From positions 1 to 64,000 of the forward strand of contig JAWLHK010000025.1 in assembly GCA_041690355.1 (NCBI GenBank): DNA of 64,000 nt. Reading direction: 5' to 3'. Shown here in pieces: positions 1 to 64,000 of this stretch (within the stretch, counting starts at the first letter, position 1; each line of letters starts with the position of its first letter). The position numbers and the translations under genes are program-made. Source of the DNA: a bacterium. Its GTDB lineage: Bacteria > J088 > JAWLBW01. Below the pieces are notes generated by a model. It saw only the letters and a program-made list of their open reading frames with translations. It searched no databases and was not told the origin of the DNA.

Positions 1-104
1 CCCGAAGCGGCCGGAATATCGGTCCTTCTTACACCCCGGCTGCACGGCAGTAACGCCCGCCGCAGGCGCCTGCGGCGGGCCGCATGGTATCCTGTTGTGT
101 TTTC

Positions 105-2555
105 ATGGGCGCCGAATCTGCATGGGAAGAGCTTGTCCGGTACGTCGAAGTGGCCGTCGCGCTGCCGCTGGCGGAGACGTACACCTATAAGCTCCCCCCG
201 TCGTTCGGCGACCTGGCCCGGGGGCAGCGGCTCCTGGTTCCCTTCGGTCCGCGGCGCGTGACCGCCTTTGTGCTCGCGGTTCACGACACGCTCCCCGAGG
301 GGCTCGAGGACGTGCGCCTCAAGGAGCCCATCGATACCCTCGAGGACGAGACTTTCTTCGACGAAACCCTGCTCGAGCTGCTCGCCTGGGTTTCGCGGTA
401 CTACCGGCATCCGCTCGGCGAGGTGCTGGCGGGCGCCCTCCCCGGCGACACGAACGTCGCCTCGCGCAAGGTGTACATTCTGACCGAAGAGGGGCAGGAG
501 GCCGCCGGGCGAGAACCCGATGCGCTGGCCCGCGAGGTGCTCGGCCACATCGGCTCGAAGAAGGCCGGCGTGACGCCGCGCCAGCTTCTGGCCCGCTATG
601 CCGCCCTGCGCCCGGGAACGCTCGCGGCCTGGGAGCGCCGGGGCTGGATTGAAACGCACCAGGCCGATCGCGGAAAGCGGATGCCGACCGAAAAAGTGTT
701 CCGCTGCGATCCCAAGGGGCTCGACATCGGCATGGATGCGCTCTCGCCCAAGGCCCGGCGCCTTCTCTCCTATGTCATGGCCCAGGGCGAGGCGACGGTG
801 GCCGAACTCCAGTCGAACTACGGCAGCGTCGCCTCGAGCCTGAAGACGCTCGAGAAGCGGGGCCTGCTCGTGCCCGGCGTGCGCGAGAAGGCGCATGCGG
901 GCTATGTGCCCGACATGGACCTGACGGGGACGGCTGCCGACGACCTCGCGCTCAACGTGGACCAGCAGCTCGCATTCGACCGGATTGCGACCGACATCGC
1001 CGACCAGGTATTCGCGCCGGCGCTGCTGCAGGGGGTGACGGGGAGCGGCAAGACCGAGGTCTACATCCGCCTGGCCGAACGCGCGCTGGCCGAGGGGCGC
1101 AGTGTGCTCGTCCTCGTCCCCGAAATCGCGCTCACGCCGCAGCTGATCGCGCGATTCGCCTCACGTCTCCACCAGCCGATCGCAGTGCTCCACTCTGCGC
1201 TCGGGTCCACCGCCCGCTTCGACATGTTCCGCAAGGCCGCGCGGGGCGAGGCGCGGGTGGTCATCGGCGCCCGTTCTGCCGTCTTCGCCCCGCTGAAGAA
1301 CATCGGCCTCATCGTCGTCGATGAGGAACACGAGCATTCCTACAAGCAGGAAGAGGCGCCGCGCTACCATGCGCGGGACACGGCGCTCATGCGCGGCAAG
1401 CTGAGCGGATGTCCTGTGGTGCTCGGCAGCGCCACGCCGAGCCTCGAGAGCCGCTATAACAGCGACCGCGGGCGCTATACGCGCTCCTTTCTTCCGCGCC
1501 GGGCGACGACGCAGACGCTCGCGCGCATCGAGGTGGTCGACCTGCGCGAGTCGCTGTTCGTCGATGAAAGCCAGTTCATCAGCCGCCCGCTGTTCGACGC
1601 CCTGCGCGAAACGCTCGAGGCGAAGGAGCAGGCGATCATCTTTCAGAATCGCCGCGGTTACGCGCCGTACGTCATCTGCAAGGACTGCGGCCAGTTCGTC
1701 TACTGCCCCGAATGCTCGGTATCGCTCGTCTATCACCGGACGCGCGACCGTCTGCACTGCCACTACTGCGCCTTCGACACACCGATGCCGTCAAGTTGTC
1801 CGCAGTGCCAGGGGGTGCACTTCAAGCTGATGGGTAGCGGCACGCAGCGGGTTGAAGAGAGCCTGCTCGCCCTGTTTCCCGATGCGCGTATCGAGCGGAT
1901 GGATCGCGACTCAGTCAGCGGCAAGGATGCGCACCAGGACATCCTCTCGCGCCTGAGCCGCGGCGAGATCGACATCCTCGTGGGGACGCAGATGCTGACC
2001 AAGGGCTTCGACTTTCCCGGGATCACGCTGGTGGGCGTGCTGCTGGCCGACGCGGGGCTGAGCATGCCCGACTTCCGCGCGGCCGAGCGTTCTTTTCAGA
2101 CGCTCGTGCAGGTGGCGGGACGCGCCGGGCGGGGCGACCGGCCGGGGCGCGTCCTCTTCCAGACGATGCAGCCCGAGAATCCGACCTTGCGGGCAGCCGT
2201 CCTGCAGGACTATGAGCGGTTTTACGCGGAAGAGCTGGGGCGCCGGCGCGATCATGGGTTTCCGCCGTTCATGCGCCAGATGCGCCTGCTGGTCAGCGCC
2301 CCTGACGGACGCGAGGCGGCGGCCTTCTGCGTCGCCGTCTTCGCGAAGTTGCAGAAACTGGTCGACGAGGGGCTGCGCATCATGGGGCCCAACCCGGCGC
2401 CGGTGGAACGCATCAAGGGACGCTTTCGGTGGCACCTGCTTCTTCAGGCGACGAAGATTGAGCTGCTCGTTCGCGCTGCCGAAATCATCGAACGCATGGA
2501 GCGCGGCAAGGAGCCGCAGATCGTCCTGGACGTGGATCCCTTGTCGATGCTCTAG
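105..2555 (+). CDS. priA: Primosomal protein N' (replication restart helicase)
   Basis: N-terminal YVEVAV..PL..YTY and VPFG.R motifs, Walker A GVTGSGKT, VVDEEH, GSATPS, two CxxC/CxxC zinc knuckles, QVAGRAGR. The ORF opens at 84; exact start uncertain. Confidence 0.97.
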   Translation: MGAESAWEELVRYVEVAVALPLAETYTYKLPPSFGDLARGQRLLVPFGPRRVTAFVLAVHDTLPEGLEDVRLKEPIDTLEDETFFDETLLELLAWVSRYYRHPLGEVLAGALPGDTNVASRKVYILTEEGQEAAGREPDALAREVLGHIGSKKAGVTPRQLLARYAALRPGTLAAWERRGWIETHQADRGKRMPTEKVFRCDPKGLDIGMDALSPKARRLLSYVMAQGEATVAELQSNYGSVASSLKTLEKRGLLVPGVREKAHAGYVPDMDLTGTAADDLALNVDQQLAFDRIATDIADQVFAPALLQGVTGSGKTEVYIRLAERALAEGRSVLVLVPEIALTPQLIARFASRLHQPIAVLHSALGSTARFDMFRKAARGEARVVIGARSAVFAPLKNIGLIVVDEEHEHSYKQEEAPRYHARDTALMRGKLSGCPVVLGSATPSLESRYNSDRGRYTRSFLPRRATTQTLARIEVVDLRESLFVDESQFISRPLFDALRETLEAKEQAIIFQNRRGYAPYVICKDCGQFVYCPECSVSLVYHRTRDRLHCHYCAFDTPMPSSCPQCQGVHFKLMGSGTQRVEESLLALFPDARIERMDRDSVSGKDAHQDILSRLSRGEIDILVGTQMLTKGFDFPGITLVGVLLADAGLSMPDFRAAERSFQTLVQVAGRAGRGDRPGRVLFQTMQPENPTLRAAVLQDYERFYAEELGRRRDHGFPPFMRQMRLLVSAPDGREAAAFCVAVFAKLQKLVDEGLRIMGPNPAPVERIKGRFRWHLLLQATKIELLVRAAEIIERMERGKEPQIVLDVDPLSML

Positions 2556-2602
2556 AAAATGCCCCATGCCCGATGATCGATGGCAGGGCGAAGGAGGATG
2601 TC

Positions 2603-2995
2603 GTGAAAGATACGCACTCGAAGTGGCTTGGATACGCCTTCTGGCTGCTGGGGTTCACCGGCGCGCATCGGTTCTACTACGGCAGGCGCGTGACCGGAAC
2701 CATCTGGTTCTTCACGGCCGGCCTGCTGCTCGTCGGCTGGATTGTGGACCTGTTCCTGATTCCTTCCATGGAACGCGACGCCGAGCGCCGGTTCAGCGAG
2801 GGCGGCATCGATTACGATCTCGCCTGGCTGCTGCTGACGTTTCTCGGGCTCTTCGGCGTGCACCGGATGTATCTGGGCAAGTGGTGGACGGCCGTGCTCT
2901 ACCTGCTCACCGGGGGCCTGTTCGGCATGGGCTGGCTCTACGATCTGTGGACGCTGAATCAGCAGATCGATGAGATCAACGCGCAGCCGGCGTGA
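2603..2995 (+). CDS. TM2-domain (NINE family) small membrane protein with two TM2 repeats
   Basis: Two G..G.HRFY/HRMY.G motifs followed by hydrophobic segments. AAGGAGG at 2591-2597 precedes GTG 2603. Confidence 0.85.
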   Translation: MKDTHSKWLGYAFWLLGFTGAHRFYYGRRVTGTIWFFTAGLLLVGWIVDLFLIPSMERDAERRFSEGGIDYDLAWLLLTFLGLFGVHRMYLGKWWTAVLYLLTGGLFGMGWLYDLWTLNQQIDEINAQPA

Positions 2996-3029
2996 GCCTG
3001 AGAAAGCGCCAAGTGCTGAGCGCCGGTTC

Positions 3030-3071
3030 GGGCGCTGGACGCTAGACGCTGGACGCTAGACGCTGGACGCT
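3030..3071. repeat. 7-bp tandem repeat (RGACGCT-like, 6 units)
   Basis: gggcgct ggacgct agacgct ggacgct agacgct ggacgct, read directly. Confidence 0.9.
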
Positions 3072-3270
3072 GGGGAAGGCAAGAGCACTGGGAGCTCCTT
3101 CAACACGAGGGACGAGTCACCCGTTCGTCCCGAGCTGACGGGCCCTAGCGGCAGTGAGGCCGACAGCGAGGGAGGCACAGACATGCACGGGCCTGTCTCG
3201 CCGTCGCGGTCCGTTCTACTCCCCGCCGTCGGCTCGACACGAACGGAAGCGCTTTGATGACGACGGCAAT

Positions 3271-4773
3271 TCAGATCCCCACGAGCCGCAGCATGAACCG
3301 CAGGCGCTTGCGCACCGCCGGCGTGTAGGGGAACCACCAGAGGTCGCGCAGCGAGGTGAACCGGTTCGTGTGGATGTGCTGCGGGCGCACGAACTCATGC
3401 ATCCCGAGGCTTCCGTGCGTCCACCCCAGACCGCTGTCCTTGCGGCCGCCCCAGGGGGTCTGCACGAGGCCGAAGGTATAGGTCGTCTCGTTGATCATCA
3501 CCGTGCCGCACTCGATGCGCCGGGCGAGCCGCTGGGCGCGGGCGAAATCGCGCGTCCACACGCTGGCCGTGAGCCCGAGCGTGCTGTCGTTCGCCAAGGC
3601 GACGACCTGCTCATCCGTATCGAAGGGCATGATCGGCAGCAGCGGCCCGAAGGTCTCCTTGCTCATGCAGTCCATGCGGTGGTCGACGTTCACCAGTACC
3701 GTGGGCGGATAGAAGAACCCTTTGCCTTCGGGGAGCGCGCCGCCCGTGAGCGCCTTCGCGCCCATTTCCAGGGCCTGCGCGACCTGCCGGTGTACGCGAT
3801 CGCGCTCGGGGGCGCGGGTCATCGGTCCGATCTCGACGTCGGGTGAAAGCCCCTCGCCCTGACGCAAGGCGCGCGTCTTCGCCACCACGGCCTCGACGAA
3901 CTTTTCATACAGCGGCCGTTCCACGTAGCAACGCTCGACCGCGGCGCACGTCTGCCCGCTGTTCATGAAGGCGCCCCAGACGATGGCGTCGACCGCCGTC
4001 TCGAAGTTGCAGTCCGCGAACACCACGGCGGGCGCCTTGCCGCCGAGCTCGAGCTGGACGGGAATCATGCGTTCGGTGGCGGCCACGCCGATGCGCTTGC
4101 CGGTGGCCACGGCCCCCGTGAAGGCGATTTTGTCGGGTCCGGCTTCGATGAGCGCGGCCCCCACGTCGCCGGCGCCGTGCACGATCTGGAGGATATCCTG
4201 CGGCACGCCGGCTTCGTGCAGAAGCTCGACCATGCGCTGTCCCGTGAGCGGCGTGACTTCGCTGGGCTTGAGGACGACTGCGTTTCCGCACAGGAGCGCC
4301 TGCAGGCACTCGCCCGTGGGGATCGAGAACGGATAGTTCCACGGCGAGATGATGGCGACCACGCCGTACGGGGCGAACTCGAGGCGGCTGCCGCGGCCCA
4401 TGAGGATCGCCTTGCCGAGACCGATGCGGTGGCCGCGCAGCGCCTTGCGCGACATGCCGATGAGCGGCCGGATCCAGTCGACGACCCCCATGACGTCGGC
4501 CACGAGCGCCTCGGTCACCGGCTTGCCGTTTTCCTTGGAAATCAGTTCTGCAAGCGCATCGCTCTCGCGCACAAGGATCTTCTGGAAGCGCTTCATGATG
4601 CGCGCGCGTTCACGGTGGGGCAGGGCGGCCCAGGTGGGCTGCGCGGCGCGGGCGCGGGCCATGCGGTCGGGCATCGAGGCCGGATCGGTGAGGGGCACCT
4701 GGCCCACCGGTTCTTCGGTGGCCGGGTTGGTGCTCACGAGAACATCGAGTGCGGGGGCGAGTGTGGTCGACAT
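3271..4773 (-). CDS. NAD(P)-dependent aldehyde dehydrogenase
   Basis: ISPWNYP, LKPSE, FTGA..G, LELGGK, catalytic Cys in NSGQTC, ETFGP. AAGGAG SD precedes ATG 4773. Confidence 0.95.
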   Translation of the reverse strand: MSTTLAPALDVLVSTNPATEEPVGQVPLTDPASMPDRMARARAAQPTWAALPHRERARIMKRFQKILVRESDALAELISKENGKPVTEALVADVMGVVDWIRPLIGMSRKALRGHRIGLGKAILMGRGSRLEFAPYGVVAIISPWNYPFSIPTGECLQALLCGNAVVLKPSEVTPLTGQRMVELLHEAGVPQDILQIVHGAGDVGAALIEAGPDKIAFTGAVATGKRIGVAATERMIPVQLELGGKAPAVVFADCNFETAVDAIVWGAFMNSGQTCAAVERCYVERPLYEKFVEAVVAKTRALRQGEGLSPDVEIGPMTRAPERDRVHRQVAQALEMGAKALTGGALPEGKGFFYPPTVLVNVDHRMDCMSKETFGPLLPIMPFDTDEQVVALANDSTLGLTASVWTRDFARAQRLARRIECGTVMINETTYTFGLVQTPWGGRKDSGLGWTHGSLGMHEFVRPQHIHTNRFTSLRDLWWFPYTPAVRKRLRFMLRLVGI

Positions 4774-4795
4774 GGCTTCTCTCCTTGTGGGCCGC

Positions 4796-5449
4796 TCAGC
4801 CGCGGCTTCGGGTTCGGGGGCCGGCGACGGCGCGCGGCTTCGTGAAGTCGACCACAGTGCCGTTCTGCAGCATCGGTTCGAGCATGCGGCGGATGGTCGA
4901 CAGCGCGCCGGCTTCCGGAAGAAAAACGTGTTGCACGTAGGCACCCTTGATGGCGCCGATGACGAAGGTCCGCACGGCCCGGCGTCGGGCCGGGGGCGTC
5001 TGCCGCCACCAGGGAAATGCGGCGAGCACGCGTTCGAGCGCGTCGTGAAAGCCCTGCAGGTAAACGCGCATGCCGTGGGCGACCTCGGGGTTCGTCAGCG
5101 CCTCGGACTCCATCTGCAGGAAAATGCGGATGCCGCGATCGAGCGTCTCCGATTCGGTCACGAGCACGTCGAACAGGCGCGCGAGCCGCTGCTCGGCCGG
5201 CGCGTCGCCGTGCGTGACCTGCCAGAGCGCGTCGTTGTAATGCTCGAGCATGCGCCACTGCAGCGAGAGGATCATCTCGGTCTTGTCGGCGAAGTAGTAG
5301 TGCAGAAGCCCCTGGCTCAAGCCGGCGCGGAGGGCGAGATCCTTGACGTTGATGCGCGGAAAGCCGAGTTCGAGGATCGCGTCTTCGAGGGCATCGAGGA
5401 TGCGCGCGCGGCGTTCGGCGACCTGAGCGGGGTTGACGGTGCGTGCCAT
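4796..5449 (-). CDS. TetR/AcrR family transcriptional regulator
   Basis: N-terminal HTH: ILDA...G....VKDLA..AGLSQGLLHYYF.DK. Confidence 0.93.
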   Translation of the reverse strand: MARTVNPAQVAERRARILDALEDAILELGFPRINVKDLALRAGLSQGLLHYYFADKTEMILSLQWRMLEHYNDALWQVTHGDAPAEQRLARLFDVLVTESETLDRGIRIFLQMESEALTNPEVAHGMRVYLQGFHDALERVLAAFPWWRQTPPARRRAVRTFVIGAIKGAYVQHVFLPEAGALSTIRRMLEPMLQNGTVVDFTKPRAVAGPRTRSRG

Positions 5450-5475
5450 GAATAATTAATTGGTCGTTCACTCAA

Positions 5476-5504
5476 TTTATACAGGGCAAGCCCTCTGATG
5501 TCAA
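5476..5504 (-). promoter_or_regulatory. Sigma70-like promoter of tetR-aldh, with a probable operator
   Basis: Minus strand TTGACA-N17-TATAAA. Imperfect inverted repeat AATTG-N10-CAATT at 5458-5477 overlaps the predicted start site. Confidence 0.7.
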
Positions 5505-5606
5505 GCCGGAGTGTATCCGTGTTCCGGCCAACCGGTTGCATCCCATAGGCCGAACTCGGTCGAACCCGCTTCCGGAGCGGGCTTTCTACCCGTTGCGCGC
5601 ATTCGC

Positions 5607-5635
5607 TTGACAGCCCCGCTCGACTCTGGCATGCT
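5607..5635 (+). promoter_or_regulatory. Putative sigma70-like promoter
   Basis: TTGACA-N17-CATGCT with TG upstream of the -10. Confidence 0.45.
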
Positions 5636-5865
5636 TTCTTCAAGCGCCGATTTGATCATCAGCTTGCGGGCGCTCAATAAATACGGCTAAAGCGGTTCGA
5701 AGACCCGTTTTCAGCCGATGCTGTGAACGGGAATTTTTTTGTCCCATCGCCGAGTTAATCGACAACTTGCGGGCGATTCATAAATGCAGCTAAAGCGACG
5801 TCAGTGCCGTCACCCCGCGGTCTGGCTGCGCAGCCAAACGTTCGGGGATCTGTACGGAGTCCATC

Positions 5866-6327
5866 ATGACGGCACTTGCTTCCTTTGCGTCCACCACGGC
5901 CCGCGCGGCCACCCCGCTTTTCAGCGTCCCGAAGGCCAACCTCGGCTTTCTGCACGGCGTCGACATCGACGGTTTCGGCCCGGCCGGCCAGAACCTGCCC
6001 GGTCACCTGCGCGCTTTTCTTGCCCGTGAGCGCACGGCAAACTGGGCGCTGCTGACGGCGGCCGATCCGCATGGCTGGTCGCTCTCCGAGACCGAGAACC
6101 GCCTGCGCTTTCAGGAATTGTGCACGCGCGTGCGCCACGAGGGGCACTCCTTCATTCCCGTGAAGGCGACGCTGAACGGCCGGGCCGTCGACGCCGTCTT
6201 CGTTCCGGGAATTCCCGAAGCGACCGCGAAGCGCCTCGGCGTCTATTTCGCGCAGCGGCAGGTACTGGTGGGGTCCCAGGGAGTAGGGCGCCTCGTTGCC
6301 TGCGAAGCGATTCACTTCGCGATCTGA
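5866..6327 (+). CDS. DUF3293-like protein
   Basis: WALLTA.DP.G......EN...L and A..LG..F.Q..V pattern; GGAG SD. Confidence 0.6.
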   Translation: MTALASFASTTARAATPLFSVPKANLGFLHGVDIDGFGPAGQNLPGHLRAFLARERTANWALLTAADPHGWSLSETENRLRFQELCTRVRHEGHSFIPVKATLNGRAVDAVFVPGIPEATAKRLGVYFAQRQVLVGSQGVGRLVACEAIHFAI

Positions 6328-6385
6328 GTTTCCGCACGCGGGATTGAGGGCAATGCGCCCTCAATCCCGGTACGCGGAATGTGGA

Positions 6386-7900
6386 TCAGAGCGTTTCTGC
6401 GACGTAATCGCCGGCCAGGCGCGCGGCGGCCATGATCGTGATCTGCGGATTCACGCCCAGGCAGTCGGGGAAAATGGAGGCGTCGGCCACGAACACGTTG
6501 GGCGCCTTGTGCAGGTTGAACTGCGGGCTCACCGGTCCGCGTTTCGGGTCCTGGTGAATGCGCACGGTCGCCTGCGGGTGGCTCGCATAGGTCTGCAGCT
6601 GCGAGGCGTGCGTGACGTGCTTGAGCGTGCGCTCGAGTTCGGCCATGGAGCGGACGGGCCCCCCACCCTTGATGCCCGGAATGACCGCCGCGGCCCCTTC
6701 GGTGAAGTAGGCTTCGGCCACGGCCATCATCCCGCGCCGCAGACGGCGGATGTCGTTCTCGGCGTAGTGGTACTTGATGGTCGCCTTGCCGAAGGGTCCG
6801 TTCTTGACCGTGCCTTCGCCCTCGTCGTGAATCATGCACCCGCTGAGCGCGAGGTGGGGCATCATGCGCATCCACTCAAAGGTGTCGACGTCGAGGCCGG
6901 TGGCCGCGCCGAACCAGATGGCCGGCCCGATGGAGGCGGCCGATTCCAGCAGAATCCCCTCGTCCATGAACTGGTCGCTGTAGATCCCCTGCGTGACCCC
7001 GTTCCACATCTCGATACGACGGTCGGGGAAGTACCCGAAGACGCCGACGGGGGGATGGATCTTGAGGCCGCGCCCGATGCCTTCGTCGGGCCCGCCGAGC
7101 CCGCTGCGCTGCAGCAGCAGCGGCGTATCGATGGCGCCGGCGCAGACGACGACGGCCCTGGCGGCGATCGAGAAGGAACCGCGCTCGGTGTGGCTGTCCT
7201 CTTCGATCAGGGTCCCCTCGACGCCGGTGGCGACCCCTTTCTTCATGCGGATGCGATCGACGCGGGCCCGCGTGAGCACGCGCATGCCCCGCTCCATCCC
7301 CTCGACGATCTGTGCCTTGTCGACGCTGTACTTGCCGCCTGACGGGCAGCCCCAGTTACAGACGCCGCAGCCGACGCAGGTGGGCGCATTGCGGGGAATG
7401 GTGGCCACGTGCCAGCCCATCTTCTGATAGGCCGAGCGGGTCGTCAGGTTATGGGTATTGAGGACGTGATCGGGGTTCGGAGCGACCTTCATGTACGACT
7501 CGACCCAGCCGAAGAGCGGATCGATGACGTCGGGTTCGGCCCAGTGAATGCCCTGGTCGCGCACGAAACCGTCGAGGATGTGACGCGGCGAGCGGAAGCA
7601 GATGCCGCTGTTCACGACGGTCGAGCCGCCGAGCGTCTTGGCTGCGAGCAGGGGAAAATTGGCGTCGCCGCTCACGAGCCGCATGCCGCTCTCATGGTAG
7701 AGCATCGGCAGGGCGACCGCGTCTTCCTGCGAAAAATCCTGCGGCTTCTTGTCACCGCCGTATTCCAGCACGAGCACCTTGAGCCCTTTTTCGGCGAGGC
7801 GCAGCGCGGTGTTCGCGCCGCCGGCCCCCGAGCCCACGACCACGACGTCGACGGTGTCGCGGAAGGGTCCCTCAATCTTGCTGCCGACGAGCAGGTTCAC
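6386..7900 (-). CDS. GMC family oxidoreductase (long-chain alcohol oxidase-like)
   Basis: DVVVVGSGAGG FAD motif, LGGSTVVNSG, CVGCGVCNWGC, V.DAS.FP..LGVNP..TI. The GTG start overlaps the upstream TGA (GTGA). Confidence 0.92.
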   Translation of the reverse strand: MNLLVGSKIEGPFRDTVDVVVVGSGAGGANTALRLAEKGLKVLVLEYGGDKKPQDFSQEDAVALPMLYHESGMRLVSGDANFPLLAAKTLGGSTVVNSGICFRSPRHILDGFVRDQGIHWAEPDVIDPLFGWVESYMKVAPNPDHVLNTHNLTTRSAYQKMGWHVATIPRNAPTCVGCGVCNWGCPSGGKYSVDKAQIVEGMERGMRVLTRARVDRIRMKKGVATGVEGTLIEEDSHTERGSFSIAARAVVVCAGAIDTPLLLQRSGLGGPDEGIGRGLKIHPPVGVFGYFPDRRIEMWNGVTQGIYSDQFMDEGILLESAASIGPAIWFGAATGLDVDTFEWMRMMPHLALSGCMIHDEGEGTVKNGPFGKATIKYHYAENDIRRLRRGMMAVAEAYFTEGAAAVIPGIKGGGPVRSMAELERTLKHVTHASQLQTYASHPQATVRIHQDPKRGPVSPQFNLHKAPNVFVADASIFPDCLGVNPQITIMAAARLAGDYVAETL

Positions 7901-8493
7901 GCGTGGGCCCCCTTGGAGAGCAGCGAAGGGCCCGCGGGCGGGCACGGCTCGATGATGCCGATGGCCTTCTTCACAGCAGGGTGGGCGAAGTAGGCCATGC
8001 CGATGACCGTGCGCAGCGAAAGCGCCAGGTCGCGGCGGAATCCGAGGCGGCTCGTTTCCCAGTCGCGGATATAGGCGCGGGCTTCGTCGGGATTCATCAG
8101 GCGCGCCGGCTTGAAGCGCCGTCCGAGAAAGGAGCCCTGGTCATAGACCCAGAACAGCGAGCGCACGATCTTCTGATCGATGGGCGAAAGCAGGCCGAGG
8201 TAGCGGTCGACATACCCGGCGACGTCGGCTTCGCGCGCGTCGATGCCGAAGGGATTGCCGGGGGGGAAGAATCCGAGTGCGAGCGCCTGTACGGCCGCGA
8301 GTTCGCCGCGGGTCATGACGCCGTCTTCGAGTGCCGGGGCGCCGTCGGGCAGGGCGGCAAGGCGGTACCCAAGCGCGCCAATCGTCAGCAGGCCGGCGCC
8401 GAAAAGACCGCCGCGCAGAAAGGTGCGCCGCGAGACCTCGGGGGCCTTCTCGGTCTGCGGAGCCTGTGGCGCTGGGGTTTGTGTCACACTCAT
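7897..8493 (-). CDS. Gluconate 2-dehydrogenase subunit 3-like protein with Tat signal
   Basis: SRRTFL twin-arginine motif, C-terminal ..YF.HP.V..AIG, translationally coupled to the GMC gene. Confidence 0.75.
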   Translation of the reverse strand: MSVTQTPAPQAPQTEKAPEVSRRTFLRGGLFGAGLLTIGALGYRLAALPDGAPALEDGVMTRGELAAVQALALGFFPPGNPFGIDAREADVAGYVDRYLGLLSPIDQKIVRSLFWVYDQGSFLGRRFKPARLMNPDEARAYIRDWETSRLGFRRDLALSLRTVIGMAYFAHPAVKKAIGIIEPCPPAGPSLLSKGAHA

Positions 8494-8582
8494 GAACCTT
8501 GATTTTCTCAGGTTCCCCGAGCGGGTGCAAACCCGCCGGACGGGCCGTAGTGCGGACTGTCGGCCAAGCGAAAAATGAACGA

Positions 8583-9479
8583 CTAGAATTCCTCGAGATG
8601 CAGCAGGCGCGCACCATTCTCGAAGAGAATCTTCCGCTCGGCCTTTCTGTCCCCCGTGGTGACCTTGCGCACGATTGCAATCTCGGTTTTCGTCTCGCTC
8701 GCCGGCCAGTCGCTTCCCAGAAGGAGCCGATCCGGGCCCACTTCGCGCAGTGCGCGCCGCAGAACGGGGGCCGGCTGGAAGCTGATCTCGAGGAACACGT
8801 TGGGGAATTGCTGCGCCATGCGGATGGCGGGATCCGCATCGAGCAGGCCCATGTGCCCGAGCACGATCGGCTGCCTGGGGAATGCGCGCGCAAGGGGAAT
8901 CAGACGTTCGGGATCCGCATGCGCGGGATCCTCCGGTTTCCGCCCGAGGTAGTAATGCATCCGCCCGGTGTGGAAGAGGGCAGGGACCTCATGGTCCCGC
9001 AATGTCTCGAAGACGGCGCGGATCCGTTCGTCCTCGGGGGCGACGTGCTGCATGATCGGGTGGATCTTGACGCCCCGGCACCCGGCCGCCAGATGAGGCC
9101 GCAGCTGCTGCGCCGGGTCGGGCTTTTCGAAGTCCACCGACGCGAACGGAATGATTTCCGGGGCGCCGCGCACGAGTTCGAGAAGATTCCGCGTGGTCGC
9201 CATCGGTTCCACCGGCAAGGCGCAGGCGTGGGTGACGCCGTTGGTCTGCATGGCCGCGCGGAACTTTTCGAGCGTGATTCCCTCGAAGCGGCTCTGCATC
9301 TCGCGCACGACGAACTGCATGGAGACGGGCGATTCAGCCTTCTTTACCGTCGGTGAAAAGCCGGTCTTCTCGTACAGGCGCCCCAGCCCGGTGCGCATCA
9401 GGGGCCGCAGAGCCGGCGGCACGCAGCACATGCCGTAGACGTTCTGCGCATGCGTGTGGAAGTCGAGTACAGGTTCCAC
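8583..9479 (-). CDS. Amidohydrolase family protein (Amidohydro_2)
   Basis: DFHTH, GVKIHP, LFHTG, LGHMG, LLGSDWP, ENGARL. Confidence 0.92.
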   Translation of the reverse strand: MEPVLDFHTHAQNVYGMCCVPPALRPLMRTGLGRLYEKTGFSPTVKKAESPVSMQFVVREMQSRFEGITLEKFRAAMQTNGVTHACALPVEPMATTRNLLELVRGAPEIIPFASVDFEKPDPAQQLRPHLAAGCRGVKIHPIMQHVAPEDERIRAVFETLRDHEVPALFHTGRMHYYLGRKPEDPAHADPERLIPLARAFPRQPIVLGHMGLLDADPAIRMAQQFPNVFLEISFQPAPVLRRALREVGPDRLLLGSDWPASETKTEIAIVRKVTTGDRKAERKILFENGARLLHLEEF

Positions 9480-9482
9480 GGA

Positions 9483-9549
9483 AGTGACGAGTTACGAGTG
9501 ACGAGTGAGCAACGAATTACCAGCTACAAGCTGCCAGCTACTATCTACG
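9483..9549. repeat. Degenerate 7-bp tandem repeats (AGTGACG / AGCTACN)
   Basis: agtgacg agttacg agtgacg ... agctaca agctgcc agctact atctacg. Confidence 0.75.
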
Positions 9550-9574
9550 TGATGCCAGCTAGCCTAAGGAAGTC

Positions 9575-11347
9575 CTAGACGCTCAATTCCTTCCCCGGTT
9601 CCCCCAGCTCATCCTCGGGCATGTGGATGTCGAGCGCATCCGTGCGCGTGCGGCTGATATTCGCGATGACGATGGCCGCCTCGACGATTAGCCAGGCCGC
9701 CAGCACGAGCAGCAGTCCGCCGATGGCGAACAGCGGCCACTCTGCTTTCGCGAAGAAGGTCTCCAGATTCTCGATCATGGCGAACAGCGTGGCTCCGAGC
9801 AGAAACACCATCGGCAGCCCCGCGACCCACCAAGCCTTGCGGCGCTGCAGCAGGTATACCGTAATCGCGAGCAGCGCCAGACCCGCCATGAGCTGATTCG
9901 TCGTGCCGAAAAGGCGCCACAGGGCGAGACCCGCCGACTTGCCGTCGATGCGGTAGAGGGCGAAGAAGCCGATGGCCCCCACGGCGGCGAGGCTCGACAG
10001 ATAGCGGTTCTTGAGGAAGTTGAGCTTGAACGTGTCGGCCATCTCTTCAATGTTGTAGCGCAGCAGGCGGGTCGCCGAGTCGAGCGACGTGAGTGCGTAG
10101 CTGACGACGATCAGGCTGATGAACGAAGCTCCGACATTGCGGGGAACGCCGGCGGATTCGAGGAAGCGGCTGCACCCTTCGATGAAGACGCCGATCTGCG
10201 CGGCGAGCCCCTGCACGGCGCCCCAGTTCGCGTAGCGCACCTGCCAGTCGCCGGTGTTGAGCAGGCCCGCCGTGGTCGCCAGTACCGCCATGAGTCCGAG
10301 CAGCGATTCGCCGATCATGCCGCCGTAGCCGACAACGCGCGCATCGGTTTCTCTGTCGATCTGCTTCGCCGTCGTACCGCTGGAGACGAGGCTGTGAAAT
10401 CCGCTCGCCGCCCCGCAGGCGACGACGATGAATACCAAGGGAATCAGGCTGGGCGCGCCTTCGGGATTCAGGCGCACCGCCGGCGCCACGAACTGCGGTT
10501 CGAGCAGGAAGAAGCCGACGTACAATCCCCCCAGGCCGAAGTAGAGCAGCAGGCTGTTCAGAAAGTCGCGCGGCTGCAGCAGGCTCCACACCGGCAGCAC
10601 CGACGCCAGAAACGCATAGAACAGGAGGATGTAGCTCCACCCCGGGATTCCGGGGGCGACGCCGTGCTGGTTGAGCCGGGTGGCCGTGACGAACGATTCG
10701 TTCTGGGCGAGCCCCACGGCGGCCAGGGTGAGCGCGAATCCGATGGGCGTCAGGATTTTCCACGACACCCCCTTCTTGAAGCCGAGCCAGCCCATGATGG
10801 CCGCAACAATCATCAGCGCCGAAGACGGGATGACGGCTTCGGGAAAGTGGATGGGCGCTTCGGCCGGGGTCGGCGCCGGGCTGAACAGCGAGGCGATCAC
10901 GTAGACGAAGACGCCCATGGCCAGGGCCACGAGAAAGAAGATGATCAGGTGGAAAAGGGTCTTGGCGCGCTTGCCGATGATTCCCTCGGCGAGAGCGCCG
11001 ATGCTTTTGCCCCGCGCGCGCACGCTGAGCACGATCGAGCCCATGTCGTGCACGCAGCCGACCAGCAACGCCCCCACGACGACCCATACCATCGCCGGCA
11101 GCCATCCCCAGATGACGGCGACCGCGGGGCCGAGCATCGGCGCGAGCCCCGCGATGGACGCATAGTGATGGCCGAAGAGAACCGACCGGCGGGTGGGGAC
11201 GTAATCGACCCCGTCGTGAAACCGGTGGGCAGGCGTCTTGAAATCCGCGCGAAGGCCGAAGACGCGCGTGGCCAGGTACCGGCTGTAGAAAAGGTAGCCG
11301 AGAATGTAGACGGCGATGGCGATCGCACCGGGAATGGCGGCGTTCAA
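9575..11347 (-). CDS. cstA: Carbon starvation protein A family transporter
   Basis: TPAH...DGVDYVP, FGHHYASIAG, ACGAASGFHSLVSSGTT, YGGM..ES, TSLDSATR, LFGTTNQL; many TM segments. Confidence 0.95.
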   Translation of the reverse strand: MNAAIPGAIAIAVYILGYLFYSRYLATRVFGLRADFKTPAHRFHDGVDYVPTRRSVLFGHHYASIAGLAPMLGPAVAVIWGWLPAMVWVVVGALLVGCVHDMGSIVLSVRARGKSIGALAEGIIGKRAKTLFHLIIFFLVALAMGVFVYVIASLFSPAPTPAEAPIHFPEAVIPSSALMIVAAIMGWLGFKKGVSWKILTPIGFALTLAAVGLAQNESFVTATRLNQHGVAPGIPGWSYILLFYAFLASVLPVWSLLQPRDFLNSLLLYFGLGGLYVGFFLLEPQFVAPAVRLNPEGAPSLIPLVFIVVACGAASGFHSLVSSGTTAKQIDRETDARVVGYGGMIGESLLGLMAVLATTAGLLNTGDWQVRYANWGAVQGLAAQIGVFIEGCSRFLESAGVPRNVGASFISLIVVSYALTSLDSATRLLRYNIEEMADTFKLNFLKNRYLSSLAAVGAIGFFALYRIDGKSAGLALWRLFGTTNQLMAGLALLAITVYLLQRRKAWWVAGLPMVFLLGATLFAMIENLETFFAKAEWPLFAIGGLLLVLAAWLIVEAAIVIANISRTRTDALDIHMPEDELGEPGKELSV

Positions 11348-11449
11348 GAGAACCTCCGGAAGGCGGGGGAAAGCTCAGATTCTACCCAATCGATCGCACG
11401 GGGGGCCAGCCGGGTCCTTCCGGCCAGGGTGTTCAGCGCCGGGGGAGGG

Positions 11450-11611
11450 TCAATCCTCGAACGTGCAGGATTCGCCGCGGCAGCACTCGTCGATGTTGAT
11501 GCGGCAATGTGAACACTGGCCATGTCCGTGCACCCAGACGATCGGGGCCGGCATGGCGCACCAGGGGCAGCGCCGGGCGTTTTCCGGGGCGAAGGGGTCC
11601 ATGGACGTCAT
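11450..11611 (-). CDS. Small Cys/His-rich (zinc-finger-like) protein, 53 aa, absent from the ORF track
   Basis: Translates as MTSMDPFAPENARRCPWCAMPAPIVWVHGHGQCSHCRINIDECCRGESCTFED; AGGA SD; host-like codons. Confidence 0.7.
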   Translation of the reverse strand: MTSMDPFAPENARRCPWCAMPAPIVWVHGHGQCSHCRINIDECCRGESCTFED

Positions 11612-11928
11612 TTTATCCTGATCGGTTGCCGGGAGCCCGGACAGCAGGCGCAGCCGGTCGCGCCCGTCCCCCGAAGAGGTTCAAGATGGTTTCCATGGGA
11701 TGGTTGGGACGTATCCGCGGGAAGATGGGAAGGAAGGTCAGGGCCGGTACCGGGGCCGAGGGTGCGCGCCAGCCCGCGCGTCCATATACGGGGCCTTCCT
11801 TTGCGCCGGGCGTCGGCCGTCCCCGCAATTCCGTCAAAGGTCCCCGGACGTGGGAAGAGGACAGGAAAACGGCGGTCAAGCAGGCTCAGGACGAAGCGCA
11901 AAGGCGACACCCCCGCGAGTAATCCCGC

Positions 11929-12330
11929 TCATCCAGGGCCGGTCGCCAGCCCGATGAGGCCGCCGATCAGGACCAGCGTCGTGATGATGCCGCCCGCCAC
12001 GAAGGCGATGACCGACAGCACGAGTCCGGCGACGGCCGACCGCCCGGCCCCTTCGCGTCGGCTGCGCGCTCCGGTCAGCATGCCGCCGAGGGCCACCAGC
12101 ACGCCCACGAACGGAATCCACCAGGTCACGGCCGCGACGATGCCGAGTACCAGCGACGCCGTGGCCATGCGCTGATCTCCTTTGGACGGGTGCAGGGGAC
12201 GGGTGCGATACGGCCCGATCTCTTCGGCCGGGATGCGCGGCGTCTGCCGGCCCGGTTCGAAATAACGTTCCCCGGGGGTCGGCGGCGACGGGGGGCGCTG
12301 CTCGGGCGCGCGGGGTTCAAGCTCGTCCAT
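11929..12330 (-). CDS. DUF4190-like membrane protein
   Basis: Pro-rich N-terminus, MA.ASLVLGI, AVAGLVLS.I; two TM regions. Confidence 0.7.
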   Translation of the reverse strand: MDELEPRAPEQRPPSPPTPGERYFEPGRQTPRIPAEEIGPYRTRPLHPSKGDQRMATASLVLGIVAAVTWWIPFVGVLVALGGMLTGARSRREGAGRSAVAGLVLSVIAFVAGGIITTLVLIGGLIGLATGPG

Positions 12331-12455
12331 GCGGGCTCCGTTTCGCTTCCCGCTTCCGCAGGGCGGAACCGGGCGCGAGGAGAAGGTTCTCCTTCAACCT
12401 TGCCACGTGCCCGATGTCCATCCGAGTGTGGCCCGCCGGGGGGCGGCCGCGCACG

Positions 12456-12486
12456 AAAAAAGCCCCTTCTGCTGTCGAAGGGGCTT
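12456..12486 (-). terminator. Rho-independent terminator after the enoyl-CoA hydratase gene
   Basis: Minus strand AAGCCCCTTC-loop-GAAGGGGCTTTTTT. Confidence 0.8.
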
Positions 12487-12515
12487 GAAGAGCGGGGGGG
12501 CCGTCAGGGTACGCG

Positions 12516-13298
12516 TCAACGCCCTTTCCACTCGGGCGGGCGTTTCTGGAAGAAGGCCATGACCCCTTCCATCGCATCCTCGGTCAGCATGTTCACGGTC
12601 AGCATGCCGTTGAGGTACTCCACCGCGTGGGCCAGATCCATGTCTTCCATCTGATAGAACGCCCGCCGCCCGAGCGCCATGATGATCGGGCTCTTCGACT
12701 TGAGCAGGTCGGTCATCTCCTGCACGGCCGCGTCGAGGCCGTCGCGGGGCACGAGACGATTCACGAGCCCCCAGTCGAAGGCTTCCTGCGGTTTGATCTT
12801 GCGGCCCGTCAGCAACAGATCAAGGGTGCGCTTGCGGCCCAGGTGGCGCTGGATGGTCGCGGCGATGACGTAGGGAAACAGGCCGATGTTGATCTCGGGC
12901 GTGCCGAAATCGACGTCGTCGCGGGCGATGACGAAGTCGCAGGCGAGCATGAGTCCGAAGCCGCCGGCCAGGGCGTGCCCGTTGACGCGAGCGACCATCG
13001 GCTTTCCGAGGGCGGCCGCCTCCTTGAAGAATTCCGCGAACTGACGGTTCAGCTGATACCGGTCGAGATATCCGAGCCCGCCCCCGCCGCCGCCCAGGTC
13101 GCCGCCGGCGCAGAAAGCCTTGTCGCCCGCTCCGGTCAGTACGATGACCCGCACGGCCTCGTCGCCATCGGCCTGCCGCAGGGCCTCGCGAAGTTCCGCA
13201 ACGACCTGCGGGCTGATGGCATTGCGGGCTTCGGGCCGGTTGATCGTGATCGTGGCGACGCCGTCGCGCACGTCGTAGAGAAGAACGGAAAAAGTCAT
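12516..13298 (-). CDS. Enoyl-CoA hydratase/isomerase (crotonase family)
   Basis: ITINRPE..NA, AFCAGGDL, VNGHALAGG, FGTPEI.IG, EG..AF.QKR.P.W.G. Confidence 0.95.
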   Translation of the reverse strand: MTFSVLLYDVRDGVATITINRPEARNAISPQVVAELREALRQADGDEAVRVIVLTGAGDKAFCAGGDLGGGGGGLGYLDRYQLNRQFAEFFKEAAALGKPMVARVNGHALAGGFGLMLACDFVIARDDVDFGTPEINIGLFPYVIAATIQRHLGRKRTLDLLLTGRKIKPQEAFDWGLVNRLVPRDGLDAAVQEMTDLLKSKSPIIMALGRRAFYQMEDMDLAHAVEYLNGMLTVNMLTEDAMEGVMAFFQKRPPEWKGR

Positions 13299-13344
13299 CG
13301 CGGATGAACTCCTGGCAGGGATGGAAAACAGAAGGCGGGGCGGC

Positions 13345-14049
13345 CTAGTCTGCCGCGGGCGTCTCGGACGGCGCTCCCGGGGCCGGCTTCTCCGAAGCCG
13401 CCGCTTCGCGCACGCGTTTCTCGACGCGTTCCTTCATGGAGCGGGCGACGAGAATGGCCGTCGACGTCTGGATGGCCACTTCCATGGACGGCTGTTGATT
13501 GATGAGGTAGCCGACCACGGCGCTCGTGCTCTTGATGTCGCTGACGAACGAGTAGAAGGCGACCGTGCGGCTGCCGCCGTCCACGGGCACGAGGTTCCAC
13601 TCCCCCTCGGTGTACTCCAGTTCGCCGGCGGTGCGGATCCAGGCGATGCGGTGCGGGGGGAAAAGCGTATAGCGCAAGGAGTACTCGATGCTCACGCCCA
13701 GCAGCGCGTTCAGCTTGACGCGGATGCCCAGATCGACGTCGACTTTGTCGCCTTCCTTCTTCACGACGTTCGACATCTCGGTCTGGGGAACGAATTCCCG
13801 GTACCGTGCGAAGTCGGTCATGACGTCCCAGACTGCCGCCGGTGGCGCATCGATGAGCACGCCGGCGGTAACCCAGGGGAGGCCCTTGGGCGCCTCTTCG
13901 ACCATGATGAGCGGGCCGTAGGTGCCCAGCGCGATCAGCGTCTTCTCATCCAGGTTCTGAACGGGCAGACGCGGCTTCTCGGCTGCGGCGGGAAGCGGGG
14001 GCAGCAACAGGACGGCTGCGGAAAGCAGGGCTGCGGCGAGTCGGCGCAT
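13345..14049 (-). CDS. Secreted SRPBCC/polyketide cyclase (START-fold) protein
   Basis: Signal peptide; IDAPP..VW.V..DF..Y.EF.P; G.W.L.P..G..T. Confidence 0.75.
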   Translation of the reverse strand: MRRLAAALLSAAVLLLPPLPAAAEKPRLPVQNLDEKTLIALGTYGPLIMVEEAPKGLPWVTAGVLIDAPPAAVWDVMTDFARYREFVPQTEMSNVVKKEGDKVDVDLGIRVKLNALLGVSIEYSLRYTLFPPHRIAWIRTAGELEYTEGEWNLVPVDGGSRTVAFYSFVSDIKSTSAVVGYLINQQPSMEVAIQTSTAILVARSMKERVEKRVREAAASEKPAPGAPSETPAAD

Positions 14050-14222
14050 CGGATCTCCGTGCGTAAAGGGAAGTCCGGATTATACCGGACACCGGGAACG
14101 CCCGGCAAACCGGCCGGCGGGCAGGCTCGGGCGACGAGTGGAATCGAGCCAACGTCTTGAAAAATCAAGAGAAGTGGATGTGGGTGGCCATTGCTCTGCC
14201 GGGCATCTAAAGAAATTAGTTA

Positions 14223-14251
14223 TTGACTTTAGTGAGCGCTCTTATTATGAT
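14223..14251 (+). promoter_or_regulatory. Sigma70-like promoter
   Basis: TTGACT-N17-TATGAT upstream of ATG 14351. Confidence 0.7.
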
Positions 14252-14350
14252 ATCGGCAATTTTTTTCGGGGGCTTCCTATTCGAAATGCCTTGCAGACGC
14301 TGCGCACCCGGCTCCGTGACGCAGCGAACCACTTAGTCAAGGGGAAGTCG

Positions 14351-15703
14351 ATGGCGCAGCGCAAAACAGCTTCGAGTCGGCCGGTAAAGAAAGCGGCCGG
14401 TGGCTCCAAAGCGAGTAAGACGAAAACGCCCGTTCGCAAGCCTGCGAACAAGGCCGTTTCGCGGAAGGCCGCCGCCAAGGCGCCCGCCCGCAAGGCGGCG
14501 AAGCCGGCAGTGCGCAAGTCCGCTGCCCAGGTGAAAAAGCCTGCCCCCAAGGCCGGGCCCGCTCCCCGGAAGTCAGGCAAGGCTCCGGCATCCCGGCCGT
14601 CCGTTCCGGCACGCAAGCCCGCGAAGGCTGCCAGGCCCGCGAAAGCCGCGAAGCCGGCGAAGGCTGTGAAGTCCGCGAAAGCTGCGAAGCCGGCCAAAGC
14701 TGCGAAGCCCGCGAAGTCGACGAAAGCCGCGAAGCCGAGGAAAGCTGTGAAGCCGACGAAGGCTGTGAAGCCGACGAAAGCTGTGAAGCCGACGAAGGCT
14801 GTGAAGCCGACGAAGGCTGTGAAGCCCGCGAAGGCTGCGAAGCCCGCGAAAGCTGTCAAACCGGCGAAAGCTGTGAAGTCTGCGAAGGCTGCGAAGGCTG
14901 CGATAACCGCGAAAACGTCGGCCAAAGGCTCCAAGGCATCTCAGCCATCCCGGCCGGTATCAGCCGCCCGCGCGGCGAAGGCTCCGGCCGCCAGGCCGAA
15001 AGCGCCGGCCAGGCCTGCCCCGGCTGCTTCGCGGCCGGGCTTCAGGGCGCCTGCCGCGAAAGCGGCTCCCCGGCGCCCCGCGGCGGGGACCATCGCCGAG
15101 ACCAATCAGCAGGTCTCCGACGTTTATCAGCGGTTCGGCCTCGACCTCTACTACGAGGAGCAGGGGGGGCCTTATCCGACGCCGCCGCCGAGCCGGCGCG
15201 AGGTTCTGCCGGTCGCCGTCGAGTGGAAGGAGCGCCTGCGGCCCGGCGAACTCTACCAGATCTTCCGCCGCTTCGTCGACGCCAACGAGATCGGCAGCCG
15301 CCTGGTTCCCACGCTGCGCGAAGGCGCCGCCTGCATCCTCGAGTTCGAGGGCGACCCGCAGATTTACAAGATCGTCAAGCTGCGCGGCCGGGCGCTGTTC
15401 GAGCCGGGCCGACCCGCCCGGGCCGAACTCTTCGTTCGCCTGAGCCGTATCGCCGTCGAGTCGCTGCTGCGCCTCGACGCGACATCGCCCACGGCCTATA
15501 TCGAGAAGTTTGCCGAGCTCCTGCGCGAGGCCGATCCCGACCAGGGCATCCAGCTCAAGCTGCTCTGCGGACAGGGCGAAGCCATGCGCAAGGGGTACCT
15601 GGGCATCGTCGCGGCCGGGGGCAAGCCGCTCGCCGACGCGCTGGTCGACCTGCAGTTCACGTTTCCGGCCGGCTTTCTGAAGCAGATGTCGGGGCGCCGC
15701 TGA
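14351..15703 (+). CDS. Histone H1-like Lys/Ala/Pro-repeat protein with a C-terminal globular (possibly SCP2-like) domain
   Basis: About 250 aa of AKAAKP/TKAVKP-rich sequence, then an ordered alpha/beta domain. AAGGGG SD precedes ATG 14351. Confidence 0.75.
   Translation: MAQRKTASSRPVKKAAGGSKASKTKTPVRKPANKAVSRKAAAKAPARKAAKPAVRKSAAQVKKPAPKAGPAPRKSGKAPASRPSVPARKPAKAARPAKAAKPAKAVKSAKAAKPAKAAKPAKSTKAAKPRKAVKPTKAVKPTKAVKPTKAVKPTKAVKPAKAAKPAKAVKPAKAVKSAKAAKAAITAKTSAKGSKASQPSRPVSAARAAKAPAARPKAPARPAPAASRPGFRAPAAKAAPRRPAAGTIAETNQQVSDVYQRFGLDLYYEEQGGPYPTPPPSRREVLPVAVEWKERLRPGELYQIFRRFVDANEIGSRLVPTLREGAACILEFEGDPQIYKIVKLRGRALFEPGRPARAELFVRLSRIAVESLLRLDATSPTAYIEKFAELLREADPDQGIQLKLLCGQGEAMRKGYLGIVAAGGKPLADALVDLQFTFPAGFLKQMSGRR
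14615..14902 (+). repeat. Coding 9/18-bp tandem repeat (AAG-CCG-ACG-AAG-GCT-GTG type)
   Basis: Repeated aagccgacgaaggctgtg units encoding KPTKAV/KPAKAA. Confidence 0.9.
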
Positions 15704-15789
15704 GTTTGCAAGGCGTTCCGTTTCAACGGCGGGTACTCCCACCATGCGCGCGCGAACTCCCTTATCATGGATAGAGAGCCGGCGGGTTC

Positions 15790-15818
15790 TTGACGGGTAG
15801 ACCCCTTCGGTGTACCCT
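15790..15818 (+). promoter_or_regulatory. Putative sigma70-like promoter
   Basis: TTGACG-N17-TACCCT. Confidence 0.5.
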
Positions 15819-15849
15819 ACCCTTTTTTAACCCACGCGCGGAGAGTTTC

Positions 15850-16167
15850 ATGAAAGCTATCGTTGCGGTTCTCGGTGTTCTTCTGACTGCCGGTGTGGCC
15901 CAGGCCCAGGATAATCCCGGTAAAGCCGTCTACACGAAGAACGGCTGCGTTGCCTGCCACGCCATCGGCGGCCAGGGGGGCAAGATCGGCCCGGCGCTCG
16001 ACAAGGTCGGCGCCAAGGGCAAGGATTACATCCGGGAGTCGATCGTGCAGCCCGACAAGGTCGTGACGCAGGGCTTTGCCGCGGGCATCATGCCCAAGAC
16101 CTTCGAGAAGACCATCAAGCCTGAAGACATGACCAAGCTCGTCGATTATCTGGCGACGCTGAAGTAA
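15850..16167 (+). CDS. Monoheme class I cytochrome c, secreted
   Basis: Signal peptide (AQA), CVACH heme motif, GP.L, distal Met in IMP. Confidence 0.93.
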   Translation: MKAIVAVLGVLLTAGVAQAQDNPGKAVYTKNGCVACHAIGGQGGKIGPALDKVGAKGKDYIRESIVQPDKVVTQGFAAGIMPKTFEKTIKPEDMTKLVDYLATLK

Positions 16168-16187
16168 GCGGTCAGGCACCGTTTTCG

Positions 16188-16224
16188 CCCCCTGTTCTCC
16201 CTGGAGAGCAGGGGGTTTTCTTTT
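16188..16224 (+). terminator. Rho-independent terminator
   Basis: CCCCTGTTCTC-loop-GAGAGCAGGGG followed by TTTTCTTTT. Confidence 0.75.
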
Positions 16225-16322
16225 GGGCGGGTCTCCCCGGATCCGGCCGCTGAGCGAGCGCACGACTTCCGGTGGCGCAGCCGAATCCCTGATAAGATAA
16301 TCAGTTTGCCGGAGGGGCGTGC

Positions 16323-19135
<2,813 letters not shown>

Positions 19136-19136
<1 letters not shown>

Positions 19137-19552
19137 TGCGCCGCCGGGTCGTCGTCGTCGCCGGCGCCTGTTTGGACGGCGATCGCATCCTGCTCGCGCG
19201 GCGGCCGGAGGGGAAACACCTGGCGGGGCTGTGGGAGTTTCCCGGCGGCAAGCTCGAGGCGGGCGAGAGCCCCGAAGCGGCCCTCGTCCGGGAATTCGAA
19301 GAGGAGCTCGGCGTGCGTGCCCGGATCGATTTGATTCTCGACGCCGTCCATTTCGCCTACGAAGAATTCGACCTGCTCATGCTGCTCTACGCCGTGGCCA
19401 TCGAAGGCGACCCGCGGCCCGTCGAGGTGGCGGCCGTCGAGTGGTTCTCCTTCGCCGACGCGCTCCGCCTTCCGGTGCCCCCGGCCGACGTTCCGCTGAT
19501 GCAGCGACTCCCCCGATACGCGACCCTTCTTCGCGGTTCGGGTATCCTGTAA
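19136..19552 (+). CDS. mutT: MutT/NudG-like NUDIX (d)NTP pyrophosphohydrolase
   Basis: WEFPGGKLEAGESPEAALVREFEEELG Nudix box; C-terminal PAD; ATG overlaps the uvrA stop (TGATG). Confidence 0.85.
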
Positions 19553-19555
19553 GGG

Positions 19556-20590
19556 ATGCCTGCCGACCGTCTTCGCGCTCCCCTCCCATTCCGCCTGCGT
19601 TACCGGGCCTTCGCCGGGCGACTGCGCGAGTGGCTGCGCCCGCCCCGCGAGCTCAAGTTCACCCGCTTCGGCTGGTTCTACCTGGTCGTGACCCTCGGGG
19701 TCGGCGTCGCGGCCATCAACACCGAAAACAACCTCATGTACCTGTCGCTCGGGCTGCTGCTCGGCCTGATTGCGGCCAGCGGCATGCTTTCTGAAATGGC
19801 CCTGCGCGATGTCGACGTGGGCACCCGTCATCCGCCCGACCCCGTCGCCGGCACCCCCTTTCTGTACGAGATGTTCGTGCGCAACGAAAAGCGCCGGCTC
19901 CCCTCGTTTGCCGTGACGGTCGAAGAGCTGGCCGACGACGGGGCGGTGCTCGGCGCCGGCTTCTGCTTTCGCGTCGCCGCCGGCGGCTCGGTCTCGCTCG
20001 CGGTCAAGGGGCTCTGGCCCCGGCGCGGCCGGGTCAGCGTGCGCCGCATCCGGGTTTCGACGCGGTTTCCCTTCGGTCTCTTCGAGAAGGCCCGCTACCT
20101 CAGCCGTCCCGGCGAAATCATCGTGCTGCCGGGGGCCCGTACCGGCGGCGGCGAAGCGCTCGCACCCCATCCGCGCGAGGGAGAGCACGCGTCGGGCCGC
20201 GAAGGCCTGGGCGGCGAACTGTTCGCCATTCGTCCCTGGCAGTCGACCGACGGCATCCGCCGTATCCATTGGCGCAAGAGCGCCGGCGGGAGCGGCCTGC
20301 AGAGCAAGCTTTTCGAGCGCGAAGAGCGTCCTCGCACGGTGCTGGCCCTGGTTCCGGGCGGGACGCTGGATATCGAGACGGCCGTGGCCTCTGCCGTCGG
20401 CTGGCTCGGTGAGGCCGAGCGCAACGGCTTTGACGTGGGCCTCGTTGCCGGAGAGCGTATCGAACCGGCACCCGGCGACGCGCACCGCCTGCGCATGCTG
20501 CGGGCGCTGGCTCTTTTTGAGGGGGGCCCCCGCCCGCGGCTGCAGGGAGACGAAGTCGTGCTTTCCTATGCGGCCCGCTCCGCGCGTTGA
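19556..20590 (+). CDS. DUF58 family protein
   Basis: N-terminal TM pair with AAINT.NN, STRFPFGLF, R.W...D..R.IHW..SA. Confidence 0.85.
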   Translation: MPADRLRAPLPFRLRYRAFAGRLREWLRPPRELKFTRFGWFYLVVTLGVGVAAINTENNLMYLSLGLLLGLIAASGMLSEMALRDVDVGTRHPPDPVAGTPFLYEMFVRNEKRRLPSFAVTVEELADDGAVLGAGFCFRVAAGGSVSLAVKGLWPRRGRVSVRRIRVSTRFPFGLFEKARYLSRPGEIIVLPGARTGGGEALAPHPREGEHASGREGLGGELFAIRPWQSTDGIRRIHWRKSAGGSGLQSKLFEREERPRTVLALVPGGTLDIETAVASAVGWLGEAERNGFDVGLVAGERIEPAPGDAHRLRMLRALALFEGGPRPRLQGDEVVLSYAARSAR

Positions 20591-20666
20591 ATTGCCGCCT
20601 ACCCTTGGGTAAACTGTGTGGTCAATGCCCGGGGCGTGACCCGCCGGTTCGTGCCGTAGAGGTACC

Positions 20667-23600
20667 ATGCAAATCGTATGTGAAAAATGTGACGCCAGGT
20701 ATGGCCTGGCCGACGACAAGATCAAACCGTCGGGAACGTCGGTGCGCTGTCCGAAGTGCAACCACGTCTTCAAGGTGTTTCCGCCGGGAGCCGACGCTGC
20801 GGGAGGCGGCGGCGCGACGGTCGCATGCGCGAATTGCGGCAAGGATACGCCGGCGGTCGCAGGGCAGGCGGTCGTTTTCTGCGATACCTGCCGCCAGCAG
20901 ATCGCCGATCCGCAGGGGGCGCCCGCGGCGCCGGCCGCCGGCGCGGCCGCCGACCCCTTTGCGGGAATGGCCGACGCCTTCGGCGGCGACAGCGGTGGTC
21001 TGTTCCAGGACGCCCCCGCGGCCCCCGCGGCCGACCCGTTTGCCGATGCCGCTCCGGCCCCGGCCGCTTCGGGTGGCGGATTGTTCGACGACGAACCGGC
21101 CGGCGCTGCGGCCGACCCCTTCGCTGCGGACGCACCGCCCGCGGGCGGCGGACTGTTTGACGATCAGGCGGCGTCTCCGGCGTCCGGCGGCGGGCTGTTC
21201 GATGACGAACCGGCCGGCCAGTCCGACGGCGGGCTCTTCGACGAGCCGGCGGGCGGCCAGCAGGCCGATCCCTTTGCAGATTTCGATTCGACGCCGGCGA
21301 CCGGCCCGGCCACCAGCAATGCGGCTGACCCGTTCGGTGACTTCGACAGTCAGCCCGAAGACGATTACGGATTCAGCGAAGCCACCCCGACCGGAACGAC
21401 GACGCTCGACACGGTTTCGCAGCCGCAGAGCTTTGCCGACATCGAAGAGCCGGCCGCGGCCCCGGCGCCTGTGCGGGAAAAGACGGCCGTCCAGTTCAAA
21501 CAGCGCGAAGAGTCGGCCAAGGAAAAACTGATCGAGTTCCTGGCCGAGCGCGGCCCCGTCCTGGGCCTGGCCGCCGGCGGCGCGCTCGTGGGCATCGTGC
21601 TTCTGCTCACGGCCGCGCTGGCCTTTCTCCCGGGCACCTTCAACGCGCGCCCCGACAGCGCCGAGAACCCGCCCGGATTCCTGAGCCGCACCAGCTTCTC
21701 ATTGCAGAAGCTCATGAAATCGAGTTACTACGGGCAGGCGATGGAAGACAGCTTCATCGCCTCGGCCCAGCGCGAAGCGCAGACGTGGAACGGACGCGGT
21801 TTTGCGAACGCCGAGAAGGAACTCAACAGCCTGCTCGAGTTTGACCCGGCCAACGAAAGGGCCCGTGCCGAACTCGCCCAGCTGTACGCCACCTGGGGTC
21901 TGGTGGAAGAGGATGCGCGGCACGCCGCCAGGATCGACCAGTTTCTCTCGGCGCCGGGCGTTTCGCCCCATGCCAAGGCGCGCGCGGGGCTGATGCGGGG
22001 CAAGCCGGCCGAGGTTCGGGCGCTTCTCGGGCAGGTTGGCGACGAGGCGCCGCTGTACGAGGCCCTCGCGAATCTGATCACGGTGCCGGCGACCGGCGAA
22101 ACTGCGCCGTCGCCGCAGGCCGCTTTCGCCGCGCTGCGCGAATTCCGCACCGGGCAGCCGAGGCACTTTCTGGGCGCTTTGCTCTATGCGCGCGCACTGC
22201 GCGACGCCGAGAGCTATCCCGAGGCGGTCAGCGCTTACGAACAGGCGGGCGCCATCGTCGGGGGGCACGCCAAGAGCAAGCTTGAAACGGGCCGCCTCTA
22301 CTACCTGCTCGGCGAGAGCGATAAGGCCATGGAGGCTTTCAATCAGGCGCTGGCCGACAAACTCGGCCCCAGCAGCCGCGTGCAGGCCGAGGCCAAGTAC
22401 TACCTCGCGAACATCCTGCACCGCCGCGGTCGCGGTCCCGAAGCGGTGGCCTCGATCCAGACGGCCCTGTCGATCGATCCGACCAATCCGCGCTACCTCG
22501 TGCAGCTCGGCGACATCCACTTCAACAACGGCAAGATCATCGACGCGCACCAGGCCTACGAGAAGGCCATGAAGTCCGATGCGAATTTCGTCGACGCCTA
22601 CATCGGCATGGGCACGACCTCGGAGCGGCTCGACAAGGTCGACGATGCGCGGCGGAACTATGAAAAGGCCATTGCGCTCGACCCGGTCAACGCCCGCGCC
22701 AACTTTCTCTTCGCGGGGCTGATCCTCAAGGAAGGACGCAAACGCGAGGCCGAAGACGTCCTGCGCAAGCTTGTCGAACGCGACCCGACGAACATCGCCG
22801 CCGTCGATAAGCTGGCGCATTTCTACATGGACGACAAGCGGTACAAGGAAGCGCTGGCGCTGTACGATGTCGCCGTCGTCAAGGCCCCGCAGAACCCCGA
22901 TGTCTACGTCGGGCAGGGGGTTGTGCTCATGGCCATGGAGCGGTTGAAGGAGGCCAAGCAGGCCTTTGAGAAAGGGGCGGCGTTCGATCCCGAGAATCCC
23001 GCCGTGCAGTTCCGTCTGGGCCAGGCGGCTTATCTGGAAGGGGACGACGCGATGGCCGAGCGCTCGCTCTCGAAGGCGCTGGCCCGCGACCCCTACCACT
23101 CCGAGGCGCATCTGTACTATGGCATGACGCTCGCCCGGCAGGGCAACCACACAGACGCGCACAAGGAGTTCCAACGTTCGCTCGACGTGAACGTGCGGGC
23201 CGCCGAGGTCTACCGGCAGCGCGGGCTGCTCTACCTCAAGGAATCCAACGCCGAGAGCGACGCCAACAAAGCCTCGATTCTCGTCGAAAAGGCGATCAAG
23301 GAACTCGAGCAGGCCCTCTACTACGACAAGGACAACGCCGATTACTACTTCGACTACGGCATCGTCCTGGACGCCGGGAGCAAGGCGGGTAAGGCGCGCG
23401 ACGCATGGCTGAAAGCGAAGGAATTGCGCCCGGGCTTCAAGGAGGCCATGTTTCACCTCGCCCGCTATTACGTCTCGTTCACGGATTACAAGGCCGCCGA
23501 AGGCACGCTGAACGAAGTGCTCGCCAAGTCACCGAACGACGCCCGCGCCCACTTGGAGATGGGCAAGGTCTACTTCGCCACGAACCGCCTCGACAAGGCC

Positions 23601-23903
23601 CGCAGCACGCTGCTCAAGGCGATTCGCCTGAACGGAAAGCTGGCCGACGCCTATGAGCTTCTGGGCGAGGTTTATAACCGCGAGGGCAAGTACAACGAAG
23701 CCGTCGGCTACTTCCAGAAGGCGCTGAAGGCCGACCCGAAACACGGCGTCGCCTATTTCCAGCTCGCCCTGTACTACAAGGATCGTGATCCGGCCAAGGC
23801 GAAGCAGATGTTCAACCGCGCCATCGGCACGAGCACGCTCTCGCGGGAGAAGGTCGAAGAGGCCCAGCTGCTGTTGAAGGAACTCGATTACGTCAAGCGC
23901 TGA
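20667..23903 (+). CDS. MJ0042-type zinc-ribbon, single-TM, TPR-repeat protein
   Basis: M.I.CEKC.ARY...D.KI...G..VRCPKC...F, second CxxC/CxxC ribbon, acidic low-complexity linker, one TM, long TPR array. Confidence 0.88.
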   Translation: MQIVCEKCDARYGLADDKIKPSGTSVRCPKCNHVFKVFPPGADAAGGGGATVACANCGKDTPAVAGQAVVFCDTCRQQIADPQGAPAAPAAGAAADPFAGMADAFGGDSGGLFQDAPAAPAADPFADAAPAPAASGGGLFDDEPAGAAADPFAADAPPAGGGLFDDQAASPASGGGLFDDEPAGQSDGGLFDEPAGGQQADPFADFDSTPATGPATSNAADPFGDFDSQPEDDYGFSEATPTGTTTLDTVSQPQSFADIEEPAAAPAPVREKTAVQFKQREESAKEKLIEFLAERGPVLGLAAGGALVGIVLLLTAALAFLPGTFNARPDSAENPPGFLSRTSFSLQKLMKSSYYGQAMEDSFIASAQREAQTWNGRGFANAEKELNSLLEFDPANERARAELAQLYATWGLVEEDARHAARIDQFLSAPGVSPHAKARAGLMRGKPAEVRALLGQVGDEAPLYEALANLITVPATGETAPSPQAAFAALREFRTGQPRHFLGALLYARALRDAESYPEAVSAYEQAGAIVGGHAKSKLETGRLYYLLGESDKAMEAFNQALADKLGPSSRVQAEAKYYLANILHRRGRGPEAVASIQTALSIDPTNPRYLVQLGDIHFNNGKIIDAHQAYEKAMKSDANFVDAYIGMGTTSERLDKVDDARRNYEKAIALDPVNARANFLFAGLILKEGRKREAEDVLRKLVERDPTNIAAVDKLAHFYMDDKRYKEALALYDVAVVKAPQNPDVYVGQGVVLMAMERLKEAKQAFEKGAAFDPENPAVQFRLGQAAYLEGDDAMAERSLSKALARDPYHSEAHLYYGMTLARQGNHTDAHKEFQRSLDVNVRAAEVYRQRGLLYLKESNAESDANKASILVEKAIKELEQALYYDKDNADYYFDYGIVLDAGSKAGKARDAWLKAKELRPGFKEAMFHLARYYVSFTDYKAAEGTLNEVLAKSPNDARAHLEMGKVYFATNRLDKARSTLLKAIRLNGKLADAYELLGEVYNREGKYNEAVGYFQKALKADPKHGVAYFQLALYYKDRDPAKAKQMFNRAIGTSTLSREKVEEAQLLLKELDYVKR

Positions 23904-24018
23904 CGGACGGCCGGGGAGGCGGGGGCGGCCGGGCCGCCGGTGAACCGCTCCCGGATCCAGAGCCGGCCGGTGGAGACGTCTGCGAACGTTCTGTTACCAT
24001 GACGGATCGGGGTCTTTC

Positions 24019-24885
24019 ATGGTTGAATCCGCATCTGCCTGGCTCGGCTTTCTGGCCTTCAGCGCCGCCTCGTTCGTGCTCATCCTCGCGATGAAGCGCG
24101 ACGGCCGGCCTCCGTTCGGCATCGGCTGGGCGCTGATGATCGTCGGCGGCGTCGCAGACCTCACCTACATGGCCTCGGCGACGCTGCGCCTCGGCGCCTT
24201 TCCGATCGTGAACCCGTGGGTCGGTGCGGCCTTTCTCAGCTTTCTGCTGGCCATGTTCGCCGCCGTCGTCTGGCTGCGGCACCGGCAGCCCGCTTTTCTC
24301 GTGGGGGTGGCGCCGGTCGCGGCCCTGTTCGATCTGCTCGCCGCCGTGAAGCCGGTGCGCGCCGAAGATCTGGCCGTCTTCGCCCGGCAGCTGTCGGTGC
24401 TCCAGCCCGACGTGCCGAACGCCGGCGAGATGATTCTCGGCAGTGTCTGGTTTCCGCTGCACGTCACGCTGGCGCTGTCTGCCTACGCGCTCTTCGCGCT
24501 GGCGGCGATCATGGGGCTGCTGCATCTGACGCTGTTGCGCGCGCTCAAGGAAAAGCGCCTCTCCGACATGAAGTACCTGCCGCCGCTGCCCGTCGTCGAG
24601 CACGTCGGCGTACACAGTGTCATCATCGGCATGGTCGCTCTGCTCACGGCCCTCGTCATCGGCGCCTGGGGAGCGCGTAACGTGCTCCAGAGCCACTGGC
24701 TGGGTGATCCGAAGGAAGTGGCCGGCCTCGTCATTCTCTTTCTCTACGGGCTTATCGAGGCCTCGCGCGCCCTGCGGCACTGGAGCGGCCGGCGCACGGC
24801 CCTGGCGCACGTGGGGGCGTTTCTGATTCTGCTCGCGGTGTTTCTCGGCAGCAGCGTATGGGCGCCCAAACTGCACGGTTTCTGA
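24019..24885 (+). CDS. ccsA: Cytochrome c assembly protein (CcsA/HemX family)
   Basis: Multi-TM; W..LHV..A...YA.F; G..W and W..DPKE motif; directly upstream of hemA. Confidence 0.82.
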   Translation: MVESASAWLGFLAFSAASFVLILAMKRDGRPPFGIGWALMIVGGVADLTYMASATLRLGAFPIVNPWVGAAFLSFLLAMFAAVVWLRHRQPAFLVGVAPVAALFDLLAAVKPVRAEDLAVFARQLSVLQPDVPNAGEMILGSVWFPLHVTLALSAYALFALAAIMGLLHLTLLRALKEKRLSDMKYLPPLPVVEHVGVHSVIIGMVALLTALVIGAWGARNVLQSHWLGDPKEVAGLVILFLYGLIEASRALRHWSGRRTALAHVGAFLILLAVFLGSSVWAPKLHGF

Positions 24886-26198
24886 TGGATCTCGTCGTCG
24901 TCGGTCTCAACCACCGGACCTCGTCCGTCGATCTGCGCGAGCGGCTCGCCATGGATCTCGAAGCGGGCAACGGCCTGATCCGGAGCCTGAAGGCCTCCGG
25001 CGCGCTCGCCGAGGGGATGGTCGTGTCAACCTGCAACCGCGTCGAGGTCTATGCGGTCACCGGCGATACCGAGGAGGCGCCGGCGAAGATCTCCGATGCG
25101 CTCGCCCAGGCGAGCGGCTTGCAGGGGGCAGAAGTTTTTCCTGCGCTCTACGCGCACCGGACGCACGAGGCGGTCGCCCATCTGTTTCGCGTTGTGGCCA
25201 GCCTCGACTCACTCGTCATCGGCGAGCCGCAGATTCTCGGCCAGATCAAGCAGTCCTTTGCGGCCGCGCAGGAAGCCGGACTGAGCGGACCCACGCTGCA
25301 CCGCATCCTCGAACGTGCCTTCTCGGTGGCCAAGCGGGTGCGCAACGAAACGCAGATTGCACGCCTGGCGGTCTCCATCAGCAGCGTCGCCGTCGATCTG
25401 GCCCGCAAGATCTTCGGGCGGCTCGATCGCCAGACCGCGATGCTGGTCGGGGCCGGCGAGATGGCGGAGCTGGCGGCGCGCCACTTCGACGGCGCCGGCG
25501 TGCGCAAGCTCGTCATCCTCAACCGGACCTACGAACGCGCCGCCGCGCTGGCGCAGGAGTTCGGGGCCGCGGCGGTGCCCTTCGAGCGGCTCACCTCGGC
25601 ACTGGCCGACGCCGACATCGCCGTCTTCTCGGCAGGGGCGACGCACTATCTGCTGCGACGTGAAGACCTGCACGGCCTCATGCGGCAGCGCCGGCAACGT
25701 CCCCTGTTTCTCATCGACATCGCCGTGCCGCGGAACATCGATCCCGCCTGCGCCGATGAAGAGAACGTCTTTCTCTACGACATCGACGACCTGCAGCAGA
25801 TCGCCGATGAGAACCGGTCCATCCGCGAAGACGAAGCCGAGGTCGCGGCGCGCATCGTCGCCGAAGAGGCCGGGAAACATCAGGCCTGGCTCGTGACCCG
25901 GCGGGCCTTTCCGGTGATCGCGCGCCTGACGGCCCGCGCCGAGCAGCTGCGCCGCGCCGAACTCGAGCGCACGTTACGCGACCTGCAGGCGACGCCGGAG
26001 GTGGCCGAGAAGCTCGACCTGATGACGGCGGCCCTCGTACGCAAACTGCTGCACGAGCCGATTCAGGCCGTGCGCAACGCACAGGCCGTCGACGACGTGC
26101 AGACGCTCGACGCCGTGCGCCGCCTTTTCGACCTGGGCGAAGAAGCCGCGCCGCAGGAATCCGTAACCCTCCCCGACACGGAGCGCAGAAAAGCATGA
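24885..26198 (+). CDS. hemA: Glutamyl-tRNA reductase
   Basis: GLNHRT, STCNRVE, SLDSLVIGEPQILGQIK, GAGEM, DIAVPRNID. Confidence 0.98.
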   Translation: MDLVVVGLNHRTSSVDLRERLAMDLEAGNGLIRSLKASGALAEGMVVSTCNRVEVYAVTGDTEEAPAKISDALAQASGLQGAEVFPALYAHRTHEAVAHLFRVVASLDSLVIGEPQILGQIKQSFAAAQEAGLSGPTLHRILERAFSVAKRVRNETQIARLAVSISSVAVDLARKIFGRLDRQTAMLVGAGEMAELAARHFDGAGVRKLVILNRTYERAAALAQEFGAAAVPFERLTSALADADIAVFSAGATHYLLRREDLHGLMRQRRQRPLFLIDIAVPRNIDPACADEENVFLYDIDDLQQIADENRSIREDEAEVAARIVAEEAGKHQAWLVTRRAFPVIARLTARAEQLRRAELERTLRDLQATPEVAEKLDLMTAALVRKLLHEPIQAVRNAQAVDDVQTLDAVRRLFDLGEEAAPQESVTLPDTERRKA

Positions 26199-27118
26199 CC
26201 CGCGTGCGCATCGGAACCCGGCGCAGCAACCTGGCGCTCTGGCAGGCCAACCACGTGGCGCGCCTTCTGAAGGCGACCCATGAGGCGGTCGACGTCGAAA
26301 TCGTGCCCTTCGTCACCGAGGGAGACCGCAATCTCTCGGGGCCGCTCTACCGCTCGGGCGGCAAGGGGCTGTTCATCAAGGAACTCGAGGTGGCGCTCGA
26401 GCGCGGCGACGTCGACCTCGCCGTGCACTCCATGAAGGACGTGCCCGGGCATCTGCCGGCGGGGTTCGAAATCGCCGCCGTTCCCGAGCGCGAAGTTCCC
26501 TACGACGCGCTGATCACCACGGGTGGCAAGCAGATCGGCGATCTGCGCAAGGGGGCGATCATCGGAACGGCGAGCCCGCGGCGCGGCGCCCAGTTCAAAC
26601 AGCTGCGCCCCGACGTGCAGATCGTTTCGCTGCGCGGCAGCGTCGAGACCCGGCTGCGCCGGCTTGAAGAAGGCGCCTTCGACGCGACCCTGCTCGCCTG
26701 CGCGGGGCTGAAACGACTGGGGCTCGAAGCCCACATCAGCGAAGTGCTTCTGCCGCCCCGCTTCGTTCCGGCCGTCGGCCAGGGTGCGCTCGCGCTGGAG
26801 GTTCGCGCCGGCGACGCGCGGCTGCAGGAGCTCGTGCGCCCGCTGCACCACGCCGAAACGGCCGACGCCGTCGCGGCCGAGCGGGGCTTCATGGCCCGGC
26901 TCGAAGGGGGCTGCTCGCTCCCGGTCGCGGCCCACGCCGTGATCGAGGGGAATGAGGTCGCGCTCGAGGCGCGCATTCTGATGCCGGACGGAAGCCGGAT
27001 GATCGGCGAGTCAATCCGGGGACCGCGCGCCGACGCCGAGGCGCTCGGCCGGAGCATCGCCGAACGTATGCTCGCGGCCGGCGGAGAGGAGATTCTCGCC
27101 GCATGCCTGCAGGAGTGA
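26195..27118 (+). CDS. hemC: Hydroxymethylbilane synthase
   Basis: IGTRRS.LALWQA, GKGLFIKELE, AVHSMKD, PAVGQGAL, LEGGCSLP. Confidence 0.98.
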   Translation: MTRVRIGTRRSNLALWQANHVARLLKATHEAVDVEIVPFVTEGDRNLSGPLYRSGGKGLFIKELEVALERGDVDLAVHSMKDVPGHLPAGFEIAAVPEREVPYDALITTGGKQIGDLRKGAIIGTASPRRGAQFKQLRPDVQIVSLRGSVETRLRRLEEGAFDATLLACAGLKRLGLEAHISEVLLPPRFVPAVGQGALALEVRAGDARLQELVRPLHHAETADAVAAERGFMARLEGGCSLPVAAHAVIEGNEVALEARILMPDGSRMIGESIRGPRADAEALGRSIAERMLAAGGEEILAACLQE

Positions 27119-28662
27119 AACGCAGCGCCGGCATGGCCTGGCTCGTCGGCGCCGGGCCGGGCGACCTCAAGCTGCTCACGCTGCGCGCCCGCGAGGTGCT
27201 CGAGCGGGCCGACGTTGTCGTCTACGATTTTCTCGCCAATGCCCGCCTGCTTGAACTGGCGCCACCGCGGGCGCGCAAGGTGTATGTGGGTAAGCAGAGC
27301 GGCCGGCATACGCTCTCGCAGGCTGAGATCAACGCGCTGCTGGTGCGCCAGGTCGCGCGCGGCAAGCGGGTGGTGCGGCTCAAGGGGGGCGACCCGTATC
27401 TCTTCGGACGCGGCGGCGAAGAGGGGCGGGCACTGCACGAGGCGGGCTTGCCGTTCGAGGTCATTCCGGGCATTGCTTCGGCGCTGGCGGTGCCCGCCTA
27501 TGCCGGCATTCCCGTCACGGAACGCAACCGTTCGGCATCGCTCGCCATCGTGACCGGACACGAGCACACGGGCAAGGATACGAGCGGCGTGGACTTCTCC
27601 GGCCTCGCGCGCATGGGGACGGTCGTGTTTCTCATGGGCATGAAGCGGCTGCGCGAGAACCTGGGCCGGCTGGCCGCCGCGGGTGCGCCGGGGGATCGCC
27701 CCGCCGCCGCCATCCAATGGGGGACGCGTCCCCAGCAACGGACGGTCACCGGCACGGTCGCCACGCTGGCTGACGAGGTGGAACGGGCGGGCCTGGGCTC
27801 GCCGGCCATCGTCATCGTCGGCGATGTCGTCGGATTGCGCCCGCAGCTCGACTGGTTCGAGCAGCGCCCCTGGTTCGGCCGTCGCATCGTCACGACGCGC
27901 CCGCGGGAATCCGAAGTCGATCTGCTCGACGAGCTCGAACACAACGGCGCTCATGTCGTCAGCGTGCCGACGATCGCCATCGCGGAACCCGAGGATTACG
28001 CTTCGCTCGATCGGGGCATCCGGCGCATCGGGCGCTACGACGGCCTCGTGTTCACGAGCGGGAATGGCGTGGAGCATTTTTTTTCGCGCCTGCGCCATCA
28101 CGGTAAAGACGCCCGCGCGCTGGCCGGGCTGCGCGTCGCCTGTGTCGGGCCCGCCACCGCGGCGGCGCTCGAGCGCCAGGGCGTGACGGCCGACGTGGTT
28201 CCCACCCGGCACCGCTCTGCGGCGCTCGCCGACGCCTTCGGGCGCTGGCTGCGGGGAAAAGCGCTGCTGCTCGTGCGCGCCGAAGAGGGGAGCGAAGACT
28301 TTCCCGAAGAAGCGCGCCGCCGGGGCGCCCGGGTCGATCTGGCCGTGGCCTACCGTACCGTGGGGGCGCGCCGGCCGCGTGCTCTCGAGCTGATCGGTCC
28401 GGACGGTTCGGCTCCGGATCTGATTCTCTTCGCCTCGGGGTCTGCCGTGCGCGGTTTTGCCGGCATGCTGCGCCGCGACGAAAAGCGGGCCCTGCGCGGC
28501 GCCCCGTGCGCCTGCATCGGACCGGTCACGGCCGCTGCCGCCCGCGAACACGGTTTTGTGCCGGCCGTCGTGCCGGCCACGAGCACGCTGCCGGCGCTGG
28601 TGGCCGCGATGGAAGCGTATTTTGCCGGAAAGGAAAACGAGGTTTCCGATGGAATTGGTTGA
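27103..28662 (+). CDS. cobA: Fused uroporphyrinogen-III C-methyltransferase / uroporphyrinogen-III synthase (CobA-HemD)
   Basis: [22 protein letters not shown], then a HemD domain (FTSGNGV, CVGP.TA, F.S.S.V, CIGP.TA). Confidence 0.95.
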
Positions 28663-29626
28663 GCGTCCCCGCCGTCTGCGGCGCACCGCGGTCCTGCGCG
28701 ACATGGTCCGCGAAACCCGGCTTCATCCGCGGCAGCTGATCCAGCCCCTGTTTCTGTCCGAGGGCGACCGGGTCGAGCCCATCGGCTCGCTTCCCGGAAT
28801 TTCGCGCTGGCCCGTGGCGTCCATCGGCGAAGAGGCGCGCCGGCTCGCCGGCCTGGGCATTGGCGGCGTGCTGCTCTTCGGCATTCCCCGCGACAAGGAC
28901 CCCCTCGGCGCGTCGGCCGACGCACCCGACGGGGTCGTCCAGCGCGGCATCCGGGCCATCCGTGAGGCGGTCGGCAGCGGGCTCGTCGTCATCACCGACG
29001 TCTGTCTGTGCGAATACACCGACCATGGCCACTGCGGCATTCTGCGCGACGGCGAAGTACTCAACGACGAGACCGTCGAGCGCTTGACCCGCATCGCCGT
29101 GAGCCATGCCCGGGCGGGGGCCGACGTCGTGGCCCCCAGCGACATGATGGACGGCCGCGTCGGCGCCATTCGCGAGGCGCTTGACGACGCCGGCTACACG
29201 GGCATCCCGATTCTTTCGTATGCCGTCAAGTATGCGAGCGCGTTCTACGGACCCTTTCGCGACGCGGCCCAGAGCACGCCGGCCTTCGGCGATCGGCGCG
29301 GTGCTCAGATGGATCCGGCCAATGCGCGCGAGGCCCTGCGCGAGGCGGCGCTCGATGTCGAGCAGGGGGCCGACATGATCATGGTCAAGCCGGGACTGCC
29401 GTACCTGGACATCGTGCGGCTGCTGCGCGAGAGCTTCAACGTGCCCATCGCCGCCTATCACGTGAGCGGTGAGTACGCGATGGTCAAGGCCGCCGAGGCC
29501 AAGGGATGGATCGACGGCAGGGCGGTCATGCTCGAATCGCTGCTCGGCCTGCGCCGCGCCGGCGCCGATATGATCATCACCTACGCGGCGGCCGAAGCAG
29601 CCGGCTGGCTGCGCGAACAGGGCTGA
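28649..29626 (+). CDS. hemB: Porphobilinogen synthase
   Basis: [51 protein letters not shown]. Confidence 0.98.
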
Positions 29627-29737
29627 CGGGAAATCGGCACATCCCCTCCACACGTCGGCGCTCCCGAGGCCTGCGCCGTGCATATCGTGGGCGCCGAACC
29701 GGTCCCGGCGGGCGCCGAGTTGCGGTAAAATCGGAAG

Positions 29738-30850
29738 ATGGAGTTCGATCAATCGCTCGAGACGCGCATCCTGTTGCGGAATGCGTTGCGCCTCGGGGTC
29801 TCCGGGCAGGCGCGCGACGAAGCCGCCCTGGCCGAGGGGATTCGCAGGCGTCTTGCCGAGCTCGGGTTCGTCGAGTCGACACGCTGCGGCCACTGTCGGC
29901 GGGCCATGCCCGACTTCGGCGTCTGCCCCTATTGTTCTGCCCCGAACACCGCACAGACGGTGCGTAGCGCCCCATCCGATTTCGTCGCTCCGGAGCCCCC
30001 CCGGTTGCGCGAGCGGTTTCACCCCGGCCGCCTGACCGACATCCTGGTTCAGCCGTTCTTCTGGGTCGTGCTGCTGCTGGCCACGGCCCCGATGGTGCTC
30101 AAGTTCTTCGGCCTCGACGAAAAGTGGATGTTCGTCTTCTTCTCGTTACTGTGGGCCTACGTCTTCTTCAAGGTGGCCGGCGCGCCGCCGGGGTTGTGGA
30201 AGGCGGCGGCCGCGGGCTATGTGTTCACGGGCATGTTCGCCCTGCCGCTGCTCGTGACGTGGATTTCCATCCCGCCGCACCCGGTCGAGGCGCTGCTGGC
30301 GAGCGGCAATGGGCTGCTGCGCTTTCTCGGCTTCACGCTGGGGGTCGGTGTGCGCGAAGAGCTGGCCAAGATGCTGGTCATCGTGTGGATGGCCCATTTC
30401 CGCGTCGGGGGGCGCCCGGTGCTCACGCGGCCGATCGATGCGCTGCTCGTCGGCTCGGTGGCCGGCCTGGGCTTCGCAGCCATCGAGAACATGGACTATC
30501 TGGAGCGCTTTCAGTTTCTCGACCGGGTCCACTACACCTTCGGCATGTACGCCGACAACCTGAGTTTCCGCGGGAGCATGAGCCGGGTCATGCTCACCCC
30601 ATTCGTGCACGCGGTCTGGGCGGGGGTGCTGGCCTGGTTCACGATGGGGGCGCTCCAGGTGCGCGGACGTGCGGGGTGGCGTCTTTTCGGGACGGGTCTG
30701 TTCATCGCGGCGGGCCTGCACGGCCTGTACGATTTCGTGGCGGGCGTTCCCGATGCCGAGCTGCTGCTCGTGCTGGTGGTGGGCGTCTCGTTCGCGGCCT
30801 GGATGGCCTGCCTGGGCGGTGAGCAGAGTTCAGCCCGGTCGTCCGTCTGA
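29738..30850 (+). CDS. PrsW family intramembrane glutamic-type protease with N-terminal zinc ribbon
   Basis: REELAK, GLGFAAIEN, HAVW, LHGLYD; CGHC...CPYC near the N-terminus. Confidence 0.85.
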   Translation: MEFDQSLETRILLRNALRLGVSGQARDEAALAEGIRRRLAELGFVESTRCGHCRRAMPDFGVCPYCSAPNTAQTVRSAPSDFVAPEPPRLRERFHPGRLTDILVQPFFWVVLLLATAPMVLKFFGLDEKWMFVFFSLLWAYVFFKVAGAPPGLWKAAAAGYVFTGMFALPLLVTWISIPPHPVEALLASGNGLLRFLGFTLGVGVREELAKMLVIVWMAHFRVGGRPVLTRPIDALLVGSVAGLGFAAIENMDYLERFQFLDRVHYTFGMYADNLSFRGSMSRVMLTPFVHAVWAGVLAWFTMGALQVRGRAGWRLFGTGLFIAAGLHGLYDFVAGVPDAELLLVLVVGVSFAAWMACLGGEQSSARSSV

Positions 30851-31243
30851 GGAGATACCGAGATGCGTCGTCAGGGCTTCGCGGGTTTCACCTTCGTCAC
30901 CCCACGGGATGCCGGCGAAGTACCAGCCTTCGAGCGCCCCGTTCGTGTGAAAGCGGGCGAGGTCGGGCCGGAGTCCGGCTTGCTGCATCCACTCCACGTC
31001 CCGGGCGTGAATGACGACGGCCGCCAACGCGGGGCCGGTGTCGAGGCCCAGAAAACCGACGTCATGCTCTTCGGTGAGTACGACACAGGGGGCGGCGCCC
31101 CGCGGCGTCGGGAGCGCGATGCGGTGGACGCCGGGGAACAGGAGGGTGCGGGTCCACGGCGCATCCGGAACGGGGCCATGGGCGGCGCACCCTTCTTCCA
31201 TGGCGACCGAGAGCTTGATTTCAACCAGTTCGTATTCCCGCAC
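30830..31243 (-). CDS. Hypothetical protein
   Basis: 137-aa ORF with host-like codons; GGAG before GTG; co-oriented with the upstream gene. Confidence 0.5.
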   Translation of the reverse strand: MREYELVEIKLSVAMEEGCAAHGPVPDAPWTRTLLFPGVHRIALPTPRGAAPCVVLTEEHDVGFLGLDTGPALAAVVIHARDVEWMQQAGLRPDLARFHTNGALEGWYFAGIPWGDEGETREALTTHLGISSDGRPG

Positions 31244-31272
31244 GCTCCGTCACCGGTAAAGGTCCGTTTTCC

Positions 31273-31983
31273 TCAGGGCTGTGCGGCGATGCGCTCGACG
31301 CGCAACTGCACTGCTTTGGAATTCGGAAAGTAACTCAGCGTCGCGCGCCCCGGCTTCTCCTGCCAGACGGCGGCGCGATCCTGGTTCACGTCGGCCGGTT
31401 CGTTCACGGCCACCGGACGGCCCCAGTGCCCTGCGAGCTTCTCGCGCAGTACTTTGTAGAGCTCGCGGTCGGGCCCGGGTTCGTAAATCCCCTCGCTGAA
31501 GAGGCAGACCATGGATTCGAGCCCGTTCGCAGCCTGGAATTCATAGAGAATCGTCGCCCGGTAGCCTTCGCAGACATCGCGAATGAACCAGACGCCGTTG
31601 CCGCGTTCGAGCAGGGGACGCTCACCGTAGCGTGCCTGCACGGTGTTTTGCGTATCGCCCCAGAGCATGGGGCCGAGGCCGGTAATCGGCGGACGGGCGG
31701 GCTGGGCCACGGGTGCGACGGCCGGCGGCTGGGGCTTCGGGGCCGTATTGGAACGCACGGTGATGCCTTGAATCGGCGGGGCCGCCGGCGCGGGGGCGGG
31801 GGCTGCCGGAGCCGGCGAAACGGGGGTCGCGACGGTAATGTCGTCGACCACGCCCTCTTCGTCGTCGGGGCCGACGGGCTCTTCGGTGAGGGCCGGGTCG
31901 ACGTCTTCGACGAGCGGCTCTTCGACCTCGGGAAATTCGGGGTCGGCCGTGGCAAGCAGAAGGGTGACCAGCAGTACGTTCAT
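31273..31983 (-). CDS. Hypothetical exported protein (acidic/Pro-rich linker plus a C-terminal domain)
   Basis: MNVLLVTLLLA leader; AGGA SD; ordered C-terminal region. Confidence 0.6.
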   Translation of the reverse strand: MNVLLVTLLLATADPEFPEVEEPLVEDVDPALTEEPVGPDDEEGVVDDITVATPVSPAPAAPAPAPAAPPIQGITVRSNTAPKPQPPAVAPVAQPARPPITGLGPMLWGDTQNTVQARYGERPLLERGNGVWFIRDVCEGYRATILYEFQAANGLESMVCLFSEGIYEPGPDRELYKVLREKLAGHWGRPVAVNEPADVNQDRAAVWQEKPGRATLSYFPNSKAVQLRVERIAAQP

Positions 31984-32049
31984 GGCATGTCCTGAAAAGG
32001 TGCTTTTATGATACTTGGGGGGCGGGGGCTCTGCAAAGCGGGGCCTGAG

Positions 32050-32110
32050 ATTGACGAAGTACGATTTACGATTGACGATTTCCCGAGCGACGAGTGACGA
32101 ATGACGAATT
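32050..32110. repeat. 7-bp tandem repeats (ATTGACG/AGTGACG-like)
   Basis: attgacg aagtacg atttacg attgacg ... agcgacg agtgacg aatgacg. Confidence 0.8.
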
Positions 32111-32184
32111 TCCGGGAAAGGGCCCTGAACAGAAAGGACGTTCCTGGTTGGCCATTGGGCATCGGCCATAGCCATTGCCGAAGG

Positions 32185-32460
32185 CTACGGGCCGCCGAGC
32201 ACTTCCAAAAGGGCTCCCAGACTAAGCGCCTGCTGCTGCGGATGGCGCAGGGCGCGATCGCCGTGGACCCGATAGAGATTGTTACGCCCTTCGCGCGTGC
32301 GGCTGATGTAGTCGGCGTCTTCCAGGTCCTTGATGATTCGCTGCACGGCCCGCTCGGTAATCTGGACGGCCGTCGCTATCTCGCGCGCCGTCATGCGCGG
32401 ATTGCGCGCGATGCACAGAAGCACCTGGGCGTGGTTGGTGAGAAAGGTCCACTCTGACAT
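32185..32460 (-). CDS. Winged-helix (ArsR/MarR-like) transcriptional regulator
   Basis: WTFLTNHA.VL..IA..P, ITERAVQRII.DLE, R.R.GR.N.Y. Confidence 0.88.
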   Translation of the reverse strand: MSEWTFLTNHAQVLLCIARNPRMTAREIATAVQITERAVQRIIKDLEDADYISRTREGRNNLYRVHGDRALRHPQQQALSLGALLEVLGGP

Positions 32461-32506
32461 GCGAAACAGGATACACGAAACGATTGTCGGTGTCAGGGGC
32501 TAGGAT

Positions 32507-32902
32507 TCAAAGGCGAATGGCCTGGAACCCTCCCAGCGGAGCGAGGGCATCGAAGTCGCGATCGTCGTGGACGACGGTAAGTCCGTGTCGCGCCGCGCAG
32601 ACGGCGATCAGGCAATCCACGGAAGAGCGCACGGTCAGGCCGAGGCGCCTCGCCCGGCGGTTCAGGGTCGCTGCTTCAAGGAAAACGTCAGGCGGGAGAG
32701 GGCTTTCGACGATCGGCATCGACAGGAGCGCTTCCCTGGCAACGCGGAATGCGGCCTCATCCCGGAAGCCCTGAAGGACTTCTTGAAGAATGGGAAGACA
32801 TATCCGAATTTCGTCGAAATCCAGATGGTGTTCGAGATGGAGAGGCCTGGACGCGCGAAAGGTCTTGATCCAGATAGAAGTGTCGACCAGGTAACCGGCC
32901 AT
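32507..32902 (-). CDS. vapC: PIN-domain toxin (VapC family)
   Basis: LVDTSIWI, EVLQG, SSVDCLIA, H.DRDF. Confidence 0.92.
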   Translation of the reverse strand: MAGYLVDTSIWIKTFRASRPLHLEHHLDFDEIRICLPILQEVLQGFRDEAAFRVAREALLSMPIVESPLPPDVFLEAATLNRRARRLGLTVRSSVDCLIAVCAARHGLTVVHDDRDFDALAPLGGFQAIRL

Positions 32903-32903
32903 G

Positions 32904-33137
32904 CTACCGGCGCGGTTTCTGCTTTGGAGAACGATAGGCGGGTGCATCTTCACGCATTTCGGCAAGGTCGCCTTCCCAGGTTCCGCTGCCGGTCAAGGAC
33001 AGAATCGTTCGGGCGCGCGCCCGGCGCACGTATTCCCCGAGGATTTCATTGACGGCGCCCGAGTAGGTTTTGGCGCCCGAAAGCCGGGTCGCCTCTTCGA
33101 GCAGCGCAGCATCAAGCACAAGATTTGTGCGTTTCAT
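32904..33137 (-). CDS. vapB: VapB-family antitoxin
   Basis: MKRTNLVLD..LL.EA..LSG.KT...AVN, WEGDL.EMR; directly upstream of the PIN gene. Confidence 0.9.
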   Translation of the reverse strand: MKRTNLVLDAALLEEATRLSGAKTYSGAVNEILGEYVRRARARTILSLTGSGTWEGDLAEMREDAPAYRSPKQKPRR

Positions 33138-33143
33138 GTGTAT

Positions 33144-33172
33144 AGTGTGATCCATCTGGACGTGTACGTCAA
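33144..33172 (-). promoter_or_regulatory. vapBC promoter, probably giving a leaderless mRNA
   Basis: Minus strand TTGACG-N17-CACACT, then only 6 nt before the vapB ATG; no SD. Confidence 0.55.
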
Positions 33173-33293
33173 CCGCTTCTTGCGCGCTGGGCAACCGCCC
33201 CGCTTGCCCGTGCGCCATGCCTCCGGTTCCGCTACCATCGACACACAGGGAAGCGCGCCGGGTAAGCATCCACCGGCCGAGAGAGGCGGACGA

Positions 33294-34289
33294 ATGATTC
33301 TGGTGACGGGAGGCACAGGGCTGCTCGGCCTCAACATCGTACGGCAGCTTGCGACCGCGGGCGAAAGGGTGCGCGTGCTCGTGCGCCCTTCGGCGCAGCC
33401 CCGACTCGGCCTCGAGGACATCGAGGTGGAGCAGGCGCCCGGCGACGTGACCGATGCGGAATCGGTGCGGCGTGCCATGCAGGGGGTGCGCCAGGTGTAC
33501 CACGTGGCCGCGCTCACCTGGCAGGGGCCGTGGCAGAGCGTGCGGCGGCAGATGGAGGCCGTGAACGTCGGCGGCACGGAGATCGTGGCCCGGGCCGCGC
33601 TCGAAGCGGGGGTTGAGCGGCTCGTGCACACCTCGTCGACCGTGGCCATCGGGCATGGCACGCTCGAGCAGCCCGCGACGGAAGAGAGCGCGTGGAACTT
33701 TGAGGGGTTCGGCCCCTACTACGACACGAAGCACGAGGCCGAGGCGGTCATTCACCGGTTCATCGGCGAAGGGCTCGATGCGGTCATCGTGAATCCCGGC
33801 TACATGCTCGGGCCGTGGGATATCAAGCCGACGTCGGGGACCATGCTCCTCGAGGCGGCGCGAACCCCCTTCGGCATTCCCTTCTACACCGGCGGCGGCA
33901 ACAACCTCTGCGACGTCGAGGACGTGGCGGAGGGACACCGGCTCGCGATGGAGAAGGGGGTGGCCGGACGGCGCTATATCCTTGCCAACGAGAACCTGCC
34001 GTACCGCGAAATCTTCACGCTGGTCAATCGGGCCGTGGGCAAGCCGCCGCCGCGTTTGCGGATGCCGAAGACCCTGCTGCTCGGCGTCGCGCCGCTGCTG
34101 GATGCTGTCGGCTACTTCATGCCCGAGCGGATGGATAAGTACAATTCATCCACGGTCCGCGCCGGCGAGACAGGGTTGTACGTGAGTCCCGAGCGGGCGG
34201 TGCGGGAACTCGGCCTGAAGAGCACGCCGGTGGAGCAGAGCCTGGAGAAAGCGGTCCGCTGGTTCCGCGACCACGGCTACCTGGGCTGA
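33294..34289 (+). CDS. NAD-dependent epimerase/dehydratase (HpnA/dihydroflavonol reductase-like)
   Basis: ILVTGGTGLLG, YHVAA, HTSS, YxxxK (YYDTK), GP.DIKPT.SG, DVA.GH. Confidence 0.9.
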   Translation: MILVTGGTGLLGLNIVRQLATAGERVRVLVRPSAQPRLGLEDIEVEQAPGDVTDAESVRRAMQGVRQVYHVAALTWQGPWQSVRRQMEAVNVGGTEIVARAALEAGVERLVHTSSTVAIGHGTLEQPATEESAWNFEGFGPYYDTKHEAEAVIHRFIGEGLDAVIVNPGYMLGPWDIKPTSGTMLLEAARTPFGIPFYTGGGNNLCDVEDVAEGHRLAMEKGVAGRRYILANENLPYREIFTLVNRAVGKPPPRLRMPKTLLLGVAPLLDAVGYFMPERMDKYNSSTVRAGETGLYVSPERAVRELGLKSTPVEQSLEKAVRWFRDHGYLG

Positions 34290-34299
34290 GCCGCCCTTG

Positions 34300-34330
34300 C
34301 ATCTGGCATCTGCCATCTGCCATCTGCCAT
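34300..34330. repeat. 7-bp tandem repeat (CATCTGC, 4 units)
   Basis: catctgg catctgc catctgc catctgc cat. Confidence 0.9.
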
Positions 34331-34331
34331 T

Positions 34332-34367
34332 GCAGAAAGGGCGCGGCCCGAGCCGCGCCCTTTCTGC
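34332..34367. terminator. Strong hairpin between the convergent epimerase and tRNA genes
   Basis: GCAGAAAGGGCGCGGC-ccga-GCCGCGCCCTTTCTGC, a perfect 16-bp stem. Confidence 0.75.
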
Positions 34368-34373
34368 GTGAAG

Positions 34374-34460
34374 TGGTGCCGGGAGCGGGGGTCGAACCCG
34401 CATGCCCTCGCGGGCGCGCGATTTTGAGTCGCGTGCGTCTGCCAATTCCGCCATCCCGGC
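34374..34460 (-). tRNA. tRNA-Leu(CAA)
   Basis: Reverse complement GCCGGGATGGCGGAATTGGCAGACGCACGCGACT-CAA-AATCGCG...GGTTCGACCCCCGCTCCCGGCACCA; long variable arm; encoded CCA. Confidence 0.97.
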
Positions 34461-34542
34461 AAGATGCGAAAGAGGACCATTGTAGCCGAGCGCGCAGATG
34501 TGCTCCAGCGATTGCATGCGATTTTCGGGTATGGTTCGGCCT

Positions 34543-34572
34543 TTGCGCGAGCTTCTCTGCCGGTGCTATAAT
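34543..34572 (+). promoter_or_regulatory. Extended -10 promoter for the lipoprotein operon
   Basis: TTGCGC-N18-TATAAT, with TGn directly before the -10. Confidence 0.6.
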
Positions 34573-34648
34573 CGTCCGCACCGGTAACCGGGCGGTGCGA
34601 GCCTTCGACCGGCAACTGCCCTCTCCTTCACGCATTTGAGGATGACTC

Positions 34649-35209
34649 ATGAAAAGACTCACGTTCTCGTTGGCTGTGCTGACTTTCATATCGGCCTGCG
34701 GCAGCAGCCGTACCTTTGTCGAGCAGAGCAGCGGGGCCTGCCCCGAATGGGCTTATAAGGGCCAGGGCGCGTTCCCGGGCGACAATACGAAGATTTTCGC
34801 GGTCGGTGTGGCTTCGGGCATCAAGAATCCGGCACTTCTGCGCAAGTCCGCCGACCAGCGCGCGCGGGCCGAACTGTCGAACGTGATGCGCGTGGCGGTC
34901 GAAGAAATGTACGACGATTTTGCCGGCAGCCGCACCGATTTTACCAACGCCGAAGAAATCCAGAAGACCCGTCAGGCGCTGCGCACGCTCTCCGATACGG
35001 TACTGCACGGGTCGACCATCCAGGATCGGTGTAAGGAAGAAGACGGCACGATGTACTCGCTGGTCGTTCTCGACGTGGAAGCGTTCAAGGACTCGGCCCG
35101 CAAGGCGAACGACCTCGACGCGCGCGTACGGACCTACATCGATGCCAATGCAGCCGACGCGTTCAACGACCTCGACGCCAATCTGCAGCGCCAGCGAGGC
35201 CAGCAGTAA
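34649..35209 (+). CDS. LPP20-like lipoprotein
   Basis: Lipobox ISAC; PEW, AVGVASG...A..RARAEL; GAGG SD. Confidence 0.75.
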   Translation: MKRLTFSLAVLTFISACGSSRTFVEQSSGACPEWAYKGQGAFPGDNTKIFAVGVASGIKNPALLRKSADQRARAELSNVMRVAVEEMYDDFAGSRTDFTNAEEIQKTRQALRTLSDTVLHGSTIQDRCKEEDGTMYSLVVLDVEAFKDSARKANDLDARVRTYIDANAADAFNDLDANLQRQRGQQ

Positions 35210-35213
35210 TTCG

Positions 35214-35663
35214 ATGTCGCTGAGAACCCTCCTCTGCGCAGGGATTCTCCTGAGCGGTCTGGGGTGCGGCGCCGGCAGGCAGAACCACCTGCCCGCTCCG
35301 ACGCCCGCCCCCGACTGGATACAGAAGCCCCCTTCGGAAGTGTTCGGGCGAAAGTGCGAGATCGGCCGTTCGAGCCGCACCTTCCGGATGGAGGATGCGC
35401 GGCGCAATGCCGAGAACGCGGCGCGGGCCAATCTGGCGCAGGCCGACCGCTACCGCGTAAAGACCGAGGGGCTGGATATCCAGCGGGAGTCGAGCTCCGG
35501 GGGGGCGTCGCAGTTCATTATCGAGGTGGTCCAGGTCTCCTCCGAGGCTGAAGTCACCGAGACCGAGACCATGGGCACCTGGCTCGACGTTCGCGGCGAG
35601 CATGCCGGCGGTGAGCCGATGGTAACCCATGCTGTCGTCTGTCATCGTGCGGCGGGGCGCTGA
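35214..35663 (+). CDS. Lipoprotein (LPP20-like)
   Basis: LSGLGC lipobox-like; PDWI..P; A...A...ARANLA. Confidence 0.6.
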   Translation: MSLRTLLCAGILLSGLGCGAGRQNHLPAPTPAPDWIQKPPSEVFGRKCEIGRSSRTFRMEDARRNAENAARANLAQADRYRVKTEGLDIQRESSSGGASQFIIEVVQVSSEAEVTETETMGTWLDVRGEHAGGEPMVTHAVVCHRAAGR

Positions 35664-35720
35664 CCGGCGGCCTGCCGCCCGTTCCGTCCTGTTCAGAACG
35701 TCTATCCTTCGGGAGTTCCC

Positions 35721-37409
35721 ATGCATCTCCGGCCGCTGTTCCTGTCTGCCGCCTTTCTCGTCCTGGCGCTGACGCCGGCGACGGGCGGGGCGAGCCCCGT
35801 CGACCAGGCAAAGTTCTCGGCCGGCCTGCTCGGCGCGGCCGCCGCGGGCGATGCCTCGGCCGTCGCCTACTTTCTGCAGAACGGCGCCGACCCGAATTTC
35901 CAATCGCGCGACGGGCGCTCACCCTTGCTGCTCGCCTGCAACGCCGACTACTGGCGTGAAGAGGCCCCGGCCTATCGCGAGACGGTGGCCATGCTGCTGA
36001 AGAGTGGCGCCACTCCGAACCTGCAGGACAGCCACGGGCGCACCCCCCTGGCGGCGGCGGTTCAGTCCCGGCGGGTCGAAATTGCCGGCCTTCTCCTGGC
36101 GGCCAAGGGCAACCCCGATCTGGCCGACGTCAATGGGCTGACTCCACTCATGATCGCCGCGCAGAATGCACAAGTGCCCATGGTTCGCCTTCTGCTCGCC
36201 CATGGTGCGCACCCGCTGCTGCAGGACCGCAACGGCAATGCCGCCCTCGATTATGTTCCGACCTCCCGCAAGGGGCAGGTGGCCCCGCTGCTCGAAGCCG
36301 CCGCGCGCGTGGCCGCGCCGCTCCCGGCCCGCAAGGGACCGTCGCTGTCTCCGTTGCTCGCGGCGGCGCACGCCGGCGACTTGAATACCCTGCGTAAACT
36401 GGTCGTGCGCGCCGAACTGGCGAAGACCGTCGACGACAGCGGTCGCAATGCGCTCATGGTGGCCGCGGCGGCCGGGCAGACCGATGCTGTGCGCCTTTTG
36501 ATCGGCCAGGGTGCCGCGGTGGAGTCGACGGCCGCCAACGGCTGGCGTCCGCTGCACTTCGCAGCAGCGAGCGGAAACCTCGATACGGTCAAGGTCCTTC
36601 TGGCCGTGGGGGCGCAGGTCGACGCGAAGAACCGCGACGGCGCCGCTGCCGCCTGGGTCGCTCAGGAGAACGGGCACCGGCACGTCGTGAAGGCGCTGAT
36701 CGAAGCGGGCGCCAAGGACGTGCCCCCCGACCGGATGGGGCTCGTTGATGCCCTGCGATCCCGTGACGTAGGCGATGCCGACGGCGTGCGCCAGTTGCTT
36801 GCGGCGGGCTCTGACGTGAATGCGCGCGACGATTCGGGCTGGACGGCGCTCATGTACGCGGCGAGCGGGACGAGCCTGGAGGCTGTGAAGGAGTTGCTTC
36901 GCGCGGGCGCCGACGTGAACGCCGCCGACGGCGACGGCGTCACGGCGCTCATGCTGGCCGTGGCCAACGACCGCCCCGCGCACGCGCAGGCCCTGCTGGC
37001 CGCCGGCGCACAGGTGAACACGGGAGACCGCGACGGGTGGACCGCGCTGTTCTATGCCGCGCGCAAGGATCAGGTGGATTCGGCAAAGGCGCTTCTTGGT
37101 AAAGGAGCCGCCATCGACGCACCGACGCAGGCCGGTTGGACGCCGCTCATGGCGGCGGCCGATCAGGGGCACAGCCGCATGATCGAGCTGCTGCTCGGGG
37201 CGGGCGCAAACGTGAATGCGCGGGACTCCGGCGGGCGCACCGCCCTGATGCTGGCCGCCCAGAACGGCCACCGGGTCTCTATCGGCGCCCTTCTGAAGAA
37301 GGGAGCCAACGCCGATATGAAGGACAGGAAAGGTGAGACTGCGCTCACTGTGGCCCAGAGGCACGGGCACCGCGAGGTGGTGCGGCTGCTGAAAAACGCG
37401 CTACGCTAG
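35721..37409 (+). CDS. Secreted ankyrin-repeat protein
   Basis: Signal peptide followed by more than a dozen G.T(A/P)LM.AA...LL..GADVN repeats. Confidence 0.95.
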   Translation: MHLRPLFLSAAFLVLALTPATGGASPVDQAKFSAGLLGAAAAGDASAVAYFLQNGADPNFQSRDGRSPLLLACNADYWREEAPAYRETVAMLLKSGATPNLQDSHGRTPLAAAVQSRRVEIAGLLLAAKGNPDLADVNGLTPLMIAAQNAQVPMVRLLLAHGAHPLLQDRNGNAALDYVPTSRKGQVAPLLEAAARVAAPLPARKGPSLSPLLAAAHAGDLNTLRKLVVRAELAKTVDDSGRNALMVAAAAGQTDAVRLLIGQGAAVESTAANGWRPLHFAAASGNLDTVKVLLAVGAQVDAKNRDGAAAAWVAQENGHRHVVKALIEAGAKDVPPDRMGLVDALRSRDVGDADGVRQLLAAGSDVNARDDSGWTALMYAASGTSLEAVKELLRAGADVNAADGDGVTALMLAVANDRPAHAQALLAAGAQVNTGDRDGWTALFYAARKDQVDSAKALLGKGAAIDAPTQAGWTPLMAAADQGHSRMIELLLGAGANVNARDSGGRTALMLAAQNGHRVSIGALLKKGANADMKDRKGETALTVAQRHGHREVVRLLKNALR

Positions 37410-37498
37410 AACGGCACCACGGCAACGTCGTCGTCGGCGAGGGCTCTCCATCAGGAGCAGGCTGTGATCGTTGAGTGCGCGCCCGCCAACACACTGGC

Positions 37499-38278
37499 TT
37501 ACGGAGCCACGGCCTGCCGGAAGGGAAACCCGGGCATCAGGCGTTGCAAACGCCGCGCGTCGACGATCTTGCTCTCCGGGCCGGCGGGAGCCGAGGGGAG
37601 GGTGAAGTCGGGGGGAAGCTCGCCGCGCGCCTTCCACGCGGCCACGAGGTCGTTCCACACGGCCGGCGCGCCGTTGGCGACATTGATCCGCAGGCCGCGG
37701 GGAACGTCGGGGGAACCGATGCGGCCGGCCACCGATTCGAGTACGGCCAGGATGTCGTCGACGTGGATCAGGTTGACCCGCTTGTTGCCGTTGCGGATGC
37801 GTCCGCGGCGCACCCAGTCGAGCGGCTGCCGATCGGGCCCGAAGATTCCCGCGAGCTGAAGCACGACGGCCCCCTGTTCGCGCAGCCATTCCTCTCCCTC
37901 TACGCGCGGCTGGGCGGGATCGAGGGGCCTGTCTTCGGTCACGACGGGGGGAAGGGCCGCGGCCGGTCCTTCCTCCACCCGATAGGCCGAGGTGCTCCCA
38001 AGGACGATCACCGAGTGCGCCCGGTTCCGCACGCGCGCATCGTAGAAGCGCCGCACGGTCGCGAGGGGAACGGCGGGAAACGTCCACACGACGCAGCGGC
38101 CGTCGACGGGGAGGGATGGCCAGGTCGTTTCATCCGCCAGGTCGAAGCGGATGGATTTCCGGTCCCCAGGCTCGACCGCACGCCGGGTGCGCACGGCGTC
38201 GGGGTGCAGTTCCGCAAGGCGGCCCCCTACGTATCCGGCCCCGAGGATGAGAAACGGAGGGTGAACCGGCTCGGGCAT
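37499..38278 (-). CDS. NAD(P)-binding atypical SDR/epimerase (YeeZ-like)
   Basis: ILGAGYVG, GSTSAY, LAGIFGP.R, NLIHVDD. Confidence 0.8.
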   Translation of the reverse strand: MPEPVHPPFLILGAGYVGGRLAELHPDAVRTRRAVEPGDRKSIRFDLADETTWPSLPVDGRCVVWTFPAVPLATVRRFYDARVRNRAHSVIVLGSTSAYRVEEGPAAALPPVVTEDRPLDPAQPRVEGEEWLREQGAVVLQLAGIFGPDRQPLDWVRRGRIRNGNKRVNLIHVDDILAVLESVAGRIGSPDVPRGLRINVANGAPAVWNDLVAAWKARGELPPDFTLPSAPAGPESKIVDARRLQRLMPGFPFRQAVAP

Positions 38279-38433
38279 CAGGATTCCGGGTCAGAACCGG
38301 GTTCCCGGCCTTCGAACGCAGCCTGGACGTCTCTGGGAAGCGGGCGGTCGAGCCACGCCAGGTCACCCCACGCCCCCTTGCCGGCTCCGAAGCGGCGAGC
38401 GCGACGTTGTGTTTCGTCGGGATTCTGCGGCAT
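38278..38433 (-). CDS. Small protein (51 aa) resembling the C-terminus of DUF2281/Phd-type antitoxins, absent from the ORF track
   Basis: MPQNPDETQRRARRFGAGKGAWGDLAWLDRPLPRDVQAAFEGREPGSDPES; AGGA SD 7 nt before the ATG; stop overlaps the next ATG. Confidence 0.5.
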   Translation of the reverse strand: MPQNPDETQRRARRFGAGKGAWGDLAWLDRPLPRDVQAAFEGREPGSDPES

Positions 38434-38482
38434 GAACATATCCTACCATAGGGGGACCTTGCGGCCGCCGGGCCCGTTCCGC

Positions 38483-38517
38483 TCAGAAATCAGGAATCAA
38501 GGATCAGGTATCAGGAA
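38483..38517. repeat. 7-bp tandem repeat (TCAGGAA-like, 5 units)
   Basis: tcagaaa tcaggaa tcaagga tcaggta tcaggaa. Confidence 0.85.
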
Positions 38518-38909
38518 TTTATCAGCACGTGTCCTTGCGCCCCCCGTCCCCTGCATGGTATAAGATCAGGATTCACTTCGAACATCCCGTTCGCGACCCA
38601 TGGGGGCCGGGCCGGATACCTGGGGGGAATAACAGGAAGAAAAACAGCCGCTTGCAACCTTTCTCGCGGAAAATTCCACGAGAACAGGGGTAGGGCGATT
38701 TTTCTTTTTTTGTCCTTTTCTTACTGTCGGGGGGATGGGCCCGACAGACTCGCTGCAGCCGGGTGCGCTTTTTCGCGGCACCGGCCCACGCGGGGACCCG
38801 CCTGTAGGCCGGCAGGCACACAATCGAATCACAATTGGGAACATGCCGTTTCCGCACGCCTCGTTTCTGAAGGCGCGTGGGCCGGCTGTCACACTACCTG
38901 GGAGTGACC

Positions 38910-43091
<4,182 letters not shown>

Positions 43092-43179
43092 AGATTGCGA
43101 TCCACCGGGGGAGGCGGGTTCGTCTCCCGGCCGGTTTCTGGTTGCGAACGATTGAGAGTTTTCTCGTTAGGAGAACGAC

Positions 43180-47370
<4,191 letters not shown>

Positions 47371-47400
47371 GCCTCAGCGCGAATCGGAATATCGATTCAC

Positions 47401-47434
47401 GGGGGAGCTCTGGAAAGGGCTCCCCCGTTTTCTT
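47401..47434 (+). terminator. rpoBC terminator
   Basis: GGGGGAGCTC-loop-GGGCTCCCCC followed by GTTTTCTTT. Confidence 0.8.
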
Positions 47435-47541
47435 TGGCGGCGTTCCGGCGGAAACCCGGGTGCAAGGCGCGGTTCGACCGGGAAGCGAATCCGCGAGACC
47501 CAGGTGCGGAAATCCGCCTCGCGCTGAGGCTACCATGGTGC

Positions 47542-48357
47542 ATGTTTCGCTGGTGTGCCAATTGCCAACGCTATCTCGGTGAGAAACCGCCGTTCGACAA
47601 CTTCGCGCTCACGCACACCTTTTGCGACGACTGCGCGCCGAAGTTGCTGGCGGGGGGCTCGATTGCCGGGGAGCCGCTCACGGCCGGCATCTATCGGGAT
47701 TTCATGCGTGCCGTGCATGAGTCCGACCTGCTCCTGGCGCAACGGACCCTCACCCTCGCCCGCCAAGCCGGCATTCCGGACCTCGATCTCGCCGTCGGCA
47801 TTCTGCAGCCCTTGCTGTATGAAGTGGGGGTCGCCTGGGCGGCAGGACATCTTTCGGTCTGGCAGGAGCACCGCATTTCGGGATGGGTCGAAGAGGTCCT
47901 CGCGGCCATGGCGGCCGCCCGCTCCACCCCGGAGAAGCCGGGGGGAATCCTCCTGCTCGCCGCTCCGGGAAATCAGCACACCCTGGGACCGCGCCTGCTC
48001 ACGCTCGAACTGGCCGCGCGCGGACTCGCCGTCACCGCGGTACTTCCGGGCATGCCCCTCGCCGAGTATCCCCGCCTGATCGAGCGCTCCTCGCCGCGAA
48101 TCGTCGGGATATCCGTGGGCGATCCGGCAAGTCTTACCACGCTGGAGCCGGCGGTGCACATCCTCGAAGTGCGGTTTCCGGAGGTTCGCTTCGTCGCCGG
48201 CGGTTCTGCCGTGCGCCTGAACCCGGGGCTCCGCGCCGACATGACGCTGATCCCGGCGACCGACGAATTCGTGCGTCTGGCGCTGGAGACCAGGGTCGCC
48301 GGGGTGCCTCTTCGGAGCCCGCCGGTGATTCTGGAAGGGGATCGGAAGTCACCGTGA
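47542..48357 (+). CDS. Cobalamin-binding domain protein (CarH-like) with N-terminal zinc finger
   Basis: CANC...THTFCDDC; W-x9-EH (WAAGHLSVWQEH); GNQHTLG; VGIS and VAGG Rossmann strands. Confidence 0.75.
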   Translation: MFRWCANCQRYLGEKPPFDNFALTHTFCDDCAPKLLAGGSIAGEPLTAGIYRDFMRAVHESDLLLAQRTLTLARQAGIPDLDLAVGILQPLLYEVGVAWAAGHLSVWQEHRISGWVEEVLAAMAAARSTPEKPGGILLLAAPGNQHTLGPRLLTLELAARGLAVTAVLPGMPLAEYPRLIERSSPRIVGISVGDPASLTTLEPAVHILEVRFPEVRFVAGGSAVRLNPGLRADMTLIPATDEFVRLALETRVAGVPLRSPPVILEGDRKSP

Positions 48358-48735
48358 CGGGTTTCCGAAAGCAAACTCCTGGGCCGGTTCTCAATCGATC
48401 TTGTCCAAAGGATACTGGGAGCGCGTCGAACGGGATGCCGCTGTTCGCGAGATCGGCGAGGTCCAGCGGCTGGCCAACGCCTTGGGTGACGAAGAGCTAG
48501 AAGACGGCTGACGTGGCTTCTTGCTACCAATGCACTCATCCACGCGTCGAGAGGGAACCCGCCGTCAGTTCGCCGGCGACTTTCGCATTGTCATTTCAGC
48601 GAGGTCATGGGCTACCGCCCAGGCGCGCCGCCGCGTCGCCGCGGGGCAGAAGAGGCCCCGCAGAAAGCAATCACTCCCTGCCCTGGCCGAGGTGCCCGCG
48701 GCCACGACACGGGGGCGCGCATCTCCGTCGACAAT

Positions 48736-49056
48736 TCAGTTCGTCGTACAGACTTCGCAGAAGTTATAGCAGTTGGCCGAGTCGTCGTCGGTTGTGTCAT
48801 CCGGATCGGTGCAGTACTCGTCCTTCTTCGGCCCCGCCGTGCACCAGCAGTCGCCCGAGCACATGTAATCGGCCGTGCAGCTCTGGTTTGAACTGTCATC
48901 CGTGTTGTCGGTGTTATCGGTATTGTCGTCGGTGTTATTGTTGTTATCGCTGTTGTTGGACGTCGTGGTCGTCTCTTCGGTCCCGCAGGCCGACAGCAGC
49001 GCGCCGGTCGCGCTCAGTAGAAACAGAGCGAGAAAGAGGCTGGAGAGCATACGCAT
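48736..49056 (-). CDS. Cys-rich acidic lipoprotein
   Basis: LSAC lipobox, T/N/D-rich linker, 8 Cys in the C-terminal ~50 aa; AAGGAG SD. Confidence 0.75.
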   Translation of the reverse strand: MRMLSSLFLALFLLSATGALLSACGTEETTTTSNNSDNNNNTDDNTDNTDNTDDSSNQSCTADYMCSGDCWCTAGPKKDEYCTDPDDTTDDDSANCYNFCEVCTTN

Positions 49057-49229
49057 GGGAAACTCCTTTTTTTTGAGCGTTCAACTTCCCGAATCCAGTT
49101 ACCCTACCGGAACCCGATGCAGACGGGTGTGACGGGCATCACAGCGGGGTATCCAGACGATTGTCCCCTGACGCTATTGCAGCCGTTGGTTTTGGGTCCC
49201 CCGGACGGGGGGCGACAGGGGGGGGGACG

Positions 49230-49359
49230 CGCCTCACCCCACCAGCATCCCTTTGTCGCGCCAGGTCTCTTCGAGCCAGAGGCGCAGGGCCGCGTGGTCG
49301 TCACGCTGGAGTTCCGGGTCGCCTTCGAGGATGCGCAGGGCCGCATCACGGGCCGCGCC
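49230..49359 (-). repeat. Direct repeat, left copy: duplicated 3' end of recG
   Basis: 130 bp matching 60900-61029 except C49285 vs T60955; encodes GAARDAALRILEGDPELQRDDHAALRLWLEETWRDKGMLVG-stop. Confidence 0.97.
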
Positions 49360-49618
49360 TTGGCCGACATGGGACTGGGCGACAAATGATTTTGTGTTCC
49401 TGGGAGAATACGACAGCGGGATAGACCTCCCGGTCGTAGTGGGGGGCTGGCTCATCTGTGTACTCCGCGCCCGCAACCGATCTTCAATAAAGTCAGAGTG
49501 TTAGCGCGGCAGGACAGCATTTGTCCTCTGATGCCGCTATGATACTGCTTCACTGGCGCGGAACATCTCGTCACGCTAGGATATAGCCTTAATTGAATCG
49601 CTCCGGTAGGTGAGGGGT

Positions 49619-50239
49619 ATGGAAATTGTTGCCAACATGGTAGAACTTCGTTTTCCCGTGCGCGGGGACCGCATCCCCGTCGACCACGGGTATTCCCTAT
49701 ATTCGTCACTCGCCGACTGCCTTGAGCGGGCAGATTCCTGGGTCCATGAAGCAAACGATTTTGGTCTGCTTTTGGTCCGCGGCACGTACGATGGTAAGGG
49801 GGCACTCGCCCTCGGAGAGCAGTCATGGTTTGGCGTGCGAACGCCGGCGGACCGTATCGCTCGTTTTCTGCCGTTGGCCGGGAAACGCTTACGAATTCAG
49901 CAACACCCAATCGTCGTTGGGGTCCCTCGCACGGCTCTTCTGACTCCTGCATCGGAGGTGCGCGCACACATTGTCACGACTCGAAACGGGCACGAAGAGG
50001 AACGGTTCGATACAGAAATTCGTCGCCAGATGGATGACCTCGGGATTGTAGGACACATCGAACGCGGGCAGCGGCGTGTGTTTAAGGTTCATGGGAAAAA
50101 GGTCGTCGGCCACACGCTATTTGTTCGGGACTTGTCGCCTGAACACTCGCTCATACTCCAAGAGCGGGGTCTGGGGGGGCGGCGGAAGATGGGCTGCGGT
50201 GTGTTCACCCCGTACCGTCGGGAGGATCAGGAAGTATGA
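49619..50239 (+). CDS. cas6: Cas6 (MYXAN/Cmx6 type)
   Basis: L.FPV.G..IP.DHGY.LYS.L N-terminus; C-terminal Gly loop GLGGRRKMGCGVF. Confidence 0.93.
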   Translation: MEIVANMVELRFPVRGDRIPVDHGYSLYSSLADCLERADSWVHEANDFGLLLVRGTYDGKGALALGEQSWFGVRTPADRIARFLPLAGKRLRIQQHPIVVGVPRTALLTPASEVRAHIVTTRNGHEEERFDTEIRRQMDDLGIVGHIERGQRRVFKVHGKKVVGHTLFVRDLSPEHSLILQERGLGGRRKMGCGVFTPYRREDQEV

Positions 50240-52515
50240 CCCTCGTTGCCACCGACGCCGATGTCCTGTACGCCAAGCGCCCTACACGGGGCCGGTCTGT
50301 ACCAACGGTGTATCAACACGGGGCAGACGTGGCATCGGCAGCCAGAGCCATAATGGCTGCGATTCGAACACCGCTCAGGGAGACATTCGGATTATCAGAA
50401 GAAGAAGTAACCCGCTTGGAGCGTTTGCTCCAAATCGCCGCTTTGCTTCATGATATTGGCAAGGCCAACAGCGCGTTTCAAGACATGCTGCTTGGTCGAC
50501 TGGGCGAACGACGGCAACCGGTCCGCCATGAGGTGCTGGGTGCCATTCTCTGTTTTCAGGACGAAGTCTGGGGACGATGGTTTAAGTCCGTGTTCGCCGA
50601 AGAGGACTACTGGACCGTCTGCTGGGCGGTTGCCGGGCACCATCTGAAAGTTTCTCGGCATACGCAGGAAAGTCTGTTTCGTGTGGCAAATACGCCTGCG
50701 TACTTATCCATTTCCTTGGGTAGTGCTGATGTTCGACAGTTGCTCTTGGCCGTATTCGCCGCAGCCGGAAAACCGGTCGCCCGACCCCCGGAAATCGGTG
50801 ATCTGAAATTTGACCTTGACGAGTCTACGCTCGCATTGTCGATCGATGCCTTTGTCGCCGAGTCCGCCTCGGCGTGGCGGCGCTTGAAAGACGCGGAGAC
50901 ATTCCGGCGCGACCTTGCACTGCTGAAGGCGCTCTTGATCTCAGCCGATGTCGCCGGCTCTGCGCTGCCGGCCAAAGGGGAGCCCATTGAGCGCTGGATT
51001 GACCAGAGCCTCTCCCTCGACCTGGATGCGGCGGCTGCGAATCGAGTCGTCGAGAGTCGCCTCGCGGGTAAACGCCCACACAGATTTCAGGAAGAGGTTG
51101 CGGTCTCAGAGTCTACGGTCACGCTCGTTCTCGCGGGTTGCGGCAATGGGAAGACAACTGCCGCCTACATGTGGGCAAGACGGCAGGCGATGGGGCGTAA
51201 GCTGTTTTTTGCGTATCCGACCACAGGGACGGCGTCGGCGGGCTTCGACGACTATCTGGTTGGTGTCGATGAGATAGAGGCCGCGCTGATGCACAGCCGG
51301 TCAACCGTCGACCTGGAAGAAATGCTCGATGTCCCTGAGGCGGCGCGCGAAGAGGCGGCCAAAGAGGTGGTTGATCGGCTTCAAAGCATGCGCGCCTGGG
51401 ATCGGCAGGCCATTGTGTGCACCACAGACGCAGTTCTCGGCCTCGTACAAAACCAGCGCCGCTCTCTCTTTTCGTTCCCCTCCCTCGCAAAGGGGGCCTT
51501 CGTCTTTGATGAAATTCATAGCTACGATGCGCGTCTTTTTGAAGCGTTGCTCTCCTTTCTGGCGACCTTCAAGAATGCGCCCGTGCTGCTGATGACCGCC
51601 TCGTTACCGCCCAGTCGAATGAAGGCTTTACGCGAATGCCTTGGAGATCGCCTTCCTGGGCGGCCCATTACAGGTGAGCCGACACTGGAACGGCTTGAGC
51701 GCTACCGCATCACGTGGCGAGACACCAAGGAGATGTGCGTTGAGGAATGTGAGCAGGCTCTTGCACGTGGGGAGAAGGTGTTGTGGGTCTGCAACACGGT
51801 ATCGGAAGCAATCATGACTTACGATCGCCTGGCCCCTGTTGCCGAAATGTTGAAGGCTCGCACTTTTTTGTTCCATAGTCGTTTCCGATATGAAGATCGC
51901 ATGGTTCTGCAGAAGAACCTTCTTCGGGCGTTCGATGGGAATGGACCTCTCCTGGCCGTCACAACGCAGATTTGTGAGATGTCGCTCAATATCAGTTCCG
52001 AAACATTGATTTCTGCGTCGTGTCCCTTTCCCGCGTTGATTCAACGACTCGGGAGGCTGAATCGCTTTGCCACACAGAGTGACCCACGGCCTGCATATCT
52101 GTATCCGTTTCAGGGCAGACCCTATGACGAGCCTGAGGACGTGTTCCTGCGTGAAGAAGGCGAGAAGTTGATTCGAGCGCAAGCAGGCTCGCCGCTGTCC
52201 CAGCACGATCTCGCTCGCGCTCTCGATGGAATGGAGTGGACAGGCGGCGATGCCGACCTCTTTCGCCACCATGCGTGGCTAGACGGTGGGTGGGAAAGTG
52301 AGCCCCTCCCCCTCAGGGGTGGCGATAGCTCGGTGACCTTGGTGAGGGCAGAAGATATCCCGAGCCCTCTCGATGATACGCAATTGATACGAAGGACAAT
52401 TCCAATGCCGATACACAGAAAAATACAAGCTTACGAACGTATTGGCGGATACCTGATAGCACCAGCCGGCTCCATTCACTATTGTCCCGAGCGGGGGGCG
52501 ACATGGGCAGATTGA
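50236..52515 (+). CDS. cas3: Cas3 HD nuclease-helicase
   Basis: LLHDIGKAN, RHE, AGHH, SAD; GCGNGKT, YPT, FDEIH, MTAS, HSRF, QRLGRLNR. Confidence 0.96.
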   Translation: MTLVATDADVLYAKRPTRGRSVPTVYQHGADVASAARAIMAAIRTPLRETFGLSEEEVTRLERLLQIAALLHDIGKANSAFQDMLLGRLGERRQPVRHEVLGAILCFQDEVWGRWFKSVFAEEDYWTVCWAVAGHHLKVSRHTQESLFRVANTPAYLSISLGSADVRQLLLAVFAAAGKPVARPPEIGDLKFDLDESTLALSIDAFVAESASAWRRLKDAETFRRDLALLKALLISADVAGSALPAKGEPIERWIDQSLSLDLDAAAANRVVESRLAGKRPHRFQEEVAVSESTVTLVLAGCGNGKTTAAYMWARRQAMGRKLFFAYPTTGTASAGFDDYLVGVDEIEAALMHSRSTVDLEEMLDVPEAAREEAAKEVVDRLQSMRAWDRQAIVCTTDAVLGLVQNQRRSLFSFPSLAKGAFVFDEIHSYDARLFEALLSFLATFKNAPVLLMTASLPPSRMKALRECLGDRLPGRPITGEPTLERLERYRITWRDTKEMCVEECEQALARGEKVLWVCNTVSEAIMTYDRLAPVAEMLKARTFLFHSRFRYEDRMVLQKNLLRAFDGNGPLLAVTTQICEMSLNISSETLISASCPFPALIQRLGRLNRFATQSDPRPAYLYPFQGRPYDEPEDVFLREEGEKLIRAQAGSPLSQHDLARALDGMEWTGGDADLFRHHAWLDGGWESEPLPLRGGDSSVTLVRAEDIPSPLDDTQLIRRTIPMPIHRKIQAYERIGGYLIAPAGSIHYCPERGATWAD

Positions 52516-54155
52516 CCGAAGGTATGACCTGGAGGCTGAGCGATCCGGGAATGGGGATTATGGAACGGGCTGGCCTTGCGGCGCTCTATCTTTCCTTGCA
52601 AGCCGCCAGAGAGCACGACATAGACCTTTCGCCTTTGGTATGGGAGAAAGGCGATCTCACTTCCGAAAGCGTTACCATTCGATCGATCGGAAGTGACGAA
52701 GACGCGCTCCTCGCCCTTTTCCGATGGGCCTGGCAGGTTCGCGAAGGGGTTCTTTACCTTCCGGCCCTGCATGATGAGCGTGAACGCGACAATCTGCATG
52801 TGAGGCTCGCGCACCATAACGGCATCCTCTCGACCTTTCTTCAACATCCCAAGGTTCAGCCCAAGGGGGCGCCGGAGCGGCGATTCGTTGTGCTGGATGA
52901 AGGAAAGGAAATTCCGGTCGGTTATCAGACCCTTGATCCGGCAAGGCTCAAGCCGATCGCGGACATTGGCGGATTAACGCGCAAAGGAAGCCTGGTCGAA
53001 AAGTCAATCGAACTGTCCGGCTGGGTCTTTCCGGGAATCGCCCCGCGCTATGCAACGGAAAAAGCCTGGATGGGTCCGCCGCAAATTGCCATCCTTCTTA
53101 TGCTTGCGCCTATCGCATGTGTTTATCATCCGCTGGCTTCCGATCGGTCAAGCTGGCTGACGGTGATCCCCGACGTGGTCGATCTGCGAGCCTTTCAGGA
53201 ACGGAGGGTACTCCTGCAGAATGCGTTGAAGGCGGAGATGACCCAGGTCGCCGGCATGAGTGACGCCGGTCTTCGTGTCTTGTCAGAGATGATTGCAGAC
53301 CAGACGATCCGCCTGCCAGTTGCGGGCTGTCGTGTAGTTGCGATGGGCAATGTCACGTACTACCCGAATCAGAAGGTGCGAAAAGGGGTCGTGAATCTCA
53401 CACCGCGCCGCGCGACGCTTGCTCGTTATCGAAAGGTTGTGCGCGTGATGGGAAACCACTGGGTCGCTCTTAAGCCCCCCGAGCCCAAGAAGGCCTCGAA
53501 AGGGCGAAAGCCGAAACCGGGCGGCACCGAAATAGAAAGGCTCGCGACCCACTTTGTCGCCATACCCGCGGGGCGTGGCCGGATTGCAGAGAACCTGGCA
53601 ACGGGCCAGCCGTGGTTCCAACACCTCTTTGAGCCGATGCCGTGGGAGAAAAAACGAATTCTGGATAGAAAACTTGGTGAGTCGGTGCAGAGCACCTGGT
53701 TTCGCCAGCTTTCAATGCAGCGAAAAAGACTTCATGAACTTTGTGAGGAGGCGTCCATGTGGGATAGCGATGAAGACCGTCAATTTGTCGAAGCGTTCTG
53801 GCAGAACCTTCGGGCACTTTATGCGCGGGAGGCCAGTGCGGTTGCAGATCGGGGCGGGTCGCGTGACCCGAGAAAACGATGGCAGCAGCTCAATGAAGAG
53901 TTACGTCGGCTGCTTGCGCGTGCTACAACGCGCAATCAGGTCAGACAGGTGCTTGCGGATATCTTCTCGCGCCCGGCCGGTCGGTTCCGCTCCAAGGTGC
54001 TGTCGGAGAATCCTGGGGCTGTCTGGCGCCTCATTGACGCCGATTGGCAGCGGGGCCGGGATCTTGCCTTGCTTGCCCTTGTGAGTTACCAGAGCGCTGA
54101 ATCGGACGAGCTAGCGCTTGAGCAGGAAACCATTCTGGAAGGAGAGACCGTATGA
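52503..54155 (+). CDS. cas8: Cas8 large subunit (Cmx8/DevT-like, type I-B MYXAN)
   Basis: L.DPGM...ERAGLAAL N-terminus, H.GIL.TFLQH, C-terminal RDLALLALVSY; sits between cas3 and cas7. Confidence 0.88.
   Translation: MGRLTEGMTWRLSDPGMGIMERAGLAALYLSLQAAREHDIDLSPLVWEKGDLTSESVTIRSIGSDEDALLALFRWAWQVREGVLYLPALHDERERDNLHVRLAHHNGILSTFLQHPKVQPKGAPERRFVVLDEGKEIPVGYQTLDPARLKPIADIGGLTRKGSLVEKSIELSGWVFPGIAPRYATEKAWMGPPQIAILLMLAPIACVYHPLASDRSSWLTVIPDVVDLRAFQERRVLLQNALKAEMTQVAGMSDAGLRVLSEMIADQTIRLPVAGCRVVAMGNVTYYPNQKVRKGVVNLTPRRATLARYRKVVRVMGNHWVALKPPEPKKASKGRKPKPGGTEIERLATHFVAIPAGRGRIAENLATGQPWFQHLFEPMPWEKKRILDRKLGESVQSTWFRQLSMQRKRLHELCEEASMWDSDEDRQFVEAFWQNLRALYAREASAVADRGGSRDPRKRWQQLNEELRRLLARATTRNQVRQVLADIFSRPAGRFRSKVLSENPGAVWRLIDADWQRGRDLALLALVSYQSAESDELALEQETILEGETV
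53757..54155 (+). CDS. cas11: Putative Cas11 small subunit from an in-frame internal start in cas8 (132 aa)
   Basis: GAGGAGG at 53745-53751, 5 nt before an in-frame ATG (MWDSDEDRQFVEAFW...). Confidence 0.7.
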   Translation: MWDSDEDRQFVEAFWQNLRALYAREASAVADRGGSRDPRKRWQQLNEELRRLLARATTRNQVRQVLADIFSRPAGRFRSKVLSENPGAVWRLIDADWQRGRDLALLALVSYQSAESDELALEQETILEGETV

Positions 54156-55027
54156 CGATGCATATTTTCGGTACCGTTTTGACCGCACGCGGCGTAGCCG
54201 CCAACAACCGGGGCGAGAACGAAGGGTCGATGACTACGCTGCAGAAGGTGGTGCGTGGGGGCAATCTTCACACGACCGTAAGCAGCGAGGCAGTTCGGTA
54301 TGCCATTCGTGAGCTGTGGGGGCAGGACGGGGACCTGGAAACCAACCGCAAGGTCTCCCATCGCGGCAACGAATGGGCCGATAAGGACTTTGGCAAGGGG
54401 TGGGAGAAGTTTATCGATAATGACGTTCTCGGTTTCATGCATGCGAAGAAGGAAACGGTCAGCCGACGCGGCATTCTTGAAATCGGCCGTGCAGTCAGCA
54501 CTACGCCATGGCCGGGGACCATTGCTGCCAACTTTGCTTCGCCCGGCGCGAACCCGAGCGTCAGTCACAACGATCCCGTCCCTTATGCCGGTGAAATTCA
54601 CGATACGCGCTACCAGTTTTCCTTCGCCATGACCCCTGACGCCCTCGAAGGCGAAAATAAGCTGGCCCGCACAGAGGCAACATTGCGTGCCCTTCAGTCG
54701 CTGCGGCGTGTCGGCGGCAATCACGGGCGGTACCTTTATGATTTTTCCCCGGAATCGGTGGTGTTTCGGGTCACGCAGGATCCGGCCCCGCGCATCATGT
54801 TCGTTTTCGAGGAGGGGGATAATGGCGAACTTTCCCTGTTGAAACTGGGTCGACGCCTGGAAGGGACCGAGCCGGACATTCGCCCGGAAGAACTGATCGT
54901 GGGCACGCTTCTTGATGATATTCAGGGGCTTGATGAGTTGCGGAAAAAGGGCGTGACCGTTCTGCCCGGGATTAAGGCCGCCGTCTCGGAGGTCCTTCAG
55001 CGACTGGGGGGCGCACTTGCAGCATGA
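54152..55027 (+). CDS. cas7: Cas7 (DevR/Cst2 family)
   Basis: AANNRGENEG....LQK, TTVS.EA.RYA.R, D.DVLGFM, VGGNH.R.LYDFSP.S. Confidence 0.93.
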   Translation: MTMHIFGTVLTARGVAANNRGENEGSMTTLQKVVRGGNLHTTVSSEAVRYAIRELWGQDGDLETNRKVSHRGNEWADKDFGKGWEKFIDNDVLGFMHAKKETVSRRGILEIGRAVSTTPWPGTIAANFASPGANPSVSHNDPVPYAGEIHDTRYQFSFAMTPDALEGENKLARTEATLRALQSLRRVGGNHGRYLYDFSPESVVFRVTQDPAPRIMFVFEEGDNGELSLLKLGRRLEGTEPDIRPEELIVGTLLDDIQGLDELRKKGVTVLPGIKAAVSEVLQRLGGALAA

Positions 55028-55644
55028 GTGAGCAGGTCAATTGGTCGCTACGCGTGCATGTTCCGGTGTGCTCGTTTCGACCGTTCGAGTCGAGGGAGTA
55101 CCAGGATACATACGCCGTACCCCCTCTCTCTACGATCTACGGGATGTTGCTTTCGTATTGCGGTATTCCCCGGGAAGAGCGAACTGTGCATAAAGGTGCT
55201 GCACTCGCTCTCGGCTTGGAGGGCATTACTGATCAGGCAAGCGTATTCCGAAAACTCCGGCGAGGGAAAGAACTCGAAACGGTTCGCCCGGACTACCAAG
55301 ATCTGCTTCTCGGCCTCACTTGCAGAATCTGGGTCTCACAGGGGAACGAAAAGGGAACCCCACCGTTGGTTGAGCGCTTGGATCGGGCGATGCGCAATCC
55401 TGGTTCCATACGGCGGGCGGGAGGGCTGTCGTTAGGCGAAAGCAGTTTCCTGGTCGACACCTTCACGCGGGCGCCCGGCCTGCCTGACGAAGAATTCCAG
55501 TTTCTTTGTCGGGATGACGCAGGGTTCGTGCAGTTGCCGCTCTGGGTCGATCATGATCAGAACCATCGAACCACAGGTCGATTCTCGCTGGTTTCGGGCA
55601 AGGCCAATGTGTTGCTGGACCGCTCGTGGATTCGTGTCGAATAA
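55024..55644 (+). CDS. cas5: Cas5 (DevS/Cmx5)
   Basis: VP..SFR....REY..TY.VPP.ST.YGMLLS..G; GLSLGESS.LV; LP.WVDH. Confidence 0.92.
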   Translation: MSEQVNWSLRVHVPVCSFRPFESREYQDTYAVPPLSTIYGMLLSYCGIPREERTVHKGAALALGLEGITDQASVFRKLRRGKELETVRPDYQDLLLGLTCRIWVSQGNEKGTPPLVERLDRAMRNPGSIRRAGGLSLGESSFLVDTFTRAPGLPDEEFQFLCRDDAGFVQLPLWVDHDQNHRTTGRFSLVSGKANVLLDRSWIRVE

Positions 55645-55748
55645 CGGCGTAGAGATACGTCTCTGTATACCCCTTGACAGATTCGTAGGAATATAATAGC
55701 GATAGGGAGGTGTCGATAGCCAAGTTAACCTAGATATCTGAGGAAGCC

Positions 55749-57383
55749 ATGCAACAGGTAGAGCAGGAGCCGCTGCTTCGTGTGATGGCGTTACATGCGC
55801 TCGCGTATTGCGAGCGTTTGTTTTTTCTGGAAGAGGTTGAAGAGATTCGGATAGCTGACGACCGTGTGTATTCTGGGCGGCGTCTGCACGAAACGATCCC
55901 CGAGGGCGAAGGAGAGTGGCAGTCGTTGGTTCTCGAGAGTGACCGATGGGGCATTCGGGGAAAAATCGATTTTGTCCGATATCGCGACGGAATGATGATT
56001 CCCTACGAGCACAAACGAGGGCGCTCCTGCAGCGGTGAGGCGTGGTCTTCTGACCGACTTCAGATCATTGCGTATGCCGCGCTGCTCGCGGAGCATTCGG
56101 GGCACAAGATTGAAGAGGGGCGGGTACGCTACCACGGGGATAATCGGACTGCCTACGTATCTGTCGATAGCGAAGCGCTGAGCTGGATGCAGACAATGAT
56201 TGGCCGCGGTCGAGAGCTTGCTCGGTCGGTACATCGCCCTCAGGTGGCCGAGAACGAAAACCTTTGCGCGCACTGTTCGTTGGCGCCTGTATGCCTTCCT
56301 GAGGAAGAACGTTTCATGCGGGCACAGGAAATGGATAGCGTCTACGAACCAGAACGGATTTTTCCGCCTGACGACGAGCGTAAGATTGTTCACGTAGTCG
56401 GCCACGGAACACGGGTGGGCAAATCCGGCGAGCAGTTTGTGATACAACCCCGAGAAGGAGATAAGAAAAAGTTTCCTGGACACGATGTGTCGGCTATCGT
56501 ACTGCATGGAAATGCACAGCTGACCACGCAGGCGCTTCATTTTGCCGCGGCCAACGGCGTCGGTGTGCATTGGATATCGACGGGAGGCAACTACGTCTCA
56601 GGGCTTGCGCCGGCAGGAGGTGTCCAGCGTAGACATCGCCAATTCCGAGCCCTGTCCGATAGTGGGTTCTGCTTGGCCCTTGCAAGAAAGCAGGCCGAGG
56701 CTAAGGTAGAGAATCAGTCGAGGTTCGTCTGGCGCAGTGCCCGGGGCAAAGCTGTTGAAGCCGAGCTCGCCCCGCTGGTCGAAGGAATGCGTCAGGAGCA
56801 GAGAACTCTGGCGCGGGCGTGCAGTGCCGATCAGATCCGAGGCCATGAAGGCCGGGCCGGGCGGCTGTATTTTGAAGCGCTGTCACTTCTCGTCAGCGAT
56901 GATACGCCACTCATGTTGTTTTCGGGCCGTAACCGTCGGCCTCCGAAGGATCCCTTCAATGCCGCGTTGAGTTTTGGCTATAGTCTCCTATATCGAGACG
57001 TTATGGGCGCAATCGTCTCGGTTGGTCTTGACCCAGCGTTTGGGTTCTTACATACGCCACGCAGCTCGGCGTATCCCCTTGCGCTCGACCTTATGGAGCT
57101 GTTTCGTACCACGCTCGTTGATATGCCGCTTCTTGCGTCCGTGAATAGAAATCAGTGGCGCGAGGAGCACTTCAGCCGAACCAGGGAACAGGTATGGTTG
57201 ACTGAGGATGGAAGAAAGCTTGCCATCTCACTCTATGAGATGAGAAAGCAGGAGTCGTGGAAGCACCCTGTTCTCCAGTATTCGTTGAGTTACGCGCGTG
57301 CAATTGAGTTGGAGGTTCGGCTGCTGGAGAAAGAATGGTCCGGAACGCCCGGTCTTTTCGGGCAACTTCGACTGCGCGGTTAG
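55749..57383 (+). CDS. cas1: Cas4-Cas1 fusion (MYXAN type)
   Basis: Cas4: YCERLF, GKID, EHKRG, Q..AYA, C..CSL..VC. Cas1: G.EG, RNRRPPKDPFNA.LSFGY, GFLH, LALDLMELFR. Confidence 0.95.
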   Translation: MQQVEQEPLLRVMALHALAYCERLFFLEEVEEIRIADDRVYSGRRLHETIPEGEGEWQSLVLESDRWGIRGKIDFVRYRDGMMIPYEHKRGRSCSGEAWSSDRLQIIAYAALLAEHSGHKIEEGRVRYHGDNRTAYVSVDSEALSWMQTMIGRGRELARSVHRPQVAENENLCAHCSLAPVCLPEEERFMRAQEMDSVYEPERIFPPDDERKIVHVVGHGTRVGKSGEQFVIQPREGDKKKFPGHDVSAIVLHGNAQLTTQALHFAAANGVGVHWISTGGNYVSGLAPAGGVQRRHRQFRALSDSGFCLALARKQAEAKVENQSRFVWRSARGKAVEAELAPLVEGMRQEQRTLARACSADQIRGHEGRAGRLYFEALSLLVSDDTPLMLFSGRNRRPPKDPFNAALSFGYSLLYRDVMGAIVSVGLDPAFGFLHTPRSSAYPLALDLMELFRTTLVDMPLLASVNRNQWREEHFSRTREQVWLTEDGRKLAISLYEMRKQESWKHPVLQYSLSYARAIELEVRLLEKEWSGTPGLFGQLRLRG

Positions 57384-57393
57384 GGAGGGGGAT

Positions 57394-57684
57394 ATGGCGG
57401 AGAAGCGCTGGTACTTGTTGACGTATGACATCCGAGAGCCAAAGCGATGGCGAAAGGTTTACCAGAAGCTATCTGGCCGCGGCGATCGTTTACAGTATTC
57501 GGTATTCCGTTGCTGGATGACCAAGACCGAGTTGGAGCGCCTGCGATGGGAACTGGAACGCATTCTTACAGATGAGGATGATCTCCTTGTGGTTCACCTC
57601 TGTCCAGGCTGTGCGTCGCGGGTTGACGCACGCGGTAAGCTGGAAGAAAAGCTCCCGGTACGAAATCGGGTCGAAATCGTTTGA
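57394..57684 (+). CDS. cas2: Cas2
   Basis: YL..YDIR.PKRWRK, G.RLQYSVF; GGAGG SD. Confidence 0.95.
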   Translation: MAEKRWYLLTYDIREPKRWRKVYQKLSGRGDRLQYSVFRCWMTKTELERLRWELERILTDEDDLLVVHLCPGCASRVDARGKLEEKLPVRNRVEIV

Positions 57685-57933
57685 TGCCGCATCCTTCATG
57701 GATCGTTGTGTGGCTCTTAGCTTAGCGGGAACTGTCGATTGTCAACTCTAGGAAAATACTAGGGAAAATGGATGTTGAGTTGACAATGTGATCCATGAGG
57801 ATGCTAAACCCATGTTATGGCAAGAGAAACTTTGTCACAATGTCTACCGCGCCAGCAAATCGACGGCTTGAACTCGGAATCCATGTAGATGCCGAGAAAA
57901 AAGAAAGATATATCATGGGTTTGCTAGCTGGCT
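57685..57933 (+). promoter_or_regulatory. CRISPR leader
   Basis: AT-rich non-coding segment between cas2 and the first repeat. Confidence 0.8.
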
Positions 57934-60356
57934 GTGCCTGATTCCCTGATGCCGAAAGGCGTTGAGCACCTTTTCAATCACGACTTCGACCGCCACATCT
58001 TTTCAATCACGACTTCGACCGCCACATCGGCAGTGCCTGATTCCCTGATGCCGAAAGGCGTTGAGCACAAGGCCAGATACTCCATCTATTCCCGCACGAT
58101 CAAGGTGCCTGATTCCCTGATGCCGAAAGGCGTTGAGCACCCCCGAAATCCAAGCCGGTAGAGCTGCGAGTCCAGTGCCTGATTCCCTGATGCCGAAAGG
58201 CGTTGAGCACAGAATCCTAGCCATTGACCCGGGCACCGTCGAGAGTGCCTGATTCCCTGATGCCGAAAGGCGTTGAGCACAATACACGGGGTGCCTCGTC
58301 AACACGCTGACGCTCGTGCCTGATTCCCTGATGCCGAAAGGCGTTGAGCACTAAATATGGAGCGTTGGGTTGGCGTTGTTAAACTTAGTGCCTGATTCCC
58401 TGATGCCGAAAGGCGTTGAGCACGCATGGAGTACTACCGTGGGCTCCTAGACGAGTGCGCGTGCCTGATTCCCTGATGCCGAAAGGCGTTGAGCACGACG
58501 CAGCGGTTCCCGTCTGATTCCTTCCGGGGCTAGTGCCTGATTCCCTGATGCCGAAAGGCGTTGAGCACATGAGCCGCGTAACTACCGCATGGGCGATGAC
58601 AAGTGCCTGATTCCCTGATGCCGAAAGGCGTTGAGCACGTGCTCCCGCTCAAGCAGGTGACGCAGCTTGCCCGCGTGCCTGATTCCCTGATGCCGAAAGG
58701 CGTTGAGCACACGTTACTGATTCATCCGGGGCGGCGGCGAACGGGAGTGCCTGATTCCCTGATGCCGAAAGGCGTTGAGCACGACGGACGCAGCCGCAGC
58801 CGCGGGGATCGTCCGGAGTGCCTGATTCCCTGATGCCGAAAGGCGTTGAGCACTGATCATAGCCGGCCACAATTTGACGGCCGCCGACAGCGTGCCTGAT
58901 TCCCTGATGCCGAAAGGCGTTGAGCACCAGAGCTTGCAGGCCATGCCCGGACCCTCGTGGATCGTGCCTGATTCCCTGATGCCGAAAGGCGTTGAGCACA
59001 TCTTCGATGAGCCGATTGACGAGTATCACGATAATGTGCCTGATTCCCTGATGCCGAAAGGCGTTGAGCACACGACCTATCAGGGAGAGGGATGGGCCGG
59101 TCAGATGTGCCTGATTCCCTGATGCCGAAAGGCGTTGAGCACGAGCAACCCCGTTTCCTCATTCACCGTGTACTCAAAGTGCCTGATTCCCTGATGCCGA
59201 AAGGCGTTGAGCACATCGTTCCCCAGAACGCAAGTATCCAGAAATCAGGTGCCTGATTCCCTGATGCCGAAAGGCGTTGAGCACAGGCGTACTCGCAAGG
59301 GTGGGAGGCCGGTTTCGAGGCGTGCCTGATTCCCTGATGCCGAAAGGCGTTGAGCACAAAGGGTTATTGGTAAACCTAACTTGGTGCCTGTAGTGCCTGA
59401 TTCCCTGATGCCGAAAGGCGTTGAGCACATCAGGCCCCCCGTGTCTCCTGCGAACGTTTGGATGTGCCTGATTCCCTGATGCCGAAAGGCGTTGAGCACC
59501 AGCTAGCCCGGACGGATACCGGCGAAATTGTAGACGGTGCCTGATTCCCTGATGCCGAAAGGCGTTGAGCACGGTCAAAGAGGGGGACTGTGGCTTTGGC
59601 CATGGGTTGTGCCTGATTCCCTGATGCCGAAAGGCGTTGAGCACACGTACAGTGCCCCGTGCGCCCGCTGCTTGCGGAAGTGCCTGATTCCCTGATGCCG
59701 AAAGGCGTTGAGCACCCTTCCTGAGTAGGCGCACTGACGGGGTGCGCGAGATGTGCCTGATTCCCTGATGCCGAAAGGCGTTGAGCACGCCTGATCGCCG
59801 TGGAGGGTGAACTGGCGGCGGATCGTGCCTGATTCCCTGATGCCGAAAGGCGTTGAGCACTGGTCCATCCTGCACCTTGAGGCCACCGGGCGCAAGTGCC
59901 TGATTCCCTGATGCCGAAAGGCGTTGAGCACCTGATCCTCTCTCTCGATAGGTCCGGCCCCCGCCGCGTGCCTGATTCCCTGATGCCGAAAGGCGTTGAG
60001 CACATGTCGGAAACGATGTACTCTCGCTCCTCGTCTTGTGCCTGATTCCCTGATGCCGAAAGGCGTTGAGCACCCGAGGTAGAAGAATGGCGTGTTGCTG
60101 CTGCTCGTGCCTGATTCCCTGATGCCGAAAGGCGTTGAGCACCCGCGGAAGGATGGCATCTACGGCGCGGCGGCCATGTGCCTGATTCCCTGATGCCGAA
60201 AGGCGTTGAGCACGCAAGGTGAACGAGTTTTCGTGCACGACGTTCTCCAGTGCCTGATTCCCTGATGCCGAAAGGCGTTGAGCACCTGATTGCCCCGTGG
60301 TCGCGGATCTGCGTCAGGATGTGCCTGATTCCCTGATGCCGAAAGGCGTTGAACGA
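57934..60356 (+). CRISPR. CRISPR array: 34 repeats (GTGCCTGATTCCCTGATGCCGAAAGGCGTTGAGCAC, 36 bp) and 33 spacers
   Basis: Counted directly. Spacers are 33-38 bp except spacer 1 (63 bp). The last repeat (60321) has a degenerate 3' end (TTGAACGA). Internal hairpin TGATGCC-GAAA-GGCGTTG. Confidence 0.99.
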
Positions 60357-60381
60357 AGTATCTGCAGATCGGCACCCGATT

Positions 60382-60470
60382 TGAAGGCGTGGAGGACGAT
60401 GGCCGGAGCCTGGAACTGCGTCGCGGCCGATCGAGTCCCTGATTGCTTGACGCCGAGTGGCAATCCGAAT
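60382..60470 (+). repeat. Degenerate CRISPR repeat half / 37-nt spacer-like segment / degenerate repeat
   Basis: AAGGCGTGGAGGAC (ends 60397) matches 12 of the last 14 repeat bases. GTCCCTGATTGCTTGACGCCGAGTGGC (60435-60461) matches 21 of the first 27. Confidence 0.7.
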
Positions 60471-60870
60471 TTTCCTCAGTCCGTGCTGTCCAAGACAGGG
60501 ATCGGGTGCCGGATGGAGTTGTGAGAATCCGTCAACGCCGTTCTCGGCAGCCGCGCGTCGATGAAGCAGGTTGTCGCCTTACACACCCGCCGGATACCGT
60601 TCGCCCCGCGCGCGTCGAGGCGCCAGAGTGTCGACGCGAAGATACTCGTGGCAGGAGCACCGAGCGAGTATATTGCTCTCGAACACGCTGCTCACGCGAG
60701 GCTGGCCCTTCGAGACGCCGGTGTCGACGTGCGCGTCGAACGATGCCGACTCGTGGAGCCCTGCTCGTCGAAGGACCGGCCCCTCAAGGGCGAACGGTCA
60801 CGGGCTGAGCCCATTTTGGAGACGACTGACTGCCCTTCGGGGTAAGGTCCTTGCTTCGTGCTCGCTTCAC

Positions 60871-60901
60871 CCGACGTCCGGCGTCCGACGTCCGGCGTCC
60901 G
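60871..60901. repeat. 7-bp tandem repeat (CCGRCGT, 4 units) abutting the recG stop
   Basis: ccgacgt ccggcgt ccgacgt ccggcgt ccg. Confidence 0.9.
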
Positions 60902-61029
60902 CCTCACCCCACCAGCATCCCTTTGTCGCGCCAGGTCTCTTCGAGCCAGAGGCGTAGGGCCGCGTGGTCGTCACGCTGGAGTTCCGGGTCGCCTTCGAGG
61001 ATGCGCAGGGCCGCATCACGGGCCGCGCC
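60900..61029 (-). repeat. Direct repeat, right copy (3' end of the intact recG)
   Basis: Matches 49230-49359 with one mismatch. Confidence 0.97.
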
Positions 61030-63348
61030 GAGCATGCGGGCATCGCGGACGGGATTGGCGACGTTGAGGGAGGGGAGGCCGCTTTGCCGCGTGCCGAGAA
61101 GATCCCCGGAACCGCGGATCTCCAGGTCGGCTTCGGCGATACGGAAACCGTCATTGGTTTCCGTCATGATCCCCAGGCGCGCCGCCGCGTCGCCGCGAGG
61201 CAGGTGGTCGACCCGCAGAAAGCAGTAGCTGTGGTCGCTGCCGCGGCCGACGCGCCCGCGCAGCTGGTGCAGCTGCGAGAGCCCGAAGCGGTCGGCGTGC
61301 TCGATGACCATGAGCGTCGCGTTGGGCACGTCGACGCCGACCTCGATGACGGTAGTGGAAACGAGGACGCCCGTCTCGCCGCGCAGGAAGCGGCCCATGG
61401 CGGCATCCTTCTCCGCCGCGCTCATGCGGCCGTGCAGGAGGTCGACGCGCGTCTCCGGCAGGGCGCGGGCCAGCAGTTCTGCCGCGCGCGTGGCGTCCTT
61501 GAGGTCGACCTTCTCGCTTTCTTCAATGAGCGGAAACACCCAGTAGGCCTGCCGCCCGGCCGCCAGCTCGGTTTTCAGGCGCCCCATGAGACCGCGCCGG
61601 TCGGTCTCGTCGGCGATGAGCACCGTTTCGACCGGCTTCCTTCCGGGCGGCATTTCGTCGAGCACCGAGACGTCCAGATCGCCATAGAGCGTCATGGCGA
61701 GCGTACGGGGAATCGGGGTGGCCGTCATGATCAGCACATGCGGCGGTTCCCCCTCGACGGCGGCCAACTTCGCGCGCTGGTGCACGCCGAAGCGGTGCTG
61801 CTCGTCGATAATCGCCAGCGCCAGCCGCGTGAAGCCGACTTCGGGCTCGATGAGCGCATGGGTCCCCACGACCACCATCGGTTCGCCTGCGGCCAGCCGG
61901 TCGCGGATCTCGCGCCGTTCCGCCGCTTTCGTGCTCCCCGTGAGCAGGCGGCTCTCGATACCGAGGGGATCCAGATAGCGCTTCGTGTTCCGCAGATGCT
62001 GTTCCGCAAGCAGCTCGGTGGGGGCCATGAGCGCCGCCTGGAATCCGGCGCGCACGGTCGCCGCCGCGGCGCCGAGAGCCACCAGGGTCTTGCCGCTGCC
62101 GACGTCACCCTGCACGAGGCGGTGCATCGGGGCGCCGCGGGCGAGATCCACGCCGATCTCCGCCAGGCTGCGCACCTGCGCGCCCGTGAGGGGAAAGGGG
62201 AGGGTCGCGCGAAACTGGTCCACCACGGCATCCGTCTGCGGAACCACCGCCGCGCGCTTCTTCGCGTATCCCGCTTTGCGGATCAGCATGCCGAGGGCGA
62301 TGAGCAGAAACTCGTCGAACACAAGCCGCTGCCGCGGCGGGTAGGCCGGATCGGCCGGGTCGGCTTCCTTGTGGCGCGGCAGGTGCATCTCGCGCAGCGC
62401 CCGATCGCGCGAATGCAGGCGCCAGTCTCTCCGGATCTCCGGCGGGAGCGGATCTTCGAGCTTCGCCTCCGTTCGCGCGAGCACCTCGCCCACCCACGCG
62501 CGCAGATTGCGGCTCGTGATCCCCTCGGTCTCGGAATAGACGGGGAGCATGCCGCGCGCGAGCTTGCCTGGCTGGCCAACATCGGGATGGATGAAGGAGG
62601 GGCGCCCCTCGAAGAACTCCAGCGTGCCCGCGGCCTCGATGGGCTGGCCGATGGCGAAGCTGCGCTGCAGGAAGTCCTTCTGCGGCTTGCTCGCGCGGAA
62701 CCAGATGAGGGCCAGCCCGGGTCCGCTGTCGAGCGCCATGTCGATGCGGAAGGCCTGGGGAAACCGGCGCAGCCGCATATCGCCGCGGGCGACCACCCGC
62801 CCCTGGACGAGCGCCATCGCCCCCCCGGGCACTCCGCTGAGCGTGCGCCGCTCTTCGCGGTTTTCGTAGCGGTGGGGGAGCCAGTACAGCAGGTCCTTGA
62901 AGTTGCGCAGCCCTTTGCCGATGAGCACGTCGGCGCGCTTGCGGCCGATGCCGGCCAGCTCGGTGAGCGGCGTGCGCAGAAGGTCTTCGGAGGCCCGCCA
63001 GCGCGTGACATCGGGCGGGCGATCGGGTTCCGGCTCGTCGGCTGGCCCCGCGGACTCCGCTTCGGCCGCCAGGCCGGGCGGCGCCGAAGCGGAAGCGGGC
63101 AGAAAATCCTCGGCCGCGCCGCCGAGGATCGCGAGCGCGCGCAGGTGCCGTGCGCGGCGCTCCTCTTCGGACAGGGTGCCCCAGCCCGTCAGGTTCTCGC
63201 GCAGCTTGCGCGCGACGAGGCCGTCTCCGTACGCTCCGAGCAGGCGCAACACCTGGCCGGCATAGGCCGTGGCGGCCGGTTCGAGGCCGGCAAGCCCCGC
63301 GCGCAGCTGCGCCCGGGCGGCGGGGGTATCGGGGTCGGGGCTGCTCAT
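60904..63348 (-). CDS. recG: ATP-dependent DNA helicase RecG
   Basis: Wedge domain; RL.FDE; QGDVGSGKT; MAPTELLAEQH; IIDEQHRFGV.QR; MTATPIPRTL; QLHQLRGRVGRG; DGF.IAE.DLEIRG.G. Confidence 0.98.
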   Translation of the reverse strand: MSSPDPDTPAARAQLRAGLAGLEPAATAYAGQVLRLLGAYGDGLVARKLRENLTGWGTLSEEERRARHLRALAILGGAAEDFLPASASAPPGLAAEAESAGPADEPEPDRPPDVTRWRASEDLLRTPLTELAGIGRKRADVLIGKGLRNFKDLLYWLPHRYENREERRTLSGVPGGAMALVQGRVVARGDMRLRRFPQAFRIDMALDSGPGLALIWFRASKPQKDFLQRSFAIGQPIEAAGTLEFFEGRPSFIHPDVGQPGKLARGMLPVYSETEGITSRNLRAWVGEVLARTEAKLEDPLPPEIRRDWRLHSRDRALREMHLPRHKEADPADPAYPPRQRLVFDEFLLIALGMLIRKAGYAKKRAAVVPQTDAVVDQFRATLPFPLTGAQVRSLAEIGVDLARGAPMHRLVQGDVGSGKTLVALGAAAATVRAGFQAALMAPTELLAEQHLRNTKRYLDPLGIESRLLTGSTKAAERREIRDRLAAGEPMVVVGTHALIEPEVGFTRLALAIIDEQHRFGVHQRAKLAAVEGEPPHVLIMTATPIPRTLAMTLYGDLDVSVLDEMPPGRKPVETVLIADETDRRGLMGRLKTELAAGRQAYWVFPLIEESEKVDLKDATRAAELLARALPETRVDLLHGRMSAAEKDAAMGRFLRGETGVLVSTTVIEVGVDVPNATLMVIEHADRFGLSQLHQLRGRVGRGSDHSYCFLRVDHLPRGDAAARLGIMTETNDGFRIAEADLEIRGSGDLLGTRQSGLPSLNVANPVRDARMLGAARDAALRILEGDPELQRDDHAALRLWLEETWRDKGMLVG

Positions 63349-63372
63349 GGCGGGAAAGGTGCTCCCGCCGTA

Positions 63373-64000
63373 TCAGAAGACGCTGATCTTGATGTAGCGC
63401 CCCGGGTTTTCTTTCATGTCGGCGATCAGGGCGCGCAGCTCGGCCAGGGTATCCTGCAGCGACGTGTGCAGCTCCTCGGAGGACAACGTCTTGCCGGCCG
63501 TCCCTTCGCCGGCCTCGACCTTGGCCATCACGTTGTCGAGGCGCGCCAGCGCCGAGTGGGCTTTGCCCATCGTGTCGCGCGCTTCGTCGTACAGCTGCGG
63601 ATCCTGCACCAGCTTCGCCAGGGTTCCCTCACCGCGGCGGATCTCGGTGACCAGGCCCTTGACCTCGTCGTAGAGTCCCGGATCGTTCAGCAGGCGGGCC
63701 AGCGAGCCGTCGCCGTGCTGCATCTGTTCGGTGAACTGCGAGAGGTTGGCCGTGATGCGCTCGAGATTGTCGTAGAGGGTCTGATCCTTGACGAACCGGC
63801 CGAACGAACCTTTGCCTTCGTTGATGTCCTGGCTCACGACGCGGAAGTTCTCGACGATGCGCGCGATGTTGCGCACGGTTACCGTTGCTTCATCGACGAG
63901 CAGCGACCAGTCGGTGGGCGGGATGGCTTCGATGCGGCCCCTGTGCTCGAGCACAGGCGCGCCCGTGGAGCCAAGCGTGATGGCGATGATCTTGTCGCCG
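63373..64000 (-). CDS. MlaD/MCE family protein (5' end outside the window)
   Basis: GDKII.IT.G, repeated GEG(T/S)L.KL..D..LY units, C-terminal D.KENP.RY...SVF. Confidence 0.85.
   Translation of the reverse strand, partial: GDKIIAITLGSTGAPVLEHRGRIEAIPPTDWSLLVDEATVTVRNIARIVENFRVVSQDINEGKGSFGRFVKDQTLYDNLERITANLSQFTEQMQHGDGSLARLLNDPGLYDEVKGLVTEIRRGEGTLAKLVQDPQLYDEARDTMGKAHSALARLDNVMAKVEAGEGTAGKTLSSEELHTSLQDTLAELRALIADMKENPGRYIKISVF

Follow-up and report, generated by a model that had tools for sequence, protein, structure and literature searches.

We identified a type I-MYXAN CRISPR-Cas operon (Pfam and NCBIfam assignments), intact and accompanied by its array, lying between two copies of a 130-nt segment that contains the 3′ end of recG. 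The locus falls within a window of 64,000 nucleotides, the whole stretch of DNA analysed, on the 73.9-kb contig C25 of a 4.64-Mb draft genome in 42 contigs (G000). Its features are, in order:

48618 to 48700, minus strand: older, decayed recG fragment (F2′), matching recG at 61172-61260, about codons 696-726
48736 to 49056, minus strand: small Cys-rich ORF of 106 aa (ORF list; strong GC3 periodicity)
49164 to 49226, no strand assigned: G-rich hairpin motif, dispersed in the genome, immediately past the stop codon of the orphan recG copy
49230 to 49359, minus strand: orphan recG 3′ end with Leu codon CTG (repeat finder, MAFFT, blastn, translation)
49360 to 49609, plus strand: left margin 5′ of cas6, GC 0.54, unique sequence with no other match in the genome
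49610 to 50239, plus strand: cas6 (Cmx6); PF09559, 3.2e-53; TIGR02807 (type I-MYXAN Cas6/Cmx6), 2.1e-53
50236 to 52515, plus strand: cas3 (HD nuclease and helicase); Cas3_HD, DEAD, Cas3-like_C_2; TIGR01587, TIGR01596
52482 to 54155, plus strand: cas8a1 (Cmx1/Csx13); TIGR03485, 4e-51; TIGR03486, 4.5e-31; no Pfam match
54152 to 55027, plus strand: cas7 (DevR/Cst2); PF01905; TIGR02585, 6.4e-35
55024 to 55644, plus strand: cas5 (Cmx5/DevS); PF09704; TIGR02586, 1.4e-34
55749 to 57383, plus strand: cas4-cas1 fusion; PF01930 and PF01867; TIGR03983 (cas1_MYXAN), 6.3e-139
57298 to 57684, plus strand: cas2; PF09827; TIGR01573
57685 to 57933, plus strand: AT-rich leader of 249 nt, GC 0.45, between cas2 and the first repeat (composition)
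57934 to 60356, plus strand: CRISPR array of 33 spacers, with 33 identical 36-nt repeats and a degenerate terminal repeat at 60321-60356
60481 to 60850, no strand assigned: copy of a dispersed repeat of ~250-370 nt with nested inverted repeats (genome comparison)
60871 to 60899, no strand assigned: tandem heptamer (CCGACGT/CCGGCGT)n abutting the stop of the functional recG (motif search)
60900 to 61029, minus strand: repeat copy completing recG, with Leu codon CTA (repeat finder, MAFFT, blastn)
60904 to 63348, minus strand: recG, ORF of 814 codons; RecG_wedge, DEAD, Helicase_C, RecG_dom3_C; NF008168, 3.3e-248

The signature proteins of type I-MYXAN, Cas6/Cmx6, Cas8a1/Cmx1 (with the Csx13 N- and C-terminal domains) and Cas5/Cmx5, were all present with NCBIfam scores above their cut-offs (TIGR02807, 181 against 98.9 bits; TIGR03485, 173.6 against 80.9; TIGR03486, 108.3 against 47.4; TIGR02586, 119.3 against 111.5), as was cas1_MYXAN (TIGR03983, 462.8 against 358). 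Together with the adaptation module (Cas4, Cas1 and Cas2) and an array preceded by a leader these proteins place the locus in type I-MYXAN. The Cas3 nuclease-helicase and Cas7 are also encoded, every ORF is uninterrupted, and the operon and array are complete and apparently functional. The degenerate repeat lies at the end of the array opposite the leader, the first spacer is 63 nt long and carries an internal duplication of ~29 nt, and matches of the array to the Rfam family CRISPR-DR33 were weak and sub-threshold. No spacer found a full match in its own genome. The GC content of 49360-60356 is 0.573 compared with 0.64-0.71 for rpoC, recG and the window, which supports the view that the cas segment is compositionally foreign.

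Duplication of the recG 3′ end

The direct repeat formed by 49230-49359 and 60900-61029 was recovered by repeat finder, MAFFT and blastn alike and is identical at 129 of its 130 positions (copy against copy in blastn, 99.231 % over 130 nt, E = 1.9e-64), in agreement with a preliminary description of the locus. Each copy holds the last 41 codons of recG, the stop and 4 nt beyond it, and on the minus strand both give the same 41 residues and stop. Both edges are sharp: MAFFT found no alignable sequence common to the two sites beyond the 130 nt, and beyond the fourth nucleotide after the stop different lineage-typical motifs follow each copy. The genome contains exactly two copies and no third one, nor any core derived from it; the next-best match is a chance one of 24 nt inside a coding region on contig C3. 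The recG ORF completed by the right copy aligns with its families over residues 45-809 at the widest (NF008168), most alignments beginning at 122-146.

The only mismatch, C at 49285 and T at 60955, divides the repeat into exact runs of 55 and 74 nt and is synonymous, the orphan copy having CTG and the functional copy CTA for the same Leu. Among the Leu codons of 1,378 long ORFs with high GC3, CTG accounts for 44.1 % and CTA for 0.9 %, confirming that the former is the usual and the latter a rare codon, and this CTA is the only one in recG. The earlier argument that codon usage reveals which copy is the original was nevertheless indecisive, as it rests on a single base and the corresponding codon of G001, a family-level relative, is ATA, with a third-position A like that of the functional copy.

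A second recG fragment, F2′, was overlooked in the preliminary description. It lies 35 nt downstream of the stop of the small ORF, is ~82 % identical to recG and was detected by blastn over 55 nt at 87 % identity (E = 4e-11 when the window was searched, 1e-9 for the whole genome), by local alignment of 83 with 89 nt (score 80, against 23.8 ± 2.5 with a maximum of 36 in 200 shuffles) and by tblastn, in which LPRGDAAARLG matched at 11/11 residues and GSD-CFLR in another frame. This second, older fragment indicates that the recG end has been rearranged more than once. The two scars begin at different positions of recG, 61029 and about 61260, and their differing extent speaks for several events whose end points varied, not for one fixed att core.

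The two inner margins differ in character. On the left, similarity to recG is absent beyond 49362 and the illegitimate joint sits at 49359|49360. The right margin (60357-60899, 543 nt, GC 0.64) consists of a copy of the dispersed repeat followed by the heptamer array; the cas genes and array are as first described, but the right margin is no anonymous non-coding spacer. The family of the ~250-370-nt repeat has ~20 members here, which share 67-83 % identity, was not found in G001, and has a conserved long-range helix in which one pair is compensatory (GC or CG, in 7 versus 6 of 13 copies). A 24-nt core of the heptamer motif is exact at 8 loci in the genome, and the motif has 17 matches in G001 and 0 in 3 genomes of the sister family. 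One of the 8 motif copies, an array on contig C2, ends with the same 5 nt that open the 130-nt repeat, which gives the right junction the look of native sequence running on unbroken. The right margin is made of lineage-typical repeats and appears not to be of foreign origin; the incoming DNA would therefore have come from a very close relative with the cassette already behind recG, or this is the native side. The dispersed repeat could also have entered the cassette after its arrival, weakening the argument for a native margin. On the outer left side, the G-rich hairpin has 12 further matches of 28-60 nt (81-96 % identity) on 9 other contigs.

Mobility genes and related cas loci

We searched the whole genome in six frames for mobility gene families. 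Tyrosine recombinases (PF00589), serine recombinases (PF00239) and rve (PF00665) were all absent from contig C25; genome-wide there are 6 matches to PF00589, all on C4, C8, C13 or C26, 1 to PF00239 on C38, and 2 to PF00665 on C33 and C38. For the ORFs inside the bracket and next to it, Pfam scans returned no tniQ or tnsA-C and no family for the ORFs in the margins, and among the 25 repeat pairs listed there is no inverted repeat at the island ends. The absence of a recombinase or transposase from the bracket, as originally noted, was thereby upheld, and with it the picture of a compositionally foreign cassette exactly bracketed by the repeats. Transposons, CRISPR-associated transposons and casposons are marked by a transposase (rve/TnsB, or a Cas1-type casposase with PolB), terminal inverted repeats and a short target-site duplication. 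With no rve on C25 and a duplication of 130 nt, the locus does not have the makeup of such an element, and the one Cas1 present belongs to the Cas4-Cas1 fusion of the adaptation module. Integrase-driven islands and IMEs combine direct repeats of the target gene's 3′ end, which are present here, with an element-encoded recombinase by the att site, which is absent.

The preliminary description had also proposed an integrase acting in trans and a search for one in the rest of the genome. Candidates do occur, namely four tyrosine recombinases not of Xer size and one large serine recombinase. When pairs had to measure 50 nt or more, to be 93 % identical or better and to lie 2-150 kb apart on the same contig, 21 other direct-repeat pairs were found, none of them on C4, C13 or C26; five lie on C8, where they occupy 88-138 kb and the integrase sits apart from them at 193.8 kb. 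With the repeat pairs placed away from integrases and the 130-nt repeat limited to its two copies, the trans-acting integrase gained no positive evidence. A Ku homologue is present in the genome, making end-joining possible.

The lineage is thinly sampled: GTDB has 5 genomes of the phylum and no close relative among them, the best identity among the matches listed in a metagenome scan was 59 %, and the best RecG match among 5.8 billion proteins was 75 %; no donor arrangement, empty site or circular form turned up in these collections. The only family-level relative, G001, carries a homologous cas operon elsewhere in its chromosome, and recG does not lie near it. This operon is the closest found (Cas6 60 %, Cas3 55 % and Cas8 61 % identity; next-best Cas3 45 %), so the cassette changes place within the family. 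Of the 15 loci returned, 11 share the gene order cas6-cas3-cas8a1-cas7-cas5-cas4/cas1-cas2 and the other 4 are cut or partial; gene set and order are those of type I-MYXAN operons such as the dev-type operon of Myxococcus. In none of the 15 was recG present in the fetched flanks, and among the loci compared the duplication is particular to this genome.

Origin of the bracketed cassette

In Campbell insertion, or in homology-facilitated illegitimate recombination (HFIR), a single homology and one illegitimate joint suffice to insert non-homologous DNA, as is known from Acinetobacter and pneumococcus; in the Campbell case the homologous segment ends up in two copies. A duplication formed in this way would be the homology common to both partners and would end where that homology stops, and the different motifs that follow the two copies here are what would be expected. 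Our tentative reading, to which we give a probability of about 0.45, is that the locus is a recombinant of two haplotypes from close kin. The island-free haplotype would have had rpoC, a B12-binding gene and the small ORF directly behind recG, and the island-bearing haplotype would have had the type I-MYXAN cassette and the lineage-typical repeats in that position. One illegitimate joint (49359|49360) and one homologous exchange inside recG would then give the order left flank, recG tail, cassette, recG tail, recG body. This could have come about through circularisation of a donor fragment of 11.67 kb, one end of which lay 130 nt into recG, followed by a single RecA-type crossover within the 130 nt (Campbell integration), or through HFIR of linear DNA anchored in one flank; neither route would require a recombinase encoded by the element. 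With no more than 130 nt of homology, Campbell insertion should be a rare event. An identity of 129/130 that includes all synonymous sites but one agrees with DNA from a conspecific donor or from the recipient itself and does not agree with an element whose evolution was separate from that of its host. Of the minimal circle first envisaged as entering with a piece of recG, the Campbell route can be retained and the self-contained foreign circle cannot, as its 543-nt end consists of lineage repeats. RecA-mediated exchange across the 55- and 74-nt identical stretches is predicted to delete the cassette precisely, and recG would be left intact because both copies encode the same RecG tail, as had been anticipated. 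We infer the donor, the route and the RecA-mediated deletion alike. Campbell insertion and HFIR are known mainly from laboratory transformation, whereas this would be a natural defence cassette of 11.5 kb whose scar is 99 % intact; searches of the literature on CRISPR islands, recG att sites and HFIR yielded no description of such a case.

Site-specific integration, with the 130-nt repeats as attL and attR of an integrative-element remnant or a CIME-like hitchhiker, is in our judgement unlikely. The layout is the classic one, a duplicated target 3′ end with the gene intact and cargo of deviant composition, as in islands and integrative elements that occupy the 3′ end of a protein gene, SGI1 at trmE being one; those islands differ from this locus, which has no integrase, excisionase or mobilisation gene, a 130-nt repeat at 99 % identity, recG as target and host-lineage repeats at its inner end. 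An integrase since deleted or supplied in trans, for which the genome's recombinases are candidates, would yield the same final structure, and the nested pair of recG scars looks like tandem accretion at one att site. Against this, no recombinase or recognisable remnant of one is found in six frames on the contig, the repeat has no further copy or core, the scars start at different positions and the att-proximal end is made of host-lineage repeats. The 130-nt repeat is also far longer and more identical than the usual att cores of such elements. In the literature searched, recG was not encountered as an att site, and the one paper that mentioned it concerned integron integrases. CIMEs, in the definition given in PMC6323972, have lost their integration and transfer genes and keep attL and attR, and the locus resembles them in being bounded by repeats and devoid of such genes; their repeats serve a known ICE integrase as att sites, whereas here the repeat occurs only twice in the genome, with no cognate integrase-bearing element there sharing it, and the scars differ in end points. 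The genomic islands of Vibrio described in PMC5109276 and PMC6360697 likewise carry a whole CRISPR-Cas system as cargo but are reported to have site-specific recombination modules; the present locus has none, is of type I-MYXAN and comes from a poorly sampled phylum.

Less probable again is fill-in at a break, staggered or two-ended, within the tail of recG, with capture of a linear fragment from the same genome or a relative by end-joining or template switching, so that both copies would be the recipient's own and form a very long target-site duplication. The near-identity of the copies, their sharp edges devoid of extended homology, the presence of Ku and the different sites of the cassette in G000 and G001 are in keeping with this; yet a right edge exactly 4 nt past the stop would require chance and selection, the right junction looks native and continuous, and no fill-in duplication of 130 nt documented in bacteria is known to us. 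An assembly artefact threading together an island-free chromosome and a cassette that shared the 130 nt but existed separately, as a circle or at another place, is very improbable, for although the genome is a 42-contig draft and the integrated state has almost the same k-mer content as an empty site plus circle, it can be reasoned that a k of at least 77 or a read spanning 132 nt would link each allele to its own flanks, and no alternative contig holds an empty-site or circle junction.

On the reading of recombination between haplotypes of close kin, ordinary exchange among closely related strains is the probable way in which the cassette was acquired, and it could disappear again by the same means. 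The spread of complete CRISPR-Cas loci outside plasmids, ICEs and transposons is poorly documented, and this locus keeps a nearly undecayed scar, a 99 %-identical 130-nt duplication with one illegitimate joint and no recombinase, and predicts simple and precise loss with recG intact. Being a single case in a lineage that has no close public relatives, it is a well-described example and not evidence of a new mechanism. A wider proposal, which we hold to be distinctly doubtful, is that CRISPR-Cas cassettes of this lineage move with no dedicated recombinase, the tail of recG, a conserved housekeeping gene, serving as homology handle through which RecA inserts them into island-free relatives and removes them, so that immunity would be a reversible presence/absence polymorphism; recurrent docking at the recG end would explain two nested scars of different age.

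The small ORF situated between the two orphan recG fragments has no paralogue in the genome, in which it is unique, and had no NCBIfam match and no significant Pfam match (one at chance level, E = 0.011, under the cut-off). It encodes a signal peptide with, by inspection, a lipobox-like LSAC motif.

The duplicated recG end and the CRISPR-Cas cassette

Repeat finding in the window identified a two-copy family of 130 nt at 49230-49359 and 60900-61029, the second copy completing recG and the first lying as an orphan on the far side of a CRISPR-Cas locus. Alignment with MAFFT placed the abrupt beginning and end of identity between the copies at these edges, and blastn gave 99.231 % identity over 130 nt (E 1.9e-64) with a sole mismatch, C at 49285 versus T at 60955, which divides the repeat into perfectly matching stretches of 55 and 74 nt. 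Minus-strand translation of both copies yielded the same 41 residues and stop, the mismatch falling in a Leu codon for which the orphan has CTG and the copy completing recG has CTA. The duplication, its single mismatch and the synonymous nature of that mismatch, all reported in a preliminary description of this DNA, are therefore borne out, and the interpretation offered with them is supported in part. Exactly two copies of the repeat are present in the genome (4,640,913 bases, 42 contigs); the sole other match, 24 nt of coding sequence on contig C3, was rejected as chance similarity. Across the genome, a survey recovered 21 pairs of direct repeats with a minimum length of 50 nt, a minimum identity of 93 % and a spacing of 2-150 kb within one contig; the recG-end pair has one of the highest identities and is exceeded only by a 568-nt pair on contig C5 whose copies are 2.6 kb apart.

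CTA is a rare codon, as had been stated, making up 0.9 % of the codons for Leu across 1378 host ORFs and 2.4 % in the cas genes, and the mismatch codon is the single CTA of recG. This rarity weakly favours the functional recG copy as the incoming one, although recG of G001, the sole family-level relative, has ATA at this codon and one base cannot decide the polarity. The orphan tail lies within an 88-codon stop-to-stop frame (49234-49500, minus strand; 80 aa from a TTG) that, if expressed, would join 47 island-margin residues to the C-terminal 41 aa of RecG; in the part of this frame that precedes the repeat, no coding signal is present.

Genes within and beside the bracket formed by the two copies
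48736-49056, minus strand, small Cys-rich ORF of 106 aa with a predicted signal peptide and a lipobox-like LSAC, unique
49610-50239, plus strand, cas6, uninterrupted ORF
50236-52515, plus strand, cas3, uninterrupted ORF
52482-54155, plus strand, cas8a1, uninterrupted ORF
54152-55027, plus strand, cas7, uninterrupted ORF
55024-55644, plus strand, cas5, uninterrupted ORF
55749-57383, plus strand, cas4-cas1 fusion, uninterrupted ORF
57298-57684, plus strand, cas2, uninterrupted ORF

Cas6, Cas8a1, Cas5 and Cas1 fall in type I-MYXAN equivalogs above their cut-offs (NCBIfam). A 249-nt leader (GC 0.45, unique in the genome) follows cas2, and the array comprises 33 identical 36-nt repeats and ends in a degenerate one (60321-60356); none of its 33 spacers has a full match within the genome. 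Judged from its sequence, the type I-MYXAN system looks complete and usable. The leader-proximal spacer (57970-58032) is 63 nt long against the usual 33-38 and carries a ~29-nt sequence in tandem, which suggests slipped or aberrant acquisition, or loss of a repeat. The GC content of 49360-60356 is 0.573, compared with 0.639 for rpoC, 0.706 for recG and 0.646 for the whole window. No near match to the island was found in a plasmid search; distant I-MYXAN Cas8a1 proteins (22-26 % identity) are encoded on 4 cyanobacterial plasmids.

Margins, mobility genes and related loci

The bracket had been described as holding cas genes, an array and non-coding margins. Its contents are as described, but the right margin (60357-60899, GC 0.639) consists of lineage repeats and not of anonymous island DNA. 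The stretch at about 60481-60850 is one member of a dispersed family of ~250-370-nt repeats with ~20 copies in the genome at 67-83 % identity (C26:38272-38500, C5:184554-184792, C13:103782-104010, C27:46698-46936, C8:37645-37886, C15:64227-64580 and others). The copies have in common nested inverted repeats and a conserved long-range helix, one pair of which alternates between GC and CG (7 versus 6 of 13 copies). The family matched no Rfam entry and was not found in G001 or three sister-family genomes; candidates for its nature are a MITE, a REPIN-like element and a structured RNA. An apparent coding signal at 60450-60810 is accounted for by this repeat.

Touching the 130-nt repeat is a tandem heptamer motif, (CCGACGT/CCGGCGT)n, at 60871-60899, whose 24-nt core is exact at 8 loci of the genome (this one and 7 others). 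G001 yields 17 matches to the motif, the three sister-family genomes yield none, and it is common to both genera of the family; among the copies listed, one flank is often T-rich. Because the copy on contig C2 ends in the same 5 nt that open the 130-nt repeat, the junction between heptamer and recG stop looks like ordinary contiguous lineage sequence. Resting on one of 8 copies, this is weak evidence that the run from heptamer array to recG stop is native. On the other side, 49164-49226, downstream of the orphan copy, is a dispersed G-rich hairpin motif of the genome, and the left margin (49360-49620) is unique in it.

Searches for these protein families in all six frames of the genome placed no member of the tyrosine recombinases, serine recombinases or rve transposases on C25, the contig whose positions 1-64000 form the window, in agreement with the earlier account of a bracket devoid of recombinase and transposase genes. 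Candidate integrases elsewhere, which that account had proposed to seek, comprise 6 tyrosine recombinase matches (on C4, C8, C13 and C26) and 1 serine recombinase match (on C38), all off C25; 2 rve matches lie on C33 and C38. With a Pfam limit of E 0.1, margin ORFs gave no family match and were rejected as integrase remnants. The window has a single tRNA, at 34374-34460, and hence the island site offers no tRNA or tmRNA target, and known RNA families gave only sub-threshold CRISPR-DR matches in 47000-64000.

GTDB holds only 5 genomes of this phylum, with G001 the one family relative. Its RecG is 73 % identical, in neighbourhoods that are non-syntenic on both the recG and rpoC sides, and among 5.8 billion proteins searched there were 5 RecG at 71-75 % and none closer. 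The search for recG-end duplications in other genomes was negative: no second copy of the coding end was found among the 80 metagenomic loci listed with the RecG C-terminal 450 aa (identity at most 59 % among the matches listed; 49 with at least 2 kb downstream). Six loci have only short matches of 19-40 nt, nearly all intergenic and just past the stop; that in locus L008 is a short A/T-rich motif with a few repeats, which we interpret as an intergenic motif.

Of the cas operons found, that of G001 is the closest (Cas6 60 %, Cas3 55 % and Cas8 61 % identity; next best Cas3 45 %). It adjoins homologues of genes on C27 of the present genome, has no recG near it, and shows the same GC deficit (0.55 versus 0.63). 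At its cas6-upstream end, the other end being unassembled, there are short dispersed motifs only and no gene-end duplicate. These motifs (8614-9297 of G001 locus L085, contig C67) include a palindrome-like 'ttcatattatgaaagga' unit present three times, and the region is built unlike the left margin here. None of 15 related I-MYXAN loci has recG within its fetched flanks, and none of the 11 with cas6-cas2 has a direct repeat across the locus, although this absence is uninformative, the downstream sequence in these being only 0.4-4.9 kb and mostly array.

An older recG fragment

We identified a second, decayed recG fragment at 48618-48700, which aligns to recG 61172-61260 (about codons 696-726) at ~82 % identity with indels. 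Its local score is 80, against 23.8 +/- 2.5 (maximum 36) in 200 shuffles; whole-genome blastn gives E 1e-9 with a next best match at 0.005, and the peptide LPRGDAAARLG is kept at 11/11 residues. Read in the direction of recG, the order is recG body, parent segment of the decayed fragment, 130-nt end with stop, cassette, orphan 130-nt copy, small Cys-rich ORF and decayed fragment. The two duplications begin at unlike recG positions, about 61260 and 61029, and their order is that expected if two successive insertions took place at the recG end. The small ORF would have arrived with the older insertion or been enclosed by it.

This ORF sits between both orphan recG fragments and has no significant family match; it contains an Asn/Asp/Thr-rich low-complexity stretch and 9 cysteines beyond that of the lipobox. 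Indels in the decayed fragment relative to recG make a 7-bp stem just downstream of the stop of the small ORF. Further out, 47434-48357 (plus strand) encodes a protein that has a B12-binding domain and weakly resembles the light-responsive repressor CarH (NF052513, 2.4e-11, far below cut-off), in which a Pfam scan found no MerR-type DNA-binding domain.

Origin of the insertion scar

The locus is a genuine, well-preserved insertion scar around the type I-MYXAN cassette: its final structure is the island-free order (left flank, 130 nt, recG) plus an inserted block made up of 49360-60899 and one 130-nt copy. Under any model this needs one illegitimate joint, at 49359|49360. We tentatively attribute the scar, with a probability of about 0.45, to general recombination between close relatives and not to a dedicated mobile-element enzyme. 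The block ends in lineage repeats and the copies differ at one synonymous site, so the simplest donor would be a very close relative, or else a sister chromosome, with the cassette already behind recG. In a Campbell route a fragment ending 130 nt inside recG would have circularised and inserted by a single homologous crossover. Homology-facilitated illegitimate recombination (HFIR) combines homology on one side with illegitimate joining on the other, and by this route the incoming DNA would have been linear; a Ku gene is present in the genome. A single fixed att core accounts less well than homology-driven events for the unlike end points of the two recG scars. The preliminary description had envisaged a circle carrying a piece of recG, inserted by Campbell recombination or a trans-acting integrase; the Campbell part falls within the family of routes favoured here, but lineage repeats at the end of the block argue against a self-contained foreign circle. 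Precise deletion of the cassette, with recG kept intact, would result from recombination within the identical stretches of 55 and 74 nt.

Site-specific integration of an element whose integrase was lost or acts in trans would yield the same architecture, and the nested recG scars resemble accretion at one att site. Islands duplicating the 3′ end of a protein gene form a well-known class, as reported for SGI1 at trmE (PMC8409611), CRISPR-Cas is described as cargo of integrase-bearing Vibrio islands (PMC5109276, PMC6360697), and cis-mobilizable elements (CIMEs) are described as keeping attL and attR after loss of integration and transfer genes (PMC6323972). The recG locus has its architecture in common with all of these but differs from them in the defining respect, an element-encoded or cognate recombinase, and resembles a Campbell or HFIR product more closely. 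C25 carries no recombinase remnant, the genome has no third att copy, the end points of the two scars differ and the island's inner end is host-like, which together make a CIME-like origin unlikely. A full-text literature search returned, among the matches listed, no report of recG as an attachment site and one mention of recG in an unrelated context.

If a break had been repaired with fill-in duplication while a fragment was captured, the near-identity of the copies would be explained without a donor piece of recG, but this route requires a coincidence at 4 nt past the stop and fits poorly with the native-looking right junction; we consider it improbable. Mis-assembly of an empty site and a separate circle is very improbable, as the mismatch should allow k-mers of at least 77 nt to resolve the repeat and the genome contains no alternative junction contig.

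Elsewhere in the genome, C38 (11,374 bases) encodes a large serine recombinase in a 556-aa frame (match C38:1247-1669) together with an rve-type integrase/transposase (C38:10715-11011), and is possibly a separate mobile element.
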